A stretch of 63,999 bases of DNA, counting the filler, from Basidiobolus ranarum (Eukaryota), in NCBI GenBank assembly GCA_040143965.1. It is 28 parts of 28 records of this genome, joined end to end, with 100 filler letters (N's around TTAATTAATTAA, not from the genome) between each part and the next. Parts side by side here need not be neighbours in the genome. Positions count along the whole stretch, not along the records: positions 18,370 to 20,562 come from JASJQH010003653.1; 27 more parts are not named here. One strand, 5' to 3'. Made by a program: the position numbers and the translations under genes. Under the pieces are notes generated by a model that saw only the letters and a program-made list of their open reading frames with translations, ran no database searches and had not been told where the DNA came from. Positions 1-63,999 of the stretch are shown one piece after another. Position 1 is the stretch's first letter; each line of letters starts with the position of its first letter.

Positions 1-115
1 ATTTCCACCAAAAAGTATAAATGCTTTATTTCTGGACAATAAACAATTATCTCACAAAAGCTATTCACAACTCCACTTTTCTAAAGTTCCTCCAAACAGC
101 CCATATTTTCCAATA
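1..115 (+). mobile_element. LTR family B, 3' part (ends ...TTTTCCAATA)
   Basis: Matches the 3' part of the complete solo LTR at 62586-62960. Confidence 0.8.
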
Positions 116-299
116 ATGTGCAGCTTTGATGATTTGTATGACTGCAGAGATTGTAATGCATGGTGCAGGAATATTTTTGAAGATGGTTGGCCCAGCTGCA
201 TGCCCATTATTGCAGCTGGGTGTTGAAGTTTTTGATGGCTGGGAAGAGTTCTCTTCTGCTAGCATTATTGATCTTGAATCCAGCATTCTTTTTTGGACA

Positions 300-475
300 T
301 GTTCTGCTTTGCACACATGTTCCTGGGACCTTGCTAACACATTCTACACAATAGTTTATTTACATATTGACAAAACTGTAAAGGTCGACTTTCTACTCAA
401 TCAATCCATTAATGATAACCACAAATTTCTTTAATTCACCAAGACACCTCAAATAGGCTCCCAAGTACTTTAACA
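300..475 (+). mobile_element. Ty1/copia LTR family A, 3' half of a 5' LTR (ends ...TTTAACA)
   Basis: Homologous to the LTRs at 32288-32636 and 26733-27079; followed directly by a PBS and gag. Confidence 0.85.
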
Positions 476-489
476 GTTTATGTGCCCTG
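476..489 (+). other. Copia primer-binding site (half-tRNA-iMet type), degenerate GTTTATGTGCCCTG
   Basis: Abuts the LTR end; sister copy at 26721-26732 reads GGTTATGAGCCC. Confidence 0.75.
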
Positions 490-506
490 AGCTTGCCCTC
501 TCTGTA

Positions 507-1590
507 ATGGATACTTCTCAAAGGTATTGAACTTTTCCCTCTTCTGAAATATTGGATGGAACCAATTGGCATGTTTGGATAAATAAAATATAAAAATCTG
601 CTGCCAGAAAAAGGACTCTGGGACACTGTTGTAGAAGAAGAAAACAATGCAACACTGTCTGAAACCAAAGTTTTACTCCAGGTTAAAAAGGAACCAAGTG
701 CCTTTCACACAATTTGTCTCAATGCTAAAGACAAGTTTCTGATTTAATGATCAAGAGCTAAAGCTGCCTGGAAGGTATGGAAAGCCTTGGAAGACACCTA
801 CTAAACATGTTCTGCTGCCAACAAAATCTTTTGCAAAGACAATTCTTTAACTTAAAGATGCAGCCATGAGAAGATATTTAATCACTATAAATATAGTCAC
901 TATTTTGGTGGTTGAAATGGAATGCATTGGGGTACCTACTGGTGATCAAGATATTGAAGTTACAGTTCTTAGTAGCCTGCTACACATATTTCAGAGCCTA
1001 GTAATGGCTCTAGAATCAAGAACTGAAAAATGACCTTAAATTAAATATTTGGCAGACCTCTGGATGAAGATTTATGCAAATTGGGAGTCAATCTAAAGAA
1101 TGAAGAAAATGCTTTGAAAGGCTATGGAAAACATTTCTCTATAGGTTAAAAGTACTTTAACAAGCAAACAACACATTCTGTGATTTCTGTAAAAGAACTG
1201 GCCATTCAAGCAAATATTGCTCTAATAGAATTGCAAAAGATCAAAAACATACAGAATCTGGAAATGTGGTTACAACAAAAGTTCACTTGTTTATATCTGC
1301 TCTATCTAGGACTACCAACAAGGATTCTTAGATGAGGTATATTGAGTTTTCAGCCTCCCAACATTTCACCAATGGAAAACATTGGTTTTTGGATTATGAA
1401 GAAATCCAATTACAAAGGTTTGATGGGAGATGGTCATTCATTGGATGCCATTGGAATGGGAACAATTCAACTTAATTTAATGGAGCTTCTGAAGAGAGAG
1501 TGTGTACTTTTAACAATGTACTACATGTTCCAGATACTGCCAAGAACTTAATATCCATATGGAAGGCCATCTCAGAAGGGCTCAAATTCA
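507..1590 (+). pseudogene. Ty1/copia gag-protease remnant
   Basis: UBN2-type gag (VLSSLLHIFQSLVMALESR), zinc knuckle CDFCKRTGHSSKYC, protease-like GDGHSLDAIGMGTIQL; stops and frameshifts. Confidence 0.85.
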
Positions 1591-2099
1591 AAACATCTCC
1601 AATATATTTTTCTTGTGTAATACAGAGTGTTCCAATAGTGGAATTTTGATGTATCAGCATTCCAAGACAATATGCTAGTGATCCAAGATCTTGCATTTCA
1701 AACTCAGTAGATAGCCAGGTCTTAGTTTGTTTTGTCAGATTTGGACAATTACTAACTAGTATGATATCATCAACATAGAGAGCAATTATCACTCTGGTGG
1801 CTTTGATAGTCTTGAAGTATATGCAGTGATCAGCTTTGCTATGATGGAAAAGATACTTCATGAAGATCTGACTGATTTTGGTATTCCATGCATGAGGAGC
1901 CTGTTTCAGACCATATAGACTTCTCTGTAGTTTGCATACTTGATGTTCTTTTCCTTTTGCAATATATCCCTCTGGTGGATCCATGTATATATCTTCATCA
2001 ATTTCTCTATTAAGAAATGCTGTCTTGATATCCTTTTGTTCAATTGGCATTCCTTGGTGGGTAGCAATGGCTAGGATTACTCTGATGGAAGTAAACTTA
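1591..2099 (-). pseudogene. Ty1/copia reverse transcriptase (RVT_2) fragment
   Basis: DIKTAFLN..IYMDPPEGY..CKLQRSLYGLKQAPHAWN..ALYVDDII. Confidence 0.95.
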
Positions 2100-2197
2100 C
2101 CCTAACAGAAATTTGAGGATTGTTATCATAGGAAAACCATCACAATTTTAATCCATTTGGGATTGACCATTTGCTTACCATCATAAAATCATCAAGT
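2100..2197 (+). mobile_element. CACTA/EnSpm-type family, end A (TIR CCCTAACAGAAAT), abutting copia RT
   Basis: Same end at 46951 (+) and ending at 46100, 48251, 60917 and 62489 (-). Confidence 0.85.
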
Positions 2198-2297
2198 NNN
2201 NNNNNNNNNNNNNNNNNNNNNNNNNNNNNNNNNNNNNNNNNTTAATTAATTAANNNNNNNNNNNNNNNNNNNNNNNNNNNNNNNNNNNNNNNNNNNN
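2198..2297. other. Artificial contig linker (44 N + TTAATTAATTAA + 44 N), first of 27; the others start at 4495, 6792, 9089, 11385, 13681, 15976, 18270, 20563, 22856, 25148, 27440, 29732, 32023, 34313, 36603, 38893, 41181, 43468, 45755, 48041, 50327, 52610, 54892, 57173, 59453, 61732
   Basis: Identical 100-bp spacer with a six-frame-stop 12-mer; the intervening contig lengths fall steadily from 2197 to about 2179 bp. Confidence 0.98.
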
Positions 2298-2960
2298 TTG
2301 ACTATCTTGAAAGGATCTAATTGGTGGCCTGTAGGAGTAACAATAAAACCAAGTAGATTGATTTTAAGGCAAGCAAAACTGCATTTTCTAGCATTCAGGA
2401 AAAGTCCAGCAGAAGTAAGATGGTTAATAATATCCATAACGTGGGTTGCATGATCAGCTCTATCAGTTGAGAAAATAATAAAATCATCAACAAACCCTAA
2501 AGTGTAGCTAGCATCTTTGAGAATGATAGTCATAACTCTTTGAAACTTGCTGGTCAATGTCTTGAGTCCAAAGGGTGCACCTAGAAACATCCATGGCATT
2601 TTTCCAAGCCAATGCTTGTACTTGCTCTAGGGGTACTGGTAGGATTATTGGCAGTCAATGTGAGAGTGGTTCTTGATGAAGGTATGGTGAAGTTTGGAGA
2701 ATTCACCATGTTGAAATTTGCTTTGGCAAGATCTTGGAGACTTTCCTTAAGAATGGTGATTTCTTTCTTTTTGGAAGCAATGACTTCCTGTAGGTCTTTT
2801 CTTTGCTCTTCATCAGCTCTTGATTGAAGAAGGAAAGTGTATTCCAAAACATGTGCATCTATCTCAGATATAAGTTGCCTGAGTTGTTGGATATGTTTTC
2901 ATAGGCTGTTCTGGCATCATCAAGAATGTTGAGACTTATATTACTGGCAGGTGAGGCCAT
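2298..2960 (-). pseudogene. Ty3/gypsy element: gag N-terminus joined by internal deletion to the RT core
   Basis: PFGLKTLTSKFQR..GFVDDFIIFS..LNARKCSF..LLGF; gag-like ATG at 2960 just inside LTR D. Confidence 0.8.
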
Positions 2961-3002
2961 GTTGAGTTGGTGGTTGAATGTATTGCATCTTAACAAAAAA
3001 AA

Positions 3003-3687
3003 TGTTGTATCCAAGAGAAAAGTAGATAAAAGTTTTGAACTTTATTTAACAAAGTAAGCAGTTAAGTGCTGAATCTTAACTGTTTAAGCAGGATATGTCA
3101 GCAGAGCAGATCTAACTAATATATGTCATGGGAATAGCCATGGGTTGCTATGTAATAGTAGAGAGTAGGTTTGCTAGGCAGCTAGACTTGGTGTTCTCTA
3201 GGTGCCAGTGGATACCAGGCTTGGATAGAAATGAGGTGGAAATATTTAATTTATTAAGAAACATTGAGAAGTGTTGAGATCTTATATTAGTTGAAACACA
3301 CACTAAACCAAAAGGTCCAGTTAGCTTTATTCATACTTTTTGATAGCAGAGTGAATTAGTCAGTGCCAAGATATTAAATGACTATTTCTGATAAAAGATA
3401 ATGCGATTAGAAAGATAGATAGATAAATATGTGATTCATGCATTAGCTGAAGTCTTGGCAGTGAAAGATCATTGGTTCTGGGTGTTGTGACTTATATTGA
3501 TATGCATCTAGGCAGATGACTTCGAGGTTAATACTGAGTGGACAATGATCATGTGATTGATTACATGATCTGATAGAAGGGATAAGAGAATAGATAGTTA
3601 GTCATGTGTTAAGTTACAAGATAGGATCACTGGATAAGATCAAGTGACTAGTTAGCATTGATGATAAACTAAACAGATAATCATTCA
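3003..3687 (-). mobile_element. Gypsy 5' LTR, family D (about 685 bp, TG...CA)
   Basis: TGAATG...ATACAACA on the minus strand; second partial copy at 46662-46950; followed by a T8 tract and gag. Confidence 0.65.
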
Positions 3688-3734
3688 AGTTGTATAGGTA
3701 TGGCATAAGTTTAAACAACTTTGTATATTGGTTC

Positions 3735-4494
3735 ATAATAGGCATCATGTACATACTATTAAACATCATTCCAATACTAGTCACTCAGCTATATGGTGGA
3801 AAATTCAATATGAATGAGCCATATAAAATAGGATCAAAGTTTGAATTGATTGGGAAGGTGCTTGAAAACATCAAGCTACCTCATTTTCTACCAACACTCC
3901 CTCAATATCCACTCATCTAGGTGTTGATTTAAATGCAAAGCCTGGAAGTATTAGATTTGTATATATTGTAGTTGAGTATTGAAAAGATTTCTGCCTGATA
4001 AGTATTGGCAACATTGAGAGTTGTTTGTGGATATTGTTAATATATTCTTATAGCATCAACTCACATTGGCGGATCTCAGGCAGATACAGCAACTGTGCAA
4101 AGATTTTGTAATGGGATATGAAAAACCTTATTACAGGTTTAAAGCAGATAGACTGAATCTATGCTGGTATTCAATTTATTCCCTGCTGCATCATTTACAA
4201 TGCTTAAGGATTATAGGCCCTTGCTATACATTCTGGGAGTTCCCAATGGAGCACACCTGCAGTGAAATGCTGCTCTGTGTGAAATAATCAGTATTACCAT
4301 ATGCCAATCTGATTAGCCATGTATCAGCAAAATCAATGATGGATATTATGCCATGGGTTAAGGAAACTCCAGAGTTGACTAACCTTCCAACAGAGAGCTC
4401 TTTTCAATGTGCTTATGGGTTTTAGCATTGTTTGAGCACAATAACAACAACAAAGCCCAACCCATGGATACAGAGTAAGTATCTGTATAATTTA
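3735..4494 (+). pseudogene. CACTA transposase fragment (DUF4218-like region)
   Basis: LLHHLQCLRIIGPCYTFWEFPME; matches 31000-31527. Confidence 0.85.
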
Positions 4495-5787
4495 NNNNNN
4501 NNNNNNNNNNNNNNNNNNNNNNNNNNNNNNNNNNNNNNTTAATTAATTAANNNNNNNNNNNNNNNNNNNNNNNNNNNNNNNNNNNNNNNNNNNNTTTCCC
4601 CATAATAGATGGACAAACAAATATCCTATTTCAATGAATTCTTTTCGATTAGAGTTCGGGAATCGTTATTGAGAATTTCCCTATCTCTAGGATGTCTGAG
4701 CCGGAATTTCCAATTTAGATTTCGGTTTTTGAATAAATCATGTGAAAGTGAGGTTTTCTGTGACCTACACTCCAGGCTTGGATTGGCTGTAGCCGTTGAC
4801 AAATCAGAGCAGATATTCCAGATGGCTAGAGGATTCTGTTCTGATGTCAGTCAAAGAGCGCATATGTCCTCGGATCCTACCGCATAGTATTTAGAGTATC
4901 TCTGGAGTATCTCTGTCATGACCCCTTGTTAGGGACAGTGGTAGATAGGATCTATGCAATCTAACCTTACAGATCACCATGCTTAGATGAGGACATTCGA
5001 TAGATTGATCTTCGATTTCCATCATGCCTACATTGGAATGCATAACAAGCAGAGCAATCGAGATTCAATTGCTCCATGGAGTAGTACGGCAAACCTGTTT
5101 GAAAAACATATTAGCTAACTGTGAAGAGCTAGTCAGCTTCCTGTAAAAGACCGTTAAGGAAACCATGGCAACCACATGATTTGTTACGAATACCTTCTAC
5201 AAGGCTACCGTGCCACTTGTCATATGACCGAAGAGTTACAATTGTATTTGCAGATTTCGCTTGAGCACTGCCTACTGCTCAATTGTGATGATCAAACTAC
5301 TCATTTGAATTCAAAGGCCATAGATTTGGTTTGTGCTGCCGTAAGCTCAACCGTGGTTTAAACCAACCAGTGTCAACTATATTAAAAATCAATAGTACCG
5401 TACCCGCGACTTCATTGAATAAAAACCCCACTGTGAGCCTAGGATTTGCTAGTACCCGAGAGAGCTGGGCATATCTGCATGCTGAGAATGCCTAGAAAGT
5501 CACAAATTAGCTAGTGTTATCCGCAACTTCTGGAATCACCCTTAGCGTGTCCAGCTAACTTCAAACCTCATTTTATCTCAAGCCAAGTAATATTGGTGTT
5601 TGGAACATCTAAAGGTTGTGCTCATTGCCATTTAGGGGGCATTGTTCATTAAGGTCGTAGAATTGAAGAGTAAATTGCATGCATGTAGGTGATCATTGTT
5701 AAGTTTATTTCACTGCTAATCAAACAAATATTCTGATCTAAAAACACACACTGTTATCAGCAACCATTTTAAAGAGGAATCAGCTTC

Positions 5788-6791
5788 TCACGATCCTCTT
5801 GATTCCATTTGAGTTGGAAAGTAGTTGCGGGAACTTGGTACGATTGAATCATTTTGATAACTTCCTCAGCAGTATTACAGGAAACTACAATTTGTCGATT
5901 TCCGGTGGTGATGAAGTTCTCTGTAAATATAGATTACGTCTCAATGGCTATGTATAATTTGGAGTGGGAATGTTACTACATGGATTCTACACTTACCCTC
6001 CACTGCAACATCAAGCCATTGAAGGAAAAGGTCGTAAAATCCATTCACGTTGAAGATAATGACTGGCTTAGTGTGAATATTGAGCTGGGACCTTTAGTGA
6101 TGATAATCGACCTTAGTTTCGGTATATACAAAGTACATACATCAAATGTACATACCAGGTGATCATCTCCAAGAGCTCCTCCATAGTACCATAACCACCA
6201 GGCATAGCAACGAAGGCATCACACTATATATGCCAATGAATAGAAGAAGAAAAATGATTTTCATCAGAAGTATGTACCTTGTTGTGCATCATACTCTTAC
6301 GAGTGTGCATATCTGACACTTCAATGGACTCTCCTATACTATCCCCGCTGTGCTCTATGTCCCAAGTTAATTTGAAATCGCTTCACAAAGATATGGAAGC
6401 TTTACTGCTGGTACATACCTATAAGTGGGGTAGGAATGATACCGGTGACTTTGCCTCCACCCTGTGAAAACAGATGAAATTCAGCCTTAGGCAATATCAA
6501 AAAAACACTTTACAGTCGCTTTACCTCATGAATAGTTTTGGCGATTTCACCCATAATACCAGCGGTTCCGCCACCTTTACGTAAAAGGCATCAACATAAA
6601 TCTGATATGTGAAGGAAAGTAAATATATATATATACCATATATTAAAGCGTAATCATTCTTCAAAAACTCTTTTCCAAGTTCTGTTAGATGCAAAGCGAA
6701 GGCTATTAAAACGATGGTTGAAGATGGAAGTAGTTGATAAAAAAATACCTTGAGCTTCTTTCATATACACTGGCTTAATGTTTTTAGAAGA
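5788..6791 (-). CDS. LOG: LOG-family nucleotide 5'-monophosphate phosphoribohydrolase, 7 exons visible, 5' partial
   Basis: Spliced by eye through GT-AG introns: [87 protein letters not shown]..; PGGxGTxEE motif; stop at 5788-5790. Not in the ORF track. Confidence 0.92.
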
Positions 6792-6892
6792 NNNNNNNNN
6801 NNNNNNNNNNNNNNNNNNNNNNNNNNNNNNNNNNNTTAATTAATTAANNNNNNNNNNNNNNNNNNNNNNNNNNNNNNNNNNNNNNNNNNNNC

Positions 6893-7015
6893 AATGATGG
6901 AAGCGTGTACACTAGCAACTGGAACTACAAGTTCAACGGACAAGGTGGAGTCTATTCTACATCTTATGGAAACTTCAATACTGGCAGTGGTGTATCCTTC
7001 CTCTGGCATCAATAG
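6893..7015 (+). CDS. 3' end of an unidentified protein (..NDGSVYTSNWNYKFNGQGGVYSTSYGNFNTGSGVSFLWHQ*)
   Basis: Open frame from the contig start with coding-like codon use, AATAAA downstream; degenerate copy of its end near 7890-7945. Confidence 0.55.
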   Translation, partial: NDGSVYTSNWNYKFNGQGGVYSTSYGNFNTGSGVSFLWHQ

Positions 7016-9002
7016 AGTGATTGTTAAATTGAAATGAAATCCGAATAGACATACTATCTGCTGTGCAGGTTTTAAAGTTCACAAATACAAAAGACAAGCA
7101 ATAAAGCAAAATTTATTTAAAAGTATCCCCATCGAATCGAATCTAACTAAACCTTTATACTTCCACAACTAATTTAACTCTTACAATGTTCTGAAATGTA
7201 CTTCTTGATACTGGCCCACTCTCGGACAATCATATATACTGTAGAAAGATAAATGCAGTTAACCGAAATTAGGAAATCTAGATTTTTTGAATCCTGAGAT
7301 TCATTTAGAAGTGTATCATTGACCAGCAAATTATTTGGATTAATTGGTGAATCCTTATTTGTAAAATTCGATTGAAATATTTCATGGCAATCGAGATAAG
7401 TAGATCGGCCTAAAAAAGTATAGGCTGAATGAACAAGCGCATGGATTTGCGGTATCGCCATATAGTTGCTGCGTATAGAGTATCGAGATGAACTAATATG
7501 ACTAGCGCATCAAGTGAATTTCCAGTACTAGAGTGGTTGCCTCTGGCTCTCGCGTGTTTCGCTTCAATACTGAACAATTTACAGACCATTACCTATCTGT
7601 AAGCTGGGAAGAGAAATGATTATTGCTGATGGCCTATAACAATAGATGATACTCATGATGTATTCTCTACATTATCTGAATTGAACCGGGCTATCAAGGC
7701 TGTGTATTGACTAATTATTCTACTGCTGAAAGCTAAATTCACTCCATTTAAATTGTATCAAAGACGGTTCGCTACAGCAACGAACTCATATATTTGGCCG
7801 ATTGGATAAGAGTATACTCAAGTAGGCAATATAACATTTATTTAACCTTGCTATAGCCAGTAACATACTTTGATGCTAACTGTTAAACAGCATTATCAAT
7901 ACACACGGCGGTGTATTTTTCCTATGGTATCAATAGAGTTGTTGGTACCTGCTAGTACTATGAAAACGTGGTAGATCGAAAATGTCTAATCTAGATTTGG
8001 TTTAGCAATATAGAGATTTAGTACATTATAATCCGTAACTTCACGTTAAATTTAATATGTACTATAGAATAATCCAAGTCGATGAGCCTTTTAGTCAGGA
8101 TCGTAGTGCTCTATTAATTCACTTATTATATATGGATAAATATGATTCTACCTTTAGCATGATTGGGATATATGGATCGGGATCTAAGAAGTCATAGGCT
8201 GAAAAGGATTCTTTGTTGTCTATACGCGAACACTGATATGTATCCGAGAAACCCCAAAAAGTCAATTTTCAACTCAAGAAAATCAATGGTATTGGCATTC
8301 AACCCAAATTCACCAATACTTGATTTTGCGTTAATATTGGTTCATTTACTGGCTTTACCAAAACTCACCGCTACCTTTACCTTTACTGACGAGAGGAAAG
8401 TGGCTGTAGCTTTTGTTGCCAAACATCGAATGCGATGCGATAAGAGAAGTCAATACTTATGTTATGTTGACTGTTCATGTTACTTTCTCCACTTAATCTT
8501 TTCGAATATTAATGATTGTAAAGTTCAATTAGCTCTATTTAGATCCTATCAATGGAGCCGTAGTACAGGTTATTTTCATCTACTCAATTGAACTGGAGTA
8601 TGAACTATAAAACTCAAATTCAGTAATAGTTACAACCTCCAGTTGAGAAATAATTATTTGTACTTACTGAACTGCTCGACTCGCAATTAATTTCTTAATT
8701 ACTGATCATACTCTATTCTTCCACAAATCGCTTGTTGAAGTTACATCAGATTGATTCTTGATTCGCTCAAATACACTATCAATAGATGAAACTTGGAGTA
8801 TTGGTAACCACAGAAGCTCCTTTTGTGACTATCGCAGTCCTAACATCATTTGAAATGGAAAATTGTGGACTGGGATCTGGAAGTCACTTTAAACGAATAC
8901 ACGTGGGGAGAGGAGGCAAGAAAAGTGTATAAAAATGGGAGTGGAACTTCAATTGAAAATCAGTACTGGATTACTATTAGAAACATACTATTAGACATCA
9001 TC

Positions 9003-9088
9003 ATGGTCAATCTTACATCCGCTTTATCTTGTGTGTTCCTCGCAGCCGCCACTTTCATAGCCTCTTCCGTTGAGGCCTTACCAACTCA
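9003..9088 (+). CDS. 5' end of a secreted protein (MVNLTSALSCVFLAAATFIASSVEA-LPT)
   Basis: Signal-peptide-like hydrophobic core with VEA cleavage site; TATAAA about 75 bp upstream. Confidence 0.7.
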
Positions 9089-9847
9089 NNNNNNNNNNNN
9101 NNNNNNNNNNNNNNNNNNNNNNNNNNNNNNNNTTAATTAATTAANNNNNNNNNNNNNNNNNNNNNNNNNNNNNNNNNNNNNNNNNNNNTTCTCATTTTGG
9201 TTATACATTATCGAAGAGAAATAAGGTTCAGATTCTGCGCCCTATGAGTGTCACAGAAATTAATTCGATGCAAATAATTCCTTTCATGTAACACAAGGCT
9301 TGCCGCTTTTGAAGGCTTTGTCTGTTTAACTACGGGCGAATTACGTTTCAATAGAATCTCTTTTGTCATTAATCATCAACGCCATGGATATTAATTTTAT
9401 TGTGGTAGTTGAACTTCAGTAATGAAAAGTTAAATGGTGTTAAGCGTATTCTCTTAATGAATCCATATTGATATAGCAGTTGCTTTAATATATACATACA
9501 GGTGTTACACTTCAGGGGTGACGGGTTCCATTCATATTGTGATTAAGAAATATTGCTAGGGGCTGAGCTATTGGATTCAATATTGAATTTGGAATATTAG
9601 ATGCATTCTTATGGTACATATACGCCCATCAATTTATCAGCCTTATAGCTCCCGAAATACCAAGATTAGCGTTACACCTAACAACTCCTCATTGCCTAGA
9701 AAACAAGAGGAATGCAACCTTAAACGGTTCTAAATCTGTTCCTTAATCTTAGCCGCCATGTTACCCATATAAGAATTGGCTATATAATCTCATATGACTA
9801 CTGATTTGCTTTTCAATTCTTCTTGTGCTCTTGACTTATTATCAAAG

Positions 9848-10916
9848 ATGTTCCGTTCCTTTGTGAAGTATTCCCTTCTGGCATCTGCTGCTGGTTTTGT
9901 TGCTGCCCAAGACCCAGGGGCAGGATTTATTTTCCAATGTGATAAGCCTGGCGGTTTCGCACTTACTTTTGATGATGGTATGGTTGATTCTATTGTAAGG
10001 AATGGCTAGTTTGGAATTACTAATGTGCTAGTGTTGTTTAGGTCCTAGTGAATACACCGGTACTCTATTGGCTACACTCAAAGAGAAAAGTGTCAAAGCT
10101 ACATTCTTCTCTGTCGGAACTCAAGCCGCAAAGGCTGATATCGCGAAATATCTAAAGCAAGCATATGATGAGGGTCACCAGATTGCCTCCCATACAAATA
10201 CTCACGCTGATTTGAACAAGCTAACTGCCAGTCAAATTGAAAGCGAAATGCTTCTTACTGAAAAAGCTATTGAGGGAGCTACAGGCCTGGTGCCAGCAGT
10301 AATGCGCCCCCCATACGGTAACTGTAATGCTCAGTGCCAAGGAGTTATGAAAAAGATGGGCTACTTAGTGGTACAATGGAATGTTGATTCCAATGATTGG
10401 CAATTCATGGATGCACCTGATAAGTGGGAATCTTTGATAACCAATATCCTCGACCCAGTAGGGAAATCCAATGTTCAGGCCCAATCATTCATTTCCTTAC
10501 AACATGACATTCACAAATTCTCTGTCGACAGAACTGCAGCCATTATTGATGGTATTAAAGCAAAGGGCTATAAATTTGAAACTGTCAACGAGTGTTTAAG
10601 CAACCGATTCCCCATGTATAAGAATCATGCAAATCCTACACCTGCTAATCAAACCAGCTCCGTGGCTCCTTCTTCCACCACAGTACATTCTTCCGCCGCA
10701 GTACATTCTTCTACTGCATCAGCTGCTTCCACCTCTTCGGCCCTGAAGCCTGCCTCTAGTGCATCAACTGCCACTCCTCCCAAACAATCAAGCAATAACC
10801 AGGCTGCAATCTCAGATACTGCAAATAAAATGTCAGGCTCCGGTTCTGCCACAACCGTACCTGCCTTTGGCATGGGATTGATGACCATCGCCTTGGCGAT
10901 CCAATGGTTATGTTAG
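9848..10916 (+). CDS. CDA: Chitin deacetylase (CE4/NodB), secreted, Ser/Thr-rich tail, probable GPI anchor; exons 9848-9977 and 10042-10916
   Basis: Signal peptide; TFDDG|P split by an intron; HTNTH, RPPYG, DSNDW, LQHD motifs; hydrophobic C-terminus. Confidence 0.93.
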
Positions 10917-11484
10917 TCGAATGGGTCTAAGTTATCTCAACTCACCGTTCACATGGAGTTAAGAAGTCACTCACCATATAGCATACCTGTTTTTGAACCA
11001 TTCGAAATACCAGTATTTAGTCCACTTAATTATGATTCCTTTCAATATTTTATTCAATAATCATCCATTAAAGTATTATCATCATTTCAACTTCTTAGCA
11101 TGCATTAGTGTATTACCCATGGAAAAAAACTTATTCAAGCACGAACTGTAGGATAGTCAACTTAATAAGAATGATTGCTTCCTATGCATAACTGCTATTA
11201 TTTCATAGCAGACTGTATAGTAATGCCACACAGTATTTCTCTTGCTTGAGGTGAAGGTTAGTAATCGGGAGAAATCATTGTGCGGATTAGAAGCACTTTT
11301 CTAGAACGGTGCAAGTGGTACAAATCTTGAAAAGGAAATAGAGTTGAGAATCATTCACAGCCAAATGATTGCTCTCAACCTAAANNNNNNNNNNNNNNNN
11401 NNNNNNNNNNNNNNNNNNNNNNNNNNNNTTAATTAATTAANNNNNNNNNNNNNNNNNNNNNNNNNNNNNNNNNNNNNNNNNNNN

Positions 11485-11947
11485 CCCTTCCGCGGATCTC
11501 TTGTGGACGGAAAGCAAGAGCCCTATTATGTCTCAAGTCAAAGAGTTTGCTGACGGGGTAGACAGCAAGCAGCCCTGGGCCAAACTCGCCTATAAGCTCT
11601 CACCATCCTTCAATTGGGACGCAGCCGGTATGTCAGACCAAGAAATCCGTTCCTTTATTTGGGACCTTGGTCGTCTTGGCTTTTGTTGGCAATTCATTAC
11701 ACTTGCTGGTTTCCACTGCAATGCACTTGGGGTGGATTTGTTTGCGCGTGATTATGCAAAGCGTGGAATGTTGGCATATGTTGAAGGAGTACAACGCAAA
11801 GAACGCGAATTCGGAGTTGACACCTTACAACATCAAAAATGGTCCGGTGCCTATTACTACGATGAATTGATCAACTTGGTTGCTGGAGGCATATCCTCGA
11901 CCGCTGCTATGGGTGCCGGTGCTACAGAAGAACAATTTAAGCATTAA
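11485..11947 (+). CDS. ICL1: Isocitrate lyase, C-terminal part (5' partial)
   Basis: LAYxLSPSFNW, [35 protein letters not shown]. Confidence 0.92.
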
Positions 11948-13237
11948 AAGAAGACTTTAGTATATGGATTACCGATATTTTGGATTGACTAAGTGAAGTA
12001 ATGACATTAATATTAGCCATCTCCATGTCCAAGAAATGTCTATATACTAGTCTCCACTGTGAAAGAAAGATAAACCAATATATATCACCTATTGTAAAAA
12101 TACTGAATAAATGACCTCTGGAACTAAGCACCATGCAAACTCTTTTTAGTATTTATACAATATAGATTGTATTGCCGTGGGTATATAGGGGTTACTACTG
12201 GTCTAGTCAATAAATGGTTCACGCTAACAAGCCACCGGCGAGACAGTATTAGTATAACTATAAACGACGAAAATTTGATTGCCAAATAGTTACGCAGCAC
12301 TAACGAACTAGGTAAGTACTAACTATTCCTCAAAATCGTTTAAGCCAAGCTACAATATATGACCAATAAATATCTAATCTACTAATCATTGGCGACATTG
12401 GAATATGAAATCTCTCCTCAGGTTTCGATGATAGTACTACTTCCTCATTAGTGACATGAAGATTTCTACCTGATATACACTTCTGGGATCAATATTTCTA
12501 TTCATCTGCATATCCACAATCACCTACAGTTTGGAAGAGTCAATCCTCTTGTGGTTATCATTTCTGCCACTCACAAAGGGCTCTCTTGTTCAATAAAATA
12601 GAGTTGATTACGTTGAAGTAGATCATGCCTGCAGGATACATAGAGTGCCTATTTGGGTCACATAAACAGCAGAGTACTTTGCCCCATATTTTATATGCAG
12701 TGCAATATAATGTAATAAAACGGCACATTCTAACCCTTTTATGTCAGCTCTTATTGACACAATCATCATGTAAGTGAAGACTAGATAGGATGTAATGTCA
12801 AAATACCTCTCCAGTTGGCCAAGTTCATCGCCACTTAAATGAACCAAAACCAATTGATGGATATGTAAAGATAATATGAGATTTGCAGAGGATTAAGGAA
12901 ATATATTGCATTCAGCGATGTTAATTTTAGTTGATAGGTAAAGTAATGGGAGTGTGTTTAGAAATGTATTTAAGGTACAATTTAATATCTTCAGATTGAC
13001 TTGGAGGGCTTTGAAATTTCAAGCTTAATATCCCCAATTCTAACATACCCCTACATAGCAAATATAGGTAATAGTTTTGAGCGCAGTGACATTTACCAAC
13101 TGCTGCAACTAGTTTGAACTTGATATATGAAATCACTTGATGGAAGATAGGGGGATAGTGGATGTGTTAATAACAATAAATATACATAATAGTTTATAGA
13201 ATTGGTTGATTTACCAGGATATAACTAATACAAGATG

Positions 13238-13555
13238 TATTGGGAAAATCTCTAGTGCACAGGAGATAGTTTAGAAAATTTTGCCCTGATTAACTGAAGA
13301 GAAGTTAACTGATTGGCTTAAAAAGTAAATGGAGTTATGCACAGAACATCTGCCAAACTAAGATGAGCTATTTAAAATCAACTTGAATGACTATAAAAGT
13401 GTAAGTATGACAATGTTGGTTCTTGGATATCTCACAAAAATACAAAATATATGTCTTAAATTTTGGCCAAGTTCCTTTTGAACATGTTATGTTATTCAGA
13501 TGTGATATGGTGCATACATATTGAAATTTGTTGGATAACTAATCTTTATTCAACA
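13238..13555 (-). mobile_element. Diverged solo LTR related to family B
   Basis: TGTTGAA...TTTTCCCAATA termini; shares the CAGAACATCTG..GAGCTA core with family B. Confidence 0.55.
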
Positions 13556-13780
13556 ACATAGTTAACTTGAGTTATGATACATATATCAGAAACAGAAAGC
13601 AATGTATCTATAGCCCCTATATTCTAAATAGGAATATCTCTATATCTATATAACAAGTATGTCTTATTACCCCCACTTATNNNNNNNNNNNNNNNNNNNN
13701 NNNNNNNNNNNNNNNNNNNNNNNNTTAATTAATTAANNNNNNNNNNNNNNNNNNNNNNNNNNNNNNNNNNNNNNNNNNNN

Positions 13781-14127
13781 TTAAAACTCCTATTTCTCAA
13801 TTCACACTTTCTATCCTCATGAGTCTTATTGTATATTTTCTTGCAGTCTTCTGAAGGCATGAAGATGTAGTATTCTCTCCAAAGCAGAGTCAAAAGTTGC
13901 TTCCACTTTTGTCTTATGCGCCCTTCCCCAGCTTCTATCAAGTTTATCAATAACTCCCATATATCCGACCAAGAATTCATAGTTGATACCTGGGCATCTG
14001 TAAAATCATTAGGCGCATGCTGCTTTGTACCACCCACATCTTCATTGAACTGTGTGTGCAAAATTTTGGAAGTGGTGGTTTCCTGTAACAAAGTAGATTG
14101 TGAATTGGGAAGAATCTGATTTGACAT
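13781..14127 (-). pseudogene. PIF/Harbinger accessory Myb/SANT-like ORF
   Basis: SWS..WELLINLIE..QKWKQL..LWREY..EDCKKIY; divergent from the transposase; same linkage at 28440-28640. Confidence 0.6.
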
Positions 14128-14435
14128 GATATATAACTACCATATATATCTGTGATGTTAGACTTATTGGTTTCAATCAGAATTAGGGATCTTTTTATAT
14201 TATTAGATAAGATGTCAAAGATAATTTCCTATAGTTTGATCAAGCATAATGCATTCTGCTTTGAGCTGTTTCAATATATATGCAAATTAAATTGATTTGG
14301 ATTGAACTATGATTAGCTTTGCTAATGCAGTTTATTATATAATTTCCATGCAATTACACATAATTGAAATAATTAGGATAATAAATGCAAACAGAAATTT
14401 TATTATACAGCATGTAAGAAATTTTACCATGTTAA

Positions 14436-14815
14436 TTGAAATTCTTAGATAAAGAACTTGCACATGCCAGATCAATCAGTATTGTGCCAGCTCAATACAA
14501 GATTAATATCATGCTCTCCATCTACTCTAAATGCTCATTCCTCATTAATCCAAAAGCAACTACTGGCTTTCCTACCACCACCCTAGAAGCTATATCTAAG
14601 AAATACTCTTGCTCACATATTCCAATACCTACCAGAAAGCTGCAAGTCAACTTGTTTTGTTACTACAAAACTATCGTCCAATCAGATTTCAGTGCACAAT
14701 TAATGATAGCAAAAGTGGGAGAAGCTTACATACCAGGCTTCAAGAAAGTGAGAAGTATCTAGCTTCAGTGATGAATGATGTTGAAGGTGCCTGGGACAAA
14801 AGACTTAGAGACTCT
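14436..14815 (+). pseudogene. PIF/Harbinger transposase N-terminal fragment
   Basis: Collinear with 28640-29000, which continues into DDE_Tnp_4 motifs. Confidence 0.7.
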
Positions 14816-15720
14816 TGAAAAGAGCCCCTTGTTGGAAGGTTAATATACTCTCTAGTCTCCTTAACCCATTGCATTAAATCAATCCTAGATTTTGCCAAAA
14901 CATTGTTAATCAGATTAGCATACAGCAATACTGATGATTTCACACAGAGCATCATCTCACCACAGGTGTGCCCCATTGGGAACTCCGAGAATATATAACA
15001 AGGGCCTATAATCTCTATGCATAGTGAAAGATGCAGCAAGGAATGTATTGAATACTGGCATAGATTCAGTCTACCTTCTTTAAACCTATAATAAAGTTTT
15101 TCATATCCAATTACAAAATCTTGACACAGTTGCTATATCTGCCTGAGATCTGCCAATGTGAGTTGATGCTGTACAAATGTATTAACAATATCCACAAATA
15201 ACTCTCAATTTTCTAATACTTATCAGGCAGAAATCTTTTCAAGATTCCACTTGAATATAAACAAATACCATACTTCCAGTGCTTGCATTTAAATAAATGC
15301 CTAGATGAGTGCATATTAATGGAAGTCCTGGTAAAATATGATGGTATCTTGACATTTTTGAGTGTTTTGCCAATTGATTCAAACTTTGTTCCTATTTTGA
15401 ATGGCTCATTTATATTGAATTTTCTACTATATAGCCAAGTATATAGTATTGGAATGTTGTTAAATAGTAAGCACATATTGCCCAATGGGAAGCTTTGGCT
15501 CTGGCTGATCCCCTTTAGCAATATTATCTTGGGCTTATGATGAATACCAAGTTTGATATTAGACTGACTATTTGGAGAATTGATATCAGTGATCATGTTG
15601 AAGTTTGACCAGGCTCTTGATGGTAAATCAACGAGTTTAGCATTGTACTTGGATAGTAGTAAAGCATATGCCTGATAGAGTAAACTCCATGTATTTTACA
15701 ACATCTACAGCAAAAAAGTG
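14812..15720 (-). pseudogene. CACTA transposase fragment
   Basis: Reverse homolog of 30710-31527 (KCKHWKYGICLYS..IGPCYIFSEFPM). Confidence 0.85.
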
Positions 15721-16075
15721 TATTGTGCCTGCAAAAACCTTCAGTGTTTACTGATGGAAGGAGTGGACTTGTTCTCTGTGATAGTGCCAGATTGTGCTGT
15801 ATACATCATATTGGATAAAGTGTTCCAAAATTTATGCGGAACAATTTGGCACTATCCATCACCCTCCGGCATGATCAATTTCAATCACATTTACTCTAAT
15901 ATATTGATCCAAGGTCTGATAAATCCTGGCACAATGGAACAAGTCCAATGTCACCAATACATACAATGATATTAGNNNNNNNNNNNNNNNNNNNNNNNNN
16001 NNNNNNNNNNNNNNNNNNNTTAATTAATTAANNNNNNNNNNNNNNNNNNNNNNNNNNNNNNNNNNNNNNNNNNNN

Positions 16076-18194
16076 CGAATCCAACCTTAAAGCCAAAGAA
16101 AACCAAATGGAAGAAACCAGACAGCTCCTCCTCCAGGAAGTCAATTCTCTTGGTGAACGCTTAGACGATGAAATTACAAATAAGCAAGAACTCATGAAAT
16201 CCAAAAAGAAACTCGAGATGGAACTTCAAGAACTTGCATTGAATGCTGATTCATCAGAAAGATCGAAATCCGATTTAGAGCAAGCCAAGAAAAGAGCTGA
16301 AAGCAACGTCCGAGATCTTCAAAACCAACTCGAGGCCGAGGGACGACTTCGCAAAAACTTCGAGGAGCTATCTGTTCGTCTCGAAAGTAAATCCAATGGC
16401 CTTCAGACAGAAGTGGAAAGACTAGAGCATCGTGTGGAAGAACTTGAACTCAAAAAGCGACAACTAGAGACTCGTATTGAAGACCTTGAATTTGAGCTAA
16501 ATGGTGGCGATGATTCTAAAGAAGCATTGATTGAACAAAAAGCTCAGTTTGAAAGGGAAATTCAAATTCTACACGAGCAGTTGGCTGAAGAACAAGAGGC
16601 ACGCGCCAACCTCGAAGCCGTTCAACGAGATATCGAACTAAGCAATGTGAAGAACCAAGTTAGGGAGGAAATGGAAGGAGAGATTGAAAATCTAAAGGAA
16701 AGTCGCCGCGCAGCGATGGCCACGATGAGACTTCTACAACAAGAACTTGAAGATAGAAAGAGTGATATGGAGAACTTCAACAAGCAAAAGAAAGCACTAC
16801 AAGACGAGATTGTTGATTTGAAGAATCGCCTTGAGAATGAGCATCTTACGAAATCGACCGAAGCCTCCTCTCGTCGACAAATCGCTTCCGAATTGAAGGA
16901 AGCTTTTATGAAGTTGCAGAATGAGCGAGCTAAATCATCTGAACTTGAAGAGGCCAATAAAACATATCGCTCTAGATATGAAGAAACCATGAATAGAATG
17001 GAAGCTGCGGAGATGGCCTTACTGAAGACTCAGAAGAGTGAATCAAACCTTAAAGCTCAACTGAACGAACTGGAGGCTACGTTGGAAACTGCTTTACTCG
17101 AGCGTAGCAGTGCTGAAGATTCTGTCAAACATCTTGAAGAGCAAATTCTTCATCTACAAGCTAAAATAGAAGAAGAAGCAATGGAGTATGCTGACATTTC
17201 CATGGTCAAAAATCGCCTTCAGGAAGAATTCGAATTGGCCTGTGAGAGATATCGCAAGGAAATAGAAGAACTCGAAACCGACTTAAACACGATGCGCAGT
17301 AAGTACCAGAATGAGCTAAGTCAACTTACAAGTGATTTGGAGGAAGAACGCACCAATGTCATACAATTACGCGAAAGCCGTCATAACCTTGAATCACATG
17401 TTGAAGATCTTAGCGTTCGACTTGAAGAAGAGCTTGGTAGTGCATCCATCTGGAAGAGAGAGGCCGATAGAAAAGAGGCGAAGTTGATAGAAACTACTAA
17501 ATATTATCATGAAGCCACTGCTCTTCAAGATAACCTTCAACGACAAGTCAACACTCTATCCAATCAGCTTCGGGACACTCGGATTTCGCTAGAAGATTCT
17601 GAAAGCCAACGCTTAACACTCGAGAAAACCAAAAAGAGCCTTGAACAACGCCTGGAGGAATTTGATGAAGAAGTCAGTGAAATCTCCAAGACTCGTCAAA
17701 CTATTCAAAGATCGTTAACTTCTCGAGATCAAGAAATATCTACCCTCCGCGAGCAACTGGAAGAGCAACACGAGAAGGTTGAAGACGCCGTTGATAAATT
17801 AAAAAGGGCCGAATTGGCCACTACAGAAGCCCAAAACGAACTAACTAAAGAGCGTGAGTCCAATTCGGAGCTAATGCGTGCCAAACTAACTCTCGAAAAG
17901 CAAGTCAACACACTTAACATTCGGATCGTTGAGTTGGAAACCAGCTCGCAAAGTAGTCGACATGCTGTTGTAGGCTCTCGTATTGGAGACTTGACAAGCT
18001 TCCTAAGTACTGAAGCTCGGGAGAAAAGTGAGTCCATGCGTCAAGTACGGAAAACTGAGCGTACCATTCGTGAACTTCAACATCAACTGGTGGATCGTGA
18101 AAAGAGCATCAACCGAATTGAAGAAGAAAATGCACGTCTTAAAAATCGCTTCGACAAACGGTTTAAAAGAAATATTTTGCGAAATAAATTTTAA
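16076..18194 (+). CDS. Myosin II heavy chain coiled-coil tail (5' partial; last about 12 codons doubtful)
   Basis: About 700 aa of E/K/L heptad coiled coil with myosin-tail end (RQVRKTERTIRELQHQL); normal CpG content. Confidence 0.82.
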
Positions 18195-18369
18195 AAGTTT
18201 TAAATCTAGTCTGTGAGAGAGTTCTAAATAAAGTTTTAAGTTAGATTCTAATTGGGTTCTAAAATAAACNNNNNNNNNNNNNNNNNNNNNNNNNNNNNNN
18301 NNNNNNNNNNNNNTTAATTAATTAANNNNNNNNNNNNNNNNNNNNNNNNNNNNNNNNNNNNNNNNNNNN

Positions 18370-18910
18370 TGTAAGAAAAGCAATAAACACCTGGTTGCTA
18401 AGATTGGATTGAACTCTTCACTCCTCAATAATTGAAGCTGCTTCCTTTGCTGTAAGTGTTATGAGTGGCCTAATGTTTGCCAATAACAAAGAGTCTGTAA
18501 CAAAACCATTGTCTCCTTCTTCAACTTCTGATATACTGCCATTGGTACTGGAACAACCAAGGTCAACATCTAGCAGCAAGTCCTCAAAGTTGTCTGGACT
18601 TCTTGGCTCAACCAAAGTTGCATTTTGACCTACATCATTCTGGTCATATAACTGGTAACTCCATGGTATCTTGACTTTTGGCAGTGTTACCAATATTTTG
18701 AGGCAAACTACAGTCAGTAGACTCAATGGGCAAAACTAAAGTTGATTTAGTGCACGTATTACTGTTGTTAAACACCAGGCTTTGTCCAGCTGGTGGCTTT
18801 GTACAGTGACCATGCTTGTGATTCTTTTTTCTATGAAGCCTTTGAATATCATAGCACAAGAATTTGCAACAATAATAGCAGGGCTTCTTTACCCTTTTGT
18901 GTTGTGGCAT
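18370..18910 (-). pseudogene. CACTA transposase N-terminus (ATG at 18910, Cys/His-rich)
   Basis: MPQHKRVKKPCYYCCKFLC..H; 18370-18575 matches the start of contig 29832, which runs into the Transposase_21 domain. Confidence 0.75.
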
Positions 18911-19122
18911 GAGAAGGGTAGTGTAGAAAAAAGAACAACTCCCATGTAAGGGTGGTATTTTAGGTGTAGCCCGTCAATATCATCAGCAAATTCCAAGAAG
19001 GTGTCACAAATGAGTCATCAGGGGATTCACAAGATATTTCCAGTAATGGATGGCAATTTTGACTTATTATAGGTTCTTTCTAAGTAATTTCATTACACCA
19101 AGTTTACCATCTGAAAATTTCA
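18911..19122. promoter_or_regulatory. Putative bidirectional promoter of the CACTA-type element
   Basis: About 210 bp between divergent starts; partial homolog at 59560-59730. Confidence 0.5.
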
Positions 19123-20545
19123 GTGCCATTAAAAAAGGGTTCAAAATCTAAGCCAAAGCCTGCTGGCAAGAAAGGAAAAAAACCAGCAAGAACAGAGGAC
19201 CTAATTGATAAGCAGTCTAACAATCCACTATCCACTTTGGAAGGCATTAACATGCCAGAAACTAACTCAAGTAATGATGAAGCATTAATCAATTTTCCAG
19301 ATGTGTTCCTTTCCAGCATTAGTGCAAGTGAAGAGATTGTAATCCCCCTATTACACAGTAAATCAATAGTTGAGCAAAGTTGAACTAAAACACCATCAAG
19401 ACCATCTACTTCCAAAATGGCTACTTTGCCCACTATAGAACAACCCTCCATAGAAAATTTGGTTAGAATTAATACAATAAGAGAATTGCAGGCGGAACAC
19501 CTTAATGATTTGTATGCAATTATAAGTAAAAACTATGAAGTTGCTCCACAGGCCATGATAAGCAATAATGCCGCAATATTGCAATTAATGCAGCCTTTGA
19601 AAGCTACTGGTCAACAGTTAGAGAGTCACTCAACAATGATACCAGACCTGCAGAATGCTGTACTTGAGCTACAGCAACATGCTGCTCCCTCCATCCATTC
19701 TCATATAGGATTTCAGTTAATCCCACACCATACATTCAAATGTCACCATGACAATCTATCAGATCAGAATATGGGTTGGACCATTAAGCCTACACAATGA
19801 CCAGAAATTGCTTAGTCACATGAAAGTAGAAATCTCATAGGAAAACTGGCAAACTAAAAGACTCTGGATGTCACAGCTGCCATAAGAAATTTCATTACAC
19901 CAACTTTACCATCTGAAACTTTTGATGCCATTCCAAAAGCATTTAAAATCTAACTCAAAATTGGCTTCCAAGCCAAAGCCTGCTGGCACTAAGGGAAAAA
20001 AACTAGCAAGTACAGAGGACGTAATTGATGAACAGTCTAGCAATGCTCTATCCACTTTGGAAGGCATTAACATGCCGGAAACTAACTCAAGTAATGATGA
20101 AGCTTTAATCAATTTACCAGATCTGTTACTTTACAGCAATAGGGCAAGTGAAGAGATTGCTATCCCCAAATTATGTAGTAAATCAATAGTTGAGCAAAGT
20201 TCAACCAAAACACCATCAAGACCATCAACTTCCAAAATGGCTACTTTGCCCCTGTTGAACAACCCTCCATAGAATATTTGGATAGAATTATTACAACAAG
20301 GGAATTGCAGGGAGAACCCCGTAATGATTTGTATGCAATCATAAGTAAAAACTAACAAGTTGCTATACAGGCTATGACAAGCAATAATGCTGTAATTTTG
20401 CAAATAATGCAGCATTTGGAAGCAACTTTTCAACAGTTGGAGAGTCACTCAGCAATGATACAAGACTTTCAGAAAGCTGTACTTGAGCTACAGCAACATG
20501 CAGCTCCCTCCCTCCATTCTCATACAGGATTACAAGCAGGCCCCC
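19123..20545 (+). pseudogene. CACTA-family ORF2 (uncharacterised), 5' half, two tandem copies (19123-19880 and 19925-20545)
   Basis: Basic N-terminus KPKPAGKKGKK, STLEGINMPETNSSNDEALIN, coiled coil ending LQNAVLELQQHAAP; repeated at 52710, 57273 and 59729. Confidence 0.75.
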
Positions 20546-20662
20546 CCCAAACAAATCCGCAGNNNNNNNNNNNNNNNNNNNNNNNNNNNNNNNNNNNNNN
20601 NNNNNNTTAATTAATTAANNNNNNNNNNNNNNNNNNNNNNNNNNNNNNNNNNNNNNNNNNNN

Positions 20663-21557
20663 TATTTTCCAAAAATTGCCGGATATTGAATAATGCATGC
20701 CAAATTTGAGGATCAATATTTTAACATGTATAAATACCATCAAAATACCATCAAGAAACTGCCATCACACCTTCAAAATCCCTGGAGAATGCAAGCCACC
20801 AATTTTGTGATGGTTCTCTGACAGTTGTGCTCTTTTGGAGGGTGTATCCAATCAAGATCAAATTGATTTTATTTTTGTTAGGGTGTGAGATAGATCTAGA
20901 TGCAGTATTATTGTTTTAGCTGTGGGGTAATCTATTCAAGCACTGACACATCTACTTGTGGCAGGACATTTGTTGACTGCAATTTGGGGATATATTGGCT
21001 GAAATCTTTACAGAAATTTGGCAAAATCCAAGAGCTTATTCCCATTGTGAATGGTAACAAGAGTCAGCTATTTGCCAAATGTCAGTACTATTCAAAATTT
21101 CAGATGTTTAGCAATTTTTTCACAATTAGTTTGCTGGTAAAGCATGTTGATGTTGTTGATTTATGTCTGATCAGTCAAGTATGTGCTTATGTAAAGACTA
21201 AACACAAGAAGATTGTAATACTTTTTGATTCTGATAATGACTGGAGTACAAAGCCAAAAGTATCTAAATAAAGGCATGCATATTAATTCAAATTCCTACT
21301 GCAGTAAACCCAGTAATTTACAATTAAAAAGTTATGTTTTTGCAAAAATTGCTGGAAATTAAATCACACATGCCAAATATGAGGAACATTATTTTAACTT
21401 GTGTGAATACTGTCAAGATACCAACAAGAAGCTACTATGACACCATCAAAATCCCTGGCAGAATGCCAGCCACCAAAAATGTGATGGTTCTCTGACAGTA
21501 TTGCAATTCCTAAGGGTGGATCCAATCTGGATCAAATTGATGTTATTTTTGTCAGGG
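20663..21557 (+). mobile_element. Two nested CACTA 3' ends: end B finishing at 20883, then transposase C-terminal exon plus end B finishing at 21557
   Basis: ...ATTTTTGTTAGGG and ...TTTTTGTCAGGG; exon GRTFVDC..KFGKIQELI..FAKCQYY. Confidence 0.82.
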
Positions 21558-21559
21558 TA

Positions 21560-22010
21560 CTTGTACAATGTGGAATCAGAAGATCAAAACTGGCTAGAAG
21601 TAATGACTAACTTGCTTGACAGCAGTTGATAACTTTGGTTGTACTAAAATTCTGCAGATTCTTATGATCACAATAGAATGTGAATGTGTGAGTTGCTCCA
21701 TCCAAGTATTGTTGCCATTGGCCAAATGATGCAACAATTGCTAACAGTTCCACAGCATATTTGATTTCCATGGCAGAGAACTTGCTTTTGCAAAAGGCAA
21801 CAGGGTGCAGTACGTTGTCATCACCATACTGTGATAGTACTGCACCTAGAGTAAAGTCATATGCATCAGTTTCAACAATAAATGGCTTGTCTAGTTTGGG
21901 GTGTACCAGTATTGGTGCTGAGGTAAAATCATTCTGTAACGTTTCAAATGCTTTTTGGCAAGATGAGTGCCAGTCAAATGAGAGTTCTTTCTTGAAAAGG
22001 TTTATTCATG
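21560..22010 (-). pseudogene. Ty3/gypsy RNase H fragment
   Basis: AFETLQNDFTSAPILVHP..PFIVETDAYDFTLGAVLSQ..HPVAF..ELLAIV..CDHKNL. Confidence 0.9.
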
Positions 22011-22215
22011 GAGGAGATTTTTACACCACCCAATGATAGCATCCTTCCATCAATTACTTTTACAAGGACTGGGCTAGATTTCTTGATTGTTTGGTGGAGT
22101 GGGATTTGGCAATGGGATAGTCAATAAACAGGAGGAAGCATCTGAATCAAGTAGTGCAGCTGTTATTATTGACTAGGAGTTTGGTAACAAGTGTGTAATG
22201 GCAGCTTTAATGATT

Positions 22216-22685
22216 CCCTAACAGAAATAAAATTGAATTGATCCGGATTTGATCCACCCTCCAAAATAGCAAAACCATCAGAGAACCGTCACAATATTGT
22301 TGGCTTGCATTCTGCCAGGGATTTTGATGGTGTGAGGATGGTTACTTGATGGTATCTTAATGGTATTCATACATGTTAAAATATTGATCCTCCAATATGG
22401 CATGTGTTATTCAATATCCAGCAATTTTTGTTAAAATATAATTTTCAAATGGCAAATTATTGGGTTTACTGGTGTAGGAATTTGAATTAATATGCATGCC
22501 TTTATTTAGATATTTTAGGCTTTGTATTCCAGCCATAATGAGAATCAAAAAACACAAGAATCTTGTTGTGTTTAGTCTCTACATATGCACATATTTGACT
22601 GATTAGACATAACTCAACAACATCAATATGCTTTACCAGCAAACTAATGGTTGAAAAATTGCTAAACATCTGAAATTTTGAATAG
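22216..22685 (-). mobile_element. CACTA end B plus transposase C-terminus, interrupted by LTR B (22686-22855)
   Basis: CCCTAACAGAAATAAAATTG at 22216; TATTGGGAAAATATGG at 22686. Confidence 0.82.
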
Positions 22686-23039
22686 TATTGGGAAAATATG
22701 GGCTGTTTGGAGGAACTTTAGAAAAGCAGAGTTGTGAATAGCTTTGTGAGATAATTATTTATTGACCAGAAATTAAGCATTTATACATTTTGGTGGAAAC
22801 ACAGAAAACTAACACTGGGGTTATGTTCAGAACATCTGCGGGAGTAAAATAAGCTNNNNNNNNNNNNNNNNNNNNNNNNNNNNNNNNNNNNNNNNNNNNT
22901 TAATTAATTAANNNNNNNNNNNNNNNNNNNNNNNNNNNNNNNNNNNNNNNNNNNNGGGTTATGCACCTGCTGCTGCTGTGTACCTTTCTCTGCCGCCATC
23001 AGCTCAGGTTTTGACCTGCTAGCCCCATTTGCAATCTAT

Positions 23040-25147
23040 TGGCTTTCTCCCTCATGGTAGAGGACTTAAAACCCACATTTTATTGTCCTGAAGTGAAAAA
23101 AACTCATTTGACATAGCTGTTTCCTATAATTTTTATTCTGGACACTCCAGAACTTGATCTAGCATCTGTGGCTTGTCATAGAAAGTCACTGGAATTTAGT
23201 TGAATAGGGCTCAGATACATCTCAAATTTTGCCAGACACTTCCTGAATAGACCTGATTTTATTTTCTGGATCAAGAACTGTGATTTGAGATGAAAAATTT
23301 GCCTTTTCATTGTAAATCACATCTCTACACTTAAGTAACTTCTGATATTTGGTATCAAACAGTCTGTAGGCTTTAGATCCATCACAATAACTAAGAAATA
23401 TGCGGTTTCTACTTTTTGGTTCCAATTAAGAGCATTTTTGGGCTTGAATTAGGCAATTTGGTGTGAAACCAATGATCCTGAGATGATCCACACTTGGTTT
23501 TGTTCCATGTAGGTCTTCAAATAGAGCACAATTTTGTAGCAATCTTATTGAGCATCTGTTTTTGATATAGACTGCAGTGGAGACAGATTCAGCCAAATAT
23601 TGGTAATCTAACTTTTGATCATGTAACATTGGTCTTGCCATCTCAACTGTGATCATATTAGCAGATTCTGCAAATCTGTTTTGATATGGAGTATAAGATA
23701 CAATAGTTTGTTGCCTAATTCCATATTTAGAGGACTTGTTCTCTGTGATAGTGCCAGATTGTGCTGTATATTTCATATTGGATAAAGTATTCTAAAATTC
23801 ATGTGGCACAATTTGGCATTATCCATCACCCTCTGGCATGATCAATTTCAATCATATTTACTCTAATATATTGATCCAAGGTCAGATAAATCCTGGCACA
23901 AAGGAACAAGTCCAGAGTAAGAACTAGTCTTTAGAGCAGTATTCTCCACCATTATCACTCCTTAGCACCCTTATTTTGTGCTGATATTTTCTCTACCATT
24001 GCTTTGTATTGCTTGAGCATGGCAAAGGCTTCAGATTTTGAATTGAACAAGAATACCTAAGTATATCATCTTTTGTCATCAATCAAGGTTGTTAAGTACC
24101 TTTTCCCACCTAATGAGATGTTTTTCATGAGTCCACATAAGGCAGAATGAATCAGGGCAACATTGTGAGTGGATTTTATCTCTCCAGAGCTTGAAATTAG
24201 CTGTCTGTGATGTTTTCCACACATGTAACCTGCACACAGAGCAAATGTAGTGCAATTTTCAATTTCAAAGCCTGAAACAAGCTAATTTCAGATCAATTGG
24301 GTTGGTTTTTGTTCCCTAATGAGGTCTAATCTTCTATGATGCATTTGACAGCTTATTGGACTGGTTTTAGCCAAGTTTGCTTGCGCAGAATACAATTTGT
24401 TGATTTCTAGTTTGTATAAGTTTTGAGTTTTGATCCCAGTAGCTAATTTGGTATTATTCTGATCTGTGATTATGAATCCAGCCTTGCCAAACACAAAATT
24501 TAGTCCTTGAGTTGTTGCTTGACTTACAGAGAGTAGAATCTTGGCTATATTTGGTATATGGAGTACATCATCCAATTTTGATGATGGTGTAGCTGAATTT
24601 TGGTCTAGATTGTGTACAACTGTGACTATACTAACTGTATCTAGTCCATAGTCATCACCTAAGTAGACTTTCTTTGTTAGGATTGATTTTAAGCTGGAGA
24701 ACTAATCATTCTTGTTTGACATATGCAGGGAAGCTATTGAATAAATGCATCACATTTCTGAGTCTTCTTTAGTGGTTACTAATAGGGCAGACACAAATAA
24801 ATGATCTCTATCAGTGCTTACTGAATTTGTATATTACAATTTAAGCTTTTTGACAAAAATCCTTTTTCTGCAATCTTTGATAATAAGGCCTGGTTTCTTG
24901 CCATACCTGCAGATGATTGATTTCCTATTAGGGGCACCATTATTGAAGCCTGTTGGATGTTTTATAGCTCTAAAAAATGCCTATTCTGCACTATTTTGCT
25001 AAGAATTAGATCTCCTTAATTCCTCATTCAAAAGCCTAGCACCAACATATTCCATTGTTAATGGCTCTGATCTTGAATCTAGGGCAATCATGACGTTCCT
25101 AAACCTGTCTGGCAGGCTCCAAGCTAGTGTCATGATCAAGTCATCTT
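23040..25147 (-). pseudogene. Ty1/copia gag-PR-integrase remnant
   Basis: Zinc knuckle near 24900, DVLHIPNIAKILLSVSQ, LRSDNGGEY, SYTPYQN..AES, SKAYRLFD. Confidence 0.9.
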
Positions 25148-25247
25148 NNNNNNNNNNNNNNNNNNNNNNNNNNNNNNNNNNNNNNNNNNNNTTAATTAAT
25201 TAANNNNNNNNNNNNNNNNNNNNNNNNNNNNNNNNNNNNNNNNNNNN

Positions 25248-26701
25248 TTGAAAAAGTGCTTAAATAGTGTGAAGTATATTCTCCACCATTATGAGTCTGT
25301 ACCTTCTTAATTTTAGTTCCAGTTTCAGTCTCCACAAGTGTTTTAAAATCTCTAAAGATATAGAGAGCTTCTTCTTTTCTTTCATAAAGTAGACCCAAGT
25401 GTATCTTGTATAATCATCAATAATGTGCTTAAATATCTTTTTCTGCCTAAAGATAAATTTTGCATAGGCCACACAAATCTGAATGAATCAGATCCAATAT
25501 TTTGACAGATTTGATTAAACCAGAGCTCTTGAATGGTTGCCTGGCTTGTTTTCCTTATATATAACCCTCACATATTTCCATTTTGGTTGGGGGGTCAATT
25601 TGAATTCCAGAAATTAGGCAATTTTTGATCATTTTCCTCAAATAATCAAATCCAATATGGTCAAATCTCTTATGCCATAATTGAAAAGTTTCTTGATTGG
25701 ACTAACTTATATGTACACATAAACCTCTTGGATTATGGATAAGTTTGTATAAGTTCTGATCCTTTTCTCTCAAAGCAAAATAATTCACATTTTGATATGT
25801 GATGGTGCATCCTGACTTATCAAAATTGAATTTTAGCCCTTCTGAGGTGGCCTAGCATACAGATATTATATTCTTGGCAATATCTGGTACAAGTAGTACA
25901 TCCTTAAAAGTATACACTTTCTTTTCAGAAGCTCCAGTTAAATTAACTTGAATTGTTCCCATTCCAATGGCATCCAATGTGTAGTCATCCCCTATGAAAA
26001 CCTTGCTAATTGGGATTTCTTCTTAATCTACAAACTAATGTTTGTTATTTGTGAAATGTTAGCAAGCTCCATAATCAATATACCACATTGGAGAATCCTT
26101 GCTGGCAGGCATAGACAGAGCAGATATGAACAAGTGATTTTCTGTTGTAACCACATTTCCAGATTTAGTAAGGTCAAATTTTTAGTTCTTGGTTATAAAA
26201 TCATTACTAGGCTCTGAAACTTGTGTGGCAAGCTATTTAGAGCTGTAACTATGATATCTGGATCAGGAATAGGTATTCCAATGCAATCTATTTCATCCAC
26301 TAAAATTCTGACTCTATGAATTAGTGATTTAATGTCTTCCCCTGGCTTCATTTTTAAGTTAAAGAAATGTCTTCTCAGTGACTTCTTTTTGGCTGCAGAA
26401 CTTGTTTGGTAGATGTCTTCCAAGGCTTTCCATACCTTCTTGGCAGCTTTAGTGCTTGAATGGTGAATCTTCAGTTTGTCTTTAACATTAAGACAAATTG
26501 CATAAAAGGCACCTTGTTCTTTTTTAACCTGGAGTAAAACTTTGGTTTCAGATAGATTTGCATTGTTTTCTTCTCCTACAACAGTGTCCCAAAGCCATTT
26601 TTCTTGCAGAACATTTGCATTTTACTTTTCCAAACTTGATGATTGGTTCTATCCAACTTTTCAGAAGATGGAAAAGTTCCTTAAGTTTGAGATATAGACA
26701 T
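25248..26701 (-). pseudogene. Ty1/copia gag-PR-GAG_pre-integrase-IN remnant (LTR family A)
   Basis: LRRHFFNLKM..LNSLPHKFQSLV; WHKRFDH; CEG..GKQAR; IDDYTRYTWVYFMK; NGGEY. Confidence 0.9.
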
Positions 26702-26719
26702 TACAGAGAGTGCAAGCTT

Positions 26720-27079
26720 GGGGCTCATAACCTTCAGAGTATTTGAGAGCCTGATGGAAGTGGTTTGGAGAATGAGAGGAATGGGTGGTTTTCATTGATT
26801 GATTTATTGAGTACAAAGTTGACATCTATAGTTTTGTCAGGATGTAAACAAACTAATGTGTAGAATATGTTGAAAAAGATCCCAGAAACCTGTGTGCAAA
26901 GTTTGGGGCCACTAGCACAAGTTTGAAAAATCAAAATATCTGACAACCTCTAAGTTGGGAAAAGTATTCTAAATAAATTCTGATTGAGAACAATAGATAA
27001 TATCTTAGTGATATATAAGATAACCAAGCACTAAGCTATATATGACTATATAGGTGCTTAGGCAATGCTAGTTTCAACA
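26720..27079 (-). mobile_element. Copia 5' LTR, family A (26733-27079), plus PBS GGTTATGAGCCC
   Basis: Starts TGTTGAAACTAGCATTGCC; the PBS is complementary to the tRNA-iMet anticodon arm GGGCUCAUAACC. Confidence 0.85.
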
Positions 27080-28370
27080 GAAAGAAGTTTTAGATGGAAA
27101 AATGCAATCCAGTATCTACCCTTATAGAGACAAATCTTGACTTGACCAAAACTGGCTCAAATCAAACCTTTGTGCATTCAAATGATAGCCAGCAATATCC
27201 TTATCAATCTATGGTTGGTGGTTAGATGTATATCATGGTTGGAACATGGCCAGATATTGCAAGAGCACTGTGAAATATTACAAATGTGGAAAACTGGGAC
27301 ATATAGCACATTACTGCAGATCAAATAAGAAACGGGTTTCAAAGAAAAAGGAAGCATATAACACCACTAACAGAGGAAATGAACACTATGTACTTATGGC
27401 AACCTCTAACTCCGGTATTGACTCTGCTGATGTATAGTTNNNNNNNNNNNNNNNNNNNNNNNNNNNNNNNNNNNNNNNNNNNNTTAATTAATTAANNNNN
27501 NNNNNNNNNNNNNNNNNNNNNNNNNNNNNNNNNNNNNNNAAGCCAGATAAAACACACCAGCTTTATCAGCCCGATATGTAGATGCTCTTATTATAGGAAC
27601 CAATCACCTGAAGACTCTGGAGAAAACCAAATCAAGCTTATCTGCCAAATCAAAATGACTGATCTTCGTGAACTGATGTATTGTCTTAGAATCAAAATTA
27701 AGATAGATAAAACTACTAAAACAATAACTTTAAACCAGTCTAAGTTTATCCTAGATGTATTAAGAAGATTAAAATGGAAGAATGTAAATCAGTATCTATC
27801 TCAATGGAGATAAATCTTAACTTGATGAAAAATGGCTCAAATCAGACATTTTTGGACTCAAGTGAAAACAAGAAATTTCCTTATCAGTTAGTTAAAGGTA
27901 GTTTTTTGTATATCATGGTTTGAACATGGCAAGATATTGCATATTCTGTGGGAGTTATGTGCCGATATCTTCAAAATTATGGATCTGATGAAATCATAGC
28001 AATTAAGTGGAATTTCAGATATTTGAAAGATGCAGTGGATCTGTGCTTGCAATACACATATTCTGGATTAAACTTTGATCTGATGGGATATTCATATGCA
28101 AATTATGAAGATATTATCCATTATTCTCAATGAGAATTTACTTGGAATATCTTTACAAACTTGAAAGCTCTGAGATATATGGATTTTTCAAACTAGTTCT
28201 AGAAGCTCCAAACTTTGCCCACATGTTCCTGGGACCTTGCTTAGTGTATTGTTCAGGTTAGTTTGTTTACATCTTGCCAAAACTATAAATGTTAATTTTC
28301 AACTCAATTAATCAATCAGTGAAAGCCACAAATTTCTCTAATTCTCCAAACCACTTCCAACAGGTTCACA
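27080..28370 (+). pseudogene. Copia fragments on two contigs: RT piece fused to a gag zinc knuckle (27080-27439); RT C-terminus plus partial LTR A (27540-28370)
   Basis: YKCGKLGHIAHYC; YVDAL, DIAYSVG, LMGYSYAN; LTR A match at 28135-28370. Confidence 0.75.
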
Positions 28371-28439
28371 AATAAAGCAGATACCTGGGTATCTGTAAAC
28401 TCATTAGATGCATGCTGCTATGTGCCACCTACAACTTGT

Positions 28440-29230
28440 ATTGACTGCACATGAAAAAGTTTGGAAATGATGGTTTCCCATACCAAAGTAGATTGTGAAC
28501 CCAGAAGAATCTGTTTTGATATGATATGCAACTACCATATGTATTCATGATATCTGACTTTATTGGCTTTCATCAGAATTTGCAATCTTTATGTATTATT
28601 GGCTAAAACATCAAATTTGATTTCCTATAGTATGATCAAGCAATTCTTAGATAGGTTTCTTGTGCAAGCAAGGTCAATCTCTGTCATGTCAGCCTGATAC
28701 ACTATTAGTGTCATGCTCCCCATCTGCTATAAATGTTCATTTCTTATTAATCCAAAAGCAACTACTGGCTTTCCTACCACCACCTTTGAAGCTATATCTG
28801 AGAAATATTGTGGATTGTATACTCCTGTAAATACCAGAAAGCAGCTAGTCAATTTTTGTTGTTACTACAAAAGCTATTGTCCAATCAGATTTCAGTGCAC
28901 TCTTAATGGTAGTAAAAGTGGGAGAACCAACCATACAGGCTTCAACTAAGTGAGAACTATCAAGCTTCAGTGATGAATAATGTTGAAACCGGCCAGGACA
29001 AAATACTTAGATATTCTAATTTAATTCCATTTCTGGGATCATTTCCCATTAGAGTTTATATTAGAAGTAATCTTGACACACTTCCAGTGAGAATTCATAA
29101 GCCCAAATGCAAACAAAAGCCTTTCTATTCTGGCAAGCACAAAGCTCACTGTGTAAAGTTCCAGGCTTGGCAGGATTTGGAAGGAAACAACATTTGGTTT
29201 AGTGCTCCACATCAGTGAGACATCATGACA
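28440..29230 (+). pseudogene. PIF/Harbinger element remnant (DDE_Tnp_4 transposase)
   Basis: LDTLPVRIHKPK..QKPFYSGKHKAHCVKFQ..G..IWFS..HD. Confidence 0.85.
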
Positions 29231-29390
29231 AGAGGCTCTGGGTTGGGAGCAATGCACCAGTTGTAAAAAGTGAGAAGAATATGGCTGATTTGGAATATTT
29301 TGGGGAAGAATGTGGATTGTTAGGATGGTCACAGCTAACAAGAGGCACACAGGAGGGATACTCACACCCACAACAAATATGGGTGTGAAT

Positions 29391-29731
29391 TGATAAAAGT
29401 GTTCAGGGGATTTGGAAGTGTTTTGGACAAGATTTGGATTTGTGAATTAGACACTTGAGTTTTATTGAATTAAATATGTCCTGCATATAGTTTACTATGA
29501 ATAAGACTATTGGACATGCTTAGATCATAACAAATGTGCCTGTTAAGTGTGGGTGAAAATTTGAGATGCTTTGGAGAAGTTTTGAGAAAATAGTGAAAAT
29601 TGGTAAAAGTGCTCTAATTGAAGGAAATATCAATTAGAGCAATAAACACACATTTTTGAATGACAGAATTGAGTACTAAATAATCAGAATATGAATAAAC
29701 TAACTACTAAATAATGAGTTGCTATTTATCA
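29391..29731 (-). mobile_element. LTR family C (copies at 35607-35958 and 47784-48040)
   Basis: Three-way match; ends ...TTTTATCA. Confidence 0.75.
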
Positions 29732-29831
29732 NNNNNNNNNNNNNNNNNNNNNNNNNNNNNNNNNNNNNNNNNNNNTTAATTAATTAANNNNNNNNNNNNN
29801 NNNNNNNNNNNNNNNNNNNNNNNNNNNNNNN

Positions 29832-32022
29832 TAGATGTTGACCTTGGTTATTCCAGTACTGATGATAGTATATCAGAAGTTGAAGAATATTTTGACAGTT
29901 TTGTTATGGACTCTTTGTTATTGGCAAACATTAGTCTTCTCATGTAACTTACAGTAAAGGAAGCAGCTTGGATTATTTAAAAGTGGAGAGTTCAATCCAA
30001 TCTTAGCAACCAGGTGTTTATTGGTTTTCTTACACTTTTACCATAGTTGATTGGCAACTGTTGCTTGCCACAGACCTGGTACAATGGAAGACATTTGTCA
30101 GTTGTATGACTAATAATCCTTCAGTACTTAAACTACCTTCATGTCCAAATGGTTGTTTGGCTTTCATTGGTTATCTGAGAAACCTGAAGTCATGAACTGT
30201 TTGAACACAATTGGCAATCACTGAATCAGGTAAATATTTTTCATATTTGGCTTACATACTGTTAATGCCCCAGCTTAAAGTTTTGATGAAATCAGCCAAA
30301 TATACATCTTGGATCCAATACCAAAGTACTCACCAAAAAGCTGATGATTTTCCCAATATAGCTGATGGATATCACTACCAGAATCTGAAAAGTCAAGGTT
30401 TCTTTGAGAACATGTATCATCATGCATTTGCATTGGCTCTGGATGGTTTCTTGCTAAACAAATATACCATTGGAAAGGCCTGCTGGCCAATAATTTTAAT
30501 TAACTTATATCATCCTCCTTCTGAACAGTATAAGAGTCCAAATATTCTGATACTCTCCATCATATCTGGACCTAAATTACCAGTACTTATAGATAGCCAC
30601 TTGGAGCCTTTGATTAGAGAATTTGAATTGCTATCTATTGGGGTACCGATGGGTGAATATTTTAATAAAACTAATATCATTGTATTTATTGGTGACACTC
30701 CTGCCATCAGTAAACTTGGAGGTTTTTGTGGGCATGATGCACAATCTTGCTGTAGATTTTGTCAAATCAACAGAGTTTACTCTAACAGGCATACACATTA
30801 CTACTATTCAAATACAACACTAAACTTCATGATTTTACCATCAAGAGTGTGGTCAGATTTCAATATGATCCTTGATATCGATTCACCAAATAGTCAGTTT
30901 AACATCAAACTTGGTATTAGCCATAAGCCTAAGATTATAATGCTAAAGGGGATCAGCTTGAGCCAGAGCTTCCCCTCGGGCACTATGCACTTACTATTCA
31001 ACAACATTCAAATAATACTAACTCAGCTATGTAGTGGAAAATTCAATATCAATGAGCCATTTGAGATAGAATCAAAGTTTGAATTGATTGGGAAAATGCT
31101 TGAAAATGTCAAGATACCATCATATTTTACCAGGACTCCATCAATATTCACTCATCTTGGTGTTTATTCAAATGCAAAGACTGGAAATATTGGATTTATA
31201 TATATTCAAGTGGAGTTTTGAAAGATTTCTGCCTGATAAACATTGGAAACATTGGGAGTTGTCTGCGGATATTGTTAATGTATTCTTATGTCATCAACTC
31301 ACATTAGCAGATCTCAGGCAGATACAGTGACTGTGCAAATATTTTGTAATTGGATATGAATAACTTTATACTGGTTTAAAGATGAGGGACTGTCAATATG
31401 CTGGTACTCAATATATTGCCTGCTGCATCTTTCACAATGCTTAGAGATTATAGGCTCTTGCTATACATTTTGGGAGTTCCCAATGGAGCACACCGGTGGT
31501 GAAATGATGCTCTGTGTGAAATCATCAAAAATTGCCAGACATTGAATAACTCATGCCAAATTTGAGGATCAATACTTTAACATGTTTGAATACCATCAAA
31601 ATACCATCCAGAAACCACTGTCACACCATCAAAATCCTTGGCAGAATGCCAGCCACCAATATTGTCATGGTCCTCTGACAGTTTTGCTATTTTGGAGGGT
31701 GGATCCAATATGGATCAAATTGATTTTATTTTTGTTAGGGCAATATCCACTCATCTTGGCATCTATTCAAATGCAAAGACTATAAGTATTGGATTTTTGC
31801 ATATCTGGGTGGAATCCTGAAAGGATTTCTGTTCAATAAGTATTGGCAACATTGGGAGTTGTTTGTCAATATTGTTAATAAAATCTCACTACATCAATGC
31901 ACAATGGCAGATCTCAAGCAGATACAGCAACTGTGCAAAGATTTTGTAATTGGATATGAAAAACTTTATTACAGGTTTAAAGAAGATAGACTGAATCTAT
32001 GCCAGTATCAATACTTTCCATT
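29832..32022 (+). mobile_element. CACTA/EnSpm transposase core (Transposase_21/tnp2 plus DUF4218-like), internal end B finishing at 31740, then a second transposase piece
   Basis: CPNGC; LALDGF..CWPIILINL.HPP..NILILSIISGPK.P..ID.HLEPLIREF; GDTPA; CRFC; WEFPME. Confidence 0.9.
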
Positions 32023-32122
32023 NNNNNNNNNNNNNNNNNNNNNNNNNNNNNNNNNNNNNNNNNNNNTTAATTAATTAANNNNNNNNNNNNNNNNNNNNNN
32101 NNNNNNNNNNNNNNNNNNNNNN

Positions 32123-32636
32123 TCACTTCATTGGAGAGACTATAGAGAATAAGTTTATTGACTTAACTTATTGTTCTACAGAAGACATGATTGCTGATAT
32201 ATTAACCAAACCATTAGCTAGACAGAAATTTGAGAAATATAGACCTTTATTAGGATTAGTTTATTCAACTATTTAGTTGAGGGAGAGTGCTTAAATTAGC
32301 ATTGCCTCAACACCTATATTGTCATATGTCACTTAGTACTTAGTTATCTTAAAATTCACTAAGATATTATCAATAATACTCAATTGGAATTTACTTGGAA
32401 TATTTTTAGCCACTTAGAAGTTCTCAGATATATAGATTTTTCAAACTTGTGCTAGAAGCCCCAAACTTTACACATATGTTCCTGGGACCTTCCTTAACAT
32501 ATTCTACATGTTAGTTTGTTTTACATCTTGACAAAACTATAGATGTCAACTTTCTAATCAATAAATCAATAAGTGAAAACCACCAATTCCTCTAACTCTC
32601 CAAACCACTTCGAAGAGGCTCCAAAATACTTTAACA
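32123..32636 (+). mobile_element. Copia 3' end: RNase H C-terminus, PPT (32275-32287), complete 3' LTR family A (32288-32636)
   Basis: YCSTEDMIADILTKPL; AGTTGAGGGAGAG then TG...TTTAACA. Confidence 0.9.
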
Positions 32637-34312
32637 GAATGAGCTATTTTTGGGGCAATTTGGATGAGTTTGATATTTCCAATATGGAATTGCTAATTGT
32701 CACATTATTCACACATATATACATCCTAAAATAAATAATTAGATTTGCATTTCATACTATTGCCTTACTGTTTTATAATGGTATTATGCTGGTATTGCAA
32801 CAAGATTCTTATAGTTTCTCTGCCAGTCTTTTTTTCCTTCCTTTTTGTCATGGTATTCCTACCCCTATATTTGTGTTTTCTCAGGTTTTTCTCTGGTATT
32901 TGTTCTCCTATTTCTCATAGGGATAATATATGTTCCAATTTACAGTTAAGTGATATTTGACTTACTAATGTTAACTAACTTATAAGTGATATATTAAATA
33001 GTTAAGTGAATAAAGATTGAAATAATAACTATGATAAAGAAAAAAAACTTCAAAATTTTGTGGGAAGGTTGTTATAGTTTGAAGTCTTCTTAACCCATCT
33101 CATCACATCCATCACTAATTTTGCTGATAATTTATCAATCCTATCAGCATACAGTAATAATGATAATTTTGTATGGAGCATCATTTCACCACAGGTGCAC
33201 TCCATTGGGAACTCCCAGAATATATAGCAAGGGCCTATAATTGTCAAGCATTGTGAAAGATACAGTAGGGAATGTATTGAGTACTGGCATAGATTTAGTG
33301 TATGTTCTTTATATCTTTAATAACATTTTTCATATTCAATAACAAAATCATTGCCCAGTTGTTGTATCTGCCTCATATTTGCCAATGTGAGTTGATGCCA
33401 TAAGTATATATTCATGGTATCCACAAACAACTGCTAATGTTGCCAATACTAAACCCCTAACAAAAATAAAATTGATTTGATCCAGATTGGACACACCCTT
33501 CTAAAGCACAAAACAACTCAAGAATTGTCAAAGTATTGGAGACTTATATTGTGCCAGGGATTTTGATGGTGTGATGGTGGTTTCTTGACAGTATTCTGAT
33601 GGTATTTATACATGTCAGAATATTGACCCTCATATTTGGCATGCATTATTAATTTCCAGTAATTTTTTTAAAAATATAATTTTTGATTGGCAAATTACTG
33701 GGTTTACTGCTGTAGGAATATGAATTAATATTCATGCATTTATTCAGATATTTTTGACTTTGTATTCCAGCCTTAATGAAAATAAAAAAATACAAGAATC
33801 TTGTTGTATTCAGTCTCTACATATGCACATACTTGACTGATCAAACATAACTCAACAACATCAATATGCTTTACCAGCAAACTAATGGTGAAAAAATTGC
33901 TAAACTTCTGAAATTTTGAATAGCATTGACACTTGGCAAATAGCTGACTCTTGTTACTGTTCACAATGAGAATAAGCTCTTGGATTTTTGCAAATTTCCA
34001 TAAAGAATCCAGCCAATAAATCCCAAACTTGTAGTCAACAAATGTACTGCCACAAGTAGCTGTGTCATTGCCTGAATAGATAACCACAGTGCTAAAACAA
34101 TAATACTGTGTATGTCAATCTATCTCACCAAGAAGTCTGTCTTGCAGCTTACCTATAAATACCATCAAATTATTACCCAAACAAATTATTCCAGATTATA
34201 GAGGTACTTAGTCTGTGTCCATGGATTGAGCTTTGTTTCTGTTATTGTGCTCAAGCTATACAAAAACCATGAGCATCTTGAAAAGAGCCCTTTGTTGGAA
34301 GGTTCACATACT
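32637..34312 (-). mobile_element. LTR B remnant (32637-33054), CACTA transposase piece (33055-33450), CACTA end B (33455) plus C-terminal exons
   Basis: CCCTAACAAAAATAAA at 33455; IGPCYIFWEFPME; homology to the other copies. Confidence 0.8.
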
Positions 34313-34412
34313 NNNNNNNNNNNNNNNNNNNNNNNNNNNNNNNNNNNNNNNNNNNNTTAATTAATTAANNNNNNNNNNNNNNNNNNNNNNNNNNNNNNNN
34401 NNNNNNNNNNNN

Positions 34413-35958
34413 TTTATGCTGATTTGATATGGATATATCCTAGACATCCTTAAATACTTTAACATGGAGAATATCCAGCCTGTATTCTGCCAATGGATCC
34501 CAATGTGAAATCAATTAGAATTTCATCCAATTTGGCCTAAATTGACTCAAATTAAAGTCATGTGTTCTCTTACCAAACCATGATGGGTATTTTAATATAT
34601 ACAGTGTTTGGAATATGTCCAGACATTGCAATGGCCTTGGGAGCTGTCAGCTAATATCTCAAAAATCCAAGATCTGAGCCTAAATCTGCAGTAAATCAAA
34701 TATCTTGGTATCTGAGAGGAGCTTTAGATCCTGCTCTGGAATGCTCTGCCACTACTGATGCACAGGTTTTGAAGGTTACAGTGATGCAAACTGGGGAAAA
34801 AATCTTGATGACCAAAGCTCAACCACTGGGTACACATTTCTCAATGGTAATGGGGCCATTACTTATAATTATAAGAAGAAATCAACTATAGCTCTTTCCA
34901 CATAGAAGCAGAGTATATGGTTGCATTGGCTGCTAAACAAGAAGCTATGTGGTTAAGGAAGTTATTTACAGACCTTGAATACATGCAAAAACATACTATT
35001 ACTGTTTGTGAGGATGATCAGAAGATCAACAACTGGGTATACATTTCTGTATGGTAATGGAGCATTAACTTGGAATAGTAAGATGCATCAAACCATAGCA
35101 CTTTCCACTACAGAAGCAGAGTATATGGCTGCCTCTGCCACTATGCAAGGTGCTATGTGATTAAGGAAGTTATTTACAGACTTGGGCAACATCCAAAAGC
35201 AAGGTATTACTGTATATGAAGATAATCAAAGTTGTATTTCATTAGCTTAAAGCACCACTTTATGTGCCAGAACAAAATATATAGATATTAGGAACCATTT
35301 TGTTAGAGAAGCAATATGGTTTAATTTATTTGAACTTGGCTGTTAACCATCTGAAGAAACAAGCATATAGATGTTTGGCATCATTTCATTAGAGAAGCAA
35401 TAGAGAATGACATAATTGAATATTTCTATTGCCCTACTAAAGAAATGATTGCTGACACTTTAACCAAACCATTAGCTAAAGTGCAGTTTTAATAATTAAG
35501 ATATAAGTTTGCTTTAAGAGAAAAACAAAATAATTAGTTGAGTGGGAATATTGAAATAGGTGAATTTATTGCAGGAGAGGAAATAGAGCCAAAGAGTCCA
35601 CCAGAATGTTGAAATTAGGTAAATAGCAACTCATTATTTGGTAGATAGTTTATTCATATTCTGATTATTTAGTGCTCAGTTCTGTCATTCAAGAATGTGT
35701 ATATATTGCTCGGATTAATAGTAATATTAATTAGAGCATGTTCACCAAATTTAACTATTTTTTCACTACTACTCCAAATCATGTCAAACTTGCACCCATG
35801 CTTAACAGGCATGTTTGTTATGAACTAAGCACATCCAATAGTCTTATTTCATAGCAAACCATAGTTAGGACATATTCAATTCAACACAACTTAAGATTCA
35901 ACATCACAAATCAAAATCTTGTCCAAGTCACTTCCCAGTCCCCCAAAGAGTTTGATCA
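34413..35958 (+). mobile_element. Copia RT/RNase H 3' region with internal duplications, PPT, and LTR C (35607-35958)
   Basis: GYSDANWG, STTGYTF (twice), ALSTTEAEYMA, YEDNQSCI, MIADTLTKPL; AGTTGAGTGGGAA. Confidence 0.88.
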
Positions 35959-35974
35959 ATTTTCTGCTTATGAG

Positions 35975-36602
35975 TTCCAATTTAGAGCATTTTTGAGCTA
36001 GAATTAGGCAATATGCCATATGACCAAATATCTTGAGAGGCTTAGAGCAACAACTAGCAAAGTCTTTAGAGCAATATTCTCAACCATCAGCACTCCTTAG
36101 TACCATTGTTTTCTGGGTTGATTCTTTTTGCTTTGTAGTACTTGAATATAGCTAAGTCTGTAGATTTTGACTTGAGGAAGAATACCCAAGTGAATCTACT
36201 TTGTCATCAATAAAGGCCATAGAGTACCTTTATCCACCTTGTGCTATGTTTTTGAAGGAGCCACATAGCTCAGAATGAATCTGGGTAAAACTGTGAGTGG
36301 ATTTGATCTCTCCAGAGCTTGAAATGGCTTTTAGTGATGTTTTACATATATGAAACCTGCACACAGATTCAATTTTGTGCTATTTTCACTTTCTAAGCCT
36401 GAAACAAGCTGATTTCAGAACATTTAGGTCTGTTTTGGTAACTCAATGTGGCTTAATATTCTATGCCACATTTGACAGAGGTTAACTTTTCTTGTTTGGA
36501 TGAGCTTTAAGCAGGAAAACCAATCTTTCATATATGAAATATGTTGGGATGCTGCTGAATCAATATATCATCATTCTGGTTCTTCCTTAGTGGTCATTAG
36601 TA
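35975..36602 (-). pseudogene. Copia GAG-pre-integrase/integrase fragment
   Basis: Homologous to 23930-24350 (IHSELCG, IDDKS, WVFFLKSKS). Confidence 0.8.
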
Positions 36603-37809
36603 NNNNNNNNNNNNNNNNNNNNNNNNNNNNNNNNNNNNNNNNNNNNTTAATTAATTAANNNNNNNNNNNNNNNNNNNNNNNNNNNNNNNNNNNNNNNNNN
36701 NNACTACAAATCTCCAGCAAAGCTGAATTTTTTATACTGGAAGCTTAAAAACATCAATAAGAGATATATTCTTCACACTATCTTGAAAGGGTAAAGACTT
36801 ACTTAGTATGTCAATAGCTTGAAGACTTTATGAGAAAAGATTATTTCTGATAATAGAACTTGCAAGAATCCTAATACTACAAAGGTACATAAAACTCTGG
36901 TGGTTTCTCTAACTTGAAGTCTGAAGAAAAAGATATAGTTCTTTTGAGATTGACAAAAACTATGATTAAAAGTTAGATATATTTTATGGCTGTAAAGGGA
37001 AGGTAACTATGAAAGAATCTGAACTGCAAACCTCAATAGTCAAGCCTAGTTGAGTTGCAATAGGAATCTTTATTATCTAACTATGATACAGGTTAGACTA
37101 TCTGGTTGAGGAAAGGATGAAGAATATGGTGCAGTTTTGGATGGTGCTGAGGCTAGAAGCTCTTTCACTAAGGGGAAGGGTTGCTTATATAACGAAATTG
37201 CTTAGAATAAATGCTATAAATTGGTGGTTGAGAATACATGCTATGAGTGGGTGGCTAAGCATTGAAATGCCAATAAGATCACTAATATGACAGCTGTAGC
37301 TTTGAAACTTTGAACACAATAGCATCAAGTACTGTTGCAGCTTTGTGCAAAATGTAAAGAGAATCCATCAGCCGGTTCAAGAGTTAGCACTAATTTTGTG
37401 AGCATCTTGAGTTCCTAATTCCTGTTTTCTGGATATATGCTAGTGGTGATATTTGTGTTGGCAATTTTAAAATAGTTGTAGCTCCACCAATATTTGATCA
37501 AATCTTACAATTCTTGCATAGTTGCAAAGTTCTAATTCAGGAGTTTTGATTGCAGCTTGCGTGACTGTAATAAGTCAAGTATTGCTGTGCTTGCAAGCAA
37601 TTAAATATTCTTGTTCTTTTTCTTGATCCCTAACATTTTATAAGATAGCAATAGATAATTTTCTTCCTACTTATTACATGGAAGATATTGTTGAAATATT
37701 TCTCACACTACAAGCTCCCCTGAGTTGATATATAATGCCCTCATTATATCCTTGGAAGTTCTGATCTTTTGTCGTGCCATCTTATCTCTTGTTGGATTCT
37801 TTGCTCTTA

Positions 37810-38706
37810 TTTCATCCAACAAAGATTTACATATTGTTGGTATGAACTCTTCTAGAACTCTGATCATTGCTCTTTGATATGTTTGCACTGAGTTAGTCCA
37901 ACCTTGTGGAATTCTGGTCATTCTGATTAAGCCAATTGGTGTATCCATTGCTGTATAGTCTCTAGAGTCAGGATGTAGCAGCAGTTGATCATATCCTGAG
38001 TATAGATCTAAAGTAGTGAGCAATGGATATCCAGAAAAGGACTCAATATACTCATGTCTAACAGGTGGTTGCATAGCATCTTTGATTGTTACTTTGTTTA
38101 GCTGCTGGACATCTTGAATAAATCTGAGTTTTCCATTCTTTTTGAGTGGTGTAAACCATGGATTTCTATATGGTCCATAGCTATATTCAATTACTCCACT
38201 TTTGAATCTAGACTTGAGCATACTGACAACTTGTTCCATCAATCTTGCTGGTATTGGATATGTTCTTAGTGCCCAAGGTACATGTTCTATTGTATGTATC
38301 TTCACTGGAGGAAAATATTTGGTTGATAAGCATCCTCTCTCTTCATCAGTGTAGGCAAAGACATGGTCATATTTCTTTAGCATATTCAAGAATAGTGCTT
38401 TCTCTTCTGTTGTTAAGGTTGTACCAAGATGAATTGCCTGTAATCTTTGTTCTGTAAGACAAGTTGTACTTTTCTTTAGTAGTTCCACTACTGCATCACT
38501 ATATTCAGCTGACGGATGCTTTCTGGATACTGGCTTTACTCTCTGACTTAGAGGCTTGTATTTTGTATTTGAATGTGGAGTTGTGTTTTTGGTTTAGAAG
38601 TATTGTATGTAAGCACTTGTCTCTGTTGTTCTCTGATAGCTAGTGGCTCATCTGAGAAGTTTCTGATATGTATACTTTCATTAGCACAGAAAGTAGTTCT
38701 TCTTTT
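37810..38706 (-). pseudogene. Ty3/gypsy reverse transcriptase fragment, bounded upstream by LTR B (38707-38892)
   Basis: PWFTPLKKNGKLRFIQDVQQLN, TLDLYSGYDQ, RIPQGWTNS; breaks off at the expected xxDD motif. Confidence 0.9.
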
Positions 38707-38992
38707 TATTGGGAAAATATGGGCTGTTTGGAGGAACTTTTGAAAAGTGGAGTTGTCAATAGCTTTGTGAGATATTATTTTTTGTCCAGAAATAAAGCAT
38801 TTATACTTTTTGGTGGAAATACAGAAAACTAACACTGGGGTTGTGTTCAGAACATCTGTGGGAGTAAAATGAGCTATCTTTGGGGCAATTTGNNNNNNNN
38901 NNNNNNNNNNNNNNNNNNNNNNNNNNNNNNNNNNNNTTAATTAATTAANNNNNNNNNNNNNNNNNNNNNNNNNNNNNNNNNNNNNNNNNNNN

Positions 38993-41180
38993 CATCAACA
39001 TTGTACGCTTTTGAGCCCCACTTAGGATCCACTTGTTGACTGGGATGAAGTGGGTCAACTGCATGTCCTTGCTGCCCTTCATTACGCTGTGCTTTGGCTA
39101 ATGCTTGTTCAGTAGCAATCGCAAGTTGATTGTCAAGGTTTGTCATCATCTCGATGAGCTTCTCCGGGACTACTTGCTCAATGACCTTCTTCACCCGTGA
39201 ATTGATGATGGGCGACAGTAGCTTGTACGTGGTATCCCGCTTAGATCCATGAATCTTCAGTTTGAGGTCATTCACCCGCGTGTTGCAGTCCAGAACCTTG
39301 TAGACATGCGCTTTATCCATTTCTGCCGGGTTCGTGTCCAATGTCATGTCAAGCTCAATCCCATCCTCAGGCATATTCAAGTCGATGTAGCCTACATCCG
39401 ATAGCTTGGGGAAGGTCTTCTTCTTGTAATAAAAGGCGACATTCGATGCTTCAACCTGGACATGTGTGAATTTGATGAACACCTTGTTGTGCAGGTTTTG
39501 CTTGGCATCAGGGTTCGTATCTAGGACGGTGTCGGTCTTCAGATGGACAAAGTTCGGGGCGATATTGCTGCACTTGATGACCACATTGTCCAGCACCATG
39601 TCTATCTTCTCATCGGATTGCTCAATACGTGGGAGTGGAAGATACTCCAGCTTCTGGGCTATGACTGGGATCAGTTTGGCAAAGTCTTTGATCAAATCAT
39701 ACCTGACGGTGGGATTGCCGCTGTCGTCGAGGAACAGACTTTGGGTCAACGCCTCAAGATCACTCGCAAAACGCTGGGTGGTGCGGTCCGATTGGATGGC
39801 TTTATTGAAATCGGACGCTTCCCGACTGATCTTCTCGAATTGACCTCGGTACTTGCCCTCGGCAATGTTGTGCGCACGCTCAATCAAGCGATTGGCATCA
39901 TCAGTGTATCCTTGACGGTCAACATACTCATTCTCACGGATTGAGCGAAGAATGAACGTCTTCACATCCTCGACATATTGGCTGAGATCTCTATCATTAT
40001 CCAGACGATCGGAGAGTTCCTTGAACGAGCTCAACAATGGGTCAAGTGATTTGTTGCCGGCGAAATTCTCCACAAGCTCCTTCGCATTGGCCTGCGCAAT
40101 CTCCAAGTCATCCGCTCCAGCTTCTTGTTTGGAGTTCGCTGTTTCCTGTAACTTGTCTGAGGTTCTCTGGCCGTGTCTCTTGAGACGCGAGAGAATATCC
40201 ATCAACTCGTCAACTGCCGACTGAAACTCAGGGTTCCCTTGTACCTCCCTCAGTACAGCTTTCATTCTGTTGATTAAATGGTCACGCTGCTCAGGGTTAA
40301 GCTCAACATTGGATAGCTTCTGTTCCAGACCTGTCTTCATTTCCTTAGCAGCACCAGTGACAGCATCCGTGGCTGAGATGTTCCCTTGTTCCGCTTGCTC
40401 TACATATGGTCGGGCTGTTTCCTTGGCCTGGAAATAGGTGGGTGCTGCAGCATCTCGTACAGTGGATTGCATAGTGTTGGCCGCTTCTCTTGGATCCATC
40501 TCATTCCCTTGCTGGTTTGCTTGGTGTGGGTCTGTTCTAGTCTGTGGATAAGTGGACTGTCCACTAGCTGGGTCCACGGTGGTTTGGCCCTGTTGTCCTG
40601 GATGTCCTGGAACATTGGACTGCACCACCTCTTGGAAAAGATTGGTCACATCATTGATCAGTCGACGGAACTGTGATGAAGTGACCAGCAACCAGGCCAC
40701 ACGAGAGATACGGTCGGCTCCTTCACTGGCAAGGTTCCCTGCCTCATTAGCCTGTCCCGCCAATTCACTGCGAGTCTGTTGTATGTCATTTCCTCCCTTC
40801 ATCGTTTGACCAGCCAGTCCGCTGTGATAGAGGGCGTTTTGTAATTGGTTGTCACTATTCTTCTCGGCGAGTATAGTCTGTGTTGACTCGACCAAGCGCT
40901 CAGCATTAGCCATCACCTTCTTCCCTGCTGGGGACATATTGGCTGCAGCATTGTGGAGTGAGTTATCCTCGGTGAGCTTGTTCAGCCCTTGGTTGATTTG
41001 GGTTGTGGTTGGAAGCTTCCCTTCTTGCAGGGCATTGCCCATTTGTTGTAAATGGTCTCTGGTCTGGAGGATTTCAGCTTGTTTAGTACCAGGTTTTGCT
41101 GGTAGAGTTTCCCCAGGGACTCCAATTTTGGTATTTTCATTGACGTTGACCGAATGGTCGTTACGATTAACAGAGTTATC
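38993..41180 (-). CDS. Uncharacterised fungal protein, DUF4449/HAM1-like (S. pombe C32A11.02c type), partial
   Basis: Open across the whole contig; GKLPTTTQI, LFLDDSGNP, YLPLPRIEQSD..DMVLDN, VAFYYKKK..D.G..D. Family recognised from memory. Confidence 0.72.
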
Positions 41181-41890
41181 NNNNNNNNNNNNNNNNNNNN
41201 NNNNNNNNNNNNNNNNNNNNNNNNTTAATTAATTAANNNNNNNNNNNNNNNNNNNNNNNNNNNNNNNNNNNNNNNNNNNNCCCACTCATCCCACTCATCC
41301 CACGCGTAATGACAATGAACTATTTTTACATTTTCATTTTTGATATGATTTAGATACAACTTCACGTTAGAGTTCGTTTTCATTCGGAGTTGTTACCAAA
41401 TGTAGTTCATGTATATTAACTCCATACCCCATTTACTGAATCTCATTTATTCTTGTAGAATTCTTCGTAATATCCGTCAGAAATGAAGTAACCTAAGATT
41501 GAGTTCTCTTACATTAAATACGGGAAGAACATTCTGCATTGAACAAAATAGTAACATAGAACTAATTAAGATTCTTTGTAGTTGTTATTCCGATTCATCC
41601 AACCTATAGGACAATTAGAAATGCCTATTCTCCAATGTTGTATTCGGGAATATTCCACTTACCCAATTAGAGTTCTAATCTTAAAATTAAAGTTAGAGAT
41701 CGCACAACTCGAAGTCTGTATAAATTCCAGGTGTCAACGCCGAGTGTAACCAAGAGAGCTTAGCCTTACAAAGATAGAAATATTCAAAAAAACTAAAAGA
41801 TAGCCAATAGATGAATCTAGAGCGCTAGTTAGGTAAGCTTCTACTATAAATACAACTAGTTCTATCCTGAACCTCAATAAATTCTATACA

Positions 41891-43062
41891 ATGGTTCATA
41901 GTCTTATCAAGTACTCTATCGCTGTTGCTTTGTGCCTTAGTGCTGTCAGCGCTCAAGATTCTGGCAACGGCTTTGTTTTCCAGTGTGACAAGCCTGGTGA
42001 CTTCGCCTTGACTTTCGACGATGGTAAGCGTTATTTCAAATTGATCATTACCCTAGTGTTGTTTCATTCCTTCGACCCTTGACTTATTTCCTTCTTTTTC
42101 AATCTGTAGGTCCAAGTGACTATACTGGTAGCTTACTCAGCATTTTGAGCGAGAAGAATGTGAAGGCTACTTTCTTTGTCTTGGGATCTCAAGTTGCTGA
42201 CAGTGATATTGGTCATTTCGTCAAACAGGCTTATAATGCTGGTCACCAAATAGCTTCTCATACCTATGATCATCAGGATTTGAGCAGCCTTAGCGCCACT
42301 CAGGTGAGACAACAAATGCTTAAAACTGAGGCCGAGGTCAAAAAGCAAATCGGAGTTGCTCCTGCTATGATGAGGCCTCCTTACGGAAACTGCAACCAAA
42401 ACTGTCAAGCAGTGATGAAAGAACTCGGGTATTCTGTTATTCAATGGAACGTCGATTCTGATGACTGGAAATACATGAATAAACCCAGCGAGCATGACAA
42501 ACTCGTCCAAAACATGCTAGATGAGATCAACCCCTCTGACGCTAGCAAAGATAGCTGGATATCACTCCAGCATGATATCCACAAATTCAGTGTTGATAGA
42601 ACCCCAAAGATCGTGGACAGCATCAAGGCTAAGGGATACCGTTTCGTTACTGTTGCTCAATGCCTCAGTAACAGACTACCAGCTTACAAAGGCCAGTCTA
42701 TCACTCCTGAGACTTCATCTTCCACTGCTGTCTCCACTTCCGCTTCTTCTACTGTTCCTTCTGTTTCCACTACCGCCTCTGTTGTTGTTTCTTCTGCTTC
42801 GGCTTCCAGTGATACTTCTTCAGTCTCTTCTGCTTCCGGTGAAGCTTCATCAGTCTCTTCTACTGCTACTGTTTCCCCAAGTGCCTCTTCCGTTGTATCT
42901 ACTGCTGCCTCTTCAGAAAGTACTACTGACACCCAATTAACAACTAGTGCGTCCACTCTTCCCACTGTAGAAGCTGAGGCTACCAGCGGTGGCTTAGTCG
43001 CCTCACCCATGCTATCTTCCTCTTTACTTTTTGCCGCTCTAGCTTTCTTTGCTAGAATCTAA
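41891..43062 (+). CDS. CDA: Chitin deacetylase (CE4) paralog, GPI-type; exons 41891-42023 and 42110-43062
   Basis: Signal peptide, TFDDG|P with the same intron position, HTYDH, RPPYG, DSDDW, LQHD, Ser/Thr tail; TATAAA about 45 bp upstream. Confidence 0.93.
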
Positions 43063-43864
43063 TTTTCGTCGGCTACATTAAAGCATTCATTATAGTGATC
43101 TCATAATTAATTCTCACATTTCCTTACACACCAAGTGGCATAATATCGCATTAGTATATAGTGAATAAAATTCTCACGTTTTAAAAGTAATTTACTTGAT
43201 TTAGTGGACTTTTTTCAATAATGCTATAAATATCATCAATTGTGGTCTGATTTATCCCTCCAGGAATTTAAAATGGAGTCATTTATATTGCAGTCGAAAT
43301 AATATTGCAGTCAAAAATTAGTTTCACAATCACAAGATTTCATGCTAATCGATGGATTTCTGCTATTTTTAGAAAGGATAAGTAGGGAAAAGTGGATGGT
43401 TATTTGTCCAAAGAAATCCACTTTAATACTACCCAAAATATTTCAGGAATCTTCTTTTTGTCCTAAANNNNNNNNNNNNNNNNNNNNNNNNNNNNNNNNN
43501 NNNNNNNNNNNTTAATTAATTAANNNNNNNNNNNNNNNNNNNNNNNNNNNNNNNNNNNNNNNNNNNNCAGTGCACCTGCCACTACATCCTTAATGTTTGA
43601 CCTGTTGCTGCTAATACATCTCACACAAACAGAGATAGATCCATTGTGGAGAAGACTCCATGAGGTGTTAATAATATTGCAGACATCTAATCTCTAGCCC
43701 CATTACACTCTGCCTCCATTACAGGATGGTATCGTATTCAATCACCTTTTGGCCATGGATCCATATATCTTAGTCAATCACCGGGCTTTCAATAAAAGTG
43801 AGCATCTGAATCAATACCTAGCTACTGTTTAACAAGTGGTAAATCGCCATGACATGTTGTAAAC

Positions 43865-44057
43865 TGGCTTTATCGGGGAGAATTTAAACAATGGCTTTAC
43901 CAGGGAGAATTTAAACAATGGAACATAAGTTTATATCAGTTAATGGATATAACATTGAGCAACTGAAAGAACAATTTGATCCTAGCCATTATTGTATAGA
44001 TTTAACCATTGTTGTATAGATTTAACCATTGTTATATAGAATTAACCATTGTTGTAT
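43865..44057. repeat. Short tandem repeats: 27-bp x2 (TGGCTTTA..GGGAGAATTTAAACAA) and 20-bp x3-4 (ATAGATTTAACCATTGTTGT)
   Basis: Read directly from the sequence. Confidence 0.85.
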
Positions 44058-44292
44058 TTTGTGATTGTTTTTTGTGATTATACCGCCCAGCTCAGGCATA
44101 ATTGGGAATGAGTCAACAAGTTCATGATCAATTCTTTACGAACACACATTTGATCTATCTGATGTTCATGGGGATGGTGGCGACGTCACTGAATTACACC
44201 AAATGCTGCTACAACAATTAAATGACAGGCTGTATACTTCTTATCTTAGCCTTTTATGGTTGTATCAGTATCTGTTGATTTCTGGTGATTTT

Positions 44293-44568
44293 TTAATCTA
44301 CACGTGCTGCTGGTTCTTCAATATACCGGGGGTTGCCTTCACTCTCACCTTGATACGAAGCATCGAATGCTAATGTGATATAACCAACTTCTGCTAGTTT
44401 CTCAGCATAAAGGCCGGCTGTTTGATTTTTGCAGCTGCTTCCAGGGTGAACACAAACAATTGCAGGAAGTTTGTCAGTTTCATTTAGATTGTGTGGAATG
44501 TTCAAGATACCAGCGATCTTGAGACCTTGGCGGTCAAAGGTCACATTTTGCTTTTTTACGTTCGTCAT
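44293..44568 (-). pseudogene. Alpha/beta hydrolase (YcjY/dienelactone-hydrolase-like), N-terminal third only
   Basis: PAIVCVHPGSSCKNQTAGLYAEKLA..GYITLAFDASYQGESEG.PR; stops before the nucleophile elbow. Confidence 0.8.
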
Positions 44569-44724
44569 TATGTACTTGCTTGTGTGACTAGGGAAAGGTA
44601 CTGTTGTAAGATTCCAGAGTCCCTAAACTGATTGACTTATATAGCGTTCCATATCACGTGATGATTCACTGCGGAATGATGTTTAGCTCTTTATCGATGG
44701 GCCTTAGTCATTTCAAGACAATAT

Positions 44725-45215
44725 CCTGGAAATTAGGTCAGAAATTTTCCTGTATCTCCCTGGAAATTAGGTCAGAAATTTTCCTGCATCTTCCTGGAAA
44801 TTAGGTCAAGAATTTTACCGCTCAGCCATGACAACAAATAGGTTGAGAATAATAATAGATTAATAGAACAGTAATGTTTGTTTCGATTTGTAGCCATATT
44901 ATTGAGAAATATTTATAATTGTTAATAAAACATGGTATTGTCCTGTAATACAGCCATTGAACATAGTATTGTCCTGCTCGTAAATATGCAATTATCTCAT
45001 AATACAGCTTGTAAGCATAGTATTGTCCTGTAACGCAGCTCAATAACGTGTAATTGTCCTGGAATGCATGTCCGGTAACGCAGCTCAAAAACACGTAATT
45101 CTCCTGTAACGCTAGTCCAAAAACATGCAACTATCCTATAACCCTAGTCCGGAAACATGTTGTGGTCCTGTAACGCATCTTGAAAACCTACAATTGTCCT
45201 GTAACGCAGCTCACA
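44725..45215. repeat. Minisatellites: 34-bp x2.7 (44725-44816) and a degenerate 31-32-bp array of about 9 units (44937-45215, core TTGTCCTGTAACGCAGCTC)
   Basis: Read directly from the sequence. Confidence 0.8.
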
Positions 45216-45552
45216 ATGCTCATAAGCCTTGAGAGACTGATGATGCTCAGACATCGTCAGGGGTTTATGTAGCTCTCAAGTCATCAGTGACTCGCAATCC
45301 TAGCAAGTCCTCAGGTATTTGCAACATTAACAGGTCTTCAGAGACTCATGATGCCAGCAAGCCTACTGAGTCTAATAATATTCACAAATCTTCAGAGACT
45401 CAGAGTTCGGCAGATGAGTTTAAACAAAAGTTATATCCGCCTTTGCAGTTTCCTTCACCTGAAGAACACTCTTCAATATGTTTAGTTTGATGGTTTGTGA
45501 TTTATTCTAAAGTTTGGGTGATATAAGATGTATACATAAAGAGAAAATATGC

Positions 45553-45753
45553 TCAAATTCCTGATCGGCTTAGTTCCGCTTTGAGGTACTTCTGGAACGA
45601 AGGAACGTAGTGATGATTCATGAGCGTGTAATGGGCACCAGGCACATCGATGTAATTGTTAGCCTTTCGAGTGAACCCATCCCATCCTTTAAGCATTCCA
45701 TTCAACCAATCTTCCTTCTTTCCAGCTAGAGGTATGGCATAAAATACTGATAC
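45553..45753 (-). CDS. C-terminal thioesterase end of an A-T-TE NRPS-like enzyme (atromentin/quinone-synthetase type), 5' partial
   Basis: Translated by hand: VSVFYAIPLAGKKEDWLNGMLKGWDGFTRKANNYIDVPGAHYTLMNHHYVPSFQKYLKAELSRSGI*. Absent from the ORF track. Confidence 0.8.
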   Translation of the reverse strand, partial: VSVFYAIPLAGKKEDWLNGMLKGWDGFTRKANNYIDVPGAHYTLMNHHYVPSFQKYLKAELSRSGI

Positions 45754-45854
45754 TNNNNNNNNNNNNNNNNNNNNNNNNNNNNNNNNNNNNNNNNNNNNTT
45801 AATTAATTAANNNNNNNNNNNNNNNNNNNNNNNNNNNNNNNNNNNNNNNNNNNN

Positions 45855-48251
45855 AGTGGTAATTGTGTAAAATTTGAGTTACGTTTTTTGCACATGTGTT
45901 GATCCATAGTTCTCTGAGATTTTAGCCAATCATTTGCAACTATTTTGTGAGATCTTGAAATTTCATTCCTGAAACTGAAAAAATTGATTAAAATCAAATC
46001 TAACTTGACGTTTTTATGACGGTAAGTAAACGGTCAACCCCAAATGGATTAAAATTGTGATGGTTTTCCTAAGATAACAATCCTCAAATTTCTGTTAGGG
46101 TTAATTGTTTGAAAAATATCTCAGCATTGTTTACCCATGGTTCCCAATGCTTTGGGTATATATTAGATTTGCAACTTGTTAGTACACCGGTAAAAAGGTG
46201 GCATAGCCAGAACTTACAATTCATGCACTTCTATGACCTTTAACTGGCCTAAATGTGTAGAGCACTGGGTGAAATATAATAGGACTTGAATTTGCTCACT
46301 TTGTCTTCCTATTTCTCTTCAATGTCAAAGAGTTTATGAAGTCCAAATTTGTCCATGTAAAACTATGTCTTCAATATAGAGTGTCATTGAATCAAGGATA
46401 CATTGTCCACAAAGGAAAGCTGCTGGCCCAGTTAAGACTCTTGAATCAGACAATAGCTGGTTGATGATTAAGTTCTGACACTACTGTAAGCTCACTACTT
46501 GTTGTGCATGCCAAAACTATGTTGCATTCTCTTCAGCTTCCCCCTATTAAGTCAATCTTATGTGTGTTGATATTTGCATAATAGTAATATAAATTTTCCC
46601 ATGATTTCACTTCTTGAATCTGACCAGTTGGCAAAATAACTAGACATTGCGCATTGTGATTTGTTGTGTCCAAGTGAAATGTGGGTAAAAAGTCTCAATC
46701 TTTACCAAACAAAATAAATGCTTAGGTACAGAATCTCAGAACCCTTTAAGCAGAAGATACTGGCTGAGCAGATCAAACCAATATAAATGTGTGAGGAATA
46801 GCAGTGGATTGCTATGTTAGGGTAGAGAGTAGGTTTGCAAAGCTGCTAGGCTTGGTGTTCTGTAGATGCTGATGAGTACTAGGCTTCGATAGAAATGAAA
46901 GGGGAATATGGAATTTGTTGTGTCACACACTTTACCAAAATATTCAGTTACCCTGATAGAAATTTGAGGATTGTTATTGTACTTACCATGATAAAATTAT
47001 CAAGTTATGTTTGATTTTGATCAATTTTTTCAGTTTCAGGAGTGAAATTGCAAGATCTTGCAAAATAGTTGCACATAATTGGCTACAATCTCAGAGAACT
47101 ATGGATCAACACATGTGTGAAAAACATGACTCAAATTTTCCACATTTTTGACTTGAACTCTGATTTATTATCTTTGAAATTCCTAGTTCCTTTGACATAA
47201 TTTCCTGAAGATTGTCATAGAGTTCTTCACACCCAAGGTTTAGCTCACATCCAACACAAGTTTATATCAATGTATCCATCAAAGCCCACCATTGCATTAA
47301 TGCTGCTGAATCAACATTCTTCCAGCTATCTGGCAGATATGCTGCAATATTGTGCCACTCTGTATTATGTTCTTCCCAGATATCTGCATGGTCAACATCA
47401 GACTGAATGTCTAGTTCAATGTTCTTCCTCTGAAGACACTTTCTGCATACTTGCACTGTGATTTCCCTTGCTACTTTTGAAAATACTCCTCAAGTACTTT
47501 GACTATTTTTATACTTCATAGTAGTGTGACACCACTAAGGGTGCTTTGGTGTATTTGTGTGGGTTTTGCTTGCCTTGAACTTTTATACATCCTTAATACA
47601 TAACACTTCTGAGGGTGCTTTGCAATGTTTGTGTGGCTTTTTGCTTGCCTTTAAGCTTGGGGCTATTTTCAACACTTTGAAAAGTATCAGTTGAGATTGG
47701 ACAGCTGTGAGTTTTATTTGCTGGTGTTTTGGCTTGTTGAGAGTTGCCAGGTGTTGGATAAACTTCCAAACTTAGCATACTTCTGATAAAAGTGTTAAGG
47801 GGATTTAGAAGTGCTTTGGACAAGATTTGGATTTGTGAATTAGACACTTAAGTTTTATTGAATTGAATATGTCCTATTTATAGTTTACTATGAAATAGAA
47901 CTTTTGGACATGCTTAGATCATAACAAATATGCCTGTTAAGCATGGGTGAAAATTTGAGGTGATTTGGAGAAGTTTTGAGAAAATAGTGAAAATTGGTAA
48001 AAGTGATCTAATTGATATTTCTATCAATTAGAGCAATAAANNNNNNNNNNNNNNNNNNNNNNNNNNNNNNNNNNNNNNNNNNNNTTAATTAATTAANNNN
48101 NNNNNNNNNNNNNNNNNNNNNNNNNNNNNNNNNNNNNNNNAAAATCAAATCTAACTTGACGATTTTATGATGGTAAGTAAACGGTCAATCCCAAATGGAT
48201 TAAAATTGTGACGGTTTTCCTACGATAACAATCCTCAAATTTCTGTTAGGG
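45855..48251. mobile_element. TE mosaic over two contigs: CACTA end A (to 46100), LTR D piece (46662-46950), CACTA end A plus ORF2 3' part (46951-47783, ORF on minus), LTR C (47784-48040), CACTA end A (48141-48251)
   Basis: TIR matches; ORF2 peptide WEEHNTEWHNIAAYLPDSWKNVD..QWW. Confidence 0.8.
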
Positions 48252-48799
48252 TATTAGCCTCAATAACAGATATAGTGATATTTAAAATTTGAAGTACAAA
48301 TAAGAACAAGCATTGGGACTCTGAAGAGCCATAGCATATTGCCTGTTTCACATTTGTGATTTCCATCTCTTACTCTTGTTTCTCTTAAATGCCATTTAAG
48401 TTGTTCTTTGTTGCCCACTCAACTATTTCTTAAGTGTACTTCAGAGCATAATGTTGACAGCTTAGTAAAGTGTCCAAGAATTATCCCTGTTGATCCTTTT
48501 ATACTGTGTGGCAACTCCATAGGTTCATATACATCTTATGTTTATATAAGTATATTAAGCTGACATTGACATCAGATAACCATCTATATTGTTTTATATA
48601 GCCCAGTAATCAGGTACTCCATGTATCACTAAGATATCACCCACTGTTTTCAGGCAGAATTTTTTTAGAAAATATACACCTGCTTAGAAGTTTAGAGCTA
48701 TACAGATTTTTAGGGTCTGCTAAAAGTCTCAAGTCTGGCACACATGTTTCTAGGACCTTTTTTAAAACATTCCAACCATTGTATACATTACACTACCCA

Positions 48800-50326
48800 A
48801 CATGAAATGATAAGGGAACTCCTGCTGTGATTTAATTCACTTTGGGCCTAAATTGATGAAATTTTGAATAATTTAACACTGCCATTGATTGGTGTTGATA
48901 CAGGCTTGCTATTCTCAATGTTGAAGCAATTTATGATGACTAGGATACATTGAGACTGATGCTGCAAGATTTTCTGACTGGGATTATCTCTCTTGATTTG
49001 GTCTCCAGTGTAATAGCTTGATTCACCTGCATCATTCATCTGAAATTGGTTTGATAAGCTGCTTTTTTCTGATCAAGTGCTTGTAGATATTTGTGGCAAT
49101 GATCAAATCATCCACATATAGTGGCAAGTTAAGGATCCTATTTCTGGTTGTTTTGATGTACTTATTGTGATCTGCTCTGCATATTTGGAATTCCAGTGAT
49201 TCCAAATATTTATCAATCTTGTAGTAACATGCCCTGGGTGCTTGCTTGAGTCCACATAGCCATATATTTAGCTTCACAGACCATATCAGGGTTGTTTGTG
49301 TCAGCAAATTCATCTGGTTGTTCCATACAGTAATCTTCTTCTATACTTCCATTTGATATAAATCAAGGTTATGGATAGGTGAAAGTGCCAGACTTGATAT
49401 TATGAAGCTAAACTAAGCTATTTTGCATATTTTTCATTAAAATAAACCCCTGCAAGTCTGGAATAACTTTTGCAACAAATCCTCCTTGATGGTCCCATCA
49501 GCCCAGTTTTTGACTTTGTAAAAGTATTTTCAACCTATAGGCATTCTTCCTGATTGTAGAGGCCTTCAAACCTGTATTTTATAGTGCTGAGGTAAAGAAA
49601 ACACATCATACATTGCTTTTTTCCATAATTTTGATTATGAACACTCCAGAGCTTGATCTAGAATCTCTGACTTATAATACAATGGTGCATATGCATATAC
49701 AACATCATTGGAAGTGTTCCACCAGTTGCCTGGCTTATTTCTCCTTCTGGACATTCTTCTGGGTCCTGGATCATCCTCTGATGTAAGAGGCTGGAATTTT
49801 GTTTGAATTGGGCTCAGATAGAGCTAGAAATTATTCAGACACTGCCTTGATAGTGCTGATTGTGTTTTCTGGATCAAGAATGATGATTTGAGGTGAAAAT
49901 TAAATTTTTTCTTCAAAAATACATATCTAATGTTCTTCTTCTGAAGCCACTTTCTGCATACTTGCACTGCATTTTTCCCTGCATACTTTGAAAATACTCC
50001 TCAAGTACTGTGACTGTTTTTGTACATCCTTGTAGTGTGACACTGCTGAGGGTGCTTTGTGGTGTTTGGGTAGCTCTTTGCTTGCCTTTACCTTTGGGGC
50101 CAATTTCAACAATTTGAAAATTACTAGTTGAGGTTGAAGAGCCGTGAGTTTTATTTGCTGGCATTTTGGCTTGTTGAGAGATGCCAGGTGTTGGATAAAC
50201 TTCCAAATTTAGCACTCTTCCAACTGGTGTACCCAGTTCCATGATGAAATTAAGCTTTTTTGTCAGTATATCTAATTCTGGAAATGCAGATCTTTGTAAT
50301 GGTGTGAAGAATTTGGTAAGTGGGAC
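48800..50326 (-). pseudogene. Copia IN-RT remnant (48800-49910) and CACTA ORF2 fragment (49915-50326)
   Basis: LCGLKQAPRACY..LYVDDLIIA; LEVYPTPGISQQAK. Confidence 0.8.
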
Positions 50327-51152
50327 NNNNNNNNNNNNNNNNNNNNNNNNNNNNNNNNNNNNNNNNNNNNTTAATTAATTAANNNNNNNNNNNNNNNNNN
50401 NNNNNNNNNNNNNNNNNNNNNNNNNNTATTGGATCATTTGTTAGTAATTGGGCAATTAGGTGGTGTTGAGGAATAAACAATAATAAGCATTTGGCAGGTG
50501 GAAGGTGGGAGAGCTATATTCAGAAAACTAGTCGAGTTACTAAACAAATTGTATCCGATCGATGGCACTCTTGCCAGAAGAATAGATACAAAGGAGCAAT
50601 ACTCCCTACAAAAACCAACAAGTTAAATATTAATATTAACGATTCATCCAACGGTTTGTCCCACTTGTAACCTCGAATTTGCTCGAATCTGGACAAATTT
50701 GTGTAACATTGATGTCCTTTGTTTTTGCAAACAAAGGGCTATAAACGGTTTGTACACAAGGGGCGAGTAACTCTTCACGCCGAATCTGGTATGATCAGTG
50801 GTAAAATTCGGTGGATTGAAAGAGAACCAAAGAAAGCAGGACATCCATTCAACTCTAGATCCTCGATTGTTAACCATGATATCGGACGAAAGGGGATTGA
50901 TAATAGTCATTTGAATAGCGCAAAACGCAACAATGGATTTCGTGGAGGGTGTGATGCATGTGGCACAAAATTAATTGCAGCTCTTAGTTTAATTTGCCAC
51001 TTTATTTTCAAATTCATGTCTTATGCATGTCTCACCCTACCTGTTTGATATTCTTATTCCAATGCAGCCAAAAAAATCCCCAAAATAGCTAGTTATACCG
51101 GACCCTTCATTGACCAGGAAGCTCGTGGATTTGACTCCTAGGCCATACTCTA

Positions 51153-51279
51153 TATCTTGAGCAACCAATGAACACCCGAATGCTCCCTTAACGATTAACG
51201 TTCACATACCATTCTCTATCTTGAGCAACCAATGAACACCAGAATGCTCCCTTGCTATAAGCGTTCACATACCATTCTC
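51153..51279. repeat. Tandem duplication of about 64 bp, each unit with a CCAAT box, upstream of the APSES gene
   Basis: TATCTTGAGCAACCAATGAACACC..CGTTCACATACCATTCTC twice. Confidence 0.85.
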
Positions 51280-52013
51280 GGATTCTATCCTCCCATACTG
51301 TTCTAAGAATGTTTGCTTGGTAGCAATAAAAACTGTTACTAAAATGCAATTAAATAAGGTTGATGCAATGGTGTACCTGACTAGGGTGTACCTGACAACC
51401 AAAAAGGAAGATATGAACTCCAGAAGGGATCACATAATAGGTCCCTGAGAAGCAGCTACTTCTGCTCGCCCTCTCTTCACATCCCCTTCAGGTTCACCTC
51501 TCATTCGTCTGCGTTAATGATCCTTTCCTATTAAGATCTCAGCTCCCGGTGACATAAATAGACATTCCATACAACATATATTTGGGATTTAATTCGTCAC
51601 ATATTTGGGAGAATCTTAGAGCAGTTGATTAGCCAACTATATCGAGAATAAGACAATTGCTCAGATTAAGCAATACAAGCCTAGTTCTATCAAAAAAGGA
51701 ACAAATCCCAACTGCCAATTCAGCTCGATAATTGACGTTGCTCATTGTTGTAATTCTTAATATATTATACACTAAGAAACACATTAATTTATGTCATGAT
51801 GGATATATATGGAGACTCCCAATTAGTCAATGTCTTACCCCAAGGGCCAAATAAACTTGTCAAGATTGAGCAATATAAAAAGGATAAGCTTGGGTTCTGT
51901 AGTTTCATCTCACATTCTATCGATTCCACAGTCTTTGCATGTTAATCTCCTATTGTTAAATACACTATACGCACACACAGTCTTTCTCAATCTTACATAA
52001 CTTAGAAACTTCC

Positions 52014-52609
52014 ATGGCTGGTCATTATACATTTACCTCGCCTAACGACCCATCCAATTATGTCTCCGGAGGTCAACCAAACACCTCCAGTCAAATGACT
52101 AACAATCATCCTTACGGATCTTCTATCCCTTACACTACTCCCTCTCATATATCCTCGTATTCGACTAATAATGGAGTAAGCAACTCTGGATTTCCACACG
52201 CTTTTCCGATGACTCTTCCCATTCAAGACTCCCTCTATAATGCCAATAATATACAGTCTCCTCAAATGTATTCTCAGTATTCGGGTACATCTTCTGCAAA
52301 ATGGCCGCCCACCAGCAACCCCTGGGCTAGTCCAATGGTTGCTCAGGGAATGGGTGAATCCTGGTCGAATCTTTCTGGCATGCCATCTCTCAACCGTCAA
52401 AGACCGAAGTTGACAACAACACTATGGGAAGATGAAAATACCGTGTGTTTCCAGGTAGACGCCAAAGGGATATGCGTTGCCCGTAGACAAGGTATTTATT
52501 TAAATTCTTGACTTTTGTTTATCAATAGCAGCACTAATATTTGCTTCGCTTAGATAATGACATGGTCAATGGAACCAAACTGTTGAATGTCACTGGAATG
52601 TCCAGAGGC
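52014..52609 (+). CDS. stuA: APSES transcription factor (StuA/Sok2/Efg1 clade), 3' partial; intron 52492-52553
   Basis: [49 protein letters not shown]. Confidence 0.92.
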
Positions 52610-52709
52610 NNNNNNNNNNNNNNNNNNNNNNNNNNNNNNNNNNNNNNNNNNNNTTAATTAATTAANNNNNNNNNNNNNNNNNNNNNNNNNNNNNNNNNNN
52701 NNNNNNNNN

Positions 52710-54630
52710 CTGAAAACTAACTCAAGTAGTGATGAAGCATTGATTAGTTTACCAGATGTGTTCCTTCACAGCAATAGTGCAAGTGAAGAGATTGCAATCC
52801 CCCAATTTTGTAGTAAATCAATAATTGAGCAAAGTTCAACAGAAACACCATTAAGATCATCAACTTCCAAAATGGCTACTTTTCCAACTATTGAACAACC
52901 CGCTGTAGAAAATTTAGATAGAATTATTACAACAATGGAATCACAGACCAAATACCATAATGAACTGTATGTGATCATAACCAAAAACTACAAAGTTGCT
53001 ATACAGGCCATGACAAGCAAAAATGCCACAATATTGCAATAAATGCAGCATTTGGAAGCAACTAGTCAAAAGTTAGAGAGTTACTCAACAATGCTACAAG
53101 ACCTTCAGAATGCAAACATGATCTACAGCAGCATGCTGCTCCCTCCATCCATTTTCATATGAAATTTGAACCAATCCCACAACATACATATCAATGCCAC
53201 TGTGACAATCTAGCAGAGCAGAATAGGTGTTGTACCATTAGACCTACACAACAACCCAAAATCACTTGGGCACATGAAAGTAGAAATCTAGTAGGAAATC
53301 CGGCAAACCAAAAGACTCTGATTGTCAGGGCTACCACCACTTGCTCTAATGATGAGAGGCTTAACATTTTCAAAACTGTGTGGAATCTTGTCTGAAATCA
53401 CCTTCATTTGAGCCAATTGTGGAAAAACTAAAAATCATGCATTACTGTCAAGGTTGTTGACTTATTTCATGTGGCTTATCCTAGGTTTTTGCAAGCAAAT
53501 GGCAACTGGGCTAGTATAGGCCTTTTCATGAAACATCTCAAAAATTTAAACAATTAGTAACTTGGAAAAGAAAGAAAAGAAGCTAAAGAAGTACTCACGG
53601 AGCAGAAAGTTGGTAAACCCTGGGGAAAAGCAAAGCAGGTAGTGAGTTTAGGCTCTACTGTCTCACTTGCCAAATTCTTCACACCATTACAAAGATCTGT
53701 ATTTCCAGAGCTATATATATAGGCAAAAAAGCTTGATTTCACCATGAAACCAGGTACACCAGTTTGAAGAGTGCTAAATTTGGAAGTTTATTCAACACCT
53801 GGCACCTGTCAAAATGGCCAAAACACCAGCAAATAAGACTCATGGCTCTCCAATCCCTAACAAAAATAAAGTTGATTTGATCTGGATTGGATACACCCTT
53901 CTGGATTGCAAAACCATCAGGGAACCATCACAATATATGGTGGCTTGCATTCTGCCAGGCATTTTGATGGTGTGACAATGGTTTCATGAAGGTATCTATG
54001 CATGTCAAAATATTGATTCCCATATTTGGCATGTGTAATTTGATTTCTAGCAATTTTTGCAAAAAATATAATTTTTAAACGGCAAATTATTAGGTTTACT
54101 ACTGTAGGAATTTGAATTAATATGCATGCCTTTACTTAGATATTTTAGGGTTTATATTCCAGCCATAATGAGAATCAAAAAATACAAGAATCTTGCTGTG
54201 TTTAGTGTCCATATGCACATATTTGACTGATTGGACATGACTCAACAACATCAATATGCTTTACCAGAAAACTATTGGTGGAAAAATTGCTAAACAGCTG
54301 AAATTTTGAATAGCACTGACACTTGTCATACAGCTGACTCTTATTACCATTCACAATGAGAATAACCTCTTGGACTTTGGCAAATTTCAATAAAAAATTC
54401 AGCTACAATAGCCCCAACCTGCAGTCAACCAATGTCCTACCACAAGTAGATATGTCATTGCTTGAATAGATTACCCCATGGCTAAAACAATAATACTGCA
54501 TATCTTGATCTATCTTACCAAGTAGTCTGTCTTGCAGCTTTCCTAGAAATACTGTCAGATTATCACACAAACTAATTAGTCCAAATTATAGTGGTAATTA
54601 CTCTGTATCCATGGATTTGGTTTTGTTCCA
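52710..54630. mobile_element. CACTA ORF2 central part (+, 52710-53854) interrupted by another copy's end B (53855) and transposase C-terminus (-)
   Basis: Links the ORF2 5' half to the LEVY..PG segment; CCCTAACAAAAATAAA at 53855. Confidence 0.82.
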
Positions 54631-54661
54631 GTTATTATTGAAATTATTTGAGGAGAAATAT

Positions 54662-54734
54662 TGGTCTGCCCAGAATTTGAACCTGGGACCTCCTTCACTC
54701 TAGCATGGTGCTCTAACCACTAATCTACCAGTCC
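54662..54734 (-). pseudogene. tRNA-like sequence (73 nt, degenerate cloverleaf) embedded in a repeat
   Basis: GGACTGG TA GATT AGTGGTTA GAGC A CCATG CTAGAGT GAAGG AGGTC CCAGG TTCAAAT TCTGG GCAGACC A; A and B boxes present, T-arm pairs, other stems mismatched. Confidence 0.7.
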
Positions 54735-55000
54735 TTGTATGCTATGCCCTTATTGCTAGGGAACCTGTCATGATTCTGATCTTAGCATACTGATCCACTT
54801 CAAAAAGAACTCTTCGATTATTAGATTATGACATCATATCTGCTTTACCATCCCTTCTTGGCATTCTGTTGTTAGTTCATCCAGAGTACTTNNNNNNNNN
54901 NNNNNNNNNNNNNNNNNNNNNNNNNNNNNNNNNNNTTAATTAATTAANNNNNNNNNNNNNNNNNNNNNNNNNNNNNNNNNNNNNNNNNNNNCGTGTACAT

Positions 55001-55134
55001 ACTTGCAACCATATGGAGCCTGTTACAACCGCATCTTCCAATTCTCCCAGATATTCCGATCTCACAGATTGATTCTGGTAATCTCTCGAGTTCTTGGATA
55101 CCGGACTTCCCAATACCAATTGACAAGCCAATTC
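55001..55134 (-). CDS. Probable exon of an unidentified gene
   Basis: Open segment between a TTTTATTAG acceptor and a GTATGT donor; normal CpG content. Confidence 0.35.
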
Positions 55135-56655
55135 TAATAAAATAATAGATTCTCTATCTATTTTTAGTGAAGGTTTCATGATGTCAGGTGGATTCCTATG
55201 TTTCATTGAATAGTGAGTTAGGCACAGGACAGGTTAGGATAACATGTAGTATTCTTCTCCAGAAATGTATTCAACACTATTTTACCAACTTTATCTATGC
55301 TTGAATCTAATGGCCCCCTCATTCTATTGATCCCGATAAACCTTAGAATTAAGCATCCAAATACCATATTGAGCATATTAAAAGTTTATTTACTGAATAT
55401 TTAAGTAATACAACTTTAAATGTTGATGCGCAACAGTAGTGCTTAGAAAAGTCGCAAGTGACAATTGAGTAATAGATATAATATATATATACTATGAGAA
55501 ATGTTGGTGGAGATTTCCAAGATGATTGGAATAAGGTTGAATAGGTTCAGTAGAGAATAAAGTATATTATATTGTGCATAGGTAATACGAGCAGCAACTA
55601 TATATCAGATAAATTTGTATATAATACCCAAGTACCCAGCTTTACCTAGTGCTATTTGTTATAGACTGAGAACATGGTACTGATCAAAGATTCACTACTT
55701 AATCCTTCTTTATTGCAGAAATTGCTCAAGTTTTCTTCTACTTGGGTGTCAATAAATGTACTTGAATCTGACTAATTCCATATTAATTGCATCAGTAACT
55801 CATCATAATGGTATAAAATACTTGTGATCTAGAAAGGTAATATGGCACTCTACTACGATTCGAACATTAGTAATGATCATTGTGGAGTTAACTATCATAA
55901 TCTGTGCATCTTTCACATCCATACAAGTATCAGGAGAAACCATTCTCTCCATACTTTCAAAGGAAGCAAAGCTTTAGGGTTAGCAAAATCTGATTATTCC
56001 TATAATTTACATCTATGATTATCATTACTAGCAAGACAATAACTTGAGCATCTGTAGAGCAATTTCTTCTATAAACTCCTCAACATTACATGTGAAAGTT
56101 CAATACCTATTGCCTGAATCGAGGCTTATTGAAGAGCTTCTCAGAATCAGAAACTGTGACATATTCATCAGAGTGTATAGGCAATCTTCATTGATATGAA
56201 ACTAACTACATAGCCCAAGATGACGAGATATTCAAAGATTTAATTATTATCAGCATACTTATAGAGAAAAGTTAGGTCACTTCCAGCCATAGCCACTCTG
56301 AAAATTACAATATACTAATAGTAGACAAACTAAACTTTCAAAAGTTAGTATTCATTTGTTGACAGAACTAATAGTAGACGCCATGCCTATAACATAATCC
56401 CCAGCAGCTTACTATCACATGCCAATAAGATCTTATCGGGTTATTTATCGACTACGTTCACGAATTTTCAATAAATCATGTTTCCGACTTTGCCTCGAAC
56501 TGCCATAAAACAGCGTCAACAATATATGCTATGAGATGTGAAATTAAAGTTTCTACGATATCTTTGGTATTGTATAAGTTTTATTATTAAAATTGCTAGT
56601 TTGCACTTTATAAGGTTCCACAAATAAGATCCATTCAATTTCACACTTACGATTA

Positions 56656-57172
56656 TTAATCATCTTCATCCCAGTCATCATCATCATCTTCATTCTCCGA
56701 ATCTGTAAAATTATCGTTAGTGTTTGAAAACTTTCAATCATCATAATGGATTCAAATATATACCTGAATGAGCCAAAACTTTATTTCTAGCACTGAGAGC
56801 ATTGGCTAATGCCATGGCCAAGTCACCTCCACCAGCAGAATCTTCTACAGGACTGGGGAGCTTAGGTGATGCTGTCTCAGAACGGTCCACGTGCTTCAAA
56901 GCTCCGATTCCTCCAGCGCCACGAATACTAGCCAAAAGGCCGTTACGATCATCAGTAGGAGGAGGTAACTTGGAGGGTGTTTGTACTCCACTACCCATTG
57001 GAGGCGGTGGTGGAATTCCTGCACCCATTGGAGGAGGAGGTGGTGGTGGTGGTGGAACTGCAGCCCCCACAGGAGGTGAGGCTATTGCCAGACTAGGTGG
57101 CAAGTTAAAAATATTCGAAATAGGGTGTTGTGATGCAGAAGGTAGCGCATGTGGTGGTGGAGGTATTGCTTG
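56656..57172 (-). CDS. LAS17: WASP/Las17-type nucleation-promoting factor, C-terminus (polyproline, WH2, central, acidic); intron 56703-56763
   Basis: PPPPPPPP; DRNGLLASIR..ALKHV; DLAMALANALSARN; S|DSENEDDDDDWDEDD*. Confidence 0.88.
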
Positions 57173-57593
57173 NNNNNNNNNNNNNNNNNNNNNNNNNNNN
57201 NNNNNNNNNNNNNNNNTTAATTAATTAANNNNNNNNNNNNNNNNNNNNNNNNNNNNNNNNNNNNNNNNNNNNAAGAACTACAAAGTTGCTATACAGGCCA
57301 TGACAAGCAATAATGTCCCAATATCATAATTACTGCAGCATTCTGAAGCACCCAGTCAACAGTCAGAGAGGCCCTCAATATTGATACAAGACCTACTGAA
57401 TGCTGTCTTGAGCTACAGCAACATGCTGCTCCCTCTGTCCATTTGCATACAGGATTTCAATCTATCTCACACGATACATATGAATGTCACCATGACAATT
57501 TAGCAGAGTAGAATATGCATTGGACCATTAAGCCTACACAACAACCCAAAATTTCTTGGGCACATGAAAGTAGAAATCTGGTAGGAAAATGGG

Positions 57594-58650
57594 TGTAGTG
57601 GGGTTGTGTTGATACTCACTGGCAGGTTGACTTATTTCCACTACAAGATCATATCATTACTATTGCACAATTTTTATTTTAGTACCCATATTTGACTTAC
57701 TCATATTTTCTAGCCAATCAAAGAACACCATTAGTATTGTCTCCTATTCCTTGAGATACATGAGTATTAACACAAATTATCCCTATTATCTTCTGGAAAA
57801 TACCATAATCTTCCAGAACATTCCACAAGATTCTTGGAATATTTGATGATTCATTGAACCTGACCAATCAAAACTTAATTTTACCAGAATATTCCATGAC
57901 TTTTTAAATTTTTCTACAACCTTCCACAACATGCCATAGATTACTAATTGTATGATTTATAAATATATTGTAACCCCAGATACCCACCAACAGAATTCTC
58001 TGGAACTTTCTAGTAATTTTCACTAGTAATCATTTCTACCTTGAGAAAAGTATAAATAGGAGCCATATCTTTTCAAATAAAAATCATTCTTATTTTCAAC
58101 CAAGAAACACTACTTGTGATCACCTCTTATTTTCATCACTGCTTACAAGACCATTGAAGAGGAAGCTCAAGACAGACTACTTGAGAGTGTTACAGGCTAC
58201 TGTGTGACCAGAAAGGACTTGACTGGCTCAAAGAAAGTACTGACAGGTAGATGTTATATATCTGATACTTTAGATTTTTTTCCCTAGCTTTGTCTGCATA
58301 GGAAGGAACTTTTCAGATCCTTTGATAAATTACTACTGGTAAATCCTCATTCAAGACCCTGCTGGCTGAGTTTACAGTTGTTTTTGATTGGATATATTCT
58401 TTTTATCTAATTGTTCTCCAAGGACATTGAGCCAGTATATTCTTTTGACAGGTGCCAGCATATTATTCCACAGAAAGCTAGACATTGCATTGTGATTTAC
58501 CATTCTTTAGATATTTCAAGAGGCTTGATTCCTTTTCACAAAGACCCAAGAGGCAGGAGGCAGACCCATATTACAGTACATGACAGAGTTATTCAACTAT
58601 GGTTCTTGCACCCTTTGAACACCTCACAAAACCCTTAGGATATACTACTA
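57594..58650 (+). mobile_element. Putative long solo LTR (about 1.05 kb) between CACTA fragments
   Basis: Starts TGTAGT, ends near ACTAC; central TATAAATAG; CpG-free; no TSD seen. Confidence 0.45.
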
Positions 58651-58654
58651 ACTT

Positions 58655-59452
58655 TGATCCTCAAATTTGGCATGCATTATTCAATATCTGGCAATTTTTT
58701 GCAAAAATCTAATTTTTAATAGCAAATTACTGGGTTTACTGCTGTAGGAATTCAAATTGATACACATGCCTTTATTTAAATATTTTAGGCTTTGTATTCC
58801 AGCCATAATGAGAATCAAAAAAAACAAGAATCTTGTTGTGTTTAGTCTCTACATATGCACATACTTGACTGATTAAGCATAACTCAACAATATCAATATG
58901 CTTTACCAGCAAACTAATGGCGGAAAAAGTGCAAAACATCTGAAATTTTTAATAGCACTGATACTTGGTAAATAGCTTACTCTTGTTACTGAAGCTCTTG
59001 GATTTTGGCAAATTTCCATAAAGAATTCAGACATTATATCCCCAACTTGCAGTCAACAAATGTCCTGCCACAAGTAGATGTGTCATTGCTCAAACAGATA
59101 ACTCCATGGCTAATATGATGTTACTGCATATCCTGATCTATCTAACCAAGAAGTCTGTCTTGCAGCTTTGCTAACAATACAGTCAGACTATTACACAAAC
59201 AATTTAGTCAAAATCATAGAGGTAATTACTCTGTGTCCATGGATTGGGCCTTGTTGCTGCTATTGTGCTCAAACAAAGAAAAAAACACATGAGCACATTG
59301 AAAAGAGCTCTTTGTTGGAAGGTTACTAAACTCTGGAGTCTCCTTAACCCATTGCATAACATCCATCACTAATTTTGCTGATACATTGTTAATCAGATTA
59401 GCATATGGTAATACTGACAAATTCACACGGAGCATCATTTCACAACAGGTGC
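58655..59452 (-). pseudogene. CACTA transposase 3' exons
   Basis: EMMLRV..LPYANLIN..MDTE, short intron, then the C-terminal exon. Confidence 0.82.
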
Positions 59453-59552
59453 NNNNNNNNNNNNNNNNNNNNNNNNNNNNNNNNNNNNNNNNNNNNTTAA
59501 TTAATTAANNNNNNNNNNNNNNNNNNNNNNNNNNNNNNNNNNNNNNNNNNNN

Positions 59553-60917
59553 TATAAAGGTGATATTTTTGTATATCCCATCAATATCTTTAGCTGATTG
59601 TGAATGGTGCCACCAATGAGTCATCAGGGGAATTACAAGATATTTCCAGTAATAGATTGCAATTTTGGTTTATTATCAGCTGTGTCTAAGCAATTTTATA
59701 ACACCAAGTGTACCATCAGAAAATTTCATTGCCATTCAACAAGCATTTCAAATTAAATCAAAATTGGCTTTCAAGCTAAAGCCTGCAGGCTCAAAAGGAA
59801 AAAACCAGCAAGAATAGAGGACTTAATTGATAAGCACTCTATCAATCCACTATCCACTTTTGAAGGCATTAACATGTCAGAAACTAACTCATGTAGTGCT
59901 GAAGGATTAACCAATTTACTAGATGTGTTTCTTTCAAGTAATAGTGCAAGTGAAAAGATTGTAATCCCTCAGTTACATAGTGAGTCAATAGTTCAGCAAA
60001 GTTCAACAGAAACAAAATATGTGTTGGACTATTAAGTATATAAGAAAATGTATTACTAGCATCAGATATACTAGCAAAAAGGCTTGATTTTGTCATGCAA
60101 CAAAGTACACCAGTTGGATTAGTGCTAAATTTAGAAGTTTATCCAAAACCTGGCACCTCTTACCATGGCTAAACACAAGCAAAAGAATCTCACAGTTCTC
60201 CAACCTCAACTTTACTTTTCAAAGTGTTGATATTAGCCCCAAACTTCAAAGCAACCAAAAAGCCACTCAAACACTATAAAGCACCCCTCAGCAGTGTCTC
60301 ACTAAAAGGACATAAAAAAAGAGTAAAAGTGCTTGAGGAGTATTTTCAAATGTGTGAAGTGAAGAATGCAGTCCAAGTATGCAGAAAGTGCATCAGAAGA
60401 AGAACATTCAACTTTACATTTAGTCTAGTGTTGACTATGCAGGTATTTGGGAAGAACATAATACAGAGTGGCACAATATTACAGGGTGTCCACCAGATAG
60501 CTGGAAGAATGTGGATTTGGCAATAGTAATACAATGTTGGGCTTTGGTGGAGATGTTGATACAAACTTGTGTTGGATCTGAGCTAAACCTTTGGTATGAA
60601 GAAGTCTATAAAGATATTCAGGATAATATATCAAAGAAACTAGCAATTTCACATGCTACAAATTAGTGTTCAAGTGGCTCATGTGCAAAATTTGAGTTAC
60701 TTTTTTGCTCATGTGTTGATCCATAGTTTTCTGAGATTGTCACCAATTATGTCCAACTATTAAGCAAGATTGTCAAATTTCTCACCTGAAACTGAAAAAA
60801 TTGATAAAAATCAGATCTAACTTGAAGATTATATGATGGTCAGTAAACAATCATTCCAAAATGGATCAAAATTGTGATGGTTTGCTTACATTAATAGTCC
60901 TCAAACTTCTGTTAGGG
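59553..60917 (+). mobile_element. Internally deleted CACTA half: promoter, ORF2, end A
   Basis: One contig runs from the promoter homolog through ORF2 pieces to ...TTCTGTTAGGG at 60917. Confidence 0.82.
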
Positions 60918-61831
60918 AAATATAGAATACATAATTAGATTGCTTCAAATTTCTGTGCCATTTCATATCTCTCAGGATCATCTCAAGACTTGTGTTATGA
61001 AGCATTAACAGTATTTTACCGCAAAAATATTGTTAGATAGGATAAACAAGTAGAAAATATATACCTTTTTGCTACTATATCAAGTCCACTGCCTGCATAT
61101 TAATAAAGCTCAAATCTCCTTGGTTGATTTAGAGCAGAAATTTGATAATCAAAAAAAAAGCAAATAACTACTTCCAGTGATGCTGTTTATGCTTAAACAA
61201 CTTGGTTCAAGAGGCCCTAAATCCTGGATGGAACATCAAAATGCTTAGCTACAAAATTGTGACAATAATAAAGCAGCACTATCTTTACCCCAGGACCACA
61301 TAAAACACTTTTTGGCTGCCTGCCTGCCAATGAAAGTCAAAAGGTTCTGGTTGGTTAATACAGTCAAAAAATGATAATATGGAACCATCAACAAGCCAGA
61401 CTAGTTGGAATAGCTACCCTCAGAGACTGATAGCTGATTTTAAGGAAAAGTTCTCAAAGTAGCCCAGTTCATATATAGTATCTCTAGCTCCTCACCATCT
61501 GCTGTCCAGCACCTTAATTTTTAATAAGTAACTTCTCAAACTCCCATTCTGAATTGCATTTTGAAAGAAGAGGCCTTCCAAGCAATTGAAAGGATTTGGA
61601 AACCTAGACCATCTAGCTATGATGTATAAACTTGTGCAAGCACCAAAGACTTAATATAGCTGGACTCACTGGAATCCAACAATAGTGCTACTAGTTGCAG
61701 TAATTGTATTAAAACCAACAAAAGATGTTGTNNNNNNNNNNNNNNNNNNNNNNNNNNNNNNNNNNNNNNNNNNNNTTAATTAATTAANNNNNNNNNNNNN
61801 NNNNNNNNNNNNNNNNNNNNNNNNNNNNNNN

Positions 61832-62489
61832 AAGCCACACAAACACTGCAAAGCACCCTCAGTAGTATCACACTACAAGGACATACAAAAATAGTCAAAG
61901 TGCTTGAGGAGTATTTTCAAAAGTATGAAGGGAAAAATGCAGCGCAAGTATGCAGAAAATGGCTTCAGAAGAAGAACATTCAACTTGTCATTCAGTTTGA
62001 TGTTGACCATGCAGACATCTGGGAAGAACTTAATACAGGGTGGCACAATATTGCAGAGTATCTGCCAGATAGCTGGAAGAATGTTGATTCAGCAATGTTC
62101 ATACAATGGTGGGCTTCGATGGAGATATTGATATAAATCATGTTGGGTATGAGCTAAACCTTGGGTATGAAGAACTCTATAGGAATATTCACGAGAATAT
62201 ATCAAAGAGACTAGGGATTTTGAAGGTGACAAATTAGCATTCAAGTGGTAATTGTGTAAAGTTTGATTTCTATTTTTTGCACACATGTTGATCCATAGTT
62301 CTCTGAGACTGTAGCTAATCATGCACAACTATTTTGCAAGATCTTGAAATTTCACTCTTAAAACTGAAAAAATTGATTAAAATCAAATCTAACTTAACAA
62401 TTTTATGTTGGTAAGTAAACAGTCAATCCCAAATGGATAAAAATTGTGATGGTTTTCCTCTAATTACAATCCTCAAATTTCTCTCAGGG
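61832..62489 (+). mobile_element. CACTA ORF2 C-terminus plus end A, abutting copia integrase
   Basis: LEEYFQKYEGKNAAQVCRKWLQKKNI..WW; ...TTTCTCTCAGGG. Confidence 0.82.
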
Positions 62490-63999
62490 TAGGCCACATA
62501 GATATGAGTGTATCAGGCCCATTTTTGATCAATTTTGCTCATTCCAAAGCCCACAAATGGCTGTCTGAGTTGCCTACCATATAGGTGTTGAAGTTTATTA
62601 TCTTTATCATATTTGTAATCTCTATCTTTATGCACCTAACTATTTCATTTATCACATATAAGGTAGTTAACAATACTTAGTCAAATATCACTTAACTACA
62701 AATTGGACATATATTGTATATATGTGAATAATGTGACAATTAGCAATTCCATATTGGAAATTTCAAACTTGTCCAAATTGCTCCAAAGATTGCTCATTTT
62801 ACTCCCACTGATGTTCTGAACACAACTGCAGTGTTAGTTTCTCATATTTCCATCAAAATGTAAAAATATTTTATTTCTGGACAATAGATTATTTTCTCAC
62901 AAAGCTATTGACAACTCCACATTTCTAAAGTTTCTCCAAACAGCCCATATTTTCCCAATAATAGGCAGCCTTCACATAGCTCCAGATCCAGTGGAATTAC
63001 AAATGTAAGTCCCAAAACCATCTTGTTTTTATTAAATTTTGCATATTTTCAGATCCTAGATGACCCAATCTCCTATGCCTGATTTTCCAGTCTATCTCTT
63101 CATCTCTAGCAGTAGTAACCTGTTCATATATTGGCCCAATATAATGAAGTTTATACAAGTTATTTTACTTGCACCAGAATCTATGTAATTTCCATTTTGA
63201 ATCCTGGTTGTACAGCCATTTGGATCAAAATTAAAGCTGTATCCCTCATATGTAGCTTTACTTACTGATAACAAATTTTTTGCTATCCCAGGCAAATATA
63301 GCATGATTTTCAGTGTCAAATACATGTCCCCACAGATACACCAAAATTCACTTCAATTTCTCCCACTCCTAGAGCTTCTAGGGGCTGGTCATCTCATGTA
63401 CAAACCTTCTTGTTTATGTTAGTTTTGAGTACCTTAAACCAGTTTTTTTGATTAGAGAAAGGTTGAGAGACTCTAGAATAAATATACCATGACCTACAGT
63501 CTTGTTCGGAGGTCACTGATAGGGCAGAAAGGAATAAAACTTCCTCTTTGGTTGAAACCCAACTAGCTTGTTCTGACTTCTCATTTTTGTTCTAATTTCT
63601 TGATTTGCAATCTTTTAACTGGTTTTCTAGTTTGTTACAACCATAGCAGAAGCCTGGTTTCCTTCTTCTGTAACTTTTGTACTTGCAAAAGCTATGTTTT
63701 CTGGCTTCAAAAAGAACCACTTCTTCAGATTCATTTTCCAAACTCTTACTTCTGAGGTGCTGTTCCATTAGCCTTGCCACTACAAACTCCAAATTTAATG
63801 TGTCAGATGTTGCTTCCAAAGCTGTGACCAAGTTTGAATATTGTTCTGGTAGACTACTTAGAAGAGTCATAATGCTATCTTCTTCCTCTAAAGTTGCACC
63901 AATATTTTCCAGTTGTTTAGCCAAAGATCTCACAATTGCAGTATGAGTAACCATGCTTTCAGACTTGTCCATCTTTATATTGAAGAATTTTTGTCTGAG
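62490..63999 (-). pseudogene. Ty1/copia gag-PR-GAG_pre-integrase remnant
   Basis: TLLSSLPEQYSNLVTALE, CYGCNKLENQLKDC, LPGIAKNLLSVSK, HRRLGH, CEGCLYGRQ. Confidence 0.9.
62586..62960 (+). mobile_element. Complete solo LTR, family B (375 bp, TGTTG...CAATA), with 5-bp TSD ATAGG
   Basis: ATAGG at 62581-62585 and 62961-62965; removing it restores the host frame EGCLYGRQLRQPF. Confidence 0.92.

Follow-up and report, generated by a model that had tools for sequence, protein, structure and literature searches.

TRC elements carry a Transposase_21 transposase between ends that begin with CCC, and they generate 2-bp target duplications (PMC1636069; Spongebob, PMC4298943). Those described from Schistosoma mansoni (SmTRC1), Tribolium and Aedes are 4.5-5.2 kb long and have many truncated copies; the Tribolium element starts with CCCTA and measures about 5.2 kb, and second proteins of TRC elements arise by same-strand alternative splicing (DeMarco et al. 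2006, PMC1636069). Maize En/Spm and plant CACTA elements likewise combine a Transposase_21 transposase with a second protein and with short terminal and repeated subterminal motifs. Their ends read CACTA, and TnpA and TnpD are encoded in one same-strand transcription unit. In maize, TnpA is essential for transposition and also reactivates a methylated promoter, and TnpD stabilises the binding of TnpA to DNA (PMC1636069).

Among fungi, EnSpm families with a TET/JBP second gene have CAC..GTG ends, 3-bp duplications and lengths of 8-24 kb (Kojima 2025, PMC12730594). The CMCT clade, as defined in the same source, is recognized by the DDE residues together with C(2)C and H(3-4)H motifs that lie after the second D and before the E, and Plavaka termini are given there as TGT..ACA or CATCA..TGATG. 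For the genus Basidiobolus, 'huge expansions of CMC-EnSpm' were reported by Muszewska et al. 2017 (PMC5751038), in passages that provide counts only and from which ends, layout and a second gene are absent.

The window analysed is a stretch of 63,999 nucleotides in which 28 unrelated contigs of about 2.19 kb each, taken from a 65-Mb Basidiobolus ranarum assembly of 13,754 contigs, are joined with N spacers between them. Pieces of a single EnSpm family are present in 13 of the 28 contigs (15,394 of 61,299 bases, about 25% of the window bases), and when pooled they span the entire element. An earlier note on this DNA had arranged fragments from about 14 contigs into one layout; the layout stands, with the count lowered to 13. 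The element is about 5.2 kb long and consists of end B, a transposase gene that is read toward end B, a 212-nt spacer, a second gene (ORF2) that is read toward end A, and end A itself. A majority sequence of about 5.2 kb, computed from fetched genome copies, was used to map the pieces, which are as follows (window positions and strand).

2100-2197, minus: end A.
3739-4492, plus: transposase fragment.
14815-15765, minus: transposase fragment.
18370-18910, minus: transposase 5' part with a Cys/His-rich N-terminus, broken after about codon 88; ATG at 18910, the core continuing in 29832-31527.
18911-19122, no strand: 212-nt spacer between the two start codons; the same arrangement is found in most of 30 loci.
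19123-19881, plus: ORF2 5' part with the basic N-terminus, coiled-coil-like stretch and start of the middle domain; GTG start, several stops.
19883-20556, plus: frameshifted tandem repeat (ATG at 19925) of the end of the spacer plus the 5' part of ORF2, 85% identical to 19081-19715.
20665-22685, no strand: three end-B pieces (20665-20883, 20885-21557, 22216-22685).
29832-31527, plus: transposase core of another copy (Transposase_21 region), overlapping the contig that starts at 18370.
31526-31740, minus: end B, flanked by the transposase gene of another copy (31741-32019).
33057-33450, plus: transposase fragment of the copy that received the end insertion at 33455.
33455-34312, plus: end B with terminal repeat and subterminal TGACGG-type repeats, and transposase 3' part (minus) with the predicted 58-nt intron.
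45855-46100, plus: end A.
46962-47783, minus: ORF2 3' region, two overlapping pieces.
48141-48251, plus: end A.
49929-50326, minus: ORF2 linker and start of the C-terminal domain.
52714-53853, plus: ORF2 middle region (coiled coil, middle domain, linker).
53855-54636, plus: end B and transposase 3' part, inserted in the preceding ORF2.
57273-57589, plus: fragment of the ORF2 coiled-coil region.
58654-59452, plus: transposase 3' region near end B.
59555-60917, plus: spacer, ORF2 5' part, internal deletion of about 850 bp, ORF2 C-terminal domain and end A.
61832-62489, plus: ORF2 C-terminal domain and end A.

The contig that starts at 18370, which the earlier note had singled out, does hold both gene starts, with the transposase ATG at 18910 on the minus strand and the ORF2 start at 19123 on the plus strand, 212 nt lying between them. 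This copy has GTG as its ORF2 start codon, where the family has ATG. This is a dead copy in which stops or frameshifts break both open reading frames, and it contains a tandem duplication of about 800 bp that was missing from the first account: positions 19883-20556 are a second copy, 85% identical to the first, of the end of the spacer together with the 5' part of ORF2. Tandem repeats of this kind occur within single contigs at window 19081-20556 and at genome loci L113 and L031, and they may have originated by unequal recombination, nesting or misassembly. The overlap proposed between 18370-18575 and the contig at 29832 exists (18370-18572 with 29832-30034, 85% identity), and 33455-34312 and 58654-59452 (58655 in that note) indeed carry the transposase up to end B. 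The segment previously given as 59553-60917 does extend to end A, but about 850 bp of the ORF2 middle are absent from it.

The two-gene layout is independent of any joining of contigs, because three genome loci show it within one contig each. The first (L032) extends from the 3' part of the transposase gene to end A, and the second (L117) runs from end B onward through both genes and stops about 70 bp short of end A. The third (L120) carries both genes between both ends, with internal deletions and with flanks from two sites, and thereby places ORF2 and the transposase inside the same pair of terminal inverted repeats. These single-contig copies and the Transposase_21 match described below uphold the original proposal of a CACTA/EnSpm-type element with two divergent genes in one end pair. 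None of the genome contigs examined held a copy that was complete and free of deletions between its two ends, and no inward-facing end pair was present in one contig among the first 100 exact matches listed per end.

The terminal inverted repeats are 13 bp long, match at 12 of 13 positions and start CCCTAACA. The ends are sharp in 110 end-B and 117 end-A flanks. An exact 25-mer of end B occurs 445 times in the genome and an exact 23-mer of end A 529 times, compared to zero for the reversed controls, and therefore these matches are not due to chance. The element belongs to the EnSpm/CACTA (CMC) group of cut-and-paste DNA transposons and is present in high copy number. In a DNA sequencing run, the summed contig depth over the element reaches 121,000-421,000 in most bins, whereas single junction contigs have depths of about 20-50. 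This depth is not a copy number, but it points to copies in the thousands, the majority of which the assembly has collapsed, and the family probably makes up a large share of the host genome. Element contigs from an animal gut metagenome (run X6) cover 29 of 30 bins, which fits a gut-dwelling host fungus. Low-depth element pieces (depth 2-6) from runs X2 and X3 were not accepted as evidence of other hosts.

The transposase frame has 753 codons before its first stop. A GT..AG intron of 58 nt is predicted just upstream of that stop; its GT and AG are kept in 15 of 18 captured copies, where its length is 57-59, and a one-base length polymorphism sits within it. We prefer the intron reading and have set aside the apparent stop as the true end of the gene. 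Removal of the intron from near the 3' end of the transcript would give a predicted product of about 878 aa. Comparison of the second exon with P0001, the only distant full-length relative found, gave no match at the C-terminus (104 of 300 shuffles scored as high), and a word-based protein search with the transposase returned one match.

A natural frame of 407 aa (L022) matches the Pfam family Transposase_21 (PF02992) with 47.2 bits against a cut-off of 28.6. This frame alone passed, and Pfam scans of short broken pieces gave no match. Of 150 scored matches in the genome, all 30 that were fetched come from this element's family. The D, D, E-type, C(2)C and H(3)H motifs are readable in natural open frames (L022 and L102), with catalytic roles of the D, D and E residues assigned by motif. 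Its domain, motifs and terminal repeats are those of the CMCT clade of the EnSpm superfamily, and its place in the EnSpm/CMC group is well supported. Several diverged Tnp2 transposase families, whose proteins are 26-63% identical to the transposase of the element, are also present in this genome.

Judged by its ends, the Basidiobolus element is closest to the TRC elements, with which it shares Transposase_21, CCC ends, a similar length and many truncated copies. The novelty of the CCC(TA) ends was overstated in the earlier note, given the animal TRC elements and particularly the CCCTA start in Tribolium (PMC1636069). The difference from TRC elements lies in the second gene, which is a separate, back-to-back gene of 585 codons and of an unnamed family on the opposite strand, and possibly in the target duplication. 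Compared to plant CACTA elements, the termini read CCCTAAC instead of CACTA(A/G), and the two genes lie on opposite strands 212 nt apart rather than in one transcription unit. Like the TET/JBP-bearing fungal EnSpm families, the element has a second gene and a fungal CMCT transposase in which C(2)C and H(3-4)H are present (PMC12730594). Unlike those families, it lacks CAC..GTG ends and a length of 8-24 kb, Pfam searches of ORF2 gave no match to a TET/JBP dioxygenase, and its two open reading frames fill the 5.2 kb. Its CCC ends also differ from both forms of Plavaka terminus (PMC12730594). The element does not reveal a new transposition chemistry, and its superfamily, its CCC termini and its expansion within the genus were known before. 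Our search of the literature, outside Repbase and Dfam, found no description of a CCC-ended EnSpm element whose second gene stands back to back with the transposase.

A single frame of 585 codons makes up ORF2, and one natural copy (L113:1575-3329) has no indel and five stops. Two apparent frameshifts were rejected as alignment artefacts of the majority sequence, since stop-free natural pieces span both places. The N-terminus is basic, with 11 K or R among the first 30 residues, and is followed by an acidic and Ser-rich stretch and then by a segment that appears coiled-coil-like when judged by eye. A conserved middle domain (about residues 233-335), a low-complexity linker and a Trp-rich C-terminal domain (about 465-585) complete the protein, and the middle and C-terminal domains are unlike each other. 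A 379-bp AT-rich insert lies within ORF2 at L011:153-532.

The earlier note recognized no family for ORF2, and we concur, as there is no Pfam match above the cut-off and no PDB sequence match. A HMMER search of 1.84 billion representatives produced 13 matches, comprising eight B. ranarum fragments and five unnamed ENA/Logan proteins. Some Basidiobolus ranarum proteins that are nearly identical to pieces of ORF2 are annotated as hypothetical proteins. Word-based protein searches with the middle domain gave no long matches and six near matches. For the C-terminal domain, a metagenome scan returned one locus among 253 stretches, over 14 residues and judged to be chance, and a viral scan returned none in 48. 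A stop-free ORF2 piece of 257 aa (P0021) carries an Ascosphaera pollenicola annotation on a 1,000-bp contig; it is 97% identical to L002 across their overlap, and contamination is likelier than transfer.

Diverged relatives of ORF2 (P0017, P0009 and P0019) share its domain order, from the basic start through the coiled coil, the middle domain and the linker to the C-terminal domain, with P0009 having 34% identity to ORF2 over 222 aa. An older sister family that bears ORF2 is also present in the genome, with 40-55% identity to P0019 and with copies 65-85% alike. Loci of the sister family and of the diverged Tnp2 families include L314-L319, L322-L346 and L347-L354, the last of which (L354) has an end-B-like terminus at 69% identity. 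At L346, a diverged ORF2 and a diverged transposase are arranged back to back with their starts deleted, although this is a single deleted locus. At L334, a diverged transposase and an ORF2 piece lie on the same strand, an arrangement that nesting can explain and that offers no support for the layout.

Predicted models provide some additional clues for the middle domain. A feature comparison gave three unnamed basidiomycete clusters at 0.88-0.89, below the 0.9 line. The Atlas comparison sets predicted models against each other, and does so for the relative P0009 rather than for ORF2 itself; there, the middle-domain model has TM values of 0.71-0.75 to three unnamed basidiomycete clusters and of 0.62-0.63 to the NOL4 helical domain (Pfam HTH_NOL4_2nd), the latter below the bar for naming a family. 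A BEN-like fold may be guessed for the middle domain; Pfam and PDB sequence searches gave no match, and the nearest named model match is the NOL4 helical domain. No literature linking NOL4 and BEN was found. The C-terminal domain is predicted to be all-helical in a poor model (mean pLDDT 53). Fold searches with it found nothing clear (best Z 4.9, Foldseek E >6) and, owing to the low confidence of the model, are uninformative on whether the fold is new.

The resemblance of the middle domain to predicted models of unnamed basidiomycete proteins would be expected if ORF2 were a captured host gene with no role in transposition. Likewise, a deleted copy (L072) retains both ends without ORF2, indicating that ORF2 is unneeded in cis. 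However, the 13 HMMER matches among 1.84 billion representatives include no host-type donor, and ORF2 persists with its domain order in diverged families. This retention makes plain captured cargo the least likely of the roles raised in the earlier note, and we regard it as highly improbable. Selection on ORF2 is visible between families only and not within this one, because the copies differ from one another to a similar extent at all codon positions, which is what dead copies would show.

TGACGG, which contains a CpG, occurs 10 times in the element. Seven of the occurrences are in the 514 subterminal bases and three in the 4,661 inner bases (p 9e-6, an optimistic value because the motif was picked after looking and on a CpG-restored majority sequence). 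The element thus has a repeated subterminal motif, as do plant CACTA and En/Spm elements. CGTCA repeats, which have the same core as TGACGG, are found near the 5' ends of the fungal elements EnSpm-2_PSt and EnSpm-3_PSt in their first 400 bases (PMC12730594).

The enrichment of TGACGG at the ends and the predicted resemblances of the middle domain lead us to favour, at slightly better than even chances, the reading that ORF2 is a DNA-binding helper of the element and a putative functional analogue of plant TnpA. Of the roles considered earlier, this one has more indirect support than the others. The domain order shared by diverged relatives, the back-to-back orientation at L346, the basic N-terminus and the maize analogy also speak for it. 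The Pfam searches weigh against it, as they gave no TnpA-type match in ORF2 or its relatives. So do the absence of a PDB match, the poor model of the C-terminal domain, the NOL4 values below the naming bar and the uniform divergence over codon positions.

The 212-nt spacer is likely a single bidirectional promoter for both genes. If ORF2 is such a helper, its basic N-terminus would direct nuclear entry, and the protein might self-associate through its coiled-coil-like stretch. Its helical middle domain would bind the subterminal TGACGG repeats, so that ends and transposase assemble. Host methylation at the CpG of this repeat would be expected to block binding and could serve as an off switch, after which decay of methylated CpG would inactivate the element copies. 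Internally deleted copies that retain both ends might be moved in trans.

VANC proteins act as anti-silencing factors for VANDAL elements, and ORF2 might mainly serve such a purpose by binding CpG motifs, locally removing or blocking methylation and keeping both promoters active. CpG loss is almost total in the repeat contigs of the window. The observed/expected CpG ratio is below 0.15 in 18 of the 28 contigs; repeat contigs have values of 0.01-0.12 and ten other contigs 0.48-1.05, and gene-bearing contigs keep their CpG. Across 221 pieces of the element, half of the CpG bases are gone at the median, and CpG retention is lower as divergence is higher (r -0.64), a decay that is equally in line with the helper reading. 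Non-CpG divergence of these pieces from the majority sequence is 0.6-16%, with a median of 5.4%.

That the repeats are nearly stripped of CpG, and yet the family is of very high copy number with young pieces at 0.6-1.5% non-CpG divergence, speaks for a means of avoiding silencing. The TET/JBP genes of fungal EnSpm elements are thought to aid escape from methylation (PMC12730594), and the promoter reactivation by maize TnpA also points in this direction, although it overlaps with the helper reading. On the other hand, a Pfam search revealed no TET/JBP or other enzyme domain in ORF2. TGACGG is found mostly at the ends, with three of ten occurrences inside and no exact copy in the spacer, and even the youngest pieces have lost CpG (17-52% of consensus CpG bases in the eight least diverged). 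An anti-silencing function as the main role of ORF2 remains a rival to the helper reading, but we consider it unlikely.

The copies in the assembly are dead and nested in one another. For the target duplication, when flank pairs at most 20 bases apart on the element are compared, the most frequent overlap is four bases (3 of 17), and none overlaps by two, three, five or six. With all references included, an overlap of four is seen in four of 27 pairs, of three in two and of two in one; one flank enters these counts twice. When flank composition was tested for symmetry, 3 bp (p 0.78) came out ahead of 2 bp (0.25) and 4 bp (0.04), and 2 bp was not excluded. The ORF2-less copy at L072 lies inside a copia element, where a fit to 4 bp requires that CpG decay and a degenerate end be assumed. 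Loci L116 and L120 yield no duplication, since both ends are present with flanks from different sites. A duplication of 4 bp is slightly favoured, and 4 or 3 bp fit better than the 2 bp of TRC elements (PMC1636069). One pair of end Bs in opposite orientation overlaps by four bases.

Heavy nesting might also be explained if ORF2 served in targeting, by anchoring the transposase to heterochromatin or other repeats. Among 227 sampled end flanks, 69 map to the element itself and 148 to some collected repeat, and six end pairs in the flank sample (L127-L266) each coincide at a single base of a host repeat, as insertion hot spots would produce. However, with the family occupying about a quarter of the window bases, nesting near 30% would be expected without any targeting. 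The same-base pairs may each represent one insertion that was duplicated along with its host, and many ends adjoin long contigs. We therefore find a targeting role very doubtful, and continue to favour ORF2 as a DNA-binding helper.

A broader synthesis would hold that the element represents a distinct CCC-ended EnSpm lineage of early-diverging fungi, with 4-bp duplications, a two-gene switch built on a bidirectional promoter, and ORF2 as the founder of a methylation-sensitive DNA-binding and anti-silencing family. This combination is distinctly unlikely to be correct in full. If it were, the middle domain would explain unnamed basidiomycete families and would link the helical domain of animal NOL4 to a transposon origin. 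EnSpm helpers outside plants are poorly described, and ORF2 is a compact candidate with a predicted CpG-containing motif. An accurate element model should also aid repeat annotation, because the family accounts for about a quarter of the window and probably for a major part of the genome, and its fragments have already been deposited as 'hypothetical proteins'.

Other sequences were noted during this work. A solo-LTR-like insert of about 280 bp, with TG..CA ends and a 5-bp duplication, is present at L096:5036-5317 (G000:C7645) and L039:~2474-2754. It carries a tRNA-like sequence (ARAGORN tRNA-Ser at L096:5061-5133), and words resembling the insert occur near window 54700-54760. Window 37706-38593 and several other contigs hold a reverse-transcriptase (RVT_1) fragment and copia-like fragments that serve as insertion hosts of the element. 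Host genes in the window encode a myosin tail (16077-18191), a HAM1-like protein (38994-41180) and a polysaccharide deacetylase (42028-43059), and another deacetylase-like frame, recognized by visual inspection alone, lies at about 10032-10913.
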